From Verrucomicrobiota bacterium (GTDB lineage Bacteria; Verrucomicrobiota; Verrucomicrobiia; Palsa-1439): a DNA stretch of 44,450 nt. Below are positions 1 to 44,450 of this stretch, piece by piece. The position numbers and the translations under genes were made by a program. The DNA is taken from assembly GCA_041306525.1 (NCBI GenBank), contig JBFZFE010000063.1, positions 1 to 44,450 of the forward strand, in the 5' to 3' direction. How positions within the stretch are numbered: position 1 is the stretch's first letter; the number at the start of each line of letters is the position of its first letter. The notes below the pieces were generated by a model. The model was not told the DNA's origin. It did not search any database and saw nothing but the letters and a program-made list of their open reading frames with translations.

Positions 1-200
1 CCGAGAGCCGGTTTCTTCGTCGTGACGTACTCGGCGGCCTTGGCGGGGTCATTCAAGACGCGCGGTTCAAACGTGACACCGTCGAGTTGTTTGGCGACAT
101 ACGCCGTGAACTCGGCAACCGTCGGTCCGGCAGTCTCCTGCGTGGCGAAACGTTCGCCCGTTTTGAGAAACAGAAAAGCGAGTGCAAAAAAGATTTTCAT
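1..200 (-). CDS. Partial CDS (first 66 codons only, runs off the window start). Unknown protein with a hydrophobic leader.
   Basis: The reverse-strand ATG at 200-198 overlaps the TGA (199-197) of the upstream synthase gene as ATGA. The frame stays open to base 1. My own translation is MKIFFALAFLFLKTGERFATQETAGPTVAEFTAYVAKQLDG..., which looks like a signal peptide. It is not in the ORF track because it is truncated. No family recognised. Confidence 0.35.
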   Translation of the reverse strand, partial: MKIFFALAFLFLKTGERFATQETAGPTVAEFTAYVAKQLDGVTFEPRVLNDPAKAAEYVTTKKPAL

Positions 201-1054
201 GATCGATACCTCCACCAACTGCGTGCGGCGACCCAGAGCTTCTCGGGACGGCTCAAGCGGACCCGTTGATCGAAGACCGCATACTGACGGGCCACGATCT
301 TGTCCAGCAGCGCGGAATAGACCGCAATCATGACCGCCAAGGTCGCGCGGCTGTCCGGCGTGATGAGCCCGAGCAACGGCTGGGCGCGGTTATAGTAATC
401 GCGCGCCCGGTCGGCTTGGAACTTCATCATCGCGGTGAATTGGGTTGTCGCACGCTGGTTCATGATGTCCGCCTCTGAGACGCCAAAACGTCGCAGATCT
501 TCAAGGGGAAGATAAATCCGGTCGCGCTGGGCGTCCTCCTTCACGTCGCGCAAAATGTTGGTGAGCTGAAAGGCGATGCCACACGCCTCCGCGGGGGCGA
601 GAGCTGAATCGTCCTCGTAACCGAAGATCGGCAACACGATGAGACCAACACAGGAGGCGACCCGGTAACAGTAACGGTACAGTTCATCGAAAGTTTCATA
701 GCGCGTGACGCTTTGGTCCATGTCGGTGCCATCGAGCACATCGTGGAAGTGACGCACCGGGATCCGGTATTGTTTGACCGTGTCGGCAAGTGCCAGCAGC
801 GTCGGATCGGTCGATTGCGAGCCGTTGAAAGCGGCATCCACCTGCTCCCGCCATGCGCGCAGACCCTCGCTGGCAGCCGCCGGGGAACCGGCATCGTCAG
901 CGATGTCGTCACTGCGTCGCATGAAGGCATAGACGGCACACATGGCCCGGTATTTCGCGGGCGAGAGCGCGCGGAAGGAGATGTAGAAGTTCGTGCCCGC
1001 CCGTCGCGCTTGATCGCAACAGAGCCGGTAGGACTCCTCAAGGATGACCGTCAT
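197..1054 (-). CDS. Squalene/phytoene synthase family enzyme (HpnD/CrtB-like trans-isoprenyl diphosphate synthase, head-to-head)
   Basis: 285 aa. Two Asp-rich motifs typical of the SQS_PSY family (YAFMRRSDDIADD and NILRDVKEDAQRDRIYLP). Length is typical. The subfamily (presqualene diphosphate synthase versus phytoene synthase) cannot be decided from sequence alone. Confidence 0.85.
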   Translation of the reverse strand: MTVILEESYRLCCDQARRAGTNFYISFRALSPAKYRAMCAVYAFMRRSDDIADDAGSPAAASEGLRAWREQVDAAFNGSQSTDPTLLALADTVKQYRIPVRHFHDVLDGTDMDQSVTRYETFDELYRYCYRVASCVGLIVLPIFGYEDDSALAPAEACGIAFQLTNILRDVKEDAQRDRIYLPLEDLRRFGVSEADIMNQRATTQFTAMMKFQADRARDYYNRAQPLLGLITPDSRATLAVMIAVYSALLDKIVARQYAVFDQRVRLSRPEKLWVAARSWWRYRS

Positions 1055-1110
1055 GGGGCGACATTATGCGAGGCGACCGGGCGCGACGCAAGACTGGAGG
1101 CAGTCTGCCT

Positions 1111-1986
1111 TCACCGGCCGAACGGCTCGATGTGGACGGTCACCTTGCTCACGCGCGGCAACGCCGCCCGCACGGCGTCGTCGACATGGTGCGCAATCAG
1201 ATGTGCCGCAGCCACGCTCATCTCGCCATCGACCTCAATATGCATGTCCAACATGTAGCTGTAGCCCATTTGACGTCCAAAACACTTCTCAACCCCGCGG
1301 ACGCCGGTAACCCCGAGCGCGGTAGCGCGGGCTTGGGTGAGGATGCTCCCGCCGGGTTGTTTTTCCATGAGCTCCCCCAAGGGTCCCCGCAACAGGCGCC
1401 AGCCGTTGAACGCAATGATTCCCGAGGCGAAGATCGCCGCCCATTCATCCGCAGCGGCAAACCGCGGCCCTCCCATCAAGGAGATGCTGATGCCCAGCGC
1501 GGCGGCGGCGGAGGTAATGGCATCGCTGCGATGATGCCATGCATCGTTGGTGACAGCGGCGCTTTCAATTTCGGCGCCAATCCCACCAACAAAGCGAAAG
1601 AGCCCTTCCTTGATCAGGACCACCACCAGCACAACGACCAAAGTGAACGGCGCCGGTGCTTGGTGAGGGTTGATGATCTCGCGAACTGACTGGTAGAGAA
1701 TAACGGCCGCCGCGACGAGCAACATGATGGCAACGGCCGCGGCTGCCAACGTCTCCGCTCGCCCGTGGCCGTAAGGGTGATCGGCGTCAGCCGGTCGGCT
1801 CGCGACCACCACGCCGCGCCAGACAATGAGCGAGCTGAAGATGTCGGAGAACGACTCGATGGCATCCGCAATCAGGGCATATGAGGAACCCAGGATCCCG
1901 GCCGTTAGCTTGCCGCCAGCCAGCAAGCCGTTCGTCAGCAGCCCCACGGATGTGGCGCGCAGACTGTGCTGAAGCCGTGTCGTCAT
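1111..1986 (-). CDS. Cation diffusion facilitator (CDF) family divalent-metal efflux transporter
   Basis: 291 aa. Multiple TM helices, then a C-terminal cytoplasmic domain. CDF hallmarks are present (ALIADAIESFSD in TM2, HPYGHGRAE, WHHRSDA in TM5). The start overlaps the argF stop by 4 nt. Confidence 0.88.
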   Translation of the reverse strand: MTTRLQHSLRATSVGLLTNGLLAGGKLTAGILGSSYALIADAIESFSDIFSSLIVWRGVVVASRPADADHPYGHGRAETLAAAAVAIMLLVAAAVILYQSVREIINPHQAPAPFTLVVVLVVVLIKEGLFRFVGGIGAEIESAAVTNDAWHHRSDAITSAAAALGISISLMGGPRFAAADEWAAIFASGIIAFNGWRLLRGPLGELMEKQPGGSILTQARATALGVTGVRGVEKCFGRQMGYSYMLDMHIEVDGEMSVAAAHLIAHHVDDAVRAALPRVSKVTVHIEPFGR

Positions 1987-2879
1987 TGCGACAGCAGCGT
2001 GAGGATCGCTTTCTGGGCGTGCAGACGGTTCTCCGCCTGGTCAAAAATGGTTTGGCGATGGGCATCGAGCAGCTCAGCACTGATCTCCTTGCCCCGGTAG
2101 GCCGGCAGACAATGCATGACCAGTGCGTTGCTTCGCGCCCGCGCCGCAACGGCGGCGTTGAGTTGATACGGGGCCAGTACACGCAGCCGGTCAACCGATT
2201 CATCTTCCTTGCCCATCGAGACCCAGACGTCGGTGTACAACACATCAGCATCCGCGGCAGCGGCGAGGATGTCATCAGTGACGCGAATCTCCCCACCGGC
2301 TCGTTCCAACAAGGCCGGGCGCGGCTGGTAACCGGCAGGCGCCGCAACCGTCAGCGACATCTGCATTTTGGCAGCGGCAAAGACCCAGGAGCGCGCGACG
2401 TTGCAGGCGCCATCGCCCACAAATGCGATGCGCTTGCCGGCCAATGAGCCCAGCTTTTCCTGAATGGTAAACAGGTCGGCGATGATCTGGCAGGGATGCT
2501 CGTCGTCGGTCAGCGCATTGATGACCGGGATGGAACCACACAGTGCAAACTCCTCGACATCCGACTGTGCAAACGTCCGGATCGTGACGCCATGCAGGTA
2601 GCGCGACAACACCCGGGCAGTGTCGGCGACGGTTTCGCCGCGCCCGAGCTGGATGTCATTGTTCGACAGGTACAGTGAGGAGCCGCCAAGTTCCCGGATG
2701 CCGACTTCGAAGCTCACCCGCGTGCGCGTGCTGGCTTTGGCGAAGAGCAGTCCCCAGGTCTGGCCCTTGAGCGGCAGGTGGCTTTCTTGGCCGCGACGCG
2801 CCTTGACGGTGCTGCTCAAGGCCAGGATCTCGTTGATTTCCGCGGGGCTCAAGTTCTCGATGGTGAGAAGGTGTTTCAT
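1983..2879 (-). CDS. argF: Ornithine carbamoyltransferase
   Basis: 298 aa. Contains the STRTR carbamoyl-phosphate motif (FAKASTRTRVSFE), HPCQ and HCLPA motifs. It has 4-nt overlaps with both argD and the CDF gene. Confidence 0.95.
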   Translation of the reverse strand: MKHLLTIENLSPAEINEILALSSTVKARRGQESHLPLKGQTWGLLFAKASTRTRVSFEVGIRELGGSSLYLSNNDIQLGRGETVADTARVLSRYLHGVTIRTFAQSDVEEFALCGSIPVINALTDDEHPCQIIADLFTIQEKLGSLAGKRIAFVGDGACNVARSWVFAAAKMQMSLTVAAPAGYQPRPALLERAGGEIRVTDDILAAAADADVLYTDVWVSMGKEDESVDRLRVLAPYQLNAAVAARARSNALVMHCLPAYRGKEISAELLDAHRQTIFDQAENRLHAQKAILTLLSQ

Positions 2880-4054
2880 AGGTCACCCAACGCGAGTGTG
2901 AACCGCAACACGGCGACATCGGCTTCAGCGCGGGAAATGTTCAAGGGCGGCAGGAATCGCACGGTGTGCGTGCCGGCCGGTATGGTCAAAAGTCCACGGG
3001 CCGCCGCTTTGCCAACGAGCAACCGGTTCTCGGCATTGGTCTCGACACCAATGATCAAGCCGATGCCGCGGACTTCCTTGACGCCCGGGAGCGCCCGGAG
3101 TTTGTCCATCAGGTAGGCGCCAATCTCCCGCGCATTGGCGAGCAAACCGCCCTTCTCGATGGTCTCCAACACGGACAACGCCACCGAACAGGCCAGCGGT
3201 GTGCCACCGAAGGTGGAGGCATGCGAGCCCGGTCCCAAGACCGTCGCGTAAGGTTCCCGGGCCCAGATCGCGCCGATAGGGAAGCCACCCGCCAGTCCCT
3301 TGGCCCAGGAGATCGCATCGGGCTGGAGGTCGGGCGCGACCGTCTTGAATGCGCAGAACTCACCCGTCCGTCCCACCCCGCATTGCACTTCGTCAAACAT
3401 CAGCAGCAGCCCATGTTTGTCGCACAACCGACGCAATCCCCGCAGGAACTCCGCTGATGCCGGTCGGATGCCGCTCTCGCCCTGGATGGGTTCGAGAAGG
3501 ATCGCGGCGGTCTTCGGACCGATCGCTTGCTCGACAGCGGCAAGGTCATTGAACGGAACGTGCTTGAAGCCGTCCACCATCGGCTCGAAGCCCTTCTTCA
3601 CCTTGTCCTGTCCGGTCGCACTGATGCCCGCGAGGGTGCGCCCATGGAAACTGTTGAGGAAGGTGATGATCTCGTAGCGGCCGCCGTGTTCGTTGCCGTG
3701 TTTGCGTGCCAATTTGTACAACGCCTCATTCGCCTCGCCGCCGGAGTTGCAGAAAAAACATTTACCGGCGATGCCGACAAGTTCCACCAGTTTTTTGGCC
3801 AGCAGTCCCTGCGGTTCGCTGTAGTAGAGGTTTGAGCAATGGACCAGGACGCTGGCTTGGCGCGACAACATCTCCGGTAAGGCCGCGTGACCGAGAACGT
3901 TCACCGCGATCCCACCGCCGAAGTCCAAGTACTCCTTGCCATCGGCATCCCAGACACGGGTTCCCTGCCCCCGCACAAATGCCAGCGGATACCGGCCATA
4001 GGTCGGCATCACGTACTTGTCGAAAAGCGCAACGATCTCCTGTGATTTGTTCAC
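2876..4054 (-). CDS. argD: Acetylornithine aminotransferase (class III PLP aminotransferase)
   Basis: 392 aa. Class III aminotransferase pattern (NSGGEANE, MFDEVQCGVGRTG, HASTFGGTP). It sits between argB and argF with 4-nt overlaps. Confidence 0.92.
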   Translation of the reverse strand: MNKSQEIVALFDKYVMPTYGRYPLAFVRGQGTRVWDADGKEYLDFGGGIAVNVLGHAALPEMLSRQASVLVHCSNLYYSEPQGLLAKKLVELVGIAGKCFFCNSGGEANEALYKLARKHGNEHGGRYEIITFLNSFHGRTLAGISATGQDKVKKGFEPMVDGFKHVPFNDLAAVEQAIGPKTAAILLEPIQGESGIRPASAEFLRGLRRLCDKHGLLLMFDEVQCGVGRTGEFCAFKTVAPDLQPDAISWAKGLAGGFPIGAIWAREPYATVLGPGSHASTFGGTPLACSVALSVLETIEKGGLLANAREIGAYLMDKLRALPGVKEVRGIGLIIGVETNAENRLLVGKAAARGLLTIPAGTHTVRFLPPLNISRAEADVAVLRFTLALGDL

Positions 4055-4914
4055 TTGACCACCTCTGTACCAATTCCTTTGTCGGTGAAAATCTCCAGCA
4101 ACACCGAGTGGGGTGTGCGGCCATCCACAAAGTGGACACGGCGCACCCCGGCGTGGACGGCTTCCACCGCGCTGTCCACCTTTGGAATCATTCCCTTGTC
4201 GATCACTCCCGCCTGCTTCAATTCACCGACCTCCTTGGTTTCCAAGTGGGAGATCAAGGTTGCCGGGTCCTTGGGATCGCGCAGCAGGCCGGGCACATCG
4301 CTCATGAAAACCAGCCGCCGCGCACCAATCGCCGCCGCCAGCTTCGCGGCGGCAACATCGGCATTGATGTTGTAGGCCTGCTGATCATCCACTCCCAGGC
4401 CGATCGGGCTGATGACCGGCGTCACCGAACTGCGCAGGCACTTCTTCAGCGCTTCGGTTTCGACACCGACGACTTCACCGACATAGCCGAGGTCAACACC
4501 GTCCTGGACCAGTTTGCGGCAACGAAAGACGTCCCGACCGTTGAAGCTGCGCGCCTTGCCGCCAAGCTTCTGGATCATCTCGACGATTTCGCGGTTGATG
4601 ACATTGAACAGGACGTCCTCCACGACTCTCATCGTCGCATCATCCGTGACCCGCATCCCCTTGATGAAGTTGGCGGCAATGCCGGCCTTCTCCATCGCCT
4701 TGGTGATGGCTTTGCCGCCGCCATGCACCACGACCGGGTTGATGCCAACTGCTTCCAGGAACACAACATCAGCCGCCACTCCACTGCGCACCTTCGGCTC
4801 GGGCGAATCCATGAAACTGCCGCCATACTTGACGACAAATGTAGAACTCCGGAACCGCTGGATGTACGGCAACGCTTCCAACAACAAATCGGCTTTCTGG
4901 ATGATCTCTTGCAT
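4051..4914 (-). CDS. argB: Acetylglutamate kinase
   Basis: Amino-acid kinase family motifs (FVVKYGGSF, VVVHGGG). I chose the internal ATG at 4914 (MQEIIQKADLL...) because the track start at 4989 would overlap the argJ 3' end (4929) by 61 nt. Confidence 0.92.
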   Translation of the reverse strand: MQEIIQKADLLLEALPYIQRFRSSTFVVKYGGSFMDSPEPKVRSGVAADVVFLEAVGINPVVVHGGGKAITKAMEKAGIAANFIKGMRVTDDATMRVVEDVLFNVINREIVEMIQKLGGKARSFNGRDVFRCRKLVQDGVDLGYVGEVVGVETEALKKCLRSSVTPVISPIGLGVDDQQAYNINADVAAAKLAAAIGARRLVFMSDVPGLLRDPKDPATLISHLETKEVGELKQAGVIDKGMIPKVDSAVEAVHAGVRRVHFVDGRTPHSVLLEIFTDKGIGTEVVK

Positions 4915-4928
4915 GCTCGGCTCGCGGG

Positions 4929-6116
4929 TTATTCGCCTTTGTTCAGCGTCACGTATTTCTCGGTCAAGTCGCATGTGTGAATCGTGCATTCACCCGTGCC
5001 AAGGTGCAAATTGACATCCACGGTGAAGGTCGGCTTTGTCACGATCTTCTTCAGCCGTTCCACGGACACACGCGTGGCCAAGCCGTTCCGAACAGCGACC
5101 AGGCCGTCAAACGCAATCTCCACCAGTGACTCGGTGACTTTGGCCGCCGAGTAGCCGATGGCATCCATGATCCGGCCCCAGTTCGGGTCATTTCCGCACC
5201 AGCAGCATTTCACCAAGGTCGAATTGGCAATCGCCCGCGCTGCCACCTCGGCGTCACGATCATTCCGGGCGCCGCGCACGTTGACCGTGACAAATTTGCT
5301 GACACCCTCGCCGTCCTGAACCATCATCTTCGCCAGCTCCAGACATACATGGTTGAGCGCCTGCTGAAACGGCGCCAACGGGAAGGAACCGGCCAGACCA
5401 TTGGCGAGACAAATCACCGTGTCATTGGTGCTGGTGTCGCCATCCACGGAAATGCGGTTGAAACTCTGGTTCACCGCCGCCCGCAACGCCCGCTGCAAAA
5501 CGGGCCGGTGAATGGCGGCATCGGTCGTGATGAAACACAGCATTGTTGCCATGTTCGGCTCGATCATCCCGGCCCCCTTGGCGATCGCGCCGATGTGAAC
5601 CGTCTTGTCGCCATGGTGCACGCGCACCGCGATCTTCTTGGCGAACGTGTCGGTCGTCATGATCGCCTCGGCGGCTGCGTTGCCGCCGTTCGACGACAGG
5701 TTCCCGAGCAGTTTCTTGATGCCGGCTTCAACTTTGACGATGGGCAACGGCACGCCAATCCGACCGGTGGAACAGACCAGCACACCACTGTCCTGGCAAC
5801 CGACGCGACGCGCCACCGCGGTCGCCATGGCCCGCGCGTGCACCATCCCGATCTCGCCCGTGCAGGCATTGGCATTGCCGCTGTTGACGACGATGGCACA
5901 AGCTTTGCCGGTCCGCGTGTGCGCCATGCTGACTTTCACCGGCGCGGCTTTGACCTGATTGGTCGTGAACGTTGCCGCCACCGTGGCCGGCACGTCGGAG
6001 ACAATCAAGGCCATGTCCTTCTTGCCGGGTTTCTTGATCCCGGCCGCCACCGACGCGGCGCGAAAGCCTTTCGGCGCCGTTACAGAACCTTCAATCCTGC
6101 TGAATGATCCACTCAC
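4929..6116 (-). CDS. argJ: Bifunctional ornithine acetyltransferase / N-acetylglutamate synthase
   Basis: ArgJ hallmarks: VTAPKGFRAA near the N-terminus and the autoproteolytic ATMLCFITTDA site. I prefer the GTG at 6116, which overlaps the argC TGA as GTGA. The track's ATG at 6161 would overlap argC by 49 nt and remains possible. Confidence 0.9.
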   Translation of the reverse strand: MSGSFSRIEGSVTAPKGFRAASVAAGIKKPGKKDMALIVSDVPATVAATFTTNQVKAAPVKVSMAHTRTGKACAIVVNSGNANACTGEIGMVHARAMATAVARRVGCQDSGVLVCSTGRIGVPLPIVKVEAGIKKLLGNLSSNGGNAAAEAIMTTDTFAKKIAVRVHHGDKTVHIGAIAKGAGMIEPNMATMLCFITTDAAIHRPVLQRALRAAVNQSFNRISVDGDTSTNDTVICLANGLAGSFPLAPFQQALNHVCLELAKMMVQDGEGVSKFVTVNVRGARNDRDAEVAARAIANSTLVKCCWCGNDPNWGRIMDAIGYSAAKVTESLVEIAFDGLVAVRNGLATRVSVERLKKIVTKPTFTVDVNLHLGTGECTIHTCDLTEKYVTLNKGE

Positions 6117-7138
6117 AACAGTCCCTCCGATTCCTCGTATCCAAACACCAGGTTCAGGCACTGGACGGCTTGGCCGGCCGCGCCTTTTGTCAGGTTGTCC
6201 TCGGCACTGACGACAATCAGCTTACCGGTACGCGCATCCACCCGGGCCGAGATATCAACGAAATTGGTTTCCTGCACGTTCTTGGTATCCGGCAAATTCT
6301 TGCCGACACGCACGAACTGTTCCCCTTGGTAATAGTCACGGTAAGCCGCCAGCACTTCGTCGGTGGTAACCTGCTTGGCGAGATCAAGATAGATCGTACT
6401 GACGATGCCGCGATTGATCGGCACAAGGTGCGGCGTGAAACTGATCTTCAGTTCCTTCCCGGCCAGCAACGAGAGTTCCTGCTCAATCTCCGACAAGTGC
6501 CGGTGTTTCGGGATGCCATAGGCGCGGACTGATTCGTTGCACTCGGGGAAGATGAATTCTTCCGCGACTTTCCGTCCCGCACCGCTCACCCCGCTCATGC
6601 TGGTCACGACGATGCCTTGGGCCTGCGCGATTCCCCGCTTCAAGGCCGGTGCGCATCCAAGAATGATGCTCGTCGGGTAGCAACCCGGGCAGGCAATAAG
6701 TTGCGCTTGCCGGATGGCATCCCGGCGCACTTCCGGCAAGCCATAAACTGCTTTCTGCAGCAACGCCGGTGCGGGATGGTCGTGCTCGTAGAACTCCTTG
6801 TAGATCGCCGCCGATTTCAGGCGAAAATCGGCGCTCAGGTCGAAAACCTTGACGCCCTTTTCCAGCAGCGGAATGGCATATTCGGCCGCCACGCCATGGG
6901 GCAATGCCAGAAACACGGCCTGCGCGCCGCTGTCAAGGATCGCGGCCACCTGCGGCTCCATGAACGTGGCATCAATCAGGCCGCGAAACTTGGGGAATAC
7001 GTCAGTGACCGGTTTCCCCGCGTACTGGCGCGAGGTGAACCCGGTAATCTGCACATGCGGATGCCGAAGCAACAGGCGCACAAGCTCCTGGCCCGAGTAT
7101 CCGCTCGCTCCGACGATTGCCACAGTTGTCTTCTGCAT
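6113..7138 (-). CDS. argC: N-acetyl-gamma-glutamyl-phosphate reductase
   Basis: 341 aa. N-terminal NAD(P) fold VAIVGASGYSGQEL and catalytic Cys context IACPGCYPTS. First gene of the arg cluster. Confidence 0.94.
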   Translation of the reverse strand: MQKTTVAIVGASGYSGQELVRLLLRHPHVQITGFTSRQYAGKPVTDVFPKFRGLIDATFMEPQVAAILDSGAQAVFLALPHGVAAEYAIPLLEKGVKVFDLSADFRLKSAAIYKEFYEHDHPAPALLQKAVYGLPEVRRDAIRQAQLIACPGCYPTSIILGCAPALKRGIAQAQGIVVTSMSGVSGAGRKVAEEFIFPECNESVRAYGIPKHRHLSEIEQELSLLAGKELKISFTPHLVPINRGIVSTIYLDLAKQVTTDEVLAAYRDYYQGEQFVRVGKNLPDTKNVQETNFVDISARVDARTGKLIVVSAEDNLTKGAAGQAVQCLNLVFGYEESEGLL

Positions 7139-7152
7139 GAGTCATTTCTCCC

Positions 7153-7193
7153 GTAAAAACCAACAAGCCCCGAAGTATCGAACTCGGGGCTTG
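7153..7193 (-). terminator. Rho-independent terminator downstream of rpsI
   Basis: On the minus strand, a 10-bp GC-rich stem (caagccccga 7164-7173 pairs with tcggggcttg 7184-7193) encloses a 10-nt loop. It is followed by GTTGGTTTTTAC (T-run corresponds to 7155-7159). It lies 26 nt after the rpsI stop. Confidence 0.75.
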
Positions 7194-7218
7194 TGCTGGC
7201 AAGACTTGTTTAACGCAA

Positions 7219-7620
7219 TTACCGCTTCGAGAACTGGAAGCGTTTGCGCGCCCCGGGCTGGCCGTACTTCTTGCGCTCCTTGGCGCGCGAGTCACGAGTC
7301 AGCATGCCTTTGTTACGCAAAACGGGCTTCAAATCGGCGGCCACCTGCAACAGCGCCCGCGCAAGGCCCAAGCGAATGGCGCCGGCCTGGCCGGTCATGC
7401 CGCCGCCTTCAACCTTGATCGCGATGTCGTACTTGTTGTCGCTCTGGGTGGTGCTCAACGGCTCAACCGCATGCATCCGCAACGTCTGCACGGTGAGGTA
7501 ATCAGCGATTTCACGCTCGTTGACGGTGAGTTTGCCCGTACCGGGCAGGAGTTGGATGCGAGCGACGCTGGTTTTGCGACGTCCGACGGCAGTAATGGGT
7601 TTTACAGCGACAATGGCCAT
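7219..7620 (-). CDS. rpsI: 30S ribosomal protein S9
   Basis: 133 aa. Canonical S9 C-terminus (RDSRAKERKKYGQPGARKRFQFSKR) and GGGMTGQAGAIRLGLARAL. Confidence 0.97.
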   Translation of the reverse strand: MAIVAVKPITAVGRRKTSVARIQLLPGTGKLTVNEREIADYLTVQTLRMHAVEPLSTTQSDNKYDIAIKVEGGGMTGQAGAIRLGLARALLQVAADLKPVLRNKGMLTRDSRAKERKKYGQPGARKRFQFSKR

Positions 7621-7632
7621 AGAGTGTTCCGA

Positions 7633-8061
7633 CTAAAGTTTGATGGGTTCAGGTTGCTGCGCGACGTGCGGATGGGCGCCGCCGGCATAGACTTTGAGCT
7701 TGGTGATCATCGAGCGGCCAAGGCGGTTGCGCGGGATCATGCCTTTGACAGCATGCTCAATCAGATGCTCGGGACGTTTCGCGCGGACTTCGGCCACGGT
7801 CTGCCGTTTCTCGCGACCCGGGTACTGATTGTAGGTCATGTACTGCTTCGCGGTTTCCTTCTTACCGGTCACGACCACCTTCTCAGCATTGATAACGATG
7901 ACGAAATCACCAGTATCAACGTGCGGGGTGAAAATGGGTTTGTGCTTACCGCGGAGAATGTTGGCGGCCCGCTCGGCGACTTTGCCGAGTACCTGGCCGT
8001 TGGCATCAATGACATGCCATTGCGGTTTCTGTTCTTCCTGCTTAGCCATGAATGTGCTCAT
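7633..8061 (-). CDS. rplM: 50S ribosomal protein L13
   Basis: L13 pattern: MSTFMAKQEEQKPQWHVIDANGQVLGKVA..., NAEKVVVTGKK, YPG. I chose the ATG at 8061, which has AGGA 4 nt upstream. The track start at 8076 is a TTG. Confidence 0.95.
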   Translation of the reverse strand: MSTFMAKQEEQKPQWHVIDANGQVLGKVAERAANILRGKHKPIFTPHVDTGDFVIVINAEKVVVTGKKETAKQYMTYNQYPGREKRQTVAEVRAKRPEHLIEHAVKGMIPRNRLGRSMITKLKVYAGGAHPHVAQQPEPIKL

Positions 8062-8126
8062 TTGTCCTGAATCCAAGGGCGCGTAAAGTAACGACCACCC
8101 CCCATGATGTCAACCACTGATTTCGC

Positions 8127-9434
8127 CTAAATCCGCGTGCCGGCAGGGATGTCGGTATTCTTGGGGATGATGACAATGCCGTCGCGGACGTAGTGGGTGG
8201 GCGCATCGACATCGGGTTGGCCCGTCTTGTCCTCGATTACCACGTCATCGCCAATGCGAACATTCTTGTCGATGATGGCACGCGAGATCTTGCAGCGACG
8301 GCCAATGCGCATGTGGGGAATCCCCATCGGATCAGTGTCATCGCTGGCCACGGTGCGGGAGCCGAGGAAATCGCAGCCCATGATGATTGTGTTGCGCAGT
8401 TCACAGTCCGCATCGATGAAGGTCCGCACGCCGACAATGCAGTGATCCAGCCGCGAATGCGTGATGATGCTGCCGTCGGCCAGCAGCGACTGGTTGACGT
8501 GACTGTTCACCAAGCGGGCGGGCGGGAGAAACCGGGCGTGCGTGTAGACGGGGCTCCGATCAAACAGGTTGAAGGATGGTTTGTCGGTGCACATTGCAAG
8601 GTTGGCATCAAAGAATGAGCGGATCGTGCCAACGTCTTCCCAATAGCCTTGGAACACGTAAGCAAACACCCGCCGGCCGGCGATCGACTCGGGAATGATG
8701 TGCTTGCCGAAGTCAGTCATCGTGTTGTCGAGGGCCTGACGCAGCACTTCTTTGTTGAAAACATAAATCCCCATCGATGCGAGCAGTTGATCTTCGCCCG
8801 CTGGGATGGACAGCTTCGTGCGCAACGGCTCCTGGATTCGCAGTGAATCAAGCACGGCATCTTCCTTGGGTTTCTCGACAAACCGCACAATGCGTTTGTC
8901 ATCGTCAATGGCCATGATCCCCAGCGATTTCGCATCCTGCCGGCGCACCGGTATGGTTGCAATCGTGATGTCAGCCTGCGTGTCGAGGTGCTGTTCCAGG
9001 ACGTGCCGGAAATCCAGCCGGTAAAGCTGGTCGCCCGAGAGGATGACGATCTGGTCGTACTGGTCCTGCATCAAGAAACGCATGTTCTGGCGCACGGCAT
9101 CGGCGGTGCCTTGATACCAACTCGAACCACCGAAAGTCTGTTGCGCGGCCAGCACTTCGACGAACCCACGCGAAAAGCGGTCAAATTGATAGCTGTCGTG
9201 CAAATGGCGATGCAGGGACGCGGAGTTGAACTGCGTCAGGATGTACATCCGGCGAATATTGGAGTTGATGCAATTGCTGATCGGGATGTCCACGAGCCGG
9301 TATTTGCCGGCAATGGGTACCGCCGGCTTGGCGCGTTCCTTGGTCAGCGGAAACAATCGCCGCCCCTCGCCGCCCCCCATGATTACGCCCAACGCCCTGT
9401 CTGTATTGACCAACTGTCGTGCCGTGATCGTCAT
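8127..9434 (-). CDS. glgC: Glucose-1-phosphate adenylyltransferase
   Basis: 435 aa. GlgC N-terminal signature GGGEGRRLFPLTKERAKPAVPIAGKYRLVDIPISNCINS, followed by a C-terminal left-handed beta-helix region. Confidence 0.94.
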   Translation of the reverse strand: MTITARQLVNTDRALGVIMGGGEGRRLFPLTKERAKPAVPIAGKYRLVDIPISNCINSNIRRMYILTQFNSASLHRHLHDSYQFDRFSRGFVEVLAAQQTFGGSSWYQGTADAVRQNMRFLMQDQYDQIVILSGDQLYRLDFRHVLEQHLDTQADITIATIPVRRQDAKSLGIMAIDDDKRIVRFVEKPKEDAVLDSLRIQEPLRTKLSIPAGEDQLLASMGIYVFNKEVLRQALDNTMTDFGKHIIPESIAGRRVFAYVFQGYWEDVGTIRSFFDANLAMCTDKPSFNLFDRSPVYTHARFLPPARLVNSHVNQSLLADGSIITHSRLDHCIVGVRTFIDADCELRNTIIMGCDFLGSRTVASDDTDPMGIPHMRIGRRCKISRAIIDKNVRIGDDVVIEDKTGQPDVDAPTHYVRDGIVIIPKNTDIPAGTRI

Positions 9435-9472
9435 AATGTCGGGATGCTAATGTCACCACCCCGCCCCGTCAA

Positions 9473-9501
9473 TTGACAAAAGGAGGACGACTCTTTAGGC
9501 T
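9473..9501 (+). promoter_or_regulatory. Candidate sigma-70-type promoter for glmS
   Basis: TTGACA (9473-9478), a 17-nt spacer, then TAGGCT (9496-9501) in the glgC/glmS divergent intergenic region. This would give a leader of about 120 nt. It rests on a sequence match only. Confidence 0.3.
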
Positions 9502-9628
9502 GGAAACGTCAACGGCATATAAAAACCCAACGTTCGAAGTCCACGCAGTTGTGATTCGCCATCGCCGTTGATTCTCGGTGCAGACCGGGACGGTTGAACC
9601 GCCGCTGCGCGACTTCAGGAGTAAAACT

Positions 9629-11506
9629 ATGTGTGGCATCATTGGCTACATCGGCAAGAAACCTGCCCAATCCATCATCATTGACGGTCTGCGCCGTCTC
9701 GAATATCGCGGCTATGATTCCGCAGGCATTTGCACCCTGAACAAGGGGCAAATCGTGGTGCGCAAGAAAAAGGGCCGCATCGATGAACTCGCCAGTCTCG
9801 TCCGCAAGCAACCCGCGACCGGCAACTGCGGCGTCGGCCACACTCGTTGGGCCACGCACGGCGCCCCCACTGATGACAACGCCCATCCGCATACTGATCA
9901 ATCCGGCAAACTCGTCCTCGTCCACAACGGCGTCATCGAAAACCACCAGCAACTCAAGGATCGCCTCCTTGCTCAGGGCCACAAGTTCAAATCCCAGACC
10001 GACACGGAAGTGCTCGCTCATCTGGTGGGAGCGCATTACGACAGTATCGTGGCCGGTAAGCAGGCAGCAGACGGTAACGACGGCCATGACCACTCCCCGC
10101 TGCTGACTGCCGTGCGGCGTGCGTTGAAGGAAGTCGTTGGCACCTACGGCATCGCCGTGCTCCACAGCGATTATCCCGATCACATCATTGGCGCCCGCCG
10201 CGGCAGTCCCCTGCTCATCGGCGTTGGCCGGGATGAAAACTTCCTGGCCAGTGACGTCTCGGCCATCGTCGCGCACACGCGTCGCGTCGTTTACCTCAAC
10301 GATTTCGAAATTGTTTCGCTGAGCCGGGATGATTTTCAGGTCACCACCATCGAGGCAGCGACGGTCAACCCGCAGATCAAGGAGGTCGAGTTCAAGGCGG
10401 AAGATGTTGAGCGCGGCAAGTTCGCGCACTACATGCTGAAAGAGATTTTTGAGCAACCGGCCTCCGTCAAGAACGCGATGCGCGGACGCGTTGTTCACGA
10501 TGAATGCACTGCCCGGCTCGGCGGCCTGAATCTTTCCCCGGGCGAGTTGCGCGCCGTAGACCGCATGATCTTCGTCGCTTGCGGCAGCGCGCTTCATGCC
10601 GGCATGGTCGGCGAGTACTTGATGGAAGACTTGGGACGTGTGCCGACCGAATGGGAGTATGCCAGCGAATACCGGTATCGTAACGCCCCGGTTGAAAAAC
10701 ACACCCTTGTCTTTGCCATCAGCCAGTCGGGTGAAACCATTGACACCCTTGCCGCAGTGCGCGAATCCAAACGACGTGGGCATCGGACCCTCGGCATCGT
10801 CAACGCCGTCGGCTCGACCATCGCCCGCGAGGTGGACGGCGGCGTGTACATGCATGCAGGGATCGAGATCGGCGTCGCCGCTTCCAAAACCTTCACCTCA
10901 CAGATCACCATCATGACGTTGCTGGCTGTGTTGATGGGCCGGATGCGCCACCTTTCCGCCGTGCGCGGCACCGAGATTTTGCGCTGCCTGGAAAAGATAC
11001 CGCTCCAGATGGAGAAGGTGCTCGAACAAAGCGACAACATCGCCAAGATCGCCAAGAAATATTGTGAAGCGCACAGCTTCCTGTTCTTGGCCCGGCAATA
11101 CAACTATCCCATTGCCCTCGAAGGGGCGTTGAAGCTCAAGGAAATTTCCTACATTCACGCGGAAGGCTATCCGGCCGCCGAGATGAAACACGGCCCGATT
11201 GCCTTGATCGACCCCAAAACGCCTTCCGTCTTCATCTGCCCGAAGGACGGTGTTTACGAGAAGGTGATGGCCAACATTGAAGAAGTGAAAGCCCGCAAAG
11301 GTCCCGTCATTGTTGTGGCGACGGAGGGCGACAAAGACATCGCCAAGCATGCCGATGACGTGATTTACATCCCGGAGACGCTTGATTGCCTGAGTCCCCT
11401 GCTCACGGTTGTCCCTCTCCAACTGCTCGCGTATCACATCGCAGTGGCTCGCGGTTGCGATGTGGATAAGCCAAGAAACCTGGCCAAGAGCGTGACGGTC
11501 GAGTAA
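9629..11506 (+). CDS. glmS: Glutamine--fructose-6-phosphate aminotransferase (isomerizing)
   Basis: The start was set at ATG 9629 so the protein begins MCGIIGY, giving the obligatory N-terminal Cys nucleophile. AGGAG lies 8 nt upstream. Two SIS domains are present and the C-terminus is canonical (DKPRNLAKSVTVE). Confidence 0.97.
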   Translation: MCGIIGYIGKKPAQSIIIDGLRRLEYRGYDSAGICTLNKGQIVVRKKKGRIDELASLVRKQPATGNCGVGHTRWATHGAPTDDNAHPHTDQSGKLVLVHNGVIENHQQLKDRLLAQGHKFKSQTDTEVLAHLVGAHYDSIVAGKQAADGNDGHDHSPLLTAVRRALKEVVGTYGIAVLHSDYPDHIIGARRGSPLLIGVGRDENFLASDVSAIVAHTRRVVYLNDFEIVSLSRDDFQVTTIEAATVNPQIKEVEFKAEDVERGKFAHYMLKEIFEQPASVKNAMRGRVVHDECTARLGGLNLSPGELRAVDRMIFVACGSALHAGMVGEYLMEDLGRVPTEWEYASEYRYRNAPVEKHTLVFAISQSGETIDTLAAVRESKRRGHRTLGIVNAVGSTIAREVDGGVYMHAGIEIGVAASKTFTSQITIMTLLAVLMGRMRHLSAVRGTEILRCLEKIPLQMEKVLEQSDNIAKIAKKYCEAHSFLFLARQYNYPIALEGALKLKEISYIHAEGYPAAEMKHGPIALIDPKTPSVFICPKDGVYEKVMANIEEVKARKGPVIVVATEGDKDIAKHADDVIYIPETLDCLSPLLTVVPLQLLAYHIAVARGCDVDKPRNLAKSVTVE

Positions 11507-11510
11507 CCGG

Positions 11511-12215
11511 CTATCTGATTTCCGGCCGGCTGACGGCGGGGGTCGAGGCGGTGTAAATGGTTGCCGAGATCCCCTCGCCGGCGGCACCGGCAAGACCAAG
11601 TTGCTGGCCGGGGAACGGAAATGTGGCGTGGAGCAGGAACATTTCCTTCTGGTCGGAGAACTTGAGCAGAGCTTTGCCCGCAAAAGGAGCGCTGCGTTCG
11701 CCGACAAGCACTTTGCCGCGGCAAACCGTGTCCAAGGTGACCAAGTTGCCGGCGATGGACCTGTCGCCCTTGAACTGCGTGAGGCCTTGCAGGGCGACCT
11801 CGCTGAAGGTCTCGAAGATGATGCGAAAATTCAGTGCGGCAAACTTTTGGGCCCAAACGCCACCGGGGATGGTATCGAACATGCCGTATTTCCGTGCCGA
11901 ATTGGTGATTTGGACAGTGAACGCGCCGTTCTGGGTGACGTGGATTTTTTCATCAAGCACGTCGAGTTGCCCCTTGAAACCAACTTTGCCCTCCACATTT
12001 TTGCCGCACCAGAAACTGGGGTGCCGGCTGCCTTGCTGGTCAAGAATCATATACACGATGTACGGACGCGGGTTGCGGCTCATGTCGAACGCGCCACTGA
12101 CGTGTTCCATCATCTTCTCTTGTTCGGTGACCGAGAATGCTTTCTTCTTTTCGGCGGCGGAGACCGAAAATGTGACGAACAGCAACAGCAGGAGCTGAAT
12201 GGGGATTGCTCGCAT
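11511..12215 (-). CDS. Hypothetical secreted protein
   Basis: 234 aa. N-terminal signal peptide MRAIPIQLLLLLFVTFSVSAAE. It lies 3 nt downstream of the preceding ORF. No family recognised. Confidence 0.6.
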   Translation of the reverse strand: MRAIPIQLLLLLFVTFSVSAAEKKKAFSVTEQEKMMEHVSGAFDMSRNPRPYIVYMILDQQGSRHPSFWCGKNVEGKVGFKGQLDVLDEKIHVTQNGAFTVQITNSARKYGMFDTIPGGVWAQKFAALNFRIIFETFSEVALQGLTQFKGDRSIAGNLVTLDTVCRGKVLVGERSAPFAGKALLKFSDQKEMFLLHATFPFPGQQLGLAGAAGEGISATIYTASTPAVSRPEIR

Positions 12216-12218
12216 GGC

Positions 12219-13343
12219 TCAATTCCTTTGCCGCTTGTCGGCCACGCCCGAGGTTTTGTTTGGAATGGCGGGCGGGTTTGGCGTTCCTTGGGTGTCCACC
12301 AACACCACGTAACCGTCCCGACCGCCCCCGTTCTTCGGCTGCACGGCGTGGCGGATGTTGGTCGGGAACCGACGACTCCATTTCTGATCCACCTGACCGG
12401 GGACAAGGTCATGGGCGCCACCATGGCCACGACCCGCAAGGCGCAGCCCGCTGGCGTTTGGCGTCAAGTTGGCGATGCGGACGTTGTTCAGGTCGGGGGT
12501 GAAGATCGTGAAGAACGGTCCGCCCTTGGCCATGGCGAATTCATCCGTACGATGTTCGACGTACCAAGGGGGCACCCAAGCGTCATGGCTTTCGACGAAA
12601 CCGGTCCAGCCGCCGCCGGTAACGGCGACCTCCCCGTTCGGAAGCCGGTACATGTCATAAATGTTGATGAGGGTTGGAATATCGCTGGTGGGCAAATAGC
12701 CGACATAGCGGGTGAAGGACGGGACGTCCATCGTTTCCGAAGTTGAACTGCTGAAACCGCCACACTTGGCCGGCAAGCGCAAGTCGTAGGGCTGCTGGCC
12801 GAGAACAGTGTTGCCGCCATCCGACCAGGCGGTAAGGGTAAGCTTCCCATCCTCACCAATGCGGATACTGGTCACGGGGGAATCTGCCACGAGGCGCAAC
12901 TGGTCGACACCAACAATGGGACCGGTCCACCCGTACGCGGTCCAGACCTGTTTCCCATTGGCGTCCACCTTATAGAGGTAAGGGTTCACATAGGGCTCCA
13001 AACCCGTTGCTGAGCGGTAACTGCCACCGAAGTACATGGCGACGGATTTCGGATCCAACGCCATGTTGGAACCGCTGATTTCCAGCGTCGGGCCGTCGGT
13101 CACGCTGCCGTTGTGGTCAATGTAGAAAAGGTTGTCACCGCGCCGACACAAGACCGAACCGTCGTTGCGCGGGAAAATGTTGGCGGCGCCATGCTTGAAC
13201 CGAACGGCCCAGACAACGCTGCGTTGGTCAGCAGAAATCTTCAGGACAAAGCCATCTGATCCCGCCTCGCGAACGCGCCCCTTCGCATCTGGCTTGAGCG
13301 CTTCCGGGTGGGGAACAAGCGCTGACTTCACGTTCTTGGTCAA
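12219..13343 (-). CDS. Hypothetical protein, beta-rich. Possibly the C-terminal part of a frameshifted larger gene.
   Basis: 374 aa ORF starting at a TTG with no signal peptide. The frame is open upstream to 13388 with no ATG. See the finding on the frame break at 13343-13391. Confidence 0.55.
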   Translation of the reverse strand: MTKNVKSALVPHPEALKPDAKGRVREAGSDGFVLKISADQRSVVWAVRFKHGAANIFPRNDGSVLCRRGDNLFYIDHNGSVTDGPTLEISGSNMALDPKSVAMYFGGSYRSATGLEPYVNPYLYKVDANGKQVWTAYGWTGPIVGVDQLRLVADSPVTSIRIGEDGKLTLTAWSDGGNTVLGQQPYDLRLPAKCGGFSSSTSETMDVPSFTRYVGYLPTSDIPTLINIYDMYRLPNGEVAVTGGGWTGFVESHDAWVPPWYVEHRTDEFAMAKGGPFFTIFTPDLNNVRIANLTPNASGLRLAGRGHGGAHDLVPGQVDQKWSRRFPTNIRHAVQPKNGGGRDGYVVLVDTQGTPNPPAIPNKTSGVADKRQRN

Positions 13344-13347
13344 CGCA

Positions 13348-13914
13348 TCAAAGTGCGGTCCCTTTATCCCCCGAGTTGATCGTCGCGGTCATGGGGGCTG
13401 TCATCATCGGGGCTTCGCCGCTGATTTCATCAATCTCAGGAGTGATGTATTTTGACCCAGCGCCGGTCGAACTGTTCTTCTGCCCCGCCGCGACACTGCT
13501 GACGCTCTGTTCCATCAGCTTGTCGAGCTTCGCGTTAGCTGTGCGGGCAATGCCGATCTCATGGAACGCCAGATGGATGAGCCGTTCGCCGCAGTAGTCG
13601 TGCAGGAGGAATACATTCGAGTCATTTGTTCCCGGAACACGTGACAACCAGATGTCACCGGGGTTCTTCGGGGTGAACCACTTGATTCCTTCATAGTGAC
13701 CGGGACGTCCGAACCCGACGATCTTGCCGCGTTCGTCCTTTACCGGCAGGTTGGCGAACCAGAGCTGCCCCTGCTGGCTGTGTTCCTGGCCGGTGGCAGC
13801 ATCACGCCATGTCACCTCAGCATTGAGATACTTGGGCGGGGTGGTTTCGTAGCCCTGGGCGCCCACAGCAAGCAAACCGGCCAGCAACGCAAGAATGATT
13901 ATCCGGGAACGCAT
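13348..13914 (-). CDS. Hypothetical secreted protein. Possibly the N-terminal part of a frameshifted larger gene.
   Basis: 188 aa. Signal peptide MRSRIIILALLAGLLAVGAQG. It ends 4 nt before the TTG of the next ORF, which is in a different frame. Confidence 0.55.
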   Translation of the reverse strand: MRSRIIILALLAGLLAVGAQGYETTPPKYLNAEVTWRDAATGQEHSQQGQLWFANLPVKDERGKIVGFGRPGHYEGIKWFTPKNPGDIWLSRVPGTNDSNVFLLHDYCGERLIHLAFHEIGIARTANAKLDKLMEQSVSSVAAGQKNSSTGAGSKYITPEIDEISGEAPMMTAPMTATINSGDKGTAL

Positions 13915-13992
13915 CGTCCCAGTTCACAACACCACCCTTGGGCGAATGTTGCCGTTGGCGAACGGTATGTAATCTGCTACAGAACCAGCATT

Positions 13993-14232
13993 ATGAAATC
14001 GAAGCTGATCGTCGCGCTATGCGTTGCCGCCGTCGTGGTTACCGCCGCCATGAGTTGGACACAGGCGGCCGACCCGTCATCCACCAAGCCGGATCCACGG
14101 ATTGACAAACTGCTGGAGCAAAACGAGCAAATCCTGAAGAATCAGGCCGAAATCCTCAAGAATCAGGCCGAGATGATCAAGAGCCTGCAGCAGGTTGAGA
14201 CAGGCGTGATGTCAATTCGCCGTCGTTCCTGA
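13993..14232 (+). CDS. Small secreted coiled-coil protein (79 aa) with a tandem heptad repeat
   Basis: An internal ATG of track ORF 13696..14232 gives MKSKLIVALCVAAVVVTAAMSWTQAADPSS..., a signal peptide. It continues with KLLEQNEQILKNQAEILKNQAEMIKSLQQVE, a heptad pattern. No clear SD. The 3' end overlaps pyrF convergently by 21 nt. Confidence 0.5.
   Translation: MKSKLIVALCVAAVVVTAAMSWTQAADPSSTKPDPRIDKLLEQNEQILKNQAEILKNQAEMIKSLQQVETGVMSIRRRS
14131..14172 (+). repeat. Two tandem copies of a 21-nt unit, each encoding ILKNQAE
   Basis: atcctgaagaatcaggccgaa (14131-14151) is followed directly by atcctcaagaatcaggccgag (14152-14172), with 19 of 21 nt identical. Confidence 0.9.
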
Positions 14233-14874
14233 CATTTCTTCGGCAATGCGCTGCGCCGCCACCGCCGGATCGGCCGCCGCCAAGATGGGACGCCCAATCA
14301 CGAGGTAACTGGCGCCCGCGGCAATGGCTTCCCCCGGCGTCATCATTCGTTTCTGGTCATCGGCCCCGGCCCAGACAGGGCGAATGCCAGGCGTCACGAT
14401 TGCCATTTTCGGCCCGACCGCTTGACGAATCAGCCCAATCTCGTGCGGCGAGGCAACCACACCCTCCAAACCACAGTCTGCGGCCAACTTCGCGCGCCGC
14501 ACGACTTCGTCGGCAACCTGGCCGGCAACGCTGGTGAGCACAGTTACGCCGAGGAGCAGCGGATGCCGTGGCACCTTGGCCGCTGCGCGGAGCATGTCTT
14601 CGCCGCCGACGGTGTGCACCGTCAACATCGCAACCCCCAACGTGGAGGCACTTTCGACTGCTTTGGCCACCGTGTTGGGAATGTCGTGGAACTTCAGGTC
14701 CAAGAAGCAGCGCTTTCCGTTGTCGCGCAAGAACTCGATGATACGCGGCCCGACAAGGGTGAAGAGTTGCGAGCCGACTTTGTAGGTCTCCACCGAATCG
14801 CCAAGCTGTTTCACCAGGGCACTGGCGCGTTCGTAGGAGTCAACATCGAGAGCGACAATAAGTTTTGATTTCAT
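14212..14874 (-). CDS. pyrF: Orotidine 5'-phosphate decarboxylase
   Basis: Starting at ATG 14874 gives MKSKLIVALDVDSYERA..., with the catalytic FLDLKFHDIPNT motif and IGRPI near the C-terminus. The long 5' extension of track ORF 14212..15306 runs antisense through ispE and was rejected. An alternative ATG at 14886 is possible. Confidence 0.92.
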   Translation of the reverse strand: MKSKLIVALDVDSYERASALVKQLGDSVETYKVGSQLFTLVGPRIIEFLRDNGKRCFLDLKFHDIPNTVAKAVESASTLGVAMLTVHTVGGEDMLRAAAKVPRHPLLLGVTVLTSVAGQVADEVVRRAKLAADCGLEGVVASPHEIGLIRQAVGPKMAIVTPGIRPVWAGADDQKRMMTPGEAIAAGASYLVIGRPILAAADPAVAAQRIAEEMSGTTAN

Positions 14875-14901
14875 CGGGGGCGGCATGCTAGGGACACCGC
14901 C

Positions 14902-15798
14902 GTGACAACTCAAGCACAACTCACGCGCTTTTCGCCGGTCAAGGTCAACCTGTACCTGCGCATCGTTGGCAAACGCGTCGATGGGTACCATGAGCTTGAG
15001 ACAGTCATGTTGCCGGTGCAGTTCGGTGACCGGCTGACGTTTGAGCCACACGATGCCGGCATCGTGCTGGCGTGTGATCATCCGTCGCTGCCGACCGACG
15101 ACACCAATCTGGTTCTCAAAGCCGCTAAACTGCTGGCCCAGGAGCATGGCGTCCGCCAAGGCGCGAAGATCACGTTGCAGAAACGTGCGCCACTGGCCGC
15201 CGGTGTGGGCGGCGGCAGCAGCAACGCCGCGACGGCTTTGCGCGGGCTGAATGAACTTTGGAAATTGAATCTGCCGACGTCGGCACTCGGCAAGCTCGCG
15301 GCGCAACTTGGCTCGGACATCAACTTCTTCCTACAGGACGGGGCCGCCGTCTGCCGCGGGCGAGGCGAACAGGTGCAACCGATTCCGTGCAGGCTCTCCG
15401 CGCATGTGCTGTTGGTGACCCCGGGATTCGGCATTTCAACGCCGTGGGCCTACGCGGCATGGGCACAGGCTGCGAGTCGATTGACAGTTGCGCCGCCGGA
15501 CGTTAGTCTGCTGGCGCGTTCGTTGGCCGAGGATGACTTGGCTGGAGTCAGTGCTGCGTTGTTTAACTCCTTGGAAGCGCCGTCGGTTGGGAAATTCCCC
15601 GTTCTGGATTTGCTCAAACGCGCCATGCGCACCAGCGGCGCCACGGGCGCATTGATGAGCGGGAGCGGCGCAACGGTTTTCGGTTTGTTTGCCGAAAAAT
15701 CAGCCGCCGAACGATGCGCGAATCAGATGCGAGAGGATTTTGGACCGAGCCTGTGGACAGAAGTGACCGGCTCGGCAGCAGGTTTGGTTGCCCGGTAG
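14902..15798 (+). CDS. ispE: 4-diphosphocytidyl-2-C-methyl-D-erythritol kinase
   Basis: 298 aa with a GTG start. N-terminal pattern PVKVNLYLRIVGKRVDGYHEL and GHMP kinase motif PLAAGVGGGSSNAA. Confidence 0.92.
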   Translation: MTTQAQLTRFSPVKVNLYLRIVGKRVDGYHELETVMLPVQFGDRLTFEPHDAGIVLACDHPSLPTDDTNLVLKAAKLLAQEHGVRQGAKITLQKRAPLAAGVGGGSSNAATALRGLNELWKLNLPTSALGKLAAQLGSDINFFLQDGAAVCRGRGEQVQPIPCRLSAHVLLVTPGFGISTPWAYAAWAQAASRLTVAPPDVSLLARSLAEDDLAGVSAALFNSLEAPSVGKFPVLDLLKRAMRTSGATGALMSGSGATVFGLFAEKSAAERCANQMREDFGPSLWTEVTGSAAGLVAR

Positions 15799-15863
15799 TG
15801 TAATTGGTAACACAGCGGCCTTTGGAGCCGTATTTCCTGGTTCGAGTCCAGGCCGGGCAGCCA
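15789..15863 (+). tRNA. tRNA-Gln (anticodon TTG)
   Basis: Cloverleaf folded by hand. Acceptor TGCCCGG/CCGGGCA (U1:A72, typical of bacterial tRNA-Gln), D stem GTGT/ACAC, anticodon stem GCGGC/GCCGT. Anticodon loop is CTTTGGA, T arm is CCTGG-TTCGAGT-CCAGG, discriminator is G, and CCA is encoded. Total 75 nt. Confidence 0.9.
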
Positions 15864-15882
15864 GTTTCTTGGGCGTGACTGG

Positions 15883-15898
15883 TGGCATGCCACCTGCT
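15883..15898 (+). promoter_or_regulatory. Candidate sigma-54 (-24/-12) promoter upstream of the MshEN-domain gene and pilB
   Basis: TGGCAT-gccac-CTGCT has GG (15884-15885) and GC (15896-15897) at the canonical 12-nt register of the TGGCAC-N5-TTGCW consensus. It lies 27 nt upstream of ATG 15925, and GGAGG at 15916-15920 falls in the predicted short leader. The same half-sites recur at 18603-18618. Confidence 0.5.
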
Positions 15899-15924
15899 AT
15901 CTTTGCCCTCGGCTTGGAGGCCAA

Positions 15925-16830
15925 ATGAGTCAGACGGCAGGAAACATCTCAGAAGAGGAATTCCAGCAACTGCTGCGCACGGTGGAAATGTTCGAGGCCA
16001 TCACCGAGGCGCAACCGGACGATTACCAGTCCTTGGAAATCCTGAAAGAGGCTTACACCAAGCTGGGGCGCAAACCAGACCGGCTTCGTGCCTCCCGGAT
16101 GCTGGCCAGCGCCTATCAGACAATGGGCCATGTATCCCTGGCCATTCTTGAATGCGAAGCCATCCTCCAGGAAACCCCTGCTGATGCGGCCATCAAGGAA
16201 CTGCTTGCCGGCCTGAACAGTTCCACAACAATGGCCGCTACCGCCACTCCTGCGGCGCCCTCGTTGGAAAAGGACTCCAAGCCAACACCACCTGCTGGTG
16301 AACCAGCGGGGGCGCCCAGTATCGCGGTCCTGCGTCAGCACGCCGAGGAGGGTGACCGGCTGCTGGCAAATCTGCTGGTTGCCGAAAAGCTGGCAACGCA
16401 ACAGGCAATCGAACCCTTGCTGCAGAAGTTGCACGCGATGCGCGCTGAAGCCGGGGGACGGACCCAGCCCTTTTCACTGCTCCAGCTCATTGCCAACGAG
16501 CAGTACGCCAAGCTCGACGATTTGCTCACGGTCGTGCTGGACAAGTCCAACCTGCCGTACGTGCCGTTGTCTGTGTATGACGTTGATCGGGACAACGCGA
16601 GCCTGTTGCCGCTGGATTTTTGCTGGCAACACTGCCTGATTCCCTTCGATGTGATCAGCCGTTCCGTTCTGATCACGACCGCCAATCCCTTTGACATGCC
16701 ATCGCGTCTGCAGGTCGAACAGATGCTGAACCGAAATGTCTTCTGGTACGTCAGTCACCCCCAGGAAATCATCACCGCCCTGCGGCGCGTGCACGGGTTG
16801 GACACCAGCAAGACACCACAGGCTGCTTGA
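15925..16830 (+). CDS. Stand-alone GspE_N/MshEN-domain protein with an N-terminal TPR-like helical region (no ATPase domain)
   Basis: 301 aa. The C-terminal ~140 aa follow the T2SSE N-terminal domain pattern (LLANLLVAEKLATQQAIEPLL..., LPYVPLSVYDVDRDNASLLPLDFCWQHCLIPFDVISRSVLITTANPFD, VFWYVSHPQEIITALRRVHG). The N-terminal ~95 aa are helical and TPR-like, joined by a Pro/Ala linker. The TGA shares its last base with the pilB ATG. Confidence 0.75.
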   Translation: MSQTAGNISEEEFQQLLRTVEMFEAITEAQPDDYQSLEILKEAYTKLGRKPDRLRASRMLASAYQTMGHVSLAILECEAILQETPADAAIKELLAGLNSSTTMAATATPAAPSLEKDSKPTPPAGEPAGAPSIAVLRQHAEEGDRLLANLLVAEKLATQQAIEPLLQKLHAMRAEAGGRTQPFSLLQLIANEQYAKLDDLLTVVLDKSNLPYVPLSVYDVDRDNASLLPLDFCWQHCLIPFDVISRSVLITTANPFDMPSRLQVEQMLNRNVFWYVSHPQEIITALRRVHGLDTSKTPQAA

Positions 16831-18539
16831 TGAAGTCTTTCGGAGAACGCATCGCCGACACCTTGATTGCTGATGGGGTCCTCACCCAGAAGCAGCTGAC
16901 CGAAGTTCTGGAACTCCAGAAAAAGCAGGGCGGCCAATTATTGAAGCTCCTGCTGGAGCGTCGCTTTGTGACTGACCAGGACATGATGGTCAGCATGGGC
17001 CGTTGCTTGGGGACTCCCCCGGTATCGCTCGCCAAGATGCGTGTGCCAGCCGAGGTCGTGGAACTGATCCCCAAGGACATGGCACAGAACTACAAAATGG
17101 TGCCAGTCGCCCGCTTCGGCAAGAAACTGTTCGTCGCGATGGCCGATCCGTTGAACGTGATCGCACTGGATGATGTGCGCCGCGTCCGCCCGAACATGCA
17201 GATCGTGCCGTTGATCACCACCGAAAAGGCAATTGGCGATTTCCTGAACAACGCCAACGCGCAAATGGGCGGCGGCATCGATGAAATCCTCAAGGATGTG
17301 GATGTCTCGGATGTCGAGCTGGCCAAGGACAAGCAGGAAGAGATCAACCTCGATCAGCTCATCGAAAGCAGCGAGGAAGGCCCCGTCATCAAGCTGGTCA
17401 ACCTGATTCTGGTGCAGGCGATCAAGGACCGGGCCAGTGACATCCACATGGAGTCATTTGAGAAGCAGTTGCGGCTCCGCTATCGCATTGACGGTGTTCT
17501 GTACGATTCCACCGCCCCGCCCAAGTCTTTGCAGTCGGCCATCACCTCCCGCATCAAGATCATGGCCAACCTTGATATCGCGGAGCGGCGCCTCCCGCAG
17601 GACGGTCGTTTCCGCATCAAACTGGCGGGTCGCGATGTGGACTTGCGCGTCTCACTGCTGCCAACAGTGCACGGCGAAAAAATCGTCATGCGCGTGCTCG
17701 ACAAGGGCACCCTGAATCCCAATCTCGAAGCACTCGGTCTTGACCCGGATGACCTCAACAAGTTCCGGCAGGCCATCGACGCGCCCCACGGGATGATGCT
17801 GATGACCGGGCCAACCGGCTCCGGCAAAACATCCACCTTGTACGCAGTCCTCACGCAGTTGAACCAGCCCGACGTCAATATCATCACCGTCGAAGACCCC
17901 GTCGAGTACCAGATGATGGGAGTGAACCAAGTCCAAGTGAAGCCAGAAATCGGGCTGACCTTCGCCAGCGGACTGCGCTCCATTCTCCGTCAGGATCCCG
18001 ACATCGTCATGGTTGGCGAAATTCGCGATTCTGAGACTGCTGATATCGGGGTGAAAGCCGCCCTGACGGGGCACTTGGTCCTTTCCACGCTCCACACCAA
18101 TGATGCCCCCGGCGCCATTGCACGTCTGGTGGACATGGGAATCGAGCCGTTTCTGGTCAGTTCCTCAGTACTGATGATTTGCGCCCAGCGTTTGCTCCGC
18201 AAAGTCTGCCCTCACTGCAAAGAAGTGGAACAAGTTCCGACCGACCTGCTCCGTCGTTTGGGAGTGACCCCAAAAGAAGCTTCCGAATCCACTTTCTACC
18301 ATGGTCGCGGTTGTTCCCGGTGCAAGGAAACCGGGTTTATGGGACGCATGGCAATTCTGGAGGTATTGCTTATCAGCGATGCGATGCGCGAGCTCATTCT
18401 CAGCAATACCAGCGCCAAAGTACTTCGCGAACTGGCCTTGAAAGAAGGCATGAAGACGCTTAGCATGGCGGGCATCGCCAAGGCCAAGGCTGGCTTGACT
18501 GCGTTGGAAGAAGTGCTCCGAGTTACCGGTAATGCGTGA
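16830..18539 (+). CDS. pilB: Type IV pilus assembly (extension) ATPase, PilB/GspE family
   Basis: An N-terminal GspE_N domain is followed by Walker A GPTGSGKTSTLY, Walker B/Asp box ILRQDPDIVMVGEIRD and His box LTGHLVLSTLHTNDA. A tetracysteine motif is present (CPHCKE...CSRCKETGFMGR). I prefer ATG 16830; the track start 16827 is a TTG. Confidence 0.9.
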   Translation: MKSFGERIADTLIADGVLTQKQLTEVLELQKKQGGQLLKLLLERRFVTDQDMMVSMGRCLGTPPVSLAKMRVPAEVVELIPKDMAQNYKMVPVARFGKKLFVAMADPLNVIALDDVRRVRPNMQIVPLITTEKAIGDFLNNANAQMGGGIDEILKDVDVSDVELAKDKQEEINLDQLIESSEEGPVIKLVNLILVQAIKDRASDIHMESFEKQLRLRYRIDGVLYDSTAPPKSLQSAITSRIKIMANLDIAERRLPQDGRFRIKLAGRDVDLRVSLLPTVHGEKIVMRVLDKGTLNPNLEALGLDPDDLNKFRQAIDAPHGMMLMTGPTGSGKTSTLYAVLTQLNQPDVNIITVEDPVEYQMMGVNQVQVKPEIGLTFASGLRSILRQDPDIVMVGEIRDSETADIGVKAALTGHLVLSTLHTNDAPGAIARLVDMGIEPFLVSSSVLMICAQRLLRKVCPHCKEVEQVPTDLLRRLGVTPKEASESTFYHGRGCSRCKETGFMGRMAILEVLLISDAMRELILSNTSAKVLRELALKEGMKTLSMAGIAKAKAGLTALEEVLRVTGNA

Positions 18540-18602
18540 TCGAATATGCAAAATTGAGAGTTTTGGCTCGCAGCGGAGCACATTAATGCCTAAACAGACG
18601 GT

Positions 18603-18618
18603 TGGCATAGGTACTGCT
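18603..18618 (+). promoter_or_regulatory. Candidate sigma-54 (-24/-12) promoter upstream of the 738-aa gene, mglA and mglB
   Basis: TGGCAT-aggta-CTGCT has GG (18604-18605) and GC (18616-18617) in the canonical register. It sits in a lower-GC 114-nt intergenic region, 36 nt upstream of ATG 18654, with GGAGAG at 18646-18651. The half-sites are identical to the element at 15883-15898. Confidence 0.5.
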
Positions 18619-18653
18619 AATAAACCGAACCGTAGTTCAAGAGACGGAGAGAA

Positions 18654-20870
18654 ATGAAATTTCCTTTCTTCAAAGGGCAGAAGCCAGAGCAAAAGCCGAC
18701 GACAACTGTGTTCGTGCCACCCCGAGCCGTCACGAACAAACCAACGCCCCCCGCCCCCGTCGTCCCGCTCCCCCCCATGCCGGTGGGCGGTGGTGATTCT
18801 GTCCCGCTGCGACTCAGCTCGATTTTGTCGCAACTTCCCCGCGATTTGTTTCAAAACGAGCATCGCGCACAACTCGCCAACTTGACCCTTTCTGTTCCCT
18901 CCCGACTGGTGCTCCCCCAGCTTTCGTCCGGCAAGGTTTCCATCGCCCTGGCCGATCTGGCGCCTGCGTTTCCCGCCAATGTGTTGAACCGCTCCGTTCT
19001 CGCCACCGCAGGGCAACACCCTGTTCTGTTGCCATTGCAGGAGATGATCGCCTCCCTGCCTCCCGAAGCATTCAAGGTCAAACACGAGGCGGAGATTTCG
19101 ATGGACGAACCTGAGCTGGCGACATTGCCGGCTTTGTTTGATGAGGAAGCCACTCGCCGAGCAGAAGCCGTTGCCCGCAAGGCGGTCGCAATACCAACCC
19201 CCATCGAGGAGCCCGCTGCCATCCGTGCTGCGGCTGCCCCCCCCTCACCGGCGGCACCGGCGCGGGCAATGACAGCACCGGCGCCCGTCCGTACCCCGGA
19301 GCCAGTTACGGCGGCAACTCCAGCAGTGGAAGCACAGAAGATCAACATCCCAAGTGGTATTGAGATCCCCACGACAGTCCAAGTCTCGTTGCGCAGTTTG
19401 GTCAACAACATGCCTGAGAAGCTGTTTGTCTGTCCGAAGGCAGACCTCTGGCAGCAGACCGACTTGGATGTAACCGTGCCGTTGCCTCTGGAGCCGATTC
19501 TGTCTCAGATCCAGAGCGCCCGCGTTACCGTGCCAATCAAGAACATTCTCCCCCTCATCCCCGCTGCCATCCTGGTGCAACCGACACCCTTGCTGGACAC
19601 AGAAGTGATGGTGGTGCCGCTCTACGAAGTAATCCCGCAATTGCCTCCTGAGCTGTTCACCGCCCAACTGAGCGCGACGCGTCCGCAGGATCAACAAGCG
19701 ATTGATGCGGACAGTCCCGCGCCGTTCCAGGAGCGCGCCAAACCTGCCCCGCTGCCGGCCAAGCCGGTCGAACCCGAAAAGCCGGCTGTGGTGTCCGAAG
19801 TAACGGAGAAGCAACTGGAAGAGGAAATGCCAATCTTCTCTGAAAAACACCCTTCCCGGCTGCTTTCAGAGACGACACGCATCCAATTGCCCGCAGACTT
19901 GGCAGCCCGCGCCAAGGCGGCCTCTCCGTCCCCGGTCGCTCCGGCCCCTGGCATGGCAGCAGTTCCCGTGGCGCCCCCCGAACGCTTGATGCCTCCCGCC
20001 CCGGTGGAACCACCAAAGCCGGTCGAACCTGTCGCCCCCGTCGCGCCCGTCGTCGCCGAGCCAATCAAACCGGTCGAACCGCCAGCGCCGGCAGTCGAGT
20101 TGCCGGCAGCACCAGTCCCGACTGCAGTCCCGGAGCCGATCAGGCCAGTCGCCCAAGAACCCGAAACCCAGCCCCTGACAGAGGCACCGGCGATCGAAGA
20201 GGACGAGGCTGTTTCCGCCGAGATCGCCGAGGAGGAGGCCCTCGCCGCGGGCGCAGGTTCGCTCGACGAGCGCAAGTTCCTCATCAACATCAATCGCTGT
20301 ACCGTCGAAGACCTGCTGCGCATCGAGGGAGTTGGCCGCAAGCTGGCGCAACGCATCATCGAGTTCCGCACCAATCACGGGCACATCTCGTCGATTGAGG
20401 AATTGCGTCTGGTGCCCGGTGTCGGACGCAAGACTTACCGGGCGTTGGCGGGAGTGGAATCACGTTCGCTGAACCGATTGCTTGGTGTTCCCGACGATCG
20501 CGAACTGACATTGCAGGAAGTGATCAAGCTGACCGGTTCATTGAAGGGCATTGAAGGTTGCATGTTGGCGATGTCCGACGGCCTGTTCCTGACCGGCCAA
20601 CTGCCGGCCGGGTTTGACCAGGAAGCCATCAGCGTGTTTGCGCCCCAGTTGTTCAAGAAGATGGGCCGTTACGTCAAGGAATTGGGCGTCGGTCAGGTGC
20701 GCCGCTTCACGTTGTTCACGGATGAACGTCCCATCAGTATTTTCCGCGCGGCCGACGTTTATCTGATCATCATCCACGATACGCGTCACTTCAGCAAACG
20801 CCTGCTCCGCCAGTGCGAGCGGATCAGCCAGGAAATCGCGCGGCTCTGCCGTCAACGCACCGTTGTGTAA
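18654..20870 (+). CDS. Multidomain cytoplasmic protein: duplicated unknown module, Pro-rich linker, ComEA-like helix-hairpin-helix, C-terminal Roadblock/LC7 (MglB-like) domain
   Basis: 738 aa, no TM segment or signal peptide. Residues 541-600 (FLININRCTVEDLLRIEGVGRKLAQRIIEFRTNHGHISSIEELRLVPGVGRKTYRAL) match the ComEA-type double HhH pattern. Residues ~618-733 (IKLTGSLKGIEGCMLAMSDGLFLTGQLPAGFDQEAISVFAPQL...RRFTLFTDERPISIFRAADVYLIIIHD) fit the Roadblock/LC7 pattern. The stop lies 11 nt before mglA. Confidence 0.8.
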   Translation: MKFPFFKGQKPEQKPTTTVFVPPRAVTNKPTPPAPVVPLPPMPVGGGDSVPLRLSSILSQLPRDLFQNEHRAQLANLTLSVPSRLVLPQLSSGKVSIALADLAPAFPANVLNRSVLATAGQHPVLLPLQEMIASLPPEAFKVKHEAEISMDEPELATLPALFDEEATRRAEAVARKAVAIPTPIEEPAAIRAAAAPPSPAAPARAMTAPAPVRTPEPVTAATPAVEAQKINIPSGIEIPTTVQVSLRSLVNNMPEKLFVCPKADLWQQTDLDVTVPLPLEPILSQIQSARVTVPIKNILPLIPAAILVQPTPLLDTEVMVVPLYEVIPQLPPELFTAQLSATRPQDQQAIDADSPAPFQERAKPAPLPAKPVEPEKPAVVSEVTEKQLEEEMPIFSEKHPSRLLSETTRIQLPADLAARAKAASPSPVAPAPGMAAVPVAPPERLMPPAPVEPPKPVEPVAPVAPVVAEPIKPVEPPAPAVELPAAPVPTAVPEPIRPVAQEPETQPLTEAPAIEEDEAVSAEIAEEEALAAGAGSLDERKFLININRCTVEDLLRIEGVGRKLAQRIIEFRTNHGHISSIEELRLVPGVGRKTYRALAGVESRSLNRLLGVPDDRELTLQEVIKLTGSLKGIEGCMLAMSDGLFLTGQLPAGFDQEAISVFAPQLFKKMGRYVKELGVGQVRRFTLFTDERPISIFRAADVYLIIIHDTRHFSKRLLRQCERISQEIARLCRQRTVV
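18801..19658 (+). repeat. Internal duplication of a ~90-aa protein module within the 738-aa gene (copy 1 at 18801-19073, copy 2 at 19377-19658)
   Basis: Aligned by eye. LRLSSILSQLPRDLF pairs with VSLRSLVNNMPEKLF. LSVPSRLVLPQLSSGKVSIALADLAPAFPANVL pairs with VTVPLPLEPILSQIQSARVTVPIKNILPLIPAAIL. VLLPLQEMIASLPPEAF pairs with VVVPLYEVIPQLPPELF. The copies are divergent at nucleotide level. Confidence 0.7.
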
Positions 20871-20881
20871 GGAGTTGGACC

Positions 20882-21595
20882 ATGTCGATCATCAATTACG
20901 CGAACAAAGAAGTGCAGTTCAAAATCGTCTATTACGGTCCCGCCCTTTGCGGCAAGACGACCAATCTGGCCTACATTCACAGCCAAGTTGACGACACCAA
21001 CAAAGGTGAACTCGTCTCCCTGGCAACGGCCGCGGATCGCACGCTGTTTTTCGATTTCCTGCCGTTGAACGCGGTGGTCATCAAGGGATTCAAGACCAAG
21101 TTCCAGCTTTACACAGTCCCCGGACAGGTCATCTACAACGCCACTCGCCAACTCGTTTTGCGCAGCGTTGATGGCGTCGTGTTTGTCGCCGATTCGCAAT
21201 GGGACAAAATGGAGGAAAACGTCGAGAGCTTCAAAAACCTGCAGGAAAACCTTTCCCGCCAAGGGGCGACTCTCGACAACATCCCGTACATCATTCAGTA
21301 CAACAAACGGGACATGCCGAATCCCGCGCCCATCCATTACATGGAGTTTCTGCTCAACAATCGCAAGACGCGCGTCCCGAGTTTCCAAGCGGTTGCCACC
21401 AGCGGCGAAGGCGTGTTCGGCACGCTCAACGCCATCTCACGTCTGCTGCTGCAGAAATTCGCCCGCGAAATGGAAGCTGCCGCCAATCGGCAAAAGATGG
21501 GGCCTTCCCCCGCCTCCTCATCTTTCTCGGGCATCGCCTCTGGCGTGGGGCGAACTCCACCGGCAGGCCAACCCCCGACCCGCCCACGCTTTTAA
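20882..21595 (+). CDS. mglA: Ras-like small GTPase MglA (mutual gliding-motility protein A family)
   Basis: Starting at ATG 20882, with AAGGAG 8 nt upstream, gives MSIINYANKEVQFKIVYYGPALCGKTTNL. Also present are ADRTLFFDFLP, LYTVPGQV, FVADSQ and QYNKRD. This is near-collinear with Myxococcus MglA as I recall it. The 5' extension of the track ORF (20813) overlaps the upstream gene and was rejected. Confidence 0.93.
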   Translation: MSIINYANKEVQFKIVYYGPALCGKTTNLAYIHSQVDDTNKGELVSLATAADRTLFFDFLPLNAVVIKGFKTKFQLYTVPGQVIYNATRQLVLRSVDGVVFVADSQWDKMEENVESFKNLQENLSRQGATLDNIPYIIQYNKRDMPNPAPIHYMEFLLNNRKTRVPSFQAVATSGEGVFGTLNAISRLLLQKFAREMEAAANRQKMGPSPASSSFSGIASGVGRTPPAGQPPTRPRF

Positions 21596-21613
21596 TCTCA
21601 GATCGAAAGCGCC

Positions 21614-22090
21614 ATGAACGCGACACCAATTGTCACCATCGAAGCGGCCGAACGGTTGCTTAACACGCTGGAAACATTCCTTGATGAGTCGGAAGCCAAC
21701 TTCAGCATCGTGATTGACCGGGGCGGCTCCGTGCTCAGCCAAGCAGGACGGGTCCCCGACACGATCGACCCCACCATTGTGGGCGCCCTCGCGGCGGGCA
21801 GTTTCGCCGCCACCAAGGAACTGGCCACCCGCGTTGGCGAGGAGGAATTCACCGCCTTGCACCAGCAAGGGCAACGCGCTCAAATCCTGATGTCAGCCGT
21901 GGACAGCGATGTTGTTCTCGTCACCGTGTTTGATGAACACACGACGCTTGGCCTGGTCAAATTCTACTCCACCCGCACGGTCAAACGCCTTGCCACGGTT
22001 CTCTCTGATCTGCGGGGCGAACAGGCACCGACCGAACCCGTCTTCACCATGGCGGATGTGGACAATGCCTCGAACATGTTCGGGAAATAA
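21614..22090 (+). CDS. mglB: Roadblock/LC7-domain GTPase-activating protein MglB
   Basis: 158 aa, the canonical MglB size, 18 nt downstream of mglA. Roadblock pattern (FSIVIDRGGSVLSQAGRVPDTIDPTIVGALAAGSFAATKELA...AQILMSAVDSDVVLVTVFDEHTTLGLV). Confidence 0.85.
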   Translation: MNATPIVTIEAAERLLNTLETFLDESEANFSIVIDRGGSVLSQAGRVPDTIDPTIVGALAAGSFAATKELATRVGEEEFTALHQQGQRAQILMSAVDSDVVLVTVFDEHTTLGLVKFYSTRTVKRLATVLSDLRGEQAPTEPVFTMADVDNASNMFGK

Positions 22091-22693
22091 CTAGCTGGCC
22101 TTCACCCATCTGCCGCGGAACACCGTTTTCCCCGCCGCCAAGAACTCCCGCTCGAAATCGGTCTGCGCTTCGACTGGCAGGCTGATCGGTGCTTCACGGC
22201 GAAACTCGCCAATACCAGCCAGGACACGTTCCATTTGTCGGAAATAATCTTCGTGGTCGGTTGCCGTATTCAGGCAACCACCGGCCACAAGTGTTCTCAA
22301 CAACTCGCTGGCAAACGCGGGATTCAGCAAACGCTTCTGAAAATGCCGGCGCTTGGGCCATGGATCCGGAAAATAAAGGTGGTACACCGAGATCGAACAC
22401 GACGGGACCAGCCGGCTGACCAAATAGCTCGCCTCCAGACGGATGAACCTGACGTTCCGCAAACCGCGGCGCTGTGCTTTGCGGTCGACTTTGCGCAAAC
22501 GGAGCAGCAATCGCTCGACCCCGAGGAAGTTGTGGTCGGGTCGGGATTGGGCCGCCCACAGCAGGAACGCGCCCTTCCCACAACCGATGTCCACTTCGAT
22601 GGGCTGCTGGGATGCAAAAACAGTGGACCAGTCGATTGGATCGAGCCAACTCGGGGGCGTATGAATGTTGCTCGTGCTGGCAATCGTTCTCAT
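22091..22693 (-). CDS. trmB: tRNA (guanine-N7)-methyltransferase
   Basis: 200 aa. SAM motif VDIGCGKGAFL and the TrmB signature YHLYFPDPWPKRRHFKRL-like sequence (FPDPWPKRRHFQKRLL). Confidence 0.9.
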   Translation of the reverse strand: MRTIASTSNIHTPPSWLDPIDWSTVFASQQPIEVDIGCGKGAFLLWAAQSRPDHNFLGVERLLLRLRKVDRKAQRRGLRNVRFIRLEASYLVSRLVPSCSISVYHLYFPDPWPKRRHFQKRLLNPAFASELLRTLVAGGCLNTATDHEDYFRQMERVLAGIGEFRREAPISLPVEAQTDFEREFLAAGKTVFRGRWVKAS

Positions 22694-22705
22694 GAAAAAA
22701 AGAGA

Positions 22706-22781
22706 TGGTGGCTAGGGTCAGAATCGAACTGACGACACCGGCATTTTCAGTGCCGTGCTCTACCAACTGAGCTACCTAGCC
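22706..22781 (-). tRNA. tRNA-Phe (anticodon GAA)
   Basis: The reverse complement folds as acceptor GGCTAGG/CCTAGCC and D arm GCTC-AGTTGGTA-GAGC. Anticodon arm is CGGCA-CTGAAAA-TGCCG, variable loop GTGTC, T arm GTCAG-TTCGATT-CTGAC, discriminator A, CCA encoded. Total 76 nt. Its 3' end is 12 nt upstream of the trmB ATG. Confidence 0.92.
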
Positions 22782-22855
22782 ACCGTTTGTGAAACGCGCG
22801 CGACTGTATCTTGCTCGCCGGACTCTGTCAAGAATCGCGCCTGTGAAACGGGGAA

Positions 22856-23356
22856 TTACTTGCTCGGAACTGCCCCGAGAAGACCTGCGACCTGCTGCTG
22901 AACATCTTGGAGTTGATCCAGTCGCAACTGAGGATCGGGAACGGTGATCGTCTCACCGGTCTGGGCATGTTCGTAGACCAGCAGCTCCCTGTCATCGTCG
23001 CCTTTCAAGGTGTCGCGATGACGCAGAACCTTCTTGCGCTCAAGCATGACAGCCAAAATGTAGCGGGAGGCACCTTGCGACGGATCATTCGACTCACAGA
23101 GCTTTCGCAACAACGATTCCGCGGTGTCTTTTTGGATCGCCTCCACTGGCGGTGGCGGCGGCGCCTTGTACTCCCCCTGCCAATAGGAGGCGATGCCGTC
23201 GCGCGAGATGACTGCAAAGCAATTCGGGCAGAGATCGCGCCGATGATAACCATCAGCATTGAAACTGAGCAGCGTATGATAGGACTGCTTGTCCACAAAA
23301 GCCTGCTGGCATTGGGTGCAGGCTTGCGAGCGAGTTTGGATGTCCCATTCAGTCAT
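22856..23356 (-). CDS. Hypothetical zinc-ribbon protein
   Basis: 166 aa. A CxxC...CxxC arrangement (CTQCQQ ... CPNCF) in the N-terminal 50 aa, then a PPPPP linker and a conserved-looking C-terminal domain. No family name recognised. Confidence 0.6.
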   Translation of the reverse strand: MTEWDIQTRSQACTQCQQAFVDKQSYHTLLSFNADGYHRRDLCPNCFAVISRDGIASYWQGEYKAPPPPPVEAIQKDTAESLLRKLCESNDPSQGASRYILAVMLERKKVLRHRDTLKGDDDRELLVYEHAQTGETITVPDPQLRLDQLQDVQQQVAGLLGAVPSK

Positions 23357-23416
23357 TTTAGTTGCGAAACTGGGCGCAACTCATATCATGCCAAACGTTG
23401 GTTGTCACGCATCGCG

Positions 23417-24673
23417 ATGCACACAAGGAGATATTTACTCGGTTTCGCCATGCTGCTGGCCCTGATTGGCTGCAGCCGCTCCCCCGAACGCTCGTTCGAG
23501 GAGGGCGTGCGCCTTTACCAAGCGCAGGACTACCCCAAGGCGGCAGCGGCACTCGAAAAGGCCATGGCCACCGCACCGCCAACCCCGCAAGTCCTCACCA
23601 TGATCGGGGTCTGCCGTCTGCACGCCGGGAAAACTGAGGCTGCCATGCAGAGATTTCGCGCGGCAATTCAACTCGATCCCAACCACCTGCCGGCACGCTA
23701 TAACCTCGCCCTCGCCCAACTCGAAGCCGGTCAGACCGAGGCTGCTGCCAACGCCCTGCGCCAACTCGCGCAACTTACTGGTGTCCCATCCGAGATCAAC
23801 CTCCCGCTTGCGACCGCCTATAACAATCTCGCCGTCGCCGCCGTGCGTTTGCGCGACATCAAACGTGCGGAGCAATACTTTGAACTCGCGGTCAAAGCTG
23901 ACCCGGGGTCTGTTGCCGCACGCAATCTCAACATGCTTCGCACGCCACCGGCCCCGCCGCCGCAAACCACAACTTCTGTCGCTCCGATCCTGCGGCCGGC
24001 AACCCCGCCCACCAACACGATTCCCCCGCAACCAGCCACCAAAAGCCAGCCCGCACCTCCCCCCACTCCGGCAACGCCCGTTGTCACGAACAACATTGTG
24101 GCAGCCCCGCAGACCGCTTCACCACCACCCAAAACAGAGCAGCCCGCCTCCGCGGTCGGCGCCAAACGCCGGCCCCCGACAGCTTCCCGCTCCCTGCCAA
24201 CCGGCAACCGCGACGAGGCACGCAAGTATTTTGCGGAGGCGGTCAAGTTGCAGCAGCAATCGAAGCAGGCCAATGCCATCGCCTATTACACACAGGCCAT
24301 CAAGCTGGACCCCTCCTATACGCAAGCCTATTACAACCTCGCCATCAGCTATCGCGACAGCCGTCAGTTCGATCGGGCCTTTGAGAACTACGAGCTGGCC
24401 TTGATGAGTGATCCGAAATTCCACGATGCCCGTTACAATTACGCCATCCTGCTTCAGGATCAGGGCTACACCTTCGATGCGCTCGAGCAGTACGAGAAAA
24501 TACTCCATGCGAACCCGAATGACGCCGCTGTGCATCTGACGGTGGCCGCGCTTTGCGCTCGGGATCGGTCGTTGCGTCCAAAGGCCCGGGAACATTACGA
24601 GACCTATCTGAAGCTGGTTCCCAATTCGCCGCTGACCCGCGACATCCGCGCTTGGCTCGACCAGAACCGCTAA
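23417..24673 (+). CDS. TPR-repeat lipoprotein with a central Pro-rich linker
   Basis: The in-frame ATG at 23417 gives MHTRRYLLGFAMLLALIGCS, a lipobox LIGC. TPR repeats lie on both sides of a ~90-aa Pro/Thr/Ala-rich segment. The 5' part of track ORF 22907..24673 is antisense to the zinc-ribbon gene and was rejected. Confidence 0.8.
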   Translation: MHTRRYLLGFAMLLALIGCSRSPERSFEEGVRLYQAQDYPKAAAALEKAMATAPPTPQVLTMIGVCRLHAGKTEAAMQRFRAAIQLDPNHLPARYNLALAQLEAGQTEAAANALRQLAQLTGVPSEINLPLATAYNNLAVAAVRLRDIKRAEQYFELAVKADPGSVAARNLNMLRTPPAPPPQTTTSVAPILRPATPPTNTIPPQPATKSQPAPPPTPATPVVTNNIVAAPQTASPPPKTEQPASAVGAKRRPPTASRSLPTGNRDEARKYFAEAVKLQQQSKQANAIAYYTQAIKLDPSYTQAYYNLAISYRDSRQFDRAFENYELALMSDPKFHDARYNYAILLQDQGYTFDALEQYEKILHANPNDAAVHLTVAALCARDRSLRPKAREHYETYLKLVPNSPLTRDIRAWLDQNR

Positions 24674-25140
24674 GGGGACTTCCTCTCGGCGGGCAGCAGA
24701 AACCAGGTCAAAGTTCTCCCCAATAACGACGTTTTGGCCGCCGGCCGAGTCAGCGCGTGAAATGGTCCTTCCGCAAAGAACGCCAAGATGATGCAGGCCA
24801 ACATGAAGGCGCGCAACCCACCGGCCAGCGAGCCTGCCGGCCGCGCCTCACCCCAGCGCTCCATGGCATGTTCCTGGATTCGGCTCCGAAACTGCCCAAC
24901 AAGCAGCTTCGCTGCCACCAGCAGCAAAATGAAACTTAGCCCGGTGGTTGTCTGGCCCGTCACTCGGCTGGCCTCGGCCAGCGCTTGACTGGTCCAGTGG
25001 AACAAACCAAAACCGGTGAGTCCAAAAACCAAGACCCCCAGGGTGCGTGGCAGTTCCATCGGCAGCCCGCGGCGATAGCCGCGCTTGGCCCACCACAAAC
25101 ACCACGTCACAACCACCAGATCCAGAAAACCCAATCGCAT
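24670..25140 (-). CDS. CvpA-family (colicin V production) membrane protein
   Basis: Starting at the internal ATG 25140 gives MRLGFLDLVVVTWCLWWAKRGYRRGL..., with about 4 TM segments resembling CvpA. The track start 25254 would leave only 11 nt to the divergent kinase gene. The start choice is uncertain. Confidence 0.55.
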   Translation of the reverse strand: MRLGFLDLVVVTWCLWWAKRGYRRGLPMELPRTLGVLVFGLTGFGLFHWTSQALAEASRVTGQTTTGLSFILLLVAAKLLVGQFRSRIQEHAMERWGEARPAGSLAGGLRAFMLACIILAFFAEGPFHALTRPAAKTSLLGRTLTWFLLPAERKSP

Positions 25141-25265
25141 TCGGAGCGCAGCTTGTCGCAGTCCTCCCAGGAAGGCAAGCGCACTCCCGAGGCTGCCCTC
25201 TGGACAGCGGCACAACTCGAACATAGCGTAGCCAGCGACCCATACCGTCGCCATTCGGACATTCC

Positions 25266-27026
25266 ATGCCTGATCTGGATCTTTTGGTTCGTCTATTTGA
25301 CGCCTTGCCGCAAGCGGCCATCCTGGCCAACCGTGCGGGGCTGATCTTGTACGTCAGCCGGCGTGCGGCAGAGATGCTGAACTGCCGTCCCGAGGAGTTG
25401 ACCGGCCAGCAGGCTGCCTGCTTGGTGCCCGAACGCGTCGCGCAGAATCATGTTGAGCGTTGCCGGGCGTGGTTTGACCATCCGCACTGGCTCAAAATGG
25501 GCGCACCGAATGGGATTTCGGTACGCCGGCGCGACGGCACGGAGCTACCCGTTGAAATCGTTCTCGCTCCATGGCCGCTGGACGGGGAGATGGCCGCCTT
25601 GGCGCTGTTGCGGGACGCCTCTGACTACAAGCGGATCGCGTCTTCATTGCGCGAGAGCGAAGAACGCTACCGGCAACTGCTCGCCGCCGTGACGGATTAC
25701 GTCTATTGCGTCAAGGTGGAGAATGGTCGCGCGGTGGATTCCGAGCATGGCCCGACGAGTGTGGCGGTGACGGGCTATCAGCCTGCGGAGTACAAGGCCG
25801 ACCCCTACTTGTGGCACCGGATGGTTCACCCCGATGACCGTCCCGCCGTGACACAGCAGGCCATGCGGGCCTTGGCCGGCATCAACGTTCCACCTTTGGA
25901 ACACCGGATCTTTCACAAAGACGGCTCCGTTCGCTGGTTGCGCAATGTCATCGCCATCCGGCGAGACCAACAGGGCAATGTGGTCGGCTATGACGGGCTG
26001 ATCTCGGATATCACGCAGCGCAAGAAACTGGAGGAAGAATGGCGCAAACTCTCCAGCGCGGTGGAACAGACCGATGACGTGGTGGCCATCACCGACCGGC
26101 AAGGGATCGTCGAGTATGTGAACCCCTCTTTCGAAAGACATACCGGATACCCAAAGGAGGAAGTCATTGGCCAGACGCTGCGCATCCTGAAGTCGGGGCA
26201 ACATGGACCGGACTTCTATGACCGCCTCTGGGCGACGGTATTGGCCGGGGCGGTGTTTCGCGGAGAATTCGTCAACCGGCGCCGCAGTGGCGAGGTGTTT
26301 ATCGCGGACCAGAGCATCACACCGATGAAGGATGCTACCGGGCAAGTCTCGCATCTGGTGGCGGTCTGGCGTGATGTCACCGAGCGCAAGCAACTGGAGC
26401 AGGCCATTCTCGAAATCAGTGACCGCGAACAGGCGCGCATCGGCCAGGACCTGCACGACGGACTGTGTCAGCATCTCGTCGGCACTGCTTTTGCCGTGCA
26501 GCATCTTGCCCAAAGGTTACCGGCGCGCACGGCACAGTATGTGGCGATCGGCGTGGAGCGCATCGGCAAACTCATTGACGAAGCGATCGAACAGGCGCGC
26601 ACCATGGCGCGTGGGCTATATCCAGTCAAGTTGGAGTCCGACGGCTTCATGGCGGCACTGGAGGATTTGGCAATGCGTTCGCAGCAGCTCTTCAAAGTCC
26701 CCTGCTCCTTTGAATGCGTGCAAACGATACGGGTAAACGACAACAATGCCGCGGTGCACCTGTTTCGCATCGCCCAGGAGGCCGTCACCAATGCCGCAAA
26801 GCACGCCCATGCCAGCCGGATCCAGATCCGTCTGGTGGAGGAGGATGCGCGGCTGACCTTGTCCGTGGAGGATGACGGTTGTGGAATGCCCGAGCAGGCG
26901 GGTTCGCCGACAGGAATGGGGCTGCGGATCATGCATTACCGGGCCCGCATGATCGATGGGGATTTGCAGATCAGGTCCGCGCCAGAAGGCGGCACGATTG
27001 TGCGCTGTTCATGGCGTCCGAATTGA
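25266..27026 (+). CDS. Multi-PAS sensor histidine kinase (HisKA_3 / NarX-DegS type)
   Basis: 586 aa. About three PAS modules separated by coiled linkers (ESEERYRQLL, QRKKLEEEWRKL, ERKQLEQAILE). The HisKA_3 H-box is EQARIGQDLHDGLCQHLVG, and a C-terminal HATPase_c is present (DDGCGMP, GMGLRIMHYRA). No TM segments, so it is probably cytoplasmic. Confidence 0.88.
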   Translation: MPDLDLLVRLFDALPQAAILANRAGLILYVSRRAAEMLNCRPEELTGQQAACLVPERVAQNHVERCRAWFDHPHWLKMGAPNGISVRRRDGTELPVEIVLAPWPLDGEMAALALLRDASDYKRIASSLRESEERYRQLLAAVTDYVYCVKVENGRAVDSEHGPTSVAVTGYQPAEYKADPYLWHRMVHPDDRPAVTQQAMRALAGINVPPLEHRIFHKDGSVRWLRNVIAIRRDQQGNVVGYDGLISDITQRKKLEEEWRKLSSAVEQTDDVVAITDRQGIVEYVNPSFERHTGYPKEEVIGQTLRILKSGQHGPDFYDRLWATVLAGAVFRGEFVNRRRSGEVFIADQSITPMKDATGQVSHLVAVWRDVTERKQLEQAILEISDREQARIGQDLHDGLCQHLVGTAFAVQHLAQRLPARTAQYVAIGVERIGKLIDEAIEQARTMARGLYPVKLESDGFMAALEDLAMRSQQLFKVPCSFECVQTIRVNDNNAAVHLFRIAQEAVTNAAKHAHASRIQIRLVEEDARLTLSVEDDGCGMPEQAGSPTGMGLRIMHYRARMIDGDLQIRSAPEGGTIVRCSWRPN

Positions 27027-27727
27027 TGATGGAGGCAAGCAAGGCGATGAAGACTAAAACCACAAAAACAAGCATCGATAAGAGCCGTGTGCTGGTTGTC
27101 GATGATCATCCCATTGTCCGGGAGCGTCTGGCTGAGATGATCAATCACCAACCCGACCTGATGGTTTGTGGCGAGGCCGAAGACCGTCACGAGGCGCTCA
27201 CGTTGCTTGAGCACGACCGACCCGAACTGGTCATCGTGGACCTGGTCCTGAAGAACACCCACGGACTCGATCTCATCAAGGACATCCATGCACGTTGGCC
27301 TGCCGTGGCAGTTCTGGTGGTCTCCATGCACGAGGAACCTCTCTATGCCGAGCGCGCGCTGCACGCCGGCGCAAGGGGCTACATCACCAAACAGGAGGCC
27401 ACGACCAACATCTTGGTGGCAATTCGCCGCGTCCTGCGCGGCGAAGTTTATCTCAGCGAGAAAATGGCCTTGCCGCTCGCCGCCAAGGCTGTCGGGCATG
27501 CCGCCCGGGCACCTGCCTTCTCGATTGAACGCCTCAGCGACAGAGAACTGCAGGTCTTTGAATTGATCGGCAAAGGTCACGGTTCCGTGCAGATTTCTGA
27601 CGAACTCAAGCTCGACATCAAAACGGTCGAAACCTACCGGGAACGCATCAAGAAGAAACTCAACCTGCGTGATGCAGCCGAACTTCTGCAAACGGCCATT
27701 ACATGGGTGCGCAGTACTTCCCAGTAG
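27026..27727 (+). CDS. NarL/FixJ-family response regulator (REC plus LuxR-type HTH)
   Basis: The ATG at 27026 shares its A with the kinase TGA. The REC domain shows VLVVDDHPIVRE and LVIVDLVLKN. The C-terminal LuxR HTH shows LSDRELQVFELIGKGHGSVQISDELKLDIKTVETYRERIKKKL. Confidence 0.9.
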   Translation: MMEASKAMKTKTTKTSIDKSRVLVVDDHPIVRERLAEMINHQPDLMVCGEAEDRHEALTLLEHDRPELVIVDLVLKNTHGLDLIKDIHARWPAVAVLVVSMHEEPLYAERALHAGARGYITKQEATTNILVAIRRVLRGEVYLSEKMALPLAAKAVGHAARAPAFSIERLSDRELQVFELIGKGHGSVQISDELKLDIKTVETYRERIKKKLNLRDAAELLQTAITWVRSTSQ

Positions 27728-27867
27728 GACCTTCGCCGCTCGTCCCAACATTGTCAGGAGAAATCCGATGCAGGGCTTGCAGCCATTCCTGACAAACTCC
27801 GCAGCGCTTTCCTCAAGGCACATCCTGCCCTGCCCTCCTAGCTTGAAAGAGGAAGTGAGGGCACGCG

Positions 27868-28608
27868 ATGAGACGAGCCGTATTCAAAGGCCTGTTGCTG
27901 GCAACCATTCTCATGCTCGGGCTTGCCTCAGACAGGAGATCGCATCCCGCCGCCTTGGAAAGCGAGCGGCAGCATGATGAGCGCATGTGGGCGATGATGC
28001 GGCAAATGCTGGCTGATTTCGGGCGGAGCAACCAAGTTGCGGCGCTGGATGATGCCTGGAAGAAAACCAAGACACCACAGCAATGGGTCTTGTTCGGCTG
28101 GGACCAAGCCCACGAAATTCCGTTCACGCCGACCGAGACGGTTCAGCAGATTGCGCGTGCTTGCCGTGATGCCAAGACACTCAACGAGGCTCTCCAACTC
28201 GCCTGCGCTCACCCAGCGGACACCGCCGACATCATTCTCGGTCTGCTGACTTGGACCAGCAATGGTGGCGCGCCATCACTGCAAGGGCGCGCGGACTTGG
28301 CATTGCACTTCATCCATGCCGCAGCCTACGAGTGCTTGTTCGGAATGGGGCGAGCCGTTTCCGTGGCCAAAGAATACCTGGACCAATCACAGGGCAAGCC
28401 GTTCGACCTCGACGACCTGGCAGCGGGATTTGCCGGGGCCGAGTGGGTGAAGCAAGCTCAGCGACATCTGCGCTGGCGAAATGCCTGGGCCACAGGCGAG
28501 AAGAACTTGGACAGAAACCTGCCGGCATTCAAATACGGGACCGGACTGCCATCGGCGGAGCAATTGGTGAAGATTCAGGAGGAGATTGCCGCGCAAATGG
28601 TGCGTTGA
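27868..28608 (+). CDS. Hypothetical secreted protein
   Basis: 246 aa. Signal peptide MRRAVFKGLLLATILMLGLAS. Mostly helical composition. No family recognised. Confidence 0.55.
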   Translation: MRRAVFKGLLLATILMLGLASDRRSHPAALESERQHDERMWAMMRQMLADFGRSNQVAALDDAWKKTKTPQQWVLFGWDQAHEIPFTPTETVQQIARACRDAKTLNEALQLACAHPADTADIILGLLTWTSNGGAPSLQGRADLALHFIHAAAYECLFGMGRAVSVAKEYLDQSQGKPFDLDDLAAGFAGAEWVKQAQRHLRWRNAWATGEKNLDRNLPAFKYGTGLPSAEQLVKIQEEIAAQMVR

Positions 28609-28612
28609 GGTG

Positions 28613-30055
28613 TCAGCTCCCGGCGAACGTCTCTGCGAGAGCAATCGCTTTCCGCATTGCCTTGGACTTGTTGACCGTTTCGGTGAACTCCGCCGCCGCT
28701 TGGCTGTCGGCCACAATGCCGCCACCGGCTTGCACATACGCCACACCATCCTTGAGCAGCGCCGTGCGCAATGTGATGCAGCTGTCGAGATTGCCATGGA
28801 AACTGAAGTACCCGACGGCGCCCGCGTACGGACCGCGTTGCGTCGATTCAAGCTCGCTGATGATCTGCATCGCACGCACCTTCGGCGCCCCGCTGACCGT
28901 GCCGGCCGGGAAGGTGGCGCGCATCAGGTCGTAAGGTGACCGGCCTTTCTGGAGCGTGCCTTCCACCTGACTGACAATATGCATGACATGACTGTAACGC
29001 TCGACAGTCATGAACTCCGGCACATGTACCGACCCGTAATCACAAACACGACCGATGTCATTGCGCGCGAGGTCCACCAACATCAGATGTTCGGCTCGTT
29101 CCTTCTCGTCTTCGAGCAGGTCCTTCTCCAAGGCGTGGTCTTCCTCAATGGTCTTGCCGCGCCAGCGCGTCCCGGCAATCGGTCGAATTTCCACGTGACC
29201 GTCTTCGCTGCGCACATGGATTTCAGGAGAAGCGCCCACGAGTTGAAAATCCTCGAAATCGAGCAGGAACATGTACGGCGATGGGTTCACAGAGCGCAGC
29301 GCCCGGTAGATATCGAGCGCACTGGCCTTGGTCGTGATCTCAAAACGTTGCGCCAACACCGTCTGGATAATGTCACCGGCCTTGATGTACTCCTGCGCCT
29401 TCGCCACGATCCCAGCATGCCGCTCGGGCGTCATGTTGGAGGTCACCGGCAAGTCGGCTGGATCACGGCGAAACTCAACCGGCCGGGCCGGCATCGGTCG
29501 CCCAAGTTGCGCAATGATCTCATCGACTGTTGCACACGCCGCCGCATAGGCCATCTCAGGAGAGCCCTGCACATGGGCGTTCGCAACGACTTTGATGGTC
29601 TGGCTTACCCGGTCAAAAATCAACAGGGCGTCGGTGATCATGAAACACAGCGTGGGCGTCCCCAAGTCATCGCGCGCCGGCAAGGAAACGCTCGGCTCAA
29701 CGAAATGGATGTATTCGTAACCGATGAACCCGACAGCCCCGCCGGCAAAACGAGGCAATCCCGGCACCGTCACGGGCCGAAACTTCGCCATCTCGGTCTC
29801 GACCTGCCGCAAAGGGTCATCACCCGTTCGCCCATTGACGCGAATCACGGTATGCGGGTTTGCGCCAATAAATGAATACCGGCTGATGTGTTCGCCGCCT
29901 TCCACCGACTCCAACAGGAAGGAAGGACCGCGCTTGCGGATCTTCTGGTAAGCCGTCACGGGCGTCTCGGTGTCGGCCAGAATCTCGCGATAAACAGGGA
30001 TCAAGTTCCCCTGCTCCGCCAACCGGCTAAACTCGGCTTTGGACGGCGTGAACAT
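28613..30055 (-). CDS. trpE: Anthranilate synthase component I
   Basis: 480 aa. The N-terminal Trp-feedback region is LLESVEGGE. The chorismate-binding core is present (GTRWRGKT, ERAEHLMLVDLARND, GAPKVRAMQII, RGPYAGAVGYFSFHGNLDSCITLRT). Confidence 0.93.
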   Translation of the reverse strand: MFTPSKAEFSRLAEQGNLIPVYREILADTETPVTAYQKIRKRGPSFLLESVEGGEHISRYSFIGANPHTVIRVNGRTGDDPLRQVETEMAKFRPVTVPGLPRFAGGAVGFIGYEYIHFVEPSVSLPARDDLGTPTLCFMITDALLIFDRVSQTIKVVANAHVQGSPEMAYAAACATVDEIIAQLGRPMPARPVEFRRDPADLPVTSNMTPERHAGIVAKAQEYIKAGDIIQTVLAQRFEITTKASALDIYRALRSVNPSPYMFLLDFEDFQLVGASPEIHVRSEDGHVEIRPIAGTRWRGKTIEEDHALEKDLLEDEKERAEHLMLVDLARNDIGRVCDYGSVHVPEFMTVERYSHVMHIVSQVEGTLQKGRSPYDLMRATFPAGTVSGAPKVRAMQIISELESTQRGPYAGAVGYFSFHGNLDSCITLRTALLKDGVAYVQAGGGIVADSQAAAEFTETVNKSKAMRKAIALAETFAGS

Positions 30056-30056
30056 C

Positions 30057-30440
30057 CTACTTCTTCCCGTACACCTTCTCAGGATCCACCAAGCGCGGCT
30101 CGGTGATCTTCGTCATCTCCCCATCGATGGTCCGGTAGAAACAGGACTTGTAGCCATCGTGACAGGCCGCGCCCACCTGCTCGACCTGCGCCAGCAGGCA
30201 ATCCTTGTCGCAATCAAACGACAGGCTTTTGACCTTCTGCGTGTGCCCGCTGGTCGCTCCCTTGTGCCAGATTTCCTTGCGTGAGCGACTCCAGTACACC
30301 ATTTCGCCCACTTCCAGTGTTTTCGTGAGCGATTCCTTGTTCATCCATGCCACCATCAAAACGCGTCCCGTGCTCGCTTCCTGCACGACGGCGGGGATCA
30401 ACCCGTTGCTGTCATATTTCAATTCATCAACAATCTTCAT
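30057..30440 (-). CDS. hisI: Phosphoribosyl-AMP cyclohydrolase (monofunctional HisI)
   Basis: 127 aa. Contains [30 protein letters not shown] and CDKDCLL...GAACH motifs. No HisE (pyrophosphohydrolase) domain is attached. Confidence 0.92.
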
Positions 30441-31198
30441 AACCGCACCTCGATTCCTTTCTGCTGTAGGAACTTCTTCGCGTCGGCGACCTTGTACTCA
30501 CCGAAGTGGAAAATGCTGGCCGCCAACACCGCGTCCGCCTTGCCGGCGGTAAGCACTTCTGCCATGTGCTGGAGGCTACCGGCTCCGCCGCTGGCAATGA
30601 CCGGGATCTGCACCGCCTCGCTGATTGCCCGGGTCAACCCAATGTCGTAGCCCGCCTTCGTGCCATCCGCGTCCATGCTGGTCAGCAGGATTTCTCCCGC
30701 GCCCAATTCCTCCACCTGGCACGCCCAGGCGACCGCGTCCAAGCCGGTCTGGCGACGGCCACCGTGCGTGAACACTTCCCAGCGTTCTTCACCGGCCACG
30801 CGCTTGGCGTCAATTGCCACGACGATGCATTGCGAGCCAAACTTCTCTGCACCAGCCCGCACGAGCGCGGGGTTTTGAATGGCCGCTGTGTTGACGCTGG
30901 TCTTGTCGGCGCCGGCCTTGAGCATCGCCCGCATGTCCTCGGGGGTCCGGATCCCGCCGCCAACCGTCAGCGGCATGAAGCACTCGCTGGCGGTCCGCGC
31001 CACGACATCCATCATGGTCACTCGGTTCTCGTGGCTGGCTGTGATGTCCAGAAACACGAGCTCATCAGCTCCCTGCCGGTCGTACTCTTTGGCGCACTCG
31101 ACAGGATCGCCCGCGTCGCGCAGGTTCAGGAACTTGGTTCCCTTCACCACGCGTCCACGATCCACGTCCAAGCAAGGAATGATGCGTTTGGCCAACAC
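30437..31198 (-). CDS. hisF: Imidazole glycerol phosphate synthase cyclase subunit
   Basis: [11 protein letters not shown] at the N-terminus, then [20 protein letters not shown] and ASGGAG. I chose GTG 31198 (or TTG 31195) rather than the track ATG 31240, which adds 14 atypical residues. Confidence 0.93.
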
Positions 31199-31260
31199 GG
31201 GCGCGAAGATACAGGAAACAAACCGGCTCGCAACAGGCAAAATTATCGCACTTGCACAGT

Positions 31261-32241
31261 CTAGCCTTCAACGTCGCCGACAATCTCCTCGACGATGTCC
31301 TCGATGGTGACGATGCCGATGTGTCGGTTCGCCGGCGTCACGACGACACTGATGGGGTTGCGGTTGCTGCGCAGGATGGGCAGCACGCGGTTGATGCGGT
31401 CCGTGGCGAGCAGGAACTGCGGCGGCTGCATCACATCCGCCACCGACTTCCCGATGAGTTCTTCACCAGCAAACAGGAGCTCATACACGTTCAGGACCCC
31501 GATGATCTTGTCACCCTCCCGGACCGGCATGCGCGCGTAGCCGCTCTGCCGCGAGATATCGAGCGCTTGCACCACCGGCGTCTGCGGTGTGAGTGTCAGG
31601 ATCCGGCCCATGGGGAGCATGACTTCCTGGATGGTTTTGTAGGGGAAATCAAAGACCCCATGGATCATCTGGCGTTCATCAGCGCTGAGGGCCCCGCCGT
31701 CTTCACCTTCCTTGGCCAGATGCTTGAGTTCCTCACGGGTGACAAAGAACGGTCGTTGTTGGTCAGCGCCGCCGCTGAAGCGGAGGATGAGGCGCATGAG
31801 CAGGCGAAACAGCCCGACGAATGGCGCGAGCACCCATGCCACCGCGTTGAGCAGATCGGCCAGGCTCATGCAGAGCCGGTAGCTGTATTTGCGGAAGAGG
31901 GTCTTCGGGACAATTTCGCCCAACACCACCAGCGCCAAGGACGAGACAAAGGTGGCGATGAAGCCCGTCCAGTAGTGCTCACCAAACCATCGGGCGGTCA
32001 ACGCCGAGATGCAGACGGCCACGAGTGTGTTGACCAGATTGTTGCCGACCAACGTGGTTCCCAAGAGACGCTCGGAGTTCTCCACGAAGGAGCTGAGGAT
32101 GGCGGCGCGGCGGTTCTTGTGTTCCACCTCGTGGCGCAGACGAATCCGATTCAGCGAAATCAAGCCGGTCTCGATTCCCGAAAAGAAGGCGGAAGCGGGC
32201 AGCCCGACGACAATCCACAGCAGATACCAGAACTCCGTCAT
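31261..32241 (-). CDS. CNNM/DUF21-CBS family membrane protein lacking the CorC_HlyC C-terminal domain
   Basis: ATG 32241 overlaps the stop of the upstream paralog as ATGA. The DUF21 region shows [15 protein letters not shown] and [16 protein letters not shown] pair follows, and the protein ends right after [13 protein letters not shown]. Confidence 0.82.
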
Positions 32242-33500
32242 TTGGACGCTGCCTCCACCCAGAGCAGGACTTCCCGAACGCGATTCTTGGCAACTTTGCG
32301 GGCGACAACACGGACGTTGTCCGCCCGAACGCTGTCGCCATCTTTCGGCAATGTCCCGAGTTGCGAGATGAGCCAACCGGCAATGGTGTCAACGTCCTCA
32401 GCTTGGAGATAGATGCCGCACTGTTCGTTGACTTCCTCCAAGCGCGCTTTGCCATTGATCAGGAAATGCCCGGCCGCCAGCTTCTGGACCAGGATCTCGC
32501 TGGTGTCGAACTCGTCGGTAATCTCCCCGACAATCTCTTCAAGGATGTCCTCCAAGGTCACCATTCCCTGGGTCCCGCCATGCTCGTCGACAACGATGGC
32601 GATGGGGTGTTCCTGCTTGCGAAAACTTTTGAACAGCCGGCTGACGCTCATCGTCTCGGGCACGAAGTTTGGCAACGCCACCACGTCGTCAAGATCGCAG
32701 TCGGGGTTGATCAGGAATTCTTTGACATTGAGCAACCCCTCCACCGTGTCGGGCGTGTCGTGAATGATCGGCACGCGGCGATGCTTGTACCGGCGAAGCT
32801 CTTTCACCATCTGTTCCCGGCTCCAGGAATCATCGACGCACTGCATATCGACGCGCGGCGTCATGATCTCCTTCACCTGCGTGTCTTCAAGGGCAAGGAT
32901 CTTGTTGACCATCGTCCTTTCTTCACGACGCAGCACGCCCGTATGCTCCCCCAAGCGCAGCAATGTCCGGTATTCCTCTTCCGTCGGCGTATGCGACCGC
33001 ACACGGCGGTCGGCGAAATAGGAAATCTGTTCAACGCGCTTCACAATCCACCCCGCCAGCTGGTCAGCTGAGCGGCGGGCAGGCGACATGGCACGGATGA
33101 TCCAGCGGATGACGACAGCCACTCGCAACGCATAGAACTCGGCATTACGAATCACCAGCGTCTTGGGGGTGACCTCGCCGACCAACAGCACCAGAACCGT
33201 GACAACTGGCACCGCCCACTGTTCCGCATGGGACTGGAGGAGAATGCCCAGAATATGATACCCAAGAACCGCAATGCCCACATTCACCACAGTGTTTCCC
33301 AGCAGAATCGTGGAAAGCAGAACCTGTGGCTGCTCCAGCAATTCGTTGACCACCTGGCCACGCCGTGGATCCTCCTGTCGCAAACGACGGAGCTGCAGCT
33401 TGCTCAGCGAGAAGAGCGCTATCTCTGTACCCGAGAAAAACGCCGAGCAACCGAGCAACCCCACGAGCAACAAACACTCCATTACCAAAGTCGCGAGCAT
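32238..33500 (-). CDS. CNNM/CorC-HlyC family transporter (DUF21, CBS pair and CorC_HlyC domain)
   Basis: 420 aa. The DUF21 region shows SAFFSGTEIALFSLS and TILLGNTVVNV, followed by a CBS pair and LEDILEEIVGEI. A C-terminal transporter-associated domain is present. Confidence 0.88.
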   Translation of the reverse strand: MLATLVMECLLLVGLLGCSAFFSGTEIALFSLSKLQLRRLRQEDPRRGQVVNELLEQPQVLLSTILLGNTVVNVGIAVLGYHILGILLQSHAEQWAVPVVTVLVLLVGEVTPKTLVIRNAEFYALRVAVVIRWIIRAMSPARRSADQLAGWIVKRVEQISYFADRRVRSHTPTEEEYRTLLRLGEHTGVLRREERTMVNKILALEDTQVKEIMTPRVDMQCVDDSWSREQMVKELRRYKHRRVPIIHDTPDTVEGLLNVKEFLINPDCDLDDVVALPNFVPETMSVSRLFKSFRKQEHPIAIVVDEHGGTQGMVTLEDILEEIVGEITDEFDTSEILVQKLAAGHFLINGKARLEEVNEQCGIYLQAEDVDTIAGWLISQLGTLPKDGDSVRADNVRVVARKVAKNRVREVLLWVEAASK

Positions 33501-33590
33501 GTATGCGGCAGCACTCTAGGGGAAAGACGCGCCAAGCGTCAATGCGCCTTGAATCAGCAAGCCAGCGCAGCGACTCGCGCGTCGGTTGAT

Positions 33591-34655
33591 CTATTGATTG
33601 ATGGGCTTGGCAGGGGCCGGCTCAATCGCGCCCGCCGGCAGACCGGACTTCTCCGCCGGCAAGGGCGGCAGCAGGACCTCCACTTTGCCTTTCGCGCGCA
33701 GATCCATCATGTGGTTGCGCGCCAGTTCGCTGCCCTTGCGATACTTGAGCATCTTCTCGATGTCAGCCTGCATCTTCTCAAATGATTGCTGTTCCGCGGG
33801 CTTGTGCTCTGTGACGAGCATGAGGTGATAGCCAAATGGCGTGGTCACCACTTCGCTCAACTCGTTGGTCTTGAGCGCGAAGGCGGCGATTTCGAATTCC
33901 GGCACCATCTTGCCGCGCGAGAATGGCCCCAGATCTCCCCCCTGCTTGCCGCTGGGGCACTCGGACACCTTCCTGGCAACATCGGCAAATTTTTCGCCGC
34001 CTTTGACCAAGGCCCGCGCGGCCTCGATCTGCACGCGCTTGGCCGCCTTGACCTCCTCGCTGGCGTCTTGGGGGACCGTGATCAAAATGTGACTCGCCCG
34101 CACCGTTTCAGGCTGTTTGAATCGAGCTGCATTGGCATCATAGAACTCACGCGCTTCCGTTGCCCCCAGCTTCACGTTCTGTTCCACCAGCTTCTCGAGT
34201 GCCGCCTGAATCAGCACATTGTCGCGCAGCCGCTTCGTGTATTCCTCAAGCGAAACCCCGGTCTCAGCCAGCGCCTTCCGCAAGGCGTCCTCGCCACCGA
34301 CTTGCGCCTGGGTTTCGGCAAGTTGTTCCTTCACCTTTGCATCCACCCCTGCCAACTCCTTGCCCTGGCAGTCTTGCAGGAGCAACTCGCGGCCAATCAT
34401 CTCTTCCAGCACATCGTGCTCAAAGCGCGCTTGGAACTCCTTCGGCACCCCGCGCCCCTGCTGCGCCATCTGCATCTGGATTCCATGCATCGCCATATCC
34501 AGTTCCCGGCGATGAATCGCGGCGGAACCCACACGGGCGACGATCTCGTTGGCCTTGTTGGTGGCGACCGCCGCTGACGTGGCGGACGGCTCCGCGTTCG
34601 CGGAAATAACAAAGGCGGTCAGGACAATGAGGCTGGCGATCCGATACATATGCAT
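33591..34655 (-). CDS. Periplasmic parvulin-type peptidyl-prolyl isomerase (SurA/PrsA-like chaperone)
   Basis: 354 aa. Signal peptide MHMYRIASLIVLTAFVISANA. Rotamase domain ASHILITV...GGDLGPFSRGKMVPEFEIAAFAL...TPFGYHLMLV. Confidence 0.88.
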   Translation of the reverse strand: MHMYRIASLIVLTAFVISANAEPSATSAAVATNKANEIVARVGSAAIHRRELDMAMHGIQMQMAQQGRGVPKEFQARFEHDVLEEMIGRELLLQDCQGKELAGVDAKVKEQLAETQAQVGGEDALRKALAETGVSLEEYTKRLRDNVLIQAALEKLVEQNVKLGATEAREFYDANAARFKQPETVRASHILITVPQDASEEVKAAKRVQIEAARALVKGGEKFADVARKVSECPSGKQGGDLGPFSRGKMVPEFEIAAFALKTNELSEVVTTPFGYHLMLVTEHKPAEQQSFEKMQADIEKMLKYRKGSELARNHMMDLRAKGKVEVLLPPLPAEKSGLPAGAIEPAPAKPINQ

Positions 34656-34747
34656 TTGATTCTTTCTGGCTGCTTTCCATTTGGGAAGGTGGCGGACGCT
34701 ACCACGGCTCAGCCGGCAGGGTCAAGCCGTTCACCGCTCCTCAAGTC

Positions 34748-35101
34748 TCATGACAGAAGCGCCCTCACGTTCTCAGGCGGTCGGCCAATCACCGCGCGGT
34801 CGCCGCATTCGATGATCGGGCGCTGAAGCAATACCGGATTGTTGGCGACAGCCGCGAGAATCTCCGCCTCCGTTCGCTCGGGCGCCCCAAGCTGGAGGGC
34901 GGCGAATTCATCTTCACTCGCACGGACCATCTCGCGGGCGGAGATTGCGAGCTTTCGCAAAAGCATTTGCAGCTGCGTCACCCCAAGTGGCGTCTTGAGA
35001 TACTCGACGACTTCGAGCTCAACCTTGTGCTCCTGCAAGATGGCCAGAGCAGCGCGGCTTTTGCTGCATTGGGGGTTGTGGTAGAGCGTAAATGTTTTCA
35101 T
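34748..35101 (-). CDS. ArsC/Spx-family protein (glutaredoxin-type arsenate reductase-like)
   Basis: 117 aa. YHNPQCSKSR N-terminal Cys motif and the LLQRPII pattern typical of the ArsC (PF03960) family. True substrate unknown. Confidence 0.8.
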   Translation of the reverse strand: MKTFTLYHNPQCSKSRAALAILQEHKVELEVVEYLKTPLGVTQLQMLLRKLAISAREMVRASEDEFAALQLGAPERTEAEILAAVANNPVLLQRPIIECGDRAVIGRPPENVRALLS

Positions 35102-35113
35102 CCGCAGCGGCCG

Positions 35114-36562
35114 TCAAAATGACGGGAACACCAACTGGTCGCCGGTCTCCTTCTGCCAGGCTTCGATGCGGGCGCGGAGTGCGGCTGCTTTCTCGGGTTG
35201 GGAGCGGATGACATTGGTAAGTTCGTGTGGGTCGGTGTCGAGGTGGCGCAATTCGTGGCGGGCGTGGGTGCTGAGCGTCAACTTCCATCCGTCGGTCGTG
35301 ATGATGGTCCGGGCCGACTCGGCTTTGTCGCCAGTGGCGCCCGGCATGGCGTTCCATTGAATGATGACATCGCGGGGCGTCGCATCGCGGAGTGACACGC
35401 CCGGCAAGCTGTCTTGCCGGGCTACACCCAGGCAGTCAAGCAGTGTCGGGACAACGTCGATCTGGCTGACGCGCCTGGCGACACGTTCGCCTTGGCGCTG
35501 ACCGGGCATCCGCATCATCATTGGGACACGGATGGAGGGTTCGTACATGACGCCTTTGCCCCACATCCCGTGCGCGCCCAAGAGTTCGCCGTGGTCGGTG
35601 GTGAAGAAGACCAGCGTGTTCTCATCAAGCCCCAACTCCGTGAGCGTCTGGAGGATCCGGCCGATGTGTGTATCCACCAGCGCACACATGCCCCAGTAGA
35701 TGGCAATGGCCTTGCGCAGGTCCGCTTCGCTGGCGACGGGAGTGCCGTCGAAGCTGCCGTCATACTGTGCCCGGTGGGCTTGCGCCGCTCCCAAGGGAAC
35801 CGTTTCATCCGGCAGATCGTGCCGCTCAACCGGGATGCTCACCGCTGCCGGGTCAAACTGCTCGTTCCGCGGACTGCTCAAGGGATGATGTGGCTCAAAG
35901 AAGTTGACGTAGAGGGCAAAGGGCTCGCGCTGGTGTTGATGGAGAAATTGGATGGCTTCGTCCGCAAGGTACGATGGTTTGCTCAGCGGTTCCGGCAACT
36001 GCGTGATTTGTTCGCGACTGAAACGGTTCTCGTCATATGGACGGCGTTTCTCCTGTGAAGCCGCGTGCCATTGAGGGCAGGAAACAAGGGTGTTTGCCTT
36101 GTCCACGGGCCACGGAGTGACGCCGTGTTCGACAAGCCAATGATGATGGGAGGAACGATCATGAATCGGGTCGCGTCCTGCCGAGTAGAACGGCCAATAC
36201 GTATCGTCAATCGAACGCCACTCCTGAAACCCATGTTGCGGATAGATCTCGTCACCGAGATGCCACTTGCCAAAGTGCCCGGTCGCATAGTCGACCGGCA
36301 ACATCTCAGGTACACAGCGTGTGTCGGGGTGCAGGGAGATGTTGTTGTTAAGAATCCCATTCTGGTGCGGCCAGAGGCAGGTCACAAGCGTGGCCCGGGA
36401 AGGTGTGCAGACCGGTTGGGTACAATAGGCTTGGTCGAACACCGTCGCGCACGCCGCAAACGCATGCAGGTTTGGCATCACCAGTTGGCCGTTGATGCGG
36501 ACGGAGAGCGAATCGAAACGCTGCTGGTCGGTGTAGATGAACAGGAGGTTCGGTTTCTTCAT
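35114..36562 (-). CDS. Sulfatase (formylglycine-dependent, Cys type) without a signal peptide
   Basis: 482 aa. The sulfatase fold begins at residue 3 (KPNLLFIYTDQQR) and contains the CTPSRATL formylglycine motif. The ATG overlaps the stop of the upstream Pro-rich gene as ATGA. Confidence 0.88.
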   Translation of the reverse strand: MKKPNLLFIYTDQQRFDSLSVRINGQLVMPNLHAFAACATVFDQAYCTQPVCTPSRATLVTCLWPHQNGILNNNISLHPDTRCVPEMLPVDYATGHFGKWHLGDEIYPQHGFQEWRSIDDTYWPFYSAGRDPIHDRSSHHHWLVEHGVTPWPVDKANTLVSCPQWHAASQEKRRPYDENRFSREQITQLPEPLSKPSYLADEAIQFLHQHQREPFALYVNFFEPHHPLSSPRNEQFDPAAVSIPVERHDLPDETVPLGAAQAHRAQYDGSFDGTPVASEADLRKAIAIYWGMCALVDTHIGRILQTLTELGLDENTLVFFTTDHGELLGAHGMWGKGVMYEPSIRVPMMMRMPGQRQGERVARRVSQIDVVPTLLDCLGVARQDSLPGVSLRDATPRDVIIQWNAMPGATGDKAESARTIITTDGWKLTLSTHARHELRHLDTDPHELTNVIRSQPEKAAALRARIEAWQKETGDQLVFPSF

Positions 36563-37059
36563 TGCGGCTTGCGCATGCTGACCGGTGGGCCGAGGATTTC
36601 GGCGCCAATGATGAATTCACGCGCGGTCGCCGGCTGACGGATTTTCTTGGCGAGCGCCGTGCTGGTCCGCACCGACACCGTGGCAGCGGTCCGGCGCTTG
36701 ATGCGTTGCGGTTCCTCGATCGGGGGTTCCTCCGGAACCACCACTTCCACGATGGGCGGCGGCGAAGCGACCTTGGCATGCAAACGCTCGGAAAGGCGGC
36801 GGCGAAACTCATCGGCCCGTCGTTGATCGACAGACCACGTCTCCGGTTCCGCTCTGGTCACTGGTGGCGGCGTCGACCGTGGCCCCTGCGGCTGCGCGCT
36901 ACGACCGGGGTGTTGCCGAGGACGAGGCACGGGCGGCGGTACGTCTTGTTCCTCGTCCTCACCGCCCGTGCGTTCCTGAACCTGTTTCCAGCCCTGAACA
37001 ACGGCGACCACGATGGCGATGATCACCCAAATCAGGACTTCTAGACCGGCAAGCTTCAC
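36559..37059 (-). CDS. Hypothetical single-pass membrane protein with a Pro-rich, charged cytoplasmic tail
   Basis: 166 aa with a GTG start 14 nt after the floA stop. It has one N-terminal TM helix (LEVLIWVIIAIVVAVV). The remainder is Pro/Arg/Glu-rich. Third-position GC bias is consistent with coding. No family recognised. Confidence 0.5.
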   Translation of the reverse strand: MKLAGLEVLIWVIIAIVVAVVQGWKQVQERTGGEDEEQDVPPPVPRPRQHPGRSAQPQGPRSTPPPVTRAEPETWSVDQRRADEFRRRLSERLHAKVASPPPIVEVVVPEEPPIEEPQRIKRRTAATVSVRTSTALAKKIRQPATAREFIIGAEILGPPVSMRKPQ

Positions 37060-37073
37060 GTCGTAAACCTGCT

Positions 37074-38108
37074 TCAGGATTTCGGTTTGTCCTCACCGGC
37101 GATGCTGCCGCGCATCTTGGTGTCGGCTTGGACATTCTGCATCTTGAAATAATCCATCACGCCGAGATTGCCGCTGCGGAACGCCTCGGCCATCGCCAAG
37201 GGGACCTGCGCTTCGGCTTCAACCACCTTCGCGCGCATTTCTTCGACGCGGGCCTTCATTTCCTGCTCCTGGGCCACCGCCATGGCGCGCCGCGTTTCGG
37301 CGGCGGCTTGGGCGATCTGCTTGTTGGCCTCGGCTTGTTCAGCCTGCAAGCGGGCACCGATGTTGTCGCCAACATCCACGTCGGCGATGTCAATCGAGAG
37401 AATCTCAAATGCGGTACCGGCATCGAGCCCGCGGTCCAACACGCGTTTGGAGATACTGTCGGGGTTCTCCAAAACCGCCTTGTAAGTTTCCGAGGAGCCA
37501 ATCGTCGTGACAATGCCTTCGCCCACACGTGCAATAATGGTTTCCTCCGTGGCGCCACCAACGAAACGGTCAAGATTGGTGCGGACGGTGACCCGTGCCT
37601 TCGCTTTCACCTGAATGCCGTCCTTGGCCACGGCATCGATGCTCTGTTTGCCGCTGGAGCCAGCCGGACAATCAATCACCTTCGGGTTGACCGATGTCAT
37701 CACTGCTTCAAACACGCTCTTGCCGGACTGGTGGGTCGCGAGATCAATGGCCGCGGCACGGTTGAAATCGAGATTCAAACTCGCTTTGTCAGCGGCGATC
37801 AGGGCACGTACGACCTGGTTGACGTCACCGCCGGCCAGGTAATGGGTCTCGAGCATGTCGGTCGTCAAGGGCAACCCCGCCTTGACCGCGGTGATGCGAC
37901 TTTGGACGATCAGACCGACCGGCACACGCCGCAACTTCATGCTCAACAGATTCAGAAACGTCACCGGCGCGCCCGACGTGCGGGCCTGAATCCAGATGTT
38001 GATAAACGAAATGATGATGCCGCCGACGACCAACCCGATGATCGCCAAGACGACGGCCACGGCCATACCGATGAACGACATTGTGTCTGCTGCTCCAAGA
38101 ATAATCAT
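37074..38108 (-). CDS. floA: Flotillin-like protein FloA (SPFH domain, UPF0365/YqfA family)
   Basis: 344 aa. An N-terminal TM hairpin is followed by [47 protein letters not shown] and AIDLA. An Ala/Glu-rich coiled C-terminus follows, as in Bacillus FloA as I recall it. Confidence 0.88.
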
Positions 38109-38121
38109 GGTTCTCCTTTGG

Positions 38122-38592
38122 TTATACCTTACGCACGATGATGTTGTTGTCCTGCACGCTTACGACTTGAATGGCACTGCCGGCGGGAATCATGCCCGAC
38201 TCCGCCTGAACATCAAGCCGTTTCCCCGCCACGACGGCAACTCCCGCGGGGCGCAACACGGTGCGCGCCACCCCGGACTGCCCGATCAGGTCCGCCCCCC
38301 GCTGGGTCTGGGCGCGCACCCCAGCCTGCGTCTCGGCCAGAATCAGTTTCTTGCCGGCACGCGTTTGCGGGAAATATTTGATGGCGAAGATGCCCGCCAG
38401 AATGCCGAGCAGCAATTCCAACGGCGCCAGCAACATGACCGCGCCCCAGCCGTACGCCACTTGCGCAACAACCAGCGCGGCCAGCATCAAGACCGTGCCG
38501 ATGCTCGCCAGCACAAAGCCGGGAATGTAAAAATCCACCGCGATCAGGCCCAAGCCAATCACGATCAACAACACAATGGTTTCCCAACTCAC
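38122..38592 (-). CDS. NfeD-family membrane protein (short form with a C-terminal OB-fold)
   Basis: 156 aa. Three or four TM helices are followed by a soluble beta domain ([40 protein letters not shown]). It overlaps the upstream nfeD gene by 4 nt. Confidence 0.82.
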
Positions 38593-39992
38593 GCCTTGTT
38601 CTCCTGTCCGATTCGTTCCACCGCCACCCGGCTGCCGCGCACTTCCACGATTCGAATCGCCGCTCCCGCCTCGATCAAGTCACCCTCCGTCATCACGTCC
38701 ACCAGCCGCCCATCGAAGCGTCCCTTCCCGGCGGGACGCAACATCGTCTCCGCCACACCCGTTGCTCCCACCGGCAATGCATCTTGCCCGATGGACGGTG
38801 AAGCCGAGGTGGCCGACAACTCCAGTCGGCGGAACAAACTTGTCTGCGGCAGCCAGCGCGCCAGCAACATCATCGCCACCACCGAGCCGGCAAAGCTCAT
38901 CAGGACTTTGAGCATCGGGATTTGCACCGCCGGCCAGGCCGGCAATACTGGCCCACCCGGAAACCGATGCGTCATCGCCAACACCAGCGAAGTCAGGATG
39001 AACCCGATCCCCAAAATCCCCGTCACCCCGAAGCCGGGCAGCACCAAAATCTCCACCGCCAGCAACGCCACCCCCAAGGCGAAAATCGCCACATCCTCCC
39101 ACCCGGCCAATCCCGCGGCAAACTGCCCCACGAAATAAAGCGCGAAACAGACTGCCGCCACCAGCGCGGGCACGCCGATGCCCGGCGTCTTCATCTCGAG
39201 ATAAATGGCCACAAACCCCACCATCATCAGCAACGGGCCAATCGCCGTCAGCCAGCGTCCCAACACTTCAAAGCCAGCCGGCTCAACCCGGAAGATCGTG
39301 GCTCCCGCCAACCCGACTTGTGAGAGCAACTCATCGATGGAATCCAATGTGCCGGCCGAGAGCAGCGGCTTGGGCGGCGTGCCATATTCCCGCGCTGCCT
39401 CCTGGTCCGTCAACGTGAGCAGCTTGCCCTTCTCCGAGATCACCTTGTCGTCCAACTTCAGTTCGACATCGGGATCCACCATCGCCTCGAAGACATCGGG
39501 GTTGTGCCCGTTCTGCTGGGCCGCGGTTCGCACCAGCGCCCGGACGGCTGAACTCATTTTCTCCTGATAACCTTTGGGCAGTTCCTTGGCCCCCTCTCCC
39601 GGCACCGCCATCACCGGCATCGCCGCGCCAATGACGCTGCCGGACGCCATGAAAATCTTGTCCGTGGCAGCCGCGATGAAGGAGCCCGCGGAAAAGGCCT
39701 TTTGGTTGACGAACGCGTACGCAGGCATCGGCGCATGTTGAAGCAGCCGCATGATGTCCTCGGTCGCATCCACCCGGCCACCGTTGGTGTCGATGTCGAG
39801 CACCAACGCCGCCGCTTGCCGGGCCGCCGCTTCATTCAACGCGCGGCGCACCAGAAACAGCGTGTTATGGGTGATCTCCTCACGGATGGAAACCACACAG
39901 ACAGTGGCATTGGTCGCCGCCCGCGCCGGCAAGGTGGCGACCATCAGCAGCGCTGCCAGATAAATCCACAGGTGTTTCACGCCGCAAACCAA
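38589..39992 (-). CDS. NfeD-family membrane-bound ClpP-class serine protease (long form)
   Basis: 467 aa. It has a signal peptide and a ClpP-like domain (VLDIDTNGGRVDA, AFSAGSFIAAA). A multi-TM region and a C-terminal NfeD OB domain follow (GVAETMLRPAGKGRFDGRLVDVMTEGDLIEAGAAIRIVEV). Confidence 0.85.
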   Translation of the reverse strand: MVCGVKHLWIYLAALLMVATLPARAATNATVCVVSIREEITHNTLFLVRRALNEAAARQAAALVLDIDTNGGRVDATEDIMRLLQHAPMPAYAFVNQKAFSAGSFIAAATDKIFMASGSVIGAAMPVMAVPGEGAKELPKGYQEKMSSAVRALVRTAAQQNGHNPDVFEAMVDPDVELKLDDKVISEKGKLLTLTDQEAAREYGTPPKPLLSAGTLDSIDELLSQVGLAGATIFRVEPAGFEVLGRWLTAIGPLLMMVGFVAIYLEMKTPGIGVPALVAAVCFALYFVGQFAAGLAGWEDVAIFALGVALLAVEILVLPGFGVTGILGIGFILTSLVLAMTHRFPGGPVLPAWPAVQIPMLKVLMSFAGSVVAMMLLARWLPQTSLFRRLELSATSASPSIGQDALPVGATGVAETMLRPAGKGRFDGRLVDVMTEGDLIEAGAAIRIVEVRGSRVAVERIGQENKA

Positions 39993-40068
39993 TAGCCCCC
40001 GCTCACCTTCCGAGCAAGCGTAGAATCAACAACACGGCAAGAACGCGCCGCAGGCAGGCGACAAGCTT

Positions 40069-40962
40069 TCATTGCCGGTTCAGGAACGTGAGTTGCCGGA
40101 ACAGCGTCTCCAAGCGTGGCAGTTGCGCACCGGCGGCTAGGGCGATGCGCAGCGGGTTGCCGTAGATGGCTTCGACTTCCATCGGACGCCCCGCGTCGGA
40201 ATCAATTTTCATGCTCGTCCGGTACGGCGGCATCTTTTCGGTGTCAGCCAACATCTTCTGGACAAATGCTTGCTCGATGTGGCGCCCGCAAACCGCCGCG
40301 CCCGCGACGACTTCCTGCATCAAGGCCGCGACCAACGCCCGCGTTGCCGGGTGGGCCATCAACTCGTTGGTGTCGGCGTTGAGCACAACCGACAGCCCGT
40401 TGTAGGGAATGTTCCAGACCAGCTTGTGCCAGCGGGCCGACGCCAGATCATCGGTCAAGGTGACCGGGATGCCTGCGCGTTCAAAGTCCGCCGCGATCTG
40501 CTGCATGCGCGGCGTGATGCCGCCGGCAAGTTCTGCCAACCGGACATAGCCGTAGTCAAGATGGCGGATGTGGCCGGGCCCGATCTTGTTGGAACACAGA
40601 AACGCCAACCCCGCCATCAGCCGGTCAGGAGCGATGAACCGGGCGAGCTCTTCCTCGGCGCCCAGACCGTTCTGCATCAGGACCACCGTCCCGCTCGCCG
40701 GCAACAGGCCCGGCAACAGATGATTCTGCGTGGCTTTCAGGCAAACCAAAACAACATCGCACGCCGGCAAGTCGCGCGGGTCTCGGTACGCGTTCACCTG
40801 CGGGAGCGTGAAGTCGCCTTCCTGCGACTCGACGATCAGGCCGTGCGTGCGCACATGCTCGTAATCGCTGTGGAGCAGGAAATGAACTTCGCAACCGGCG
40901 CGTTGCAGGCGCGCGCCGTAGAACCCACCAAGTGCACCAGTGCCAATGACAGCGTATTTCAC
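40069..40962 (-). CDS. panE: 2-dehydropantoate 2-reductase (ketopantoate reductase)
   Basis: 297 aa. Rossmann motif MKYAVIGTGALGGFYGARL, plus the KLVWN and TSMKID (S-M-x-x-D) motifs of the ApbA/PanE family. Confidence 0.85.
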   Translation of the reverse strand: MKYAVIGTGALGGFYGARLQRAGCEVHFLLHSDYEHVRTHGLIVESQEGDFTLPQVNAYRDPRDLPACDVVLVCLKATQNHLLPGLLPASGTVVLMQNGLGAEEELARFIAPDRLMAGLAFLCSNKIGPGHIRHLDYGYVRLAELAGGITPRMQQIAADFERAGIPVTLTDDLASARWHKLVWNIPYNGLSVVLNADTNELMAHPATRALVAALMQEVVAGAAVCGRHIEQAFVQKMLADTEKMPPYRTSMKIDSDAGRPMEVEAIYGNPLRIALAAGAQLPRLETLFRQLTFLNRQ

Positions 40963-41056
40963 GCAGCGCAGATTACCACAGCCGGCAAGTTATTGGAGCA
41001 GGACAGCACAGGGGAGGCGGCGCGACACCGCGCTGTTGTGTGCGGGACGGCGACTC

Positions 41057-41863
41057 TCAGGGAGCGGCGTGTTCCAGGTATTCCGCCACTTCGCGGCATT
41101 GCGGCGAGGTGAGCATGGTGTCGCAACAGGCTGTTTCCGCGACGATGCCGCCTCCGTCACGCACGCAGACACACGCCAGCCAGTCGGTCACTCGCCGGGC
41201 CTGGGCAATGTTGTGCGTCACCAGTACGATCGTGCGAAGCTCCTTCAGCCGGTGAATCAACTCCTCGATCGCGTCGGTGGACTTCGGATCCAACGCGCTG
41301 GTCGGTTCATCCATCAAGATGATCTCGGGATCGACGGCCAATGCCCGCGCCAGGCAGAGGCGTTGTTGTTGACCGACCGACAACCGCAACGCCGGTTCGT
41401 TCAGGCGATCCTTCACCTCGTGCCACAGCGCCGCTTCACCCAGTGCCCGCTCCGCCAGCTCATGTTTCTCCCGCCGGCTCAGAGGGCGGAGGTGTCGCGC
41501 CCCAAAGAGAACATTCTGGACGATGGACTGCGGAAACACGACCGGCTGCTGGAAGAGCATCCCGATCCGGGCACGCACATGGTCAACATCAACGTTGCCG
41601 GTGTAAATCGAGTTCCCCTGGTACAGAACATCGCCGGTCACCTTCAGATTGGGAGCCAGATCGGTCAGCCGGTTGAGACACTTCAGCAACGTGCTCTTAC
41701 CGGCTCCCGATGGACCGATGATGCCGAACACCTGCCGCGCCGAAATCCGCAGGTTCACCTCGCGCAGGAGCAGTCGTTCCCCCGCACGGACCGAGAGCCG
41801 CTTGGTTTCAAGCACGACCGGAGCGGCATCAGGCGCTGGGGAACAGCATGACGGTTTATCCAT
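41057..41863 (-). CDS. pstB: Phosphate ABC transporter ATP-binding protein
   Basis: Walker A GPSGAGKSTLLKCLNR, signature LSVGQQQRL and Walker B IILMDEPTSALD. I prefer ATG 41863, which lies 4 nt after the pstA stop. The track start 41878 is also possible. Confidence 0.93.
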   Translation of the reverse strand: MDKPSCCSPAPDAAPVVLETKRLSVRAGERLLLREVNLRISARQVFGIIGPSGAGKSTLLKCLNRLTDLAPNLKVTGDVLYQGNSIYTGNVDVDHVRARIGMLFQQPVVFPQSIVQNVLFGARHLRPLSRREKHELAERALGEAALWHEVKDRLNEPALRLSVGQQQRLCLARALAVDPEIILMDEPTSALDPKSTDAIEELIHRLKELRTIVLVTHNIAQARRVTDWLACVCVRDGGGIVAETACCDTMLTSPQCREVAEYLEHAAP

Positions 41864-42710
41864 GGTGCGCTTCCTCATGTATCTTCAAACGCGCCGGCAA
41901 GGCCAGCAAGCTCAGCAGGAACACCAGCGCCAACAGGACCAACGCCGCACCCCAGATCTTCGCGCCTGCCGCCGGGTCGAACGAGTCCTGTGCCAGGATG
42001 AAAATATGATACGGCAGCGACAATACCGGACTCTCCTTGATCCCGGTCGGCCAAGTCGCCCCGGCAAAGATGGTGGCCGTGAACATGATCGGCGCCGTTT
42101 CACCGGCGGCTCGCGCCAAGCCGAGCAACGAGCCGGTAACCAAGCCGTTGACGCTCTGTGGCAGGATGACCGACCAGACAATCTGTGTCGGGGTCAATCC
42201 CAGTCCCGCCGCCGCCTCGATGTAGCGGCGCGGCAGACTCTGAATGCGTTCCCAGAGCGCGACTGTCACCGTCGGCAGGATCATCAGTCCCAGAAGAATG
42301 CCGCCCGCCAACCAAGATTTTCCCCAGCCGAAGAACTTCACAAACACAATCAGCCCGAAGAGGCCGAACAGAATCGAAGGCACGCCGTTGAGCGTGTAGA
42401 CCAGCAACCCAAACCAGCGCTGCGCTCGCCCGCCCGGTTTCAAATACACGCCCAGCGTCAACGCCGCGCCCACCGCCAGCGGGGCGCTGACCAGCAGAGC
42501 GGTCAGGACCAGAATCAACGTCCCGATCAGGTTGTAAAACACGCCACCCGCCGCGCCGACTTGCATGACTTGCCCGGTCAGGAACCGCCAATCCACAGCC
42601 GGTAACCCGCGCCAGACAATCGCGGAAACAATCAACACCAGTGGCAACGCCGCAAGCAACGCCGCACCCACCGCCAGACACGTGAACAGTTTGTCAGCGG
42701 TCCGCCTCAC
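41856..42710 (-). CDS. pstA: Phosphate ABC transporter permease PstA
   Basis: GTG 42710 overlaps the pstC TGA as GTGA. It is a six-TM permease with the EAA-like loop (EAAAGLGLTPTQIVWSVILP). The longer track ORF (to 42890) overlaps pstC out of frame. Confidence 0.9.
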   Translation of the reverse strand: MRRTADKLFTCLAVGAALLAALPLVLIVSAIVWRGLPAVDWRFLTGQVMQVGAAGGVFYNLIGTLILVLTALLVSAPLAVGAALTLGVYLKPGGRAQRWFGLLVYTLNGVPSILFGLFGLIVFVKFFGWGKSWLAGGILLGLMILPTVTVALWERIQSLPRRYIEAAAGLGLTPTQIVWSVILPQSVNGLVTGSLLGLARAAGETAPIMFTATIFAGATWPTGIKESPVLSLPYHIFILAQDSFDPAAGAKIWGAALVLLALVFLLSLLALPARLKIHEEAHHG

Positions 42711-43591
42711 GTCTGCCTCCGGTGCGCCAGCCACGAGCCGGTCACCGTGACCGCGGCACTCATTGCCAACAGCACCAATCCGAGGCCGACCATTGCGCCC
42801 CAATGCAGCGGGTCGCCGTAGGCGATGTTGGTCTCCGCGCCGCCGAGTTTGCTGGCCAACGTCTGCCCCGCCTCGATCAACGAACGCCACGACACCGGTT
42901 GGTTATCTTGTCGTCCGACCACCAGAAACACCGCGATCATCTCCCCCAACGCGCGTCCCACGGCCAACAACAACGCCGCCGCCAACCCCGGCGCCGCTTG
43001 GGGCAACGTCACTCCCAACACCGTCTCCGACCGCGTCAGCCCCAATCCGCGCGCGGCGTGTCGTTGCCCAGCCGGCACACTGCGCAGGGCGTCGTCACTC
43101 AAGGTCATGACGGTCGGCAAAATCATCACCGCCAGCAGCACTCCCGCTGTCAGCAATGTATCGCCGCTGAGCGGGTCGAAGGGCGTGAGCGCACTGTAAA
43201 CCCAGTTGCGCAGGTAAAGGATTCCGAGCAGGCCATAGACGACCGACGGCACACCGGCGAGCATCTCAAAGGGAACTTTGACCCACAACCGCCACCGCGC
43301 GGGCAGGATCTCCACCGTGAACACCGCCGCCCCAATGCCCAACGGCGCGGCCAGCAGCAGCGCCATGACCGCCACCACCACTGTTCCCCAGATCATGGAC
43401 CAGGCGCCAAACAACTCGTGCCGATAAAACCATTGCCGGCCAGTCAGGTACTCCAGCCCGGCATGACGCCATACCGGCAAGCTTTGCCACGCAAACAGCG
43501 TCAGCAGTCCCAGAACAAAAGCGACAATCAACCCGGCAAACACGTAACTCACCCAACGCGTCACCGGTATGCGCGCCACACTAGCCGGCAT
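42707..43591 (-). CDS. pstC: Phosphate ABC transporter permease PstC
   Basis: 294 aa, multi-TM. EAA loop RHAARGLGLTRSETVLGVTLP. It sits between pstS and pstA. Confidence 0.9.
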   Translation of the reverse strand: MPASVARIPVTRWVSYVFAGLIVAFVLGLLTLFAWQSLPVWRHAGLEYLTGRQWFYRHELFGAWSMIWGTVVVAVMALLLAAPLGIGAAVFTVEILPARWRLWVKVPFEMLAGVPSVVYGLLGILYLRNWVYSALTPFDPLSGDTLLTAGVLLAVMILPTVMTLSDDALRSVPAGQRHAARGLGLTRSETVLGVTLPQAAPGLAAALLLAVGRALGEMIAVFLVVGRQDNQPVSWRSLIEAGQTLASKLGGAETNIAYGDPLHWGAMVGLGLVLLAMSAAVTVTGSWLAHRRQT

Positions 43592-43628
43592 GTCTCACGC
43601 CTCGCACCGTCAAACAACAACCTGCGGA

Positions 43629-43692
43629 TGTGGGAGCCGCGTCCCCGCTGCGATTCTGTCGGCCCGGTCGCGGCGGGGACGCCGCTCCCACA
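43629..43692 (-). promoter_or_regulatory. Long intercistronic stem-loop between pstS and pstC
   Basis: tgtgggagccgcgtccccgc (43629-43648) pairs with gcggggacgccgctcccaca (43673-43692): 19 of 20 positions are complementary around a 24-nt loop. On the transcribed strand it is followed by a partly T-rich tract (TTGTTGTTT). Confidence 0.7.
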
Positions 43693-43713
43693 ACAGCCGG
43701 TGAAGCATCCAGC

Positions 43714-44450
43714 CTACTCATGCACCTCGGGCGCCACCTGCTGGAGTTGTCCCAACGACAGATAGCCGTGTTTGATCACCAGTTGTTGTCCGCGCGGACT
43801 CAACAGAAAATCCACCACCGTCTTGGTCGCGCCGGTCGGCTCGCCGTTGGTGAGGAGATACAGCGGTCGACTCATCGGGTACTTGCGACCGGCGATATTC
43901 TTGGTGGTCGGTTCAATGACCTCGTCGCCGACTTTGATGCCAAGCGCGAACACGCGTTGTCCGTCGGCCCACGAAGCGGACAACTGCGACATCGCGCCGC
44001 GCGTGGACGCCACCTTGTTGCGCGCCTCCTCGTTGCCGCCCACTTCCGGGAAATTGGCCGGTGGAGCCGCCGCTGCGCTGCCGTAAGCCCAGTTGGCGAA
44101 CACCTCCCAGGTGCCGCGTCCCGGTTCCTTGTTGAAGAATGCAATGCGCCGGTCAAGACCGCCCACCTGTTTCCAGTTGGTGACCTTGCCTTCGTAAATC
44201 CCGCGCATCTGCTCGACGCTCAACGAACGTACGCCTGCCTCCCACACGTCCTTCGAAACGATCAACGCCACGGCATCCTCGCCAATCCGGATCGGCTGAA
44301 ATTTGACGCTCGGGAACTTCTTGCGGTCGCCATCCGTCAACGACTTCGAGCTCATCCCGATCTGCACGAGGCCCTCGCCCAGCATCGAGATACCGCCCGA
44401 ACTTCCACCCTGGGTGTCCACATGGATCTGCATCCCCTGCTCCGCCCGCA
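43714..44450 (-). CDS. pstS: Phosphate-binding protein PstS (partial; the N-terminus lies beyond the window end)
   Basis: Periplasmic-binding-protein pattern (GGSSGGI, VKFQPIRIGEDAVALIV). It lies upstream of pstCAB. The frame stays open from the track ATG (44433) to base 44450. Confidence 0.85.
   Translation of the reverse strand, partial: RAEQGMQIHVDTQGGSSGGISMLGEGLVQIGMSSKSLTDGDRKKFPSVKFQPIRIGEDAVALIVSKDVWEAGVRSLSVEQMRGIYEGKVTNWKQVGGLDRRIAFFNKEPGRGTWEVFANWAYGSAAAAPPANFPEVGGNEEARNKVASTRGAMSQLSASWADGQRVFALGIKVGDEVIEPTTKNIAGRKYPMSRPLYLLTNGEPTGATKTVVDFLLSPRGQQLVIKHGYLSLGQLQQVAPEVHE

Follow-up and report, generated by a model that had tools for sequence, protein, structure and literature searches.

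In Myxococcus xanthus, MglA together with SgmX and SopA recruits PilB (PMC11580455), within the MglA-SgmX-FrzS-SopA pathway (PMC7519303, PMC7668184, PMC11580455). SgmX contains 14 TPRs, while SopA has been reported only in the Myxococcales, and neither conserved SopA region resembles a characterized domain (PMC11580455). The same bacterium harbors a RomR/MglC/MglB polarity complex (PMC10329633). In Thermus thermophilus, the PilB homolog PilF has extra N-terminal GSPII/MshEN domains (PDB 9g1w, 8pdk, and 6ejf; PMC11731258), and in Synechocystis, PATAN-domain response regulators bind the pilus motor (bioRxiv 10.1101/2021.06.11.447907). Finally, Wuichet and Sogaard-Andersen described in 2014 Group 1 MglA proteins coupled to two MglB-like genes (PMC4316618).

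We identified in Verrucomicrobiota a five-gene module (g1 to g5) that, on our best reading, would be a counterpart of the SgmX/SopA and RomR/MglC/MglB systems, with adaptors that are not homologous to theirs. As in the SgmX/SopA pathway, a Group 1 MglA and its GAP MglB are proposed to direct the site of PilB engagement, and a TPR-containing adaptor is proposed to act between the GTPase and PilB. However, the Myxococcus genes are dispersed, whereas a single operon encodes PilB, both adaptors, and the switch in the present module. We consider it probable that soil Verrucomicrobiota use this locus, as an operon transcribed from sigma-54 promoters, to couple a PilB-type ATPase for type IV filament extension to an MglA/MglB GTPase switch via two lineage-specific adaptors.

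The window (the whole stretch of DNA analyzed, 44 kb) carries all five genes on the + strand. g1 (15925-16830, +) encodes a 301-aa TPR+MshEN adaptor, g2 (16830-18539, +) a PilB-type extension ATPase of 569 aa with an ATG start, g3 (18654-20870, +) a 738-aa scaffold with HhH and Roadblock domains at its C-terminal end, g4 (20882-21595, +) MglA (237 aa), and g5 (21614-22090, +) MglB (158 aa). The open reading frame list agreed gene for gene with the content and spacing given by the first-pass annotation. g1 and g2 overlap by 1 nt (TGATG; an alternative TTG start of g2 at 16827 would make the overlap 4 nt), g2 and g3 are separated by a 114-nt spacer in which no terminator-like site was found, and the g3-g4 and g4-g5 gaps measure 11 and 18 nt, respectively. 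The module is flanked by a tRNA-Gln (15789-15863) on one side and by a convergent trmB and a tRNA-Phe on the other. The remaining genes are housekeeping genes (arg genes, glgC, glmS, pyrF, ispE, trmB, trpE, hisF, corC, surA, a sulfatase gene, floA/nfeD, panE, and pst); a PAS histidine kinase is also encoded in the window. Domain searches of the 44 kb confirmed that no other pilus gene is present: apart from g2, no pil domains were found, nor romR or frz domains, nor any prepilin-type N terminus. The description of this PilB as an orphan holds for the window but not for the copies of the Chthoniobacterales type, beside which prepilin-like genes are divergently adjacent.

The order g1-g2-g3-g4-g5 was kept in all 28 Verrucomicrobiia genome loci wherever the DNA extended far enough. 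In a metagenome census of 80 loci anchored on g1 (TPR-MshEN), with identities down to 32%, the genes that followed were PilB (58/58), the scaffold with the D domain described below (41/42), Roadblock (29/29), MglA (28/28), and MglB (23/23). All members are uncultured MAGs or metagenome contigs. The named records belong to Verrucomicrobiia and Chthoniobacterales, hence to Verrucomicrobiota only, and no other PVC phylum or other phylum was seen among them; most metagenome matches carry no taxonomy. Close relatives also have the flanking ispE, pyrF, and trmB in common, as would fit an adjacency that is accidental or merely inherited as local synteny. However, the same five-gene order persisted with g1 identities of 32 to 38% and unrelated flanks, L005 and L037 having all five genes and different flanking genes. 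Overlapping or near-overlapping junctions were conserved as well: the g1-g2 overlap recurs in most loci, the g3-to-g4 gap is 10 to 16 nt everywhere, and PilB and g3 overlap or lie at most 15 nt apart in the distant clade (57 to 282 nt in the window's clade). We give this explanation almost no credence, and the g1-anchored census rules out accidental adjacency. The five-gene linkage is thus near-invariant and tightly spaced across deep lineages, and the adjacency is not due to chance.

Homologs of g3 always adjoin mglA-mglB and/or g1-pilB: g3 occurs with g1-PilB and no mglAB in L038, and with mglAB and no g1-PilB in L006 and L036. Judged by these neighborhoods, g3 is the hub of the locus. The PilB-less trios could mean that g3-MglA-MglB serves generally as a polarity or landmark module, of which PilB and g1 are co-regulated neighbors in a sigma-54 regulon with no direct physical coupling; the trio of the window's clade indeed has its own promoter after the longer spacer. 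This reading is unlikely, although it deserves to be taken seriously, because the scaffold follows g1-PilB in 41 of 42 loci, MglA and MglB are present in every locus long enough, the distant clade places g3 next to or overlapping PilB, and L038 retains g3 with PilB despite having no mglAB. Since the trio is also found without PilB, PilB may be only one client. L006 has a divergent REC-PATAN gene, which recalls the Synechocystis regulators and hints at a possible alternative route to the pilus motor. This likeness is confined to the PilB-less L006; unlike in Synechocystis, neither the window nor any of the five-gene loci examined has a PATAN gene.

The g2 product matched T2SSE (1.9e-140) and MshEN in Pfam. 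It scored just below the equivalog cutoff of the PilB model TIGR02538 (672 bits; cutoff, 675.65) and just above that of the GspE model TIGR02533 (639; cutoff, 630). In addition, one member of the prepilin-like set of L119, a protein of 988 aa, has a GFALV N terminus lacking Glu5, in which we take it to resemble GspK-type minor pseudopilins. Both observations would suit an ATPase driving a type II secretion-like or other nonmotility type IV filament, with MglA/MglB positioning a secretion site instead of a pilus. However, full-length coverage of g2, with its first ~78 residues, came from PilB alone, both the model and the structures; PDB matches reached 584 bits for Geobacter PilB and 562 bits for M. 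xanthus PilB (both full-length) versus 449 bits for GspE, and no GspF, GspL, GspM, or GspD gene was seen at any module locus. Such a secretion-like or other nonmotility filament is therefore improbable. Taking the c-di-GMP motif of MshEN domains as a reference (PMC5013675), we found it degenerate in 85 module PilBs, the MshEN motifs being variant forms (RIA… and RLLK…C; QLLK in the window's g2). Not one of 45 g1 family members fitted the relaxed motif. At the sequence level, the c-di-GMP motif is thus degenerate in the MshEN domains of both g1 and PilB.

g1 consists of a helical TPR-like N-domain (residues 10 to 105), a disordered linker (103 to 127), and an MshEN/GSPII domain (133 to 290), and it has no ATPase domain. 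Its MshEN match in Pfam was clear (2.8e-13), while the TPR match was weak. In the AF2 model (pLDDT, 84.6), Foldseek related the MshEN fold to PilF GSPII-A/B, MshE-N, and X. citri PilB-N (E values of 3.5e-6 to 8.6e-4), GSPII-A and GSPII-B giving the best superposition. The TPR-like structure, which is highly conserved, comprises only about five helices, compared to the 14 TPRs of SgmX. SgmX has, to our knowledge, no MshEN domain, and SopA also lacks the domain resembling the PilB N terminus that g1 carries. With T. thermophilus PilF, the module shares the presence of more than one MshEN/GSPII domain per pilus ATPase. However, PilF has its extra domains in cis, as a fusion, and one of them, GSPII-B, binds c-di-GMP, whereas in the module the extra domain stands on a protein of its own, g1, which has a TPR-like head and in which the c-di-GMP motif is degenerate.

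g3 starts with a conserved N-terminal peptide and ends in a Roadblock; between them lie two D domains and an HhH pair, with disordered linkers that are Pro/Ala/Glu-rich. D1 (18795-19139, +; residues 48 to 162) is a ~110-aa beta/alpha domain with a strand-helix pattern repeated four times (AF2 pLDDT, 80 to 89), and D2 (19371-19727, +; residues 240 to 358; pLDDT, 88 to 92) is a second copy, the two being homologous by hhalign (98.7%; E value, 2.3e-16). D1 had no sequence match in Pfam, NCBIfam, or PDB at an E value of ≤10. The D-domain profile retrieved 2,090 clusters (50% identity), and 129 of the 145 best D-domain representatives (89%) had a Roadblock at the C-terminal end.

The ComEA-like HhH pair (20268-20483, +; residues 539 to 610) matched HHH_3 at 2.1e-16 and the comEA-subfamily model TIGR00426 at 45.5, below the cutoff of 53.1, and its GhG hairpins are kept within the family. 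One could thus imagine a DNA-uptake (competence) device with the HhH of g3 for DNA handling and PilB as the extension motor of a competence pilus. We find this very doubtful. Direct reading of g3 revealed no signal peptide or membrane segment, which places the HhH in the cytoplasm, unlike that of ComEA; no comEC, dprA, or comF was found near the module loci; and the whole Chthoniobacterales-type branch has the same operon without HhH. Indeed, the HhH is confined to the window's clade and was found neither in P0020-P0038 nor in the Chthoniobacterales-type g3 proteins. In the "HhH-Roadblock protein" initially annotated, the HhH is not defining: the conserved core of g3, as read from its sequence family, is a duplicated undescribed domain plus a C-terminal Roadblock.

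This Roadblock/LC7 domain (20511-20864, +; residues 620 to 737) matched Robl_LC7 in Pfam (1.9e-6; 28 bits; cutoff, 23). Its profile matched Asgard Roadblock chains (1.9e-7), the nearest sequences being archaeal Roadblock proteins, and the top 50 Foldseek matches were all Roadblock folds, MglB included (TMt, 0.7 to 0.8). By sequence, it had no particular relationship to either MglC or MglB, and the profile failed to retrieve MglC at an E value of ≤10. As in the RomR/MglC/MglB complex, MglB is accompanied by a second Roadblock protein, which is associated with a scaffold that has long disordered regions. However, scaffold and second Roadblock form one polypeptide in g3, which has no receiver domain and harbors the undescribed duplicated domain.

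g4 aligned to M. xanthus MglA structures over residues 1 to 193 (245 bits) and to T. thermophilus MglA (239 bits). By its motifs, read from the sequence (GPALCGKT, DRTLFFDF, and TVPGQ), g4 is a Group 1-type Ras-like GTPase MglA; its C-terminal tail of ~40 aa carries a motif, SGIA…RR, conserved in the clade. g5 matched Robl_LC7 in Pfam (8.4e-9) and scored 69.6 against the NCBIfam MglB equivalog, under its cutoff of 200. Its best PDB matches were MglB (6izw_B at 1.8e-15, the alignment reaching residue 156), it has a C-terminal helix region, and these matches identify it as MglB, the Roadblock GAP-type partner. The M. xanthus MglC-binding basic patch (K14/R115/K120) reads R, K, and R in g5 and is thus kept, a further likeness to the RomR/MglC/MglB complex. 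In the PDB alignment, g5 has a Glu at the position of M. xanthus MglB G68 in helix alpha2, so its GAP contact may differ. As in the systems surveyed previously (PMC4316618), one MglA and two Roadblock genes lie within four genes, only one of them being the co-evolving MglB. However, neither a large multidomain Roadblock protein nor a PilB/MshEN link was described there, and Verrucomicrobia were listed under Group 5, unlike the Group 1 motifs of g4.

A sigma-54-type -24/-12 box (TGGCATGCCACCTGCT; 15883-15898, +) lies 27 nt upstream of the g1 ATG, which is preceded by a ribosome-binding site (GGAGG) at about 15914. A second such box (TGGCATAGGTACTGCT; 18603-18618, +) lies in the g2-g3 spacer, 36 nt upstream of the g3 ATG. 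Scanning both strands of the window for TGGCAY-N6-TGCT gave only these 2 matches, with 0.29 expected. Of 99 loci scanned, 38 had the g1-upstream box, including most loci of the HhH clade but none of the distant clade; a related box (GGCAYGNTTCTAGCT) was present in 54 of 57 distant-clade loci. The g3-upstream box was found 27 to 51 nt from the start in 33/33 HhH-clade loci. Predicted sigma-54-type promoter boxes are thus conserved upstream of both sub-operons.

Overall, the first-pass annotation proposed a self-contained switch in which PilB and an MshEN partner devoid of an ATPase are linked to a Roadblock fusion and MglA/MglB, and this proposal gained support: every relative whose DNA extends far enough keeps the gene order, Pfam, profile, and Foldseek searches upheld the MshEN and Roadblock assignments, and full-text literature searches found no description of this five-gene architecture. 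We infer from the linkage that the GTPase controls PilB. The C-terminal Roadblock of g3 would dock onto the MglB dimer or MglA-GTP, as MglC does with MglB in Myxococcus, and the D domains and the N-terminal peptide would keep g3 at a defined cell site. g1, presumably produced in a fixed ratio with PilB, would bind PilB or its docking site through the domain resembling the PilB N terminus and the GTPase/scaffold side through its helical domain. MglA-GTP would then license PilB recruitment or activation at sites of pilus extension, and the GAP activity of MglB would turn this licensing off. In the module family, GTPase input may take over from c-di-GMP input at the PilB N terminus. The operon thus contributes two previously undescribed adaptor proteins, g1 and g3, and the route from GTPase to motor, long unclear, becomes testable with five defined proteins.

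The ORF list bore out the five co-oriented genes of the first-pass annotation, and every domain named there was backed by Pfam and NCBIfam. The first gene (g1; 15925-16830, + strand) encodes a 301-aa TPR-MshEN protein, hereafter the adaptor, and its stop codon overlaps by 1 nt (TGATG) the start of g2 (16830-18539, + strand; 569 aa counted from the ATG), the gene of a putative PilB-type ATPase. A gap of 114 nt separates g2 from g3 (18654-20870, + strand), which encodes a 738-aa protein that we call the scaffold. It is followed after 11 nt by g4 (20882-21595, + strand, 237 aa; predicted MglA) and, after another 18 nt, by g5 (21614-22090, + strand, 158 aa; predicted MglB), the stop of which abuts the convergent trmB. 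A tRNA-Gln gene lies directly upstream of the operon, trmB and a tRNA-Phe gene lie directly downstream, and an Rfam search of the window returned nothing beyond two tRNAs. According to Pfam scans, the other likely genes of the window are housekeeping genes and one PAS histidine kinase gene. Pfam scans and a check of N termini found no pilin, PilC, or PilM-Q machine genes within the window, and none of its ORFs has a prepilin-type N terminus.

Several features of the surroundings were also recorded. Pfam gave nothing for four successive ORFs on the - strand (10898-13914; 269, 234, 374, and 188 aa), and the 188-aa one starts with a signal-peptide-like segment. A FloA flotillin-like gene paired with an NfeD gene (37074-39992, - strand) is unrelated to the operon. 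In one related locus (L003), a gene beside CvpA-like genes, some 6 kb downstream from the operon (18829-20742), encodes a second T2SSE-family ATPase; this protein has 637 aa and shares 41% identity with PilB over the C-terminal two-thirds of the latter. The window has the CvpA-like gene (24670-25254) but, at the matching place, the PAS-HisKA_3 kinase gene (25266-27026).

The same five-gene order was found around homologues of g3 at 40 to 45% identity. When one genome per GTDB species was scanned with the closer alignment A1, which reached only the clade of the window, in which g3 carries HhH (the HhH clade), 28 loci were obtained, and the order was kept wherever the DNA sufficed. All carry the label of Verrucomicrobiia or Verrucomicrobiota MAGs, with the exception of a 3-kb contig that is binned elsewhere. 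Scanning metagenome contigs with g1 as the query gave 437 confirmed stretches, 80 of which were kept: 17 at 51 to 64% identity to g1 and 63 at 32 to 38%. Where names exist, the low-identity branch is named Chthoniobacterales, which the NCBI taxonomy places in class Spartobacteria, or Verrucomicrobiota. Counting only loci with enough DNA downstream of g1, we found PilB in 58/58, a protein with the D domain (an undescribed domain of g3, see below) in 41/42, a C-terminal Roadblock in 29/29, MglA in 28/28, and MglB in 23/23. The sole exception was locus L041, with an in-frame deletion inside g3. Its 147-aa ORF (11738-12181, on a 226-kb contig) was considered as a natural minimal, Roadblock-only form of g3 and rejected, as the first D1 motif (…SILSQLPSQFF) runs directly into the middle of the Roadblock (KKIGRYMREL…); the deletion may be genuine or may have arisen in the assembly.

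The spacing of the genes was preserved as well: g1 and g2 overlap in most loci, and the gap between g3 and mglA is 10 to 16 nt in all. Between PilB and g3, the gap is 57 to 282 nt in the clade of the window and at most 15 nt, or an overlap, in the other clade. Close relatives also share the ispE and trmB flanks with the window. The question of chance adjacency or mere inherited synteny is decided by distant relatives with other flanks, and these exclude both. Two such loci, L005 and L037, carry all five genes among other flanks and encode a large protein without HhH. The GC-rich DNA gave rise to shadow ORFs that obscured the flank clustering, which served as a guide only. The two gene pairs also occur apart. 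Locus L038 (5305-11369) has g1, PilB, and the gene of a 1,122-aa g3-type protein, with mglA and mglB absent downstream and an FG-GAP protein encoded instead, and loci L006 and L036 have g3-mglA-mglB without g1-PilB. Because g3 alone travels with either gene pair, we regard it as the hub of the module. L006 also contains a divergent gene for a REC-PATAN (PatA_N) response regulator (8763-9923, - strand); in Synechocystis, binding to the pilus motor has been reported for response regulators of the PATAN family (bioRxiv 10.1101/2021.06.11.447907).

The g2 product has the full-length PilB architecture, consisting of an MshEN N terminus (Pfam, 4.4e-16), an N2 domain, and a C-terminal ATPase (T2SSE, 1.9e-140). 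The Walker A and B motifs, the Asp and His boxes, and the tetracysteine can be read from its sequence (GPTGSGKT, DPDIVMVGEIRD, GHLVLSTLHTND, and CPHC…CSRC). Residues 8 to 566 align to positions 2 to 562 of the PilB model TIGR02538, with a score (672.0) narrowly below the cutoff (675.65), and the GspE model is narrowly above its own (639.2; cutoff, 630.25). We consider a secretion ATPase a minor rival; the full-length alignments with PilB of Geobacter (584 bits) and M. xanthus (562 bits), which cover residues 6 to 566, outscore the match to GspE (449 bits over residues 80 to 567). We thus call g2 a predicted PilB-type extension ATPase.

For the adaptor, Pfam returned MshEN (2.8e-13) and a weak TPR signal. 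Its AF2 model, which is confident (pLDDT 84.6), comprises a helical TPR-like head (residues 10 to 105), a disordered linker, and a GSPII/MshEN domain (residues 133 to 290) that superposes in Foldseek on Thermus PilF GSPII-A/B, V. cholerae MshE-N, and the N terminus of X. citri PilB; the GSPII/MshEN fold is found in both g1 and g2. A recent duplication of the N terminus of the neighbouring PilB was rejected as the origin of g1 (16% identity, E 0.10), and g1 is instead an old paralogue of PilB N termini. The helical head is strikingly invariant (QQLLRTVEMFEAI…DDYQSLEILKEAY), and the TPR-MshEN family comprises thousands of clusters at 90% identity. A cis analogue of extra MshEN domains serving one ATPase is known in Thermus PilF.

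MshEN domains bind c-di-GMP through the 24-residue motif RLGxxhhxxGhhxxxxLxxxLxxQ, present twice (Wang et al., PMC5013675). Even in a relaxed form, this motif fitted none of 45 members of the g1 family. The 85 PilBs of the module have motif I in common as RIA…, at 10 of 11 positions, and motif II reads RLLK… (QLLK in the window), with G3, G10, and Q24 all replaced. We infer that c-di-GMP binding was lost or weakened in the MshEN domains of the module.

In the scaffold g3, Pfam detected HHH_3 (2.1e-16) and, above the gathering score, Robl_LC7 (1.9e-6). The AF2 model revealed two further regions, D1 (about residues 48 to 140) and D2 (about 240 to 340), which are well predicted, each with four strand-helix units, and are separated by long disordered stretches rich in Pro, Ala, and Glu; the HhH pair (539 to 610) and the Roadblock (620 to 737) follow. 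An hhalign comparison established D1 and D2 as homologues (98.7%, E 2.3e-16), and neither had a match at E≤10 in Pfam, NCBIfam, or PDB, whether searched as single sequences, as a profile, or with 29 members. Foldseek with the whole model returned only Roadblock folds among the 50 matches listed, namely, Asgard Roadblock, LAMTOR/MP1-p14, dynein LC7, and MglB. An exact look-up of the 738-aa g3 gave no record, although a cluster with an identical protein exists.

The D domain was present, in two to three copies each, in all 38 proteins first found through their Roadblock end. Conversely, a D-domain profile search gave 2,090 clusters at 50% identity (1,291 at E≤1e-10), and a Roadblock forms the exact end of 129 of the 145 best new representatives. 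On these sequence comparisons, the signature of the g3 family is the D domain and not HhH. The domain is not confined to the Roadblock architecture, because the 1,465-aa protein P0166, with a hydrophobic signal-like start, and the 2,283-aa protein P0220 carry eight and seven copies, respectively, without a Roadblock end. We also observed a basic-aromatic peptide at the g3 N terminus (18654-18690, residues 1 to 12) that is conserved through the g3 superfamily (P0168-P0204). It reads MKFPFFKGQK in the window, MRLPFFKSSK elsewhere in the same clade, and MFGxIKKLFxK outside, and may be a membrane-targeting or docking motif.

ComEA, the DNA receptor of competence, has an HhH DNA-binding pair and an export signal or membrane anchor. 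The HhH pair is predicted from the g3 sequence, and no hydrophobic segment was found at the g3 N terminus; the scores with the ComEA models are below the cutoffs (TIGR01259, 48 versus 152; TIGR00426, 45.5 versus 53.1). The HhH pair is a clade-specific addition that possibly makes contact with cytoplasmic DNA or the nucleoid. The Roadblock fold expected of an MglC-type adaptor was recovered in g3 by Pfam, profile, and Foldseek searches, and MglC itself was not retrieved at E≤10 among the profile matches of the g3 Roadblock. We hypothesize that this Roadblock works like MglC, which binds the four-helix side of MglB.

Pfam and NCBIfam identify g4 as a small GTPase, and its residues 1 to 193 align with the crystallised MglA proteins of M. 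xanthus (245 bits) and T. thermophilus (239 bits). Group 1 MglA, as defined by Wuichet and Sogaard-Andersen (PMC4316618), is recognized by its P-loop, an intrinsic arginine in G2, TVPGQ replacing DxxGQ in G3, and an mglB homologue within four genes. The corresponding segments of g4, GPALCGKT, DRTLFFDF (with the G2 arginine), and TVPGQ, match M. xanthus MglA residue for residue, and g5 lies 18 nt downstream, an arrangement kept in all 23 loci that could be assessed. Hence, g4 is predicted to be a Ras-like GTPase of the Group 1 MglA type. It also has a C-terminal tail of about 40 residues (21464-21595, residues 195 to 237) that M. xanthus MglA does not have. A short motif, SGIA…RR, is kept in the clade; relatives finish with the conserved …ALSGIAAAAARR, and the form in the window is SFSGIASGVGR plus 16 residues. 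One idea is that this tail might be a peptide to which the TPR-like head of g1 binds.

The g5 product matches Robl_LC7 (Pfam, 8.4e-9) and the MglB proteins of M. xanthus and T. thermophilus (1.8e-15 to 1.5e-10), including the region of the C-terminal helix. With the NCBIfam MglB equivalog NF052242, it reached 69.6 bits, below the cutoff of 200; the model name, GTPaseActivMglBThm, suggests a Thermus-type model, so that this shortfall lowers the equivalog status of g5 and not its membership of the MglB family. The basic patch K14/R115/K120 of M. xanthus MglB, through which it contacts MglC, the second Roadblock protein (PMC10329633), is kept in g5 as R/K/R.

The sequence TGGCAY-N6-TGCT occurs only twice in the window (0.29 expected), at 15883-15898, 27 nt before g1, and at 18603-18618, 36 nt before g3, followed each time by a Shine-Dalgarno sequence. 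Sigma-54 promoters have GG and GC elements with the consensus TGGCAC-N5-TTGCW. In the HhH clade, the box before g3 is present in 33/33 loci and the one before g1 in most loci (38 found); in the other, Chthoniobacterales-type clade, a variant box, GGCAYGNTTCTAGCT, precedes g1 at a fixed distance in 54/57 loci. In view of their placement, spacing, and conservation, both boxes are candidate sigma-54 promoters, and their GG/GC spacing, which is that of sigma-54 promoters, points to regulation by an enhancer-binding protein. The window ORFs scanned included no gene of the Sigma54_activat type. A hairpin at 15881, initially considered a terminator-like site, was reinterpreted as the palindromic part of the first box.

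A link to a filament comes from the Chthoniobacterales-type loci, in which a divergent upstream operon carries prepilin-like genes (- strand; L100 3331-7616, L119 3836-9776, and L037 433-1775). Three of the genes encode prepilin-type N termini (FTLIE, FSLVE, and FTIVE), and the product of the fourth has 988 aa and an N terminus related to these. Across loci, this large protein has 721 to 988 aa, and its related N terminus is without Glu5. The layout resembles that of a minor-pilin or pseudopilin set.

MglA-GTP is the on-state that binds effectors, and MglB is the GAP of MglA. Roadblock domains pair mutually and form platforms for small GTPases (MglB/MglC, Ragulator), and the N-terminal domains of PilB are regulatory and docking modules. 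The first-pass annotation had proposed a switch in which MglA, MglB, Roadblock, and MshEN act on PilB. Our analysis supports this interpretation, with refinements such as the D domain replacing HhH as the family signature: MglA/MglB probably controls the PilB of the operon through the g1 and g3 adaptors. In this model, g1 would be made in step with PilB, and its invariant helical head would bridge PilB, or its docking site, to the GTPase side. The g3 protein would act at once as a RomR-like scaffold and as an MglC-like Roadblock, and the place or time of filament extension by PilB would be set by the GTPase cycle. The specific contacts are proposed tentatively, and we would sooner doubt them than the control itself. 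[quoted passage not shown] Everything beyond the linkage is inference, and the hosts are uncultured.

In M. xanthus, MglA brings PilB to the machine via SgmX, FrzS, and SopA (PMC11580455), and RomR/MglC/MglB is a scaffolded complex (PMC10329633). The logic of this MglA-to-PilB pathway is matched by the present operon, which differs from it in its organization as one operon, its MshEN-bearing adaptor, its Roadblock scaffold with a new domain, its degenerate c-di-GMP site, and its sigma-54-type promoters. The match to Bdellovibrio and Thermus is looser. In full-text PMC and bioRxiv, the coverage of which is incomplete, we found no description of a PilB-MglAB module.

A route from an MglA-type GTPase to the pilus extension motor is known in outline, in Myxococcus only, where the genes of the adaptors SgmX, FrzS, and SopA are scattered and lineage-restricted. 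The present operon couples motor, switch, and two adaptors tightly and is conserved over a deep divergence, which leaves a short testable list. It also defines two unannotated families, the D domain of about 110 aa and the TPR-MshEN protein, and suggests that, at the N-terminal domain of PilB, a GTPase can take over from c-di-GMP as the input. An operon in which PilB is hard-wired to MglAB, together with two undescribed adaptor families, should be notable to specialists in bacterial polarity or type IV pili. If the g1-g3 bridge is real, it would provide a minimal five-protein, reconstitutable system in which a small GTPase controls a type IV filament motor, belonging to some of the most abundant soil bacteria. 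Chthoniobacterales, frequent in soil metagenomes, are among the carriers, so that regulated filaments resembling pili may be of importance to the poorly understood Verrucomicrobiota of soil.

Follow-up and report, generated by a model that had tools for sequence, protein, structure and literature searches.

Among bacterial small-GTPase polarity systems, the MglA/MglB module has been studied most, and almost all of its mechanism is known from Myxococcus. There, the Roadblock protein MglC binds MglB and the polar landmark RomR without having GAP activity and bridges the two in a RomR/MglC/MglB complex (PMC10329633), and MglA-GTP acts on the polar pilus ATPase PilB via the TPR protein SgmX (PMC7519303). 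We analyzed a 44,450-nt stretch of Verrucomicrobiota DNA (hereafter, the window), in which a single large gene encoding a 738-aa protein (18654..20870, + strand) lies between pilB and mglA-mglB. The reading that we favor, and to which we give an even chance, is that this protein is a cytoplasmic MglC/RomR-like adaptor or scaffold that couples the MglA-MglB polarity switch to the pilus extension ATPase PilB.

In the 738-aa protein, as in RomR, a folded N-terminal part is accompanied by a long linker rich in Pro, but the receiver domain is a feature of RomR, with no Response_reg match detected in the 738-aa protein at E ≤ 0.1 (Pfam). By analogy, it would resemble MglC as a Roadblock protein of the MglA/MglB module that is proposed not to be the GAP, a likeness that rests here on operon adjacency to mglB. 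Whereas MglC is a stand-alone Roadblock protein of ~120 aa with the interface motifs FDI and KRR, the protein analyzed here is one 738-aa chain with two N-terminal modules (N-modules), a linker, a helix-hairpin-helix (HhH) unit and a Roadblock domain, encoded inside a pilB-mglAB operon. With MglB, the GAP of MglA, it shares the Roadblock/LC7 fold (Foldseek E ~2e-6) and adjacency to mglA; it differs from MglB in its large N-terminal extensions and weak profile similarity, and a separate true MglB is encoded after mglA. SgmX is not known to have a Roadblock or an HhH domain. The role proposed here, a link from the MglA switch to PilB as the ATPase of pilus extension, would be analogous to that of SgmX (PMC7519303), but, unlike SgmX, the 738-aa protein contains no TPR match at E ≤ 0.1 (Pfam), and the TPR-like element of the operon belongs to a separate 301-aa protein. 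As far as the literature that we searched shows, a Roadblock-HhH fusion is undescribed, no account of one having been found there.

Domain architecture of the 738-aa protein

A preliminary description, based on the translation, had read the open reading frame as a 738-aa fusion of a duplicated module, a Pro-rich linker, an HhH and a Roadblock domain, with no signal peptide or transmembrane segment. The frame is a single intact gene running from ATG to stop, and all four parts were recovered by Pfam, self-alignment, AF2 modeling and Foldseek. That this is a single gene, free of frame errors, follows from 16 full-length homologs that are colinear with the protein across all parts (alignment A2) and from an N-terminal motif, MxxPFFK, whose conservation sets the start codon. 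NCBI records an identical 738-aa protein on a contig of 44,450 bp. A frame-error or gene-fusion artifact is ruled out by the same colinearity together with the 33 related loci described below.

The protein opens with a conserved hydrophobic-basic motif, MKFPFFKGQK (18654..18683, + strand), which takes the forms MxIPFLDLFKK, MFGAISKLFRK and MGLFDHLFK in relatives. By eye, such a motif opens most of the 172 listed family proteins that start with Met, and it may be a membrane-targeting helix or a docking peptide. Hydropathy analysis supported the expected lack of a transmembrane segment or signal peptide (Kyte-Doolittle; the maximal 19-residue mean, 1.54, lies within module 2), and the N-terminus, MKFPFFKGQKPEQKPTT, lacks a hydrophobic core. 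By context, that is, from these features and its cytoplasmic partners, the protein is cytoplasmic.

The two N-modules, delineated with a local HMM and self-alignment, encompass aa 46-150 (18789..19103, + strand) and aa 239-345 (19368..19688, + strand), which refines the bounds of aa 50-140 and 242-335 given previously. The duplication is evident from the comparison of the two N-terminal halves, which are 27% identical over 186 aa (BLASTP, E 3e-13), and from the module self-alignment, which scores 102 versus 31.5 ± 5.6 (maximum 58) after shuffling (Smith-Waterman, 2,000 shuffles; z = 12.6). Copy 1 was modeled as four β-α units (AF2, pLDDT 78.6), and the ~105-aa N-module is itself an internal duplication. 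A short acidic-hydrophobic motif, DEPELATLPALFDEE (19104..19148, + strand), recognized from conserved columns of A2 with the consensus DTPEFxxLPxLFDD, follows module 1, and conserved IPxPFxEK and IFAEK motifs follow module 2; (E/D)TPF motifs related to the one after module 1 also trail the modules of distant relatives. The N-module has no match in Pfam, its profile (A1) gave no matches among PDB sequences at E ≤ 10, and a fold search with its AF2 model returned nothing significant from the PDB (best E 7.6) or BFVD (best E 1.8). A word-indexed protein search with the profile yielded only eight short fragments and was uninformative. Descent from an MshEN, TPR, Roadblock or MglB domain was rejected, the hhalign probabilities being at most 0.2%.

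Residues 346-540 (19689..20273, + strand) form an acidic linker (net charge -19) rich in Pro (21%), Ala (19%) and Glu (14%), which varies in length and sequence and is unalignable among homologs. The Pro-rich character noted earlier is clear, with Pro reaching 33% in aa 440-515, but the repeated KPVEP units are not an array: exact copies occur only three times (aa 370, 455 and 472), along with APVEP and APVAP, and the linker region contains no tandem repeat at the DNA level. A tandem-repeat array was thus rejected, and the tract is a low-complexity linker.

The linker leads into a double HhH of the HHH_3 type at aa 541-603 (20274..20462, + strand; net charge +4), in the place where aa 541-600 had been assigned to such a unit. 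Pfam HHH_3 spans aa 544-600 (E 2.1e-16), the closest solved relatives in the PDB sequence search are EEPD1 (8e-12) and ComEA (8dfk, 6.7e-8), and AF2 modeled a helical unit with pLDDT >90. Among homologs (A2), glycines G559, G561 and G589 of the hairpins show little or no variation, and conservation extends to the hairpin-1 GxG and to the RK that follows hairpin 2; the second hairpin-2 glycine varies, and many homologs have PA, PV or PS in place of the basic pair (RK here) that follows hairpin 1. From the HhH-start motif to the C-terminus there are exactly 197 aa, with no indels, in all 16 homologs where the motif was found, and the HhH and Roadblock were modeled jointly with high confidence (AF2, pTM 0.72). 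The label 'ComEA-type' holds at the level of the domain, a clear HHH_3 (HhH)2 unit of the kind also present in EEPD1, Tex and KIF22, but does not extend to ComEA itself. Against orthology with ComEA stand scores under the cut-offs of both NCBIfam models (48.4 bits versus 152.35 for the full-length model TIGR01259; 45.5 versus 53.1 for the HhH-region model TIGR00426) and the lack of a signal peptide or membrane anchor. Unlike ComEA, the 738-aa protein has no secretion signal, is cytoplasmic by context and carries its HhH fused to a Roadblock domain.

The C-terminal Roadblock/LC7 domain (aa 617-738; 20502..20870, + strand), close to the aa ~618-733 first proposed, has a long C-terminal helix and a conserved CRQR(A/T)VV end. 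Pfam Robl_LC7 (PF03259) spans aa 621-707 with 28 bits against a gathering score of 23, and the family profile matches the Roadblock chains 7yh1, 7f8f and 7f8m (2.6e-7 to 1.4e-6), with Asgard Roadblock structures at 2.6e-7. The AF2 model (pLDDT 92.3) comprises a helix, two strands, a long helix, three strands and the C-terminal helix, and thus contains the α-β-β-α-β-β-β sandwich that is characteristic of the superfamily. Foldseek placed it with Asgard, MglB and LAMTOR2 Roadblock structures, with E values from 1.5e-7 upward and TMt 0.7-0.85 (0.84 to 9jue, 0.72 to MglB 6hjm and 0.75 to p14 1veu); superposition on the M. xanthus and T. thermophilus MglB structures gave E ~2e-6 to 1e-5 and TMt 0.7-0.76.

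At the sequence level, however, the kinship of this Roadblock domain with MglB is remote. Profile-profile comparison gave E 9e-4 with a probability of 23% (hhalign), the MglB model NF052242 did not match the 738-aa protein at E ≤ 0.1, and an HMM of its Roadblock domain (BIG-Roadblock) did not find the MglB encoded in the window at E < 0.01. On these results, a GAP or GEF platform amounts to an analogy and nothing firmer, and the domain could act on something other than MglA/MglB. The weak hhalign alignment (23% probability; numbering via the PDB alignment) puts Lys and Arg where M. xanthus MglB has A64 and G68, which we take to be small helix-2 residues at the MglA interface where bulky substitutions abolish GAP function.

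A conserved five-gene cluster and a wider protein family

The cluster begins with a gene for a 301-aa TPR/MshEN protein (15925..16830, + strand), in which an N-terminal TPR-like region (the TPR matches are weak) precedes a C-terminal MshEN domain of the T2SSE N-terminal type (Pfam, aa 209-293, E 2.8e-13). The next gene (16827..18539, + strand) encodes an assembly ATPase of the PilB/GspE type, serving a type IV pilus or a type II secretion system (T2SS), with an N-terminal MshEN domain and a T2SSE match at E 1.9e-140. Its scores with the PilB model TIGR02538 (672 bits, cut-off 675.65) and the GspE model TIGR02533 (639 bits, cut-off 630) are nearly equal, and what it drives may be a motility pilus, a type IV filament of another kind or a T2SS. 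The placement of the 738-aa gene directly upstream of mglA, as first described, is exact: the frame of the 237-aa MglA (20882..21595, + strand) starts 11 nt past the stop of the 738-aa frame. MglA is a close homolog of its M. xanthus counterpart (6h17; 245 bits, E 8e-72) and ends in a Pro/Ser-rich tail of ~40 aa. The last gene encodes MglB, a Roadblock-domain protein of 158 aa (21614..22090, + strand; Pfam Robl_LC7 E 8.4e-9) that matches M. xanthus MglB among PDB sequences (1.8e-15) and NF052242 with 69.6 bits, under the cut-off of 200.

The neighbors in the window that Pfam recognized have housekeeping and regulatory functions, and the Pfam scan, which covered 35 window ORFs, revealed no further pilus genes and no competence genes such as comEC or dprA. 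A promoter and terminator scan of positions 15500-22900 returned counts at the level of shuffled sequence and is evidence neither for nor against internal promoters.

A search with the full-length alignment identified 33 species-level loci of the HhH-containing subfamily. The order TPR/MshEN protein, PilB, 738-aa protein, MglA and MglB is conserved in all of them wherever the contig reaches. MglA is directly downstream in 33/33 loci and MglB is present in 32, the contig ending in the other; PilB is directly upstream in all 29 loci with room for it (identity 76-82% in 28 and 62% in L012), and 27 of the 33 have the TPR/MshEN gene upstream of PilB, the contig ending first in the rest.

Relatives without the HhH are ~25-30% identical in the shared parts. 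Six of their loci (L003, L039, L042, L043, L044 and L045) have the full five-gene order, L040 has PilB and the family gene without mglAB, and L041 and L004 have the family gene and mglAB without PilB, a PATAN-receiver regulator being the neighbor in L004. It follows from the loci with only one partner that the family gene is the constant link between PilB and MglAB; it stands next to pilB and/or mglA-mglB in the window, in the 33 subfamily loci and in nine HhH-less loci. Pilin-like genes adjoin the cluster in L039, L043 and L044. A phylum-level lineage hard-wires mglA-mglB to pilB via one large, unstudied gene for a proposed scaffold.

Counted at E ≤ 1e-3, the wider, HhH-less family comprises 1,753 cluster representatives, with N-modules, linker and C-terminal Roadblock, and constitutes a sizeable new domain family without a relative in Pfam, among PDB sequences or by fold; its NCBI names all point to Verrucomicrobiota/Chthoniobacterales. 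Among 183 sampled family proteins, 138 have two N-modules, 144 have the Roadblock domain no more than 11 residues from the C-terminus and 136 lack the HhH. The 738-aa protein has the composition that defines this unnamed family, namely one or more N-modules, a low-complexity linker and a Roadblock domain at the extreme C-terminus. On these comparisons, the HhH is an insertion confined to one subfamily, the HhH-less family around it being far larger, and for that reason DNA contact cannot be the core function of the family. A distant N-module protein, P0057, carries a receiver domain.

A proposed scaffold between the MglA/MglB switch and PilB

The preliminary description suggested that the protein could tether the MglA/MglB switch either to DNA or to the pilus apparatus; this is consistent with our results and is strengthened by the flanking pilB and mglAB genes. 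In the adaptor or scaffold that we favor, whose interactions, including DNA binding by the HhH, we infer throughout, the C-terminal Roadblock domain would dimerize, as Roadblock/LC7 domains do as homo- or heterodimers via the sheet edge and helix 2, and dock on MglB by Roadblock-Roadblock pairing, like Myxococcus MglC, or on MglA. The N-modules, the short motifs that trail them and the N-terminal hydrophobic-basic motif would bind PilB, the TPR/MshEN protein or the membrane or pole, with the long acidic Pro-rich linker as a flexible spacer. The N-modules cannot be exclusively PilB-binding, because the members without an adjacent PilB (L004 and L041) keep them, and, in the absence of any known relative of the N-module, naming its partner is guesswork. 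In the HhH subfamily, (HhH)2 rigidly joined to the Roadblock domain would add a sequence-independent contact with double-stranded DNA, a step for which we count the strong HHH_3 match with its conserved hairpin glycines, the fixed HhH-Roadblock spacing, the joint model and the charge contrast between the HhH (+4) and the linker (-19), and this contact would position or restrain the scaffold complex relative to the nucleoid. It would be dispensable for the core function, as most family members lack the HhH. The expected output is spatial control over the sites of PilB-driven pilus assembly, and the compact five-gene module is a place to dissect the GTPase-to-motor link.

The HhH invites two other readings. 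Contacts between proteins are another role open to (HhH)2 units, which in some repair proteins, such as ERCC1-XPF, bring about dimerization; the scaffold could therefore be correct with an HhH that stabilizes the Roadblock dimer or recruits a partner instead of binding DNA, a possibility that we take seriously without thinking it likely. It would suit the rigid, invariant HhH-Roadblock spacing, the joint model and the variation of the second glycine of hairpin 2 and of the basic pair after hairpin 1, but has to be set against the strong HHH_3 match, the closest solved relatives, which are DNA binders, the conserved hairpin-1 GxG and RK after hairpin 2, and the positive net charge. The Roadblock-HhH fusion also suggests that contact with DNA might be an input to polarity control. 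In its boldest form, which we consider rather unlikely, the HhH-Roadblock unit would make the chromosome the spatial reference for MglA polarity, with a nucleoid tether on the MglB-associated scaffold, and perhaps on PilB, confining or excluding MglA-GTP and pilus assembly relative to the nucleoid-free poles and the N-module, as a new fold, acting as a dedicated PilB or pole adaptor across Verrucomicrobiota; if true, this would be a 'nucleoid-referenced' polarity mechanism.

Two further explanations replace the scaffold altogether. The 738-aa protein might be a second, domain-extended MglB whose Roadblock domain is a catalytic GAP, or a co-GAP or GEF platform, for MglA, which would amount to a 1:2 MglA:MglB system such as genome surveys have recorded. 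Superposition on the MglB structures and the gene directly adjoining mglA speak for this, but the MglB model matches the neighboring MglB and not the 738-aa protein, the Roadblock HMM misses that MglB in turn, the profile-profile probability is low, the Lys and Arg that the weak alignment puts at A64 and G68 may be incompatible with GAP function, and a bona fide MglB is already in the operon. We regard such an activity as decidedly unlikely, and the 738-aa protein is probably not a second GAP. Very improbable, in our view, is a ComEA-like competence protein, with PilB as the motor of a DNA-uptake pilus, the HhH receiving or handing over transforming DNA and MglA/MglB as regulators. PilB-type ATPases do power competence pili, the HhH matches ComEA 8dfk and, in part, the ComEA HhH-region model, and database annotations name relatives 'competence ComEA-like'. 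However, both ComEA models score under their cut-offs; ComEA acts on double-stranded DNA outside the cytoplasm, whereas this protein has no signal peptide or anchor and its fused Roadblock domain and MglA are cytoplasmic; no competence genes turned up among the 35 window ORFs scanned against Pfam; and most of the family lacks the HhH yet keeps the same operon. The 'competence ComEA-like protein' labels on this N-module/Roadblock family are misleading.

Architecture of the 738-aa protein

The 738-aa protein is encoded by an uninterrupted ORF, from ATG to stop (18654–20870, + strand), and the alignment is colinear with 16 full-length homologues across all parts. Thus, the four-part fusion in a single gene proposed in the preliminary description is genuine, and a frame error is excluded. 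The protein was also said to lack a signal peptide and membrane segments, and hydropathy inspection agrees: the top 19-residue window reaches 1.54, below the typical membrane-helix value, and the N-terminus has no signal-peptide core. A hydrophobic-basic motif is conserved at the N-terminus (MKFPFFK here; MxIPFLDLFKK, MFGAISKLFRK or MGLFDHLFK in aligned relatives).

Self-alignment placed the two N-modules at aa 46–150 and aa 239–345. Residues 1–200 and 201–420 share 27% identity across 186 residues (E = 3e-13), and the two copies align locally with a score of 102, compared with 31.5 ± 5.6 (maximum 58) for 2,000 shuffles (z = 12.6), which establishes the suspected duplication. Short acidic-hydrophobic motifs (DTPEFxxLPxLFDD, IPxPFxEK, IFAEK) trail each module in the alignment. 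The module had no match in Pfam or, even at E = 10, among PDB sequences. Its AF2 model, based on a 41-sequence alignment and of moderate confidence (pLDDT 78.6, pTM 0.62), comprises four β-strand/helix units and yielded nothing significant against PDB and BFVD structures. The first half of the module matches its own second half (hhalign probability 96%, E = 3e-9); judging by sequence, the module is an internal duplication in its own right. Profile comparison showed no relation to MshEN, TPR, Roadblock or MglB.

The following region (aa 346–540) has a net charge of −19 and 21% Pro. The earlier reading of this tract as Pro-rich holds, but its repeated KPVEP units do not form an array: there are three exact units, no DNA-level tandem repeat was found, and the region cannot be aligned among homologues. 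The PVEP-rich tract is a low-complexity acidic linker.

The C-terminal part contains an HHH_3 double helix-hairpin-helix at aa 544–600 (Pfam, E = 2.1e-16) and a Roadblock/LC7 domain at aa 621–707 (28 bits; gathering score 23). The HhH unit carries a net charge of +4, and its hairpin glycines and RK are conserved. EEPD1 and ComEA are its nearest solved relatives, and it scores under both ComEA family cut-offs, so that the double HhH of the ComEA-type assignment stands but family membership does not. Each of the 16 homologues in which the HhH-start motif was found has exactly 197 residues between that motif and the C-terminus, which argues for one rigid HhH-Roadblock unit. In a model of the C-terminal 209 residues (pLDDT 92.3, pTM 0.72), a helical (HhH)2 precedes a Roadblock sandwich, whose C-terminal helix is long. 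Foldseek matched this model to Asgard Roadblock3 (9jue; E = 1.5e-7, TMt 0.84), p14/LAMTOR2 (1veu; TMt 0.75), M. xanthus MglB (6hjm; E = 1.7e-6, TMt 0.72) and Thermus MglB (1j3w), confirming the anticipated Roadblock domain. The Roadblock sequence profile likewise matches Asgard Roadblock chains (2.6e-7). The relation to an MglB alignment from 38 loci is weak (hhalign E = 9e-4, probability 23%); the NCBIfam MglB model does not match the protein, nor does the family HMM of its Roadblock domain recover the window's own MglB. The protein is a Roadblock/LC7 superfamily member bearing an HHH_3 domain. It is an orthologue of neither MglB nor ComEA and differs from SgmX and RomR in lacking TPR and receiver domains.

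The extreme C-terminus, ...CRQR(A/T)VV (20847–20870, +), is nearly invariant in the HhH subfamily, with R735 and V738 invariant, and also closes a second HhH-bearing group with 3–4 modules. This end may act as a tag for docking or degradation.

The N-module family and its gene neighbourhood

Among clusters at 50% identity, an N-module profile search recovered 1,753 representatives at a threshold of E ≤ 1e-3 and 1,116 at E ≤ 1e-10, with up to 8 matched module-profile stretches per representative. Among 183 sampled family proteins, 138 have two modules and 144 a detectable Roadblock domain ≤11 residues from the C-terminus. The HhH occurs in only 47, directly N-terminal of the Roadblock domain in the members inspected, and is thus a subfamily insertion. 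All members bearing organism names are Verrucomicrobiota, Chthoniobacterales among them. In P0057, a distant metagenomic representative of 2,283 aa, a response-regulator receiver domain stands at the N-terminus, ahead of several N-modules (seven matched stretches); this gives the new domain a link with two-component signalling that recalls RomR and FrzS. The 33 HhH-subfamily loci in species-representative genomes belong to MAGs of uncultured Verrucomicrobiota recovered from peat, bog and soil, with the exception of a PilB-X-MglA segment, X being the family gene, on a 3,061-bp contig (JADGNO010000065.1) binned as Terracidiphilus (Acidobacteriota). That contig was probably misbinned, which is likelier than a transfer.

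As the preliminary description stated, mglA lies directly downstream (20882–21595), starting 11 nt past the stop of the 738-aa ORF; its product is closely homologous to Myxococcus MglA (245 bits, E = 8e-72). An MglB-type Roadblock gene begins 18 nt after mglA. When the window's neighbours were searched by tblastn against the 33 loci, MglA was directly downstream in every one, MglB was present in 32 (in the remaining locus the contig ends), PilB was directly upstream in 29 of the 29 with room, and the TPR/MshEN gene preceded PilB wherever the contig extends. Among HhH-less relatives, whose shared parts are only ~25–30% identical, the five-gene order recurs in L003, L039, L042, L043, L044 and L045. 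Of the other loci from these relatives, L040 has PilB and the family gene without mglAB, and L041 and L004 have the family gene and mglAB without PilB; in L004 the neighbour is a PATAN-receiver regulator. The N-module family gene is the constant element between pilB and the genes of the MglA/MglB switch. In L042 (4113–7638), it appears as two adjacent ORFs (509 aa; 545 aa), which reflects a genuine split or else a frameshift in the assembly. Divergent pilin-like genes (N_methyl, GspH matches) lie upstream of the cluster in L039 (879–1775), L043 (2479–3120) and L044 (1848–3196). In the window, the cluster is surrounded by housekeeping genes; of the ORFs scanned there, none was identified as encoding a pilin-like protein, another pilus component or a competence protein.

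The window's PilB (gene 16827–18539, +) carries an N-terminal MshEN-type cyclic-di-GMP-binding motif, RIADTLIADGVLTQKQLTEVLELQ, at aa 8–53 (30.8 bits against NCBIfam NF053729, under the cut-off of 38), and the pilus motor, judged by this motif, may be c-di-GMP-regulated. The first cluster gene, here and in relatives (15925–16830, +), has a stop overlapping the pilB start and encodes a 301-aa protein with a TPR-like N-terminus and a stand-alone MshEN/T2SSE-N domain, which could be an SgmX-like element. MglA ends in a Pro/Ser/Ala-rich tail of ~40 residues (aa ~195–237; 21466–21595, +) that has no counterpart in the MglA chains solved for M. xanthus and T. thermophilus (alignment stops at aa 193); MglA matches of related loci are of similar length. 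In helix 2 of the window's MglB (gene 21614–22090, +), the PDB alignment places Glu at the M. xanthus MglB G68 position (GALAAGSFAATKEL versus SLTAGNVAAMGGL).

Proposed function

In Myxococcus, the Roadblock protein MglC connects RomR with MglB (PMC10329633), and MglA-GTP works via the TPR protein SgmX upon polar PilB (PMC7519303). By analogy, the 738-aa protein might well be a scaffold doing a comparable job in one chain, a reading to which we give even chances. Docking to MglB or MglA would fall to its Roadblock domain, probably dimeric. The N-modules with their trailing motifs, together with the N-terminal motif, would contact PilB, the TPR/MshEN protein or else the membrane/pole, and the acidic linker would act as a spacer. 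In the HhH subfamily, the basic (HhH)2 would make non-specific DNA contacts and so set where the complex lies with respect to the nucleoid. The idea of a tether between MglA/MglB and DNA or the pilus machinery is partly supported, and is strengthened by the kept pilB-X-mglA-mglB synteny; all of its functional steps are inferred.

The protein could instead be a second catalytic GAP, but this is improbable given the weak relation of its Roadblock domain to MglB, the true MglB already present, and Lys/Arg at helix-2 positions where MglB has small residues, in an alignment that is itself weak. A ComEA-like competence protein is very hard to reconcile with the cytoplasmic context, ComEA scores below threshold and the lack of an HhH in most of the family. 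DNA binding by the HhH unit is itself an evenly balanced proposition; that the unit serves protein contacts rather than DNA is a less likely, though plausible, alternative.

A survey of prokaryotic small GTPases noted 1:2 MglA:MglB systems and PATAN neighbours, and mentioned neither this architecture nor a pilB linkage (PMC4316618). Full-text searches found no paper on Roadblock, helix-hairpin-helix and MglA together, and nothing relevant on Roadblock with ComEA or MglB with the nucleoid. Thus, the MglA/MglB module is known, the adaptor is undescribed and the N-module domain family is new; this is not a categorically new system.

Other ORFs in the window

Just past trmB, downstream of the cluster, a 166-aa ORF (22856–23356, −) has two CxxC pairs (CTQCQ ... 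CPNCF) and no Pfam match. Sizeable putative ORFs without a Pfam match at E ≤ 1e-5 lie at 11511–13914 (−), 27868–28608 (+) and 31252–32412 (+). A flotillin-like FloA gene stands beside an NfeD membrane protease-like gene (37074–39992, −), an ordinary known pairing.
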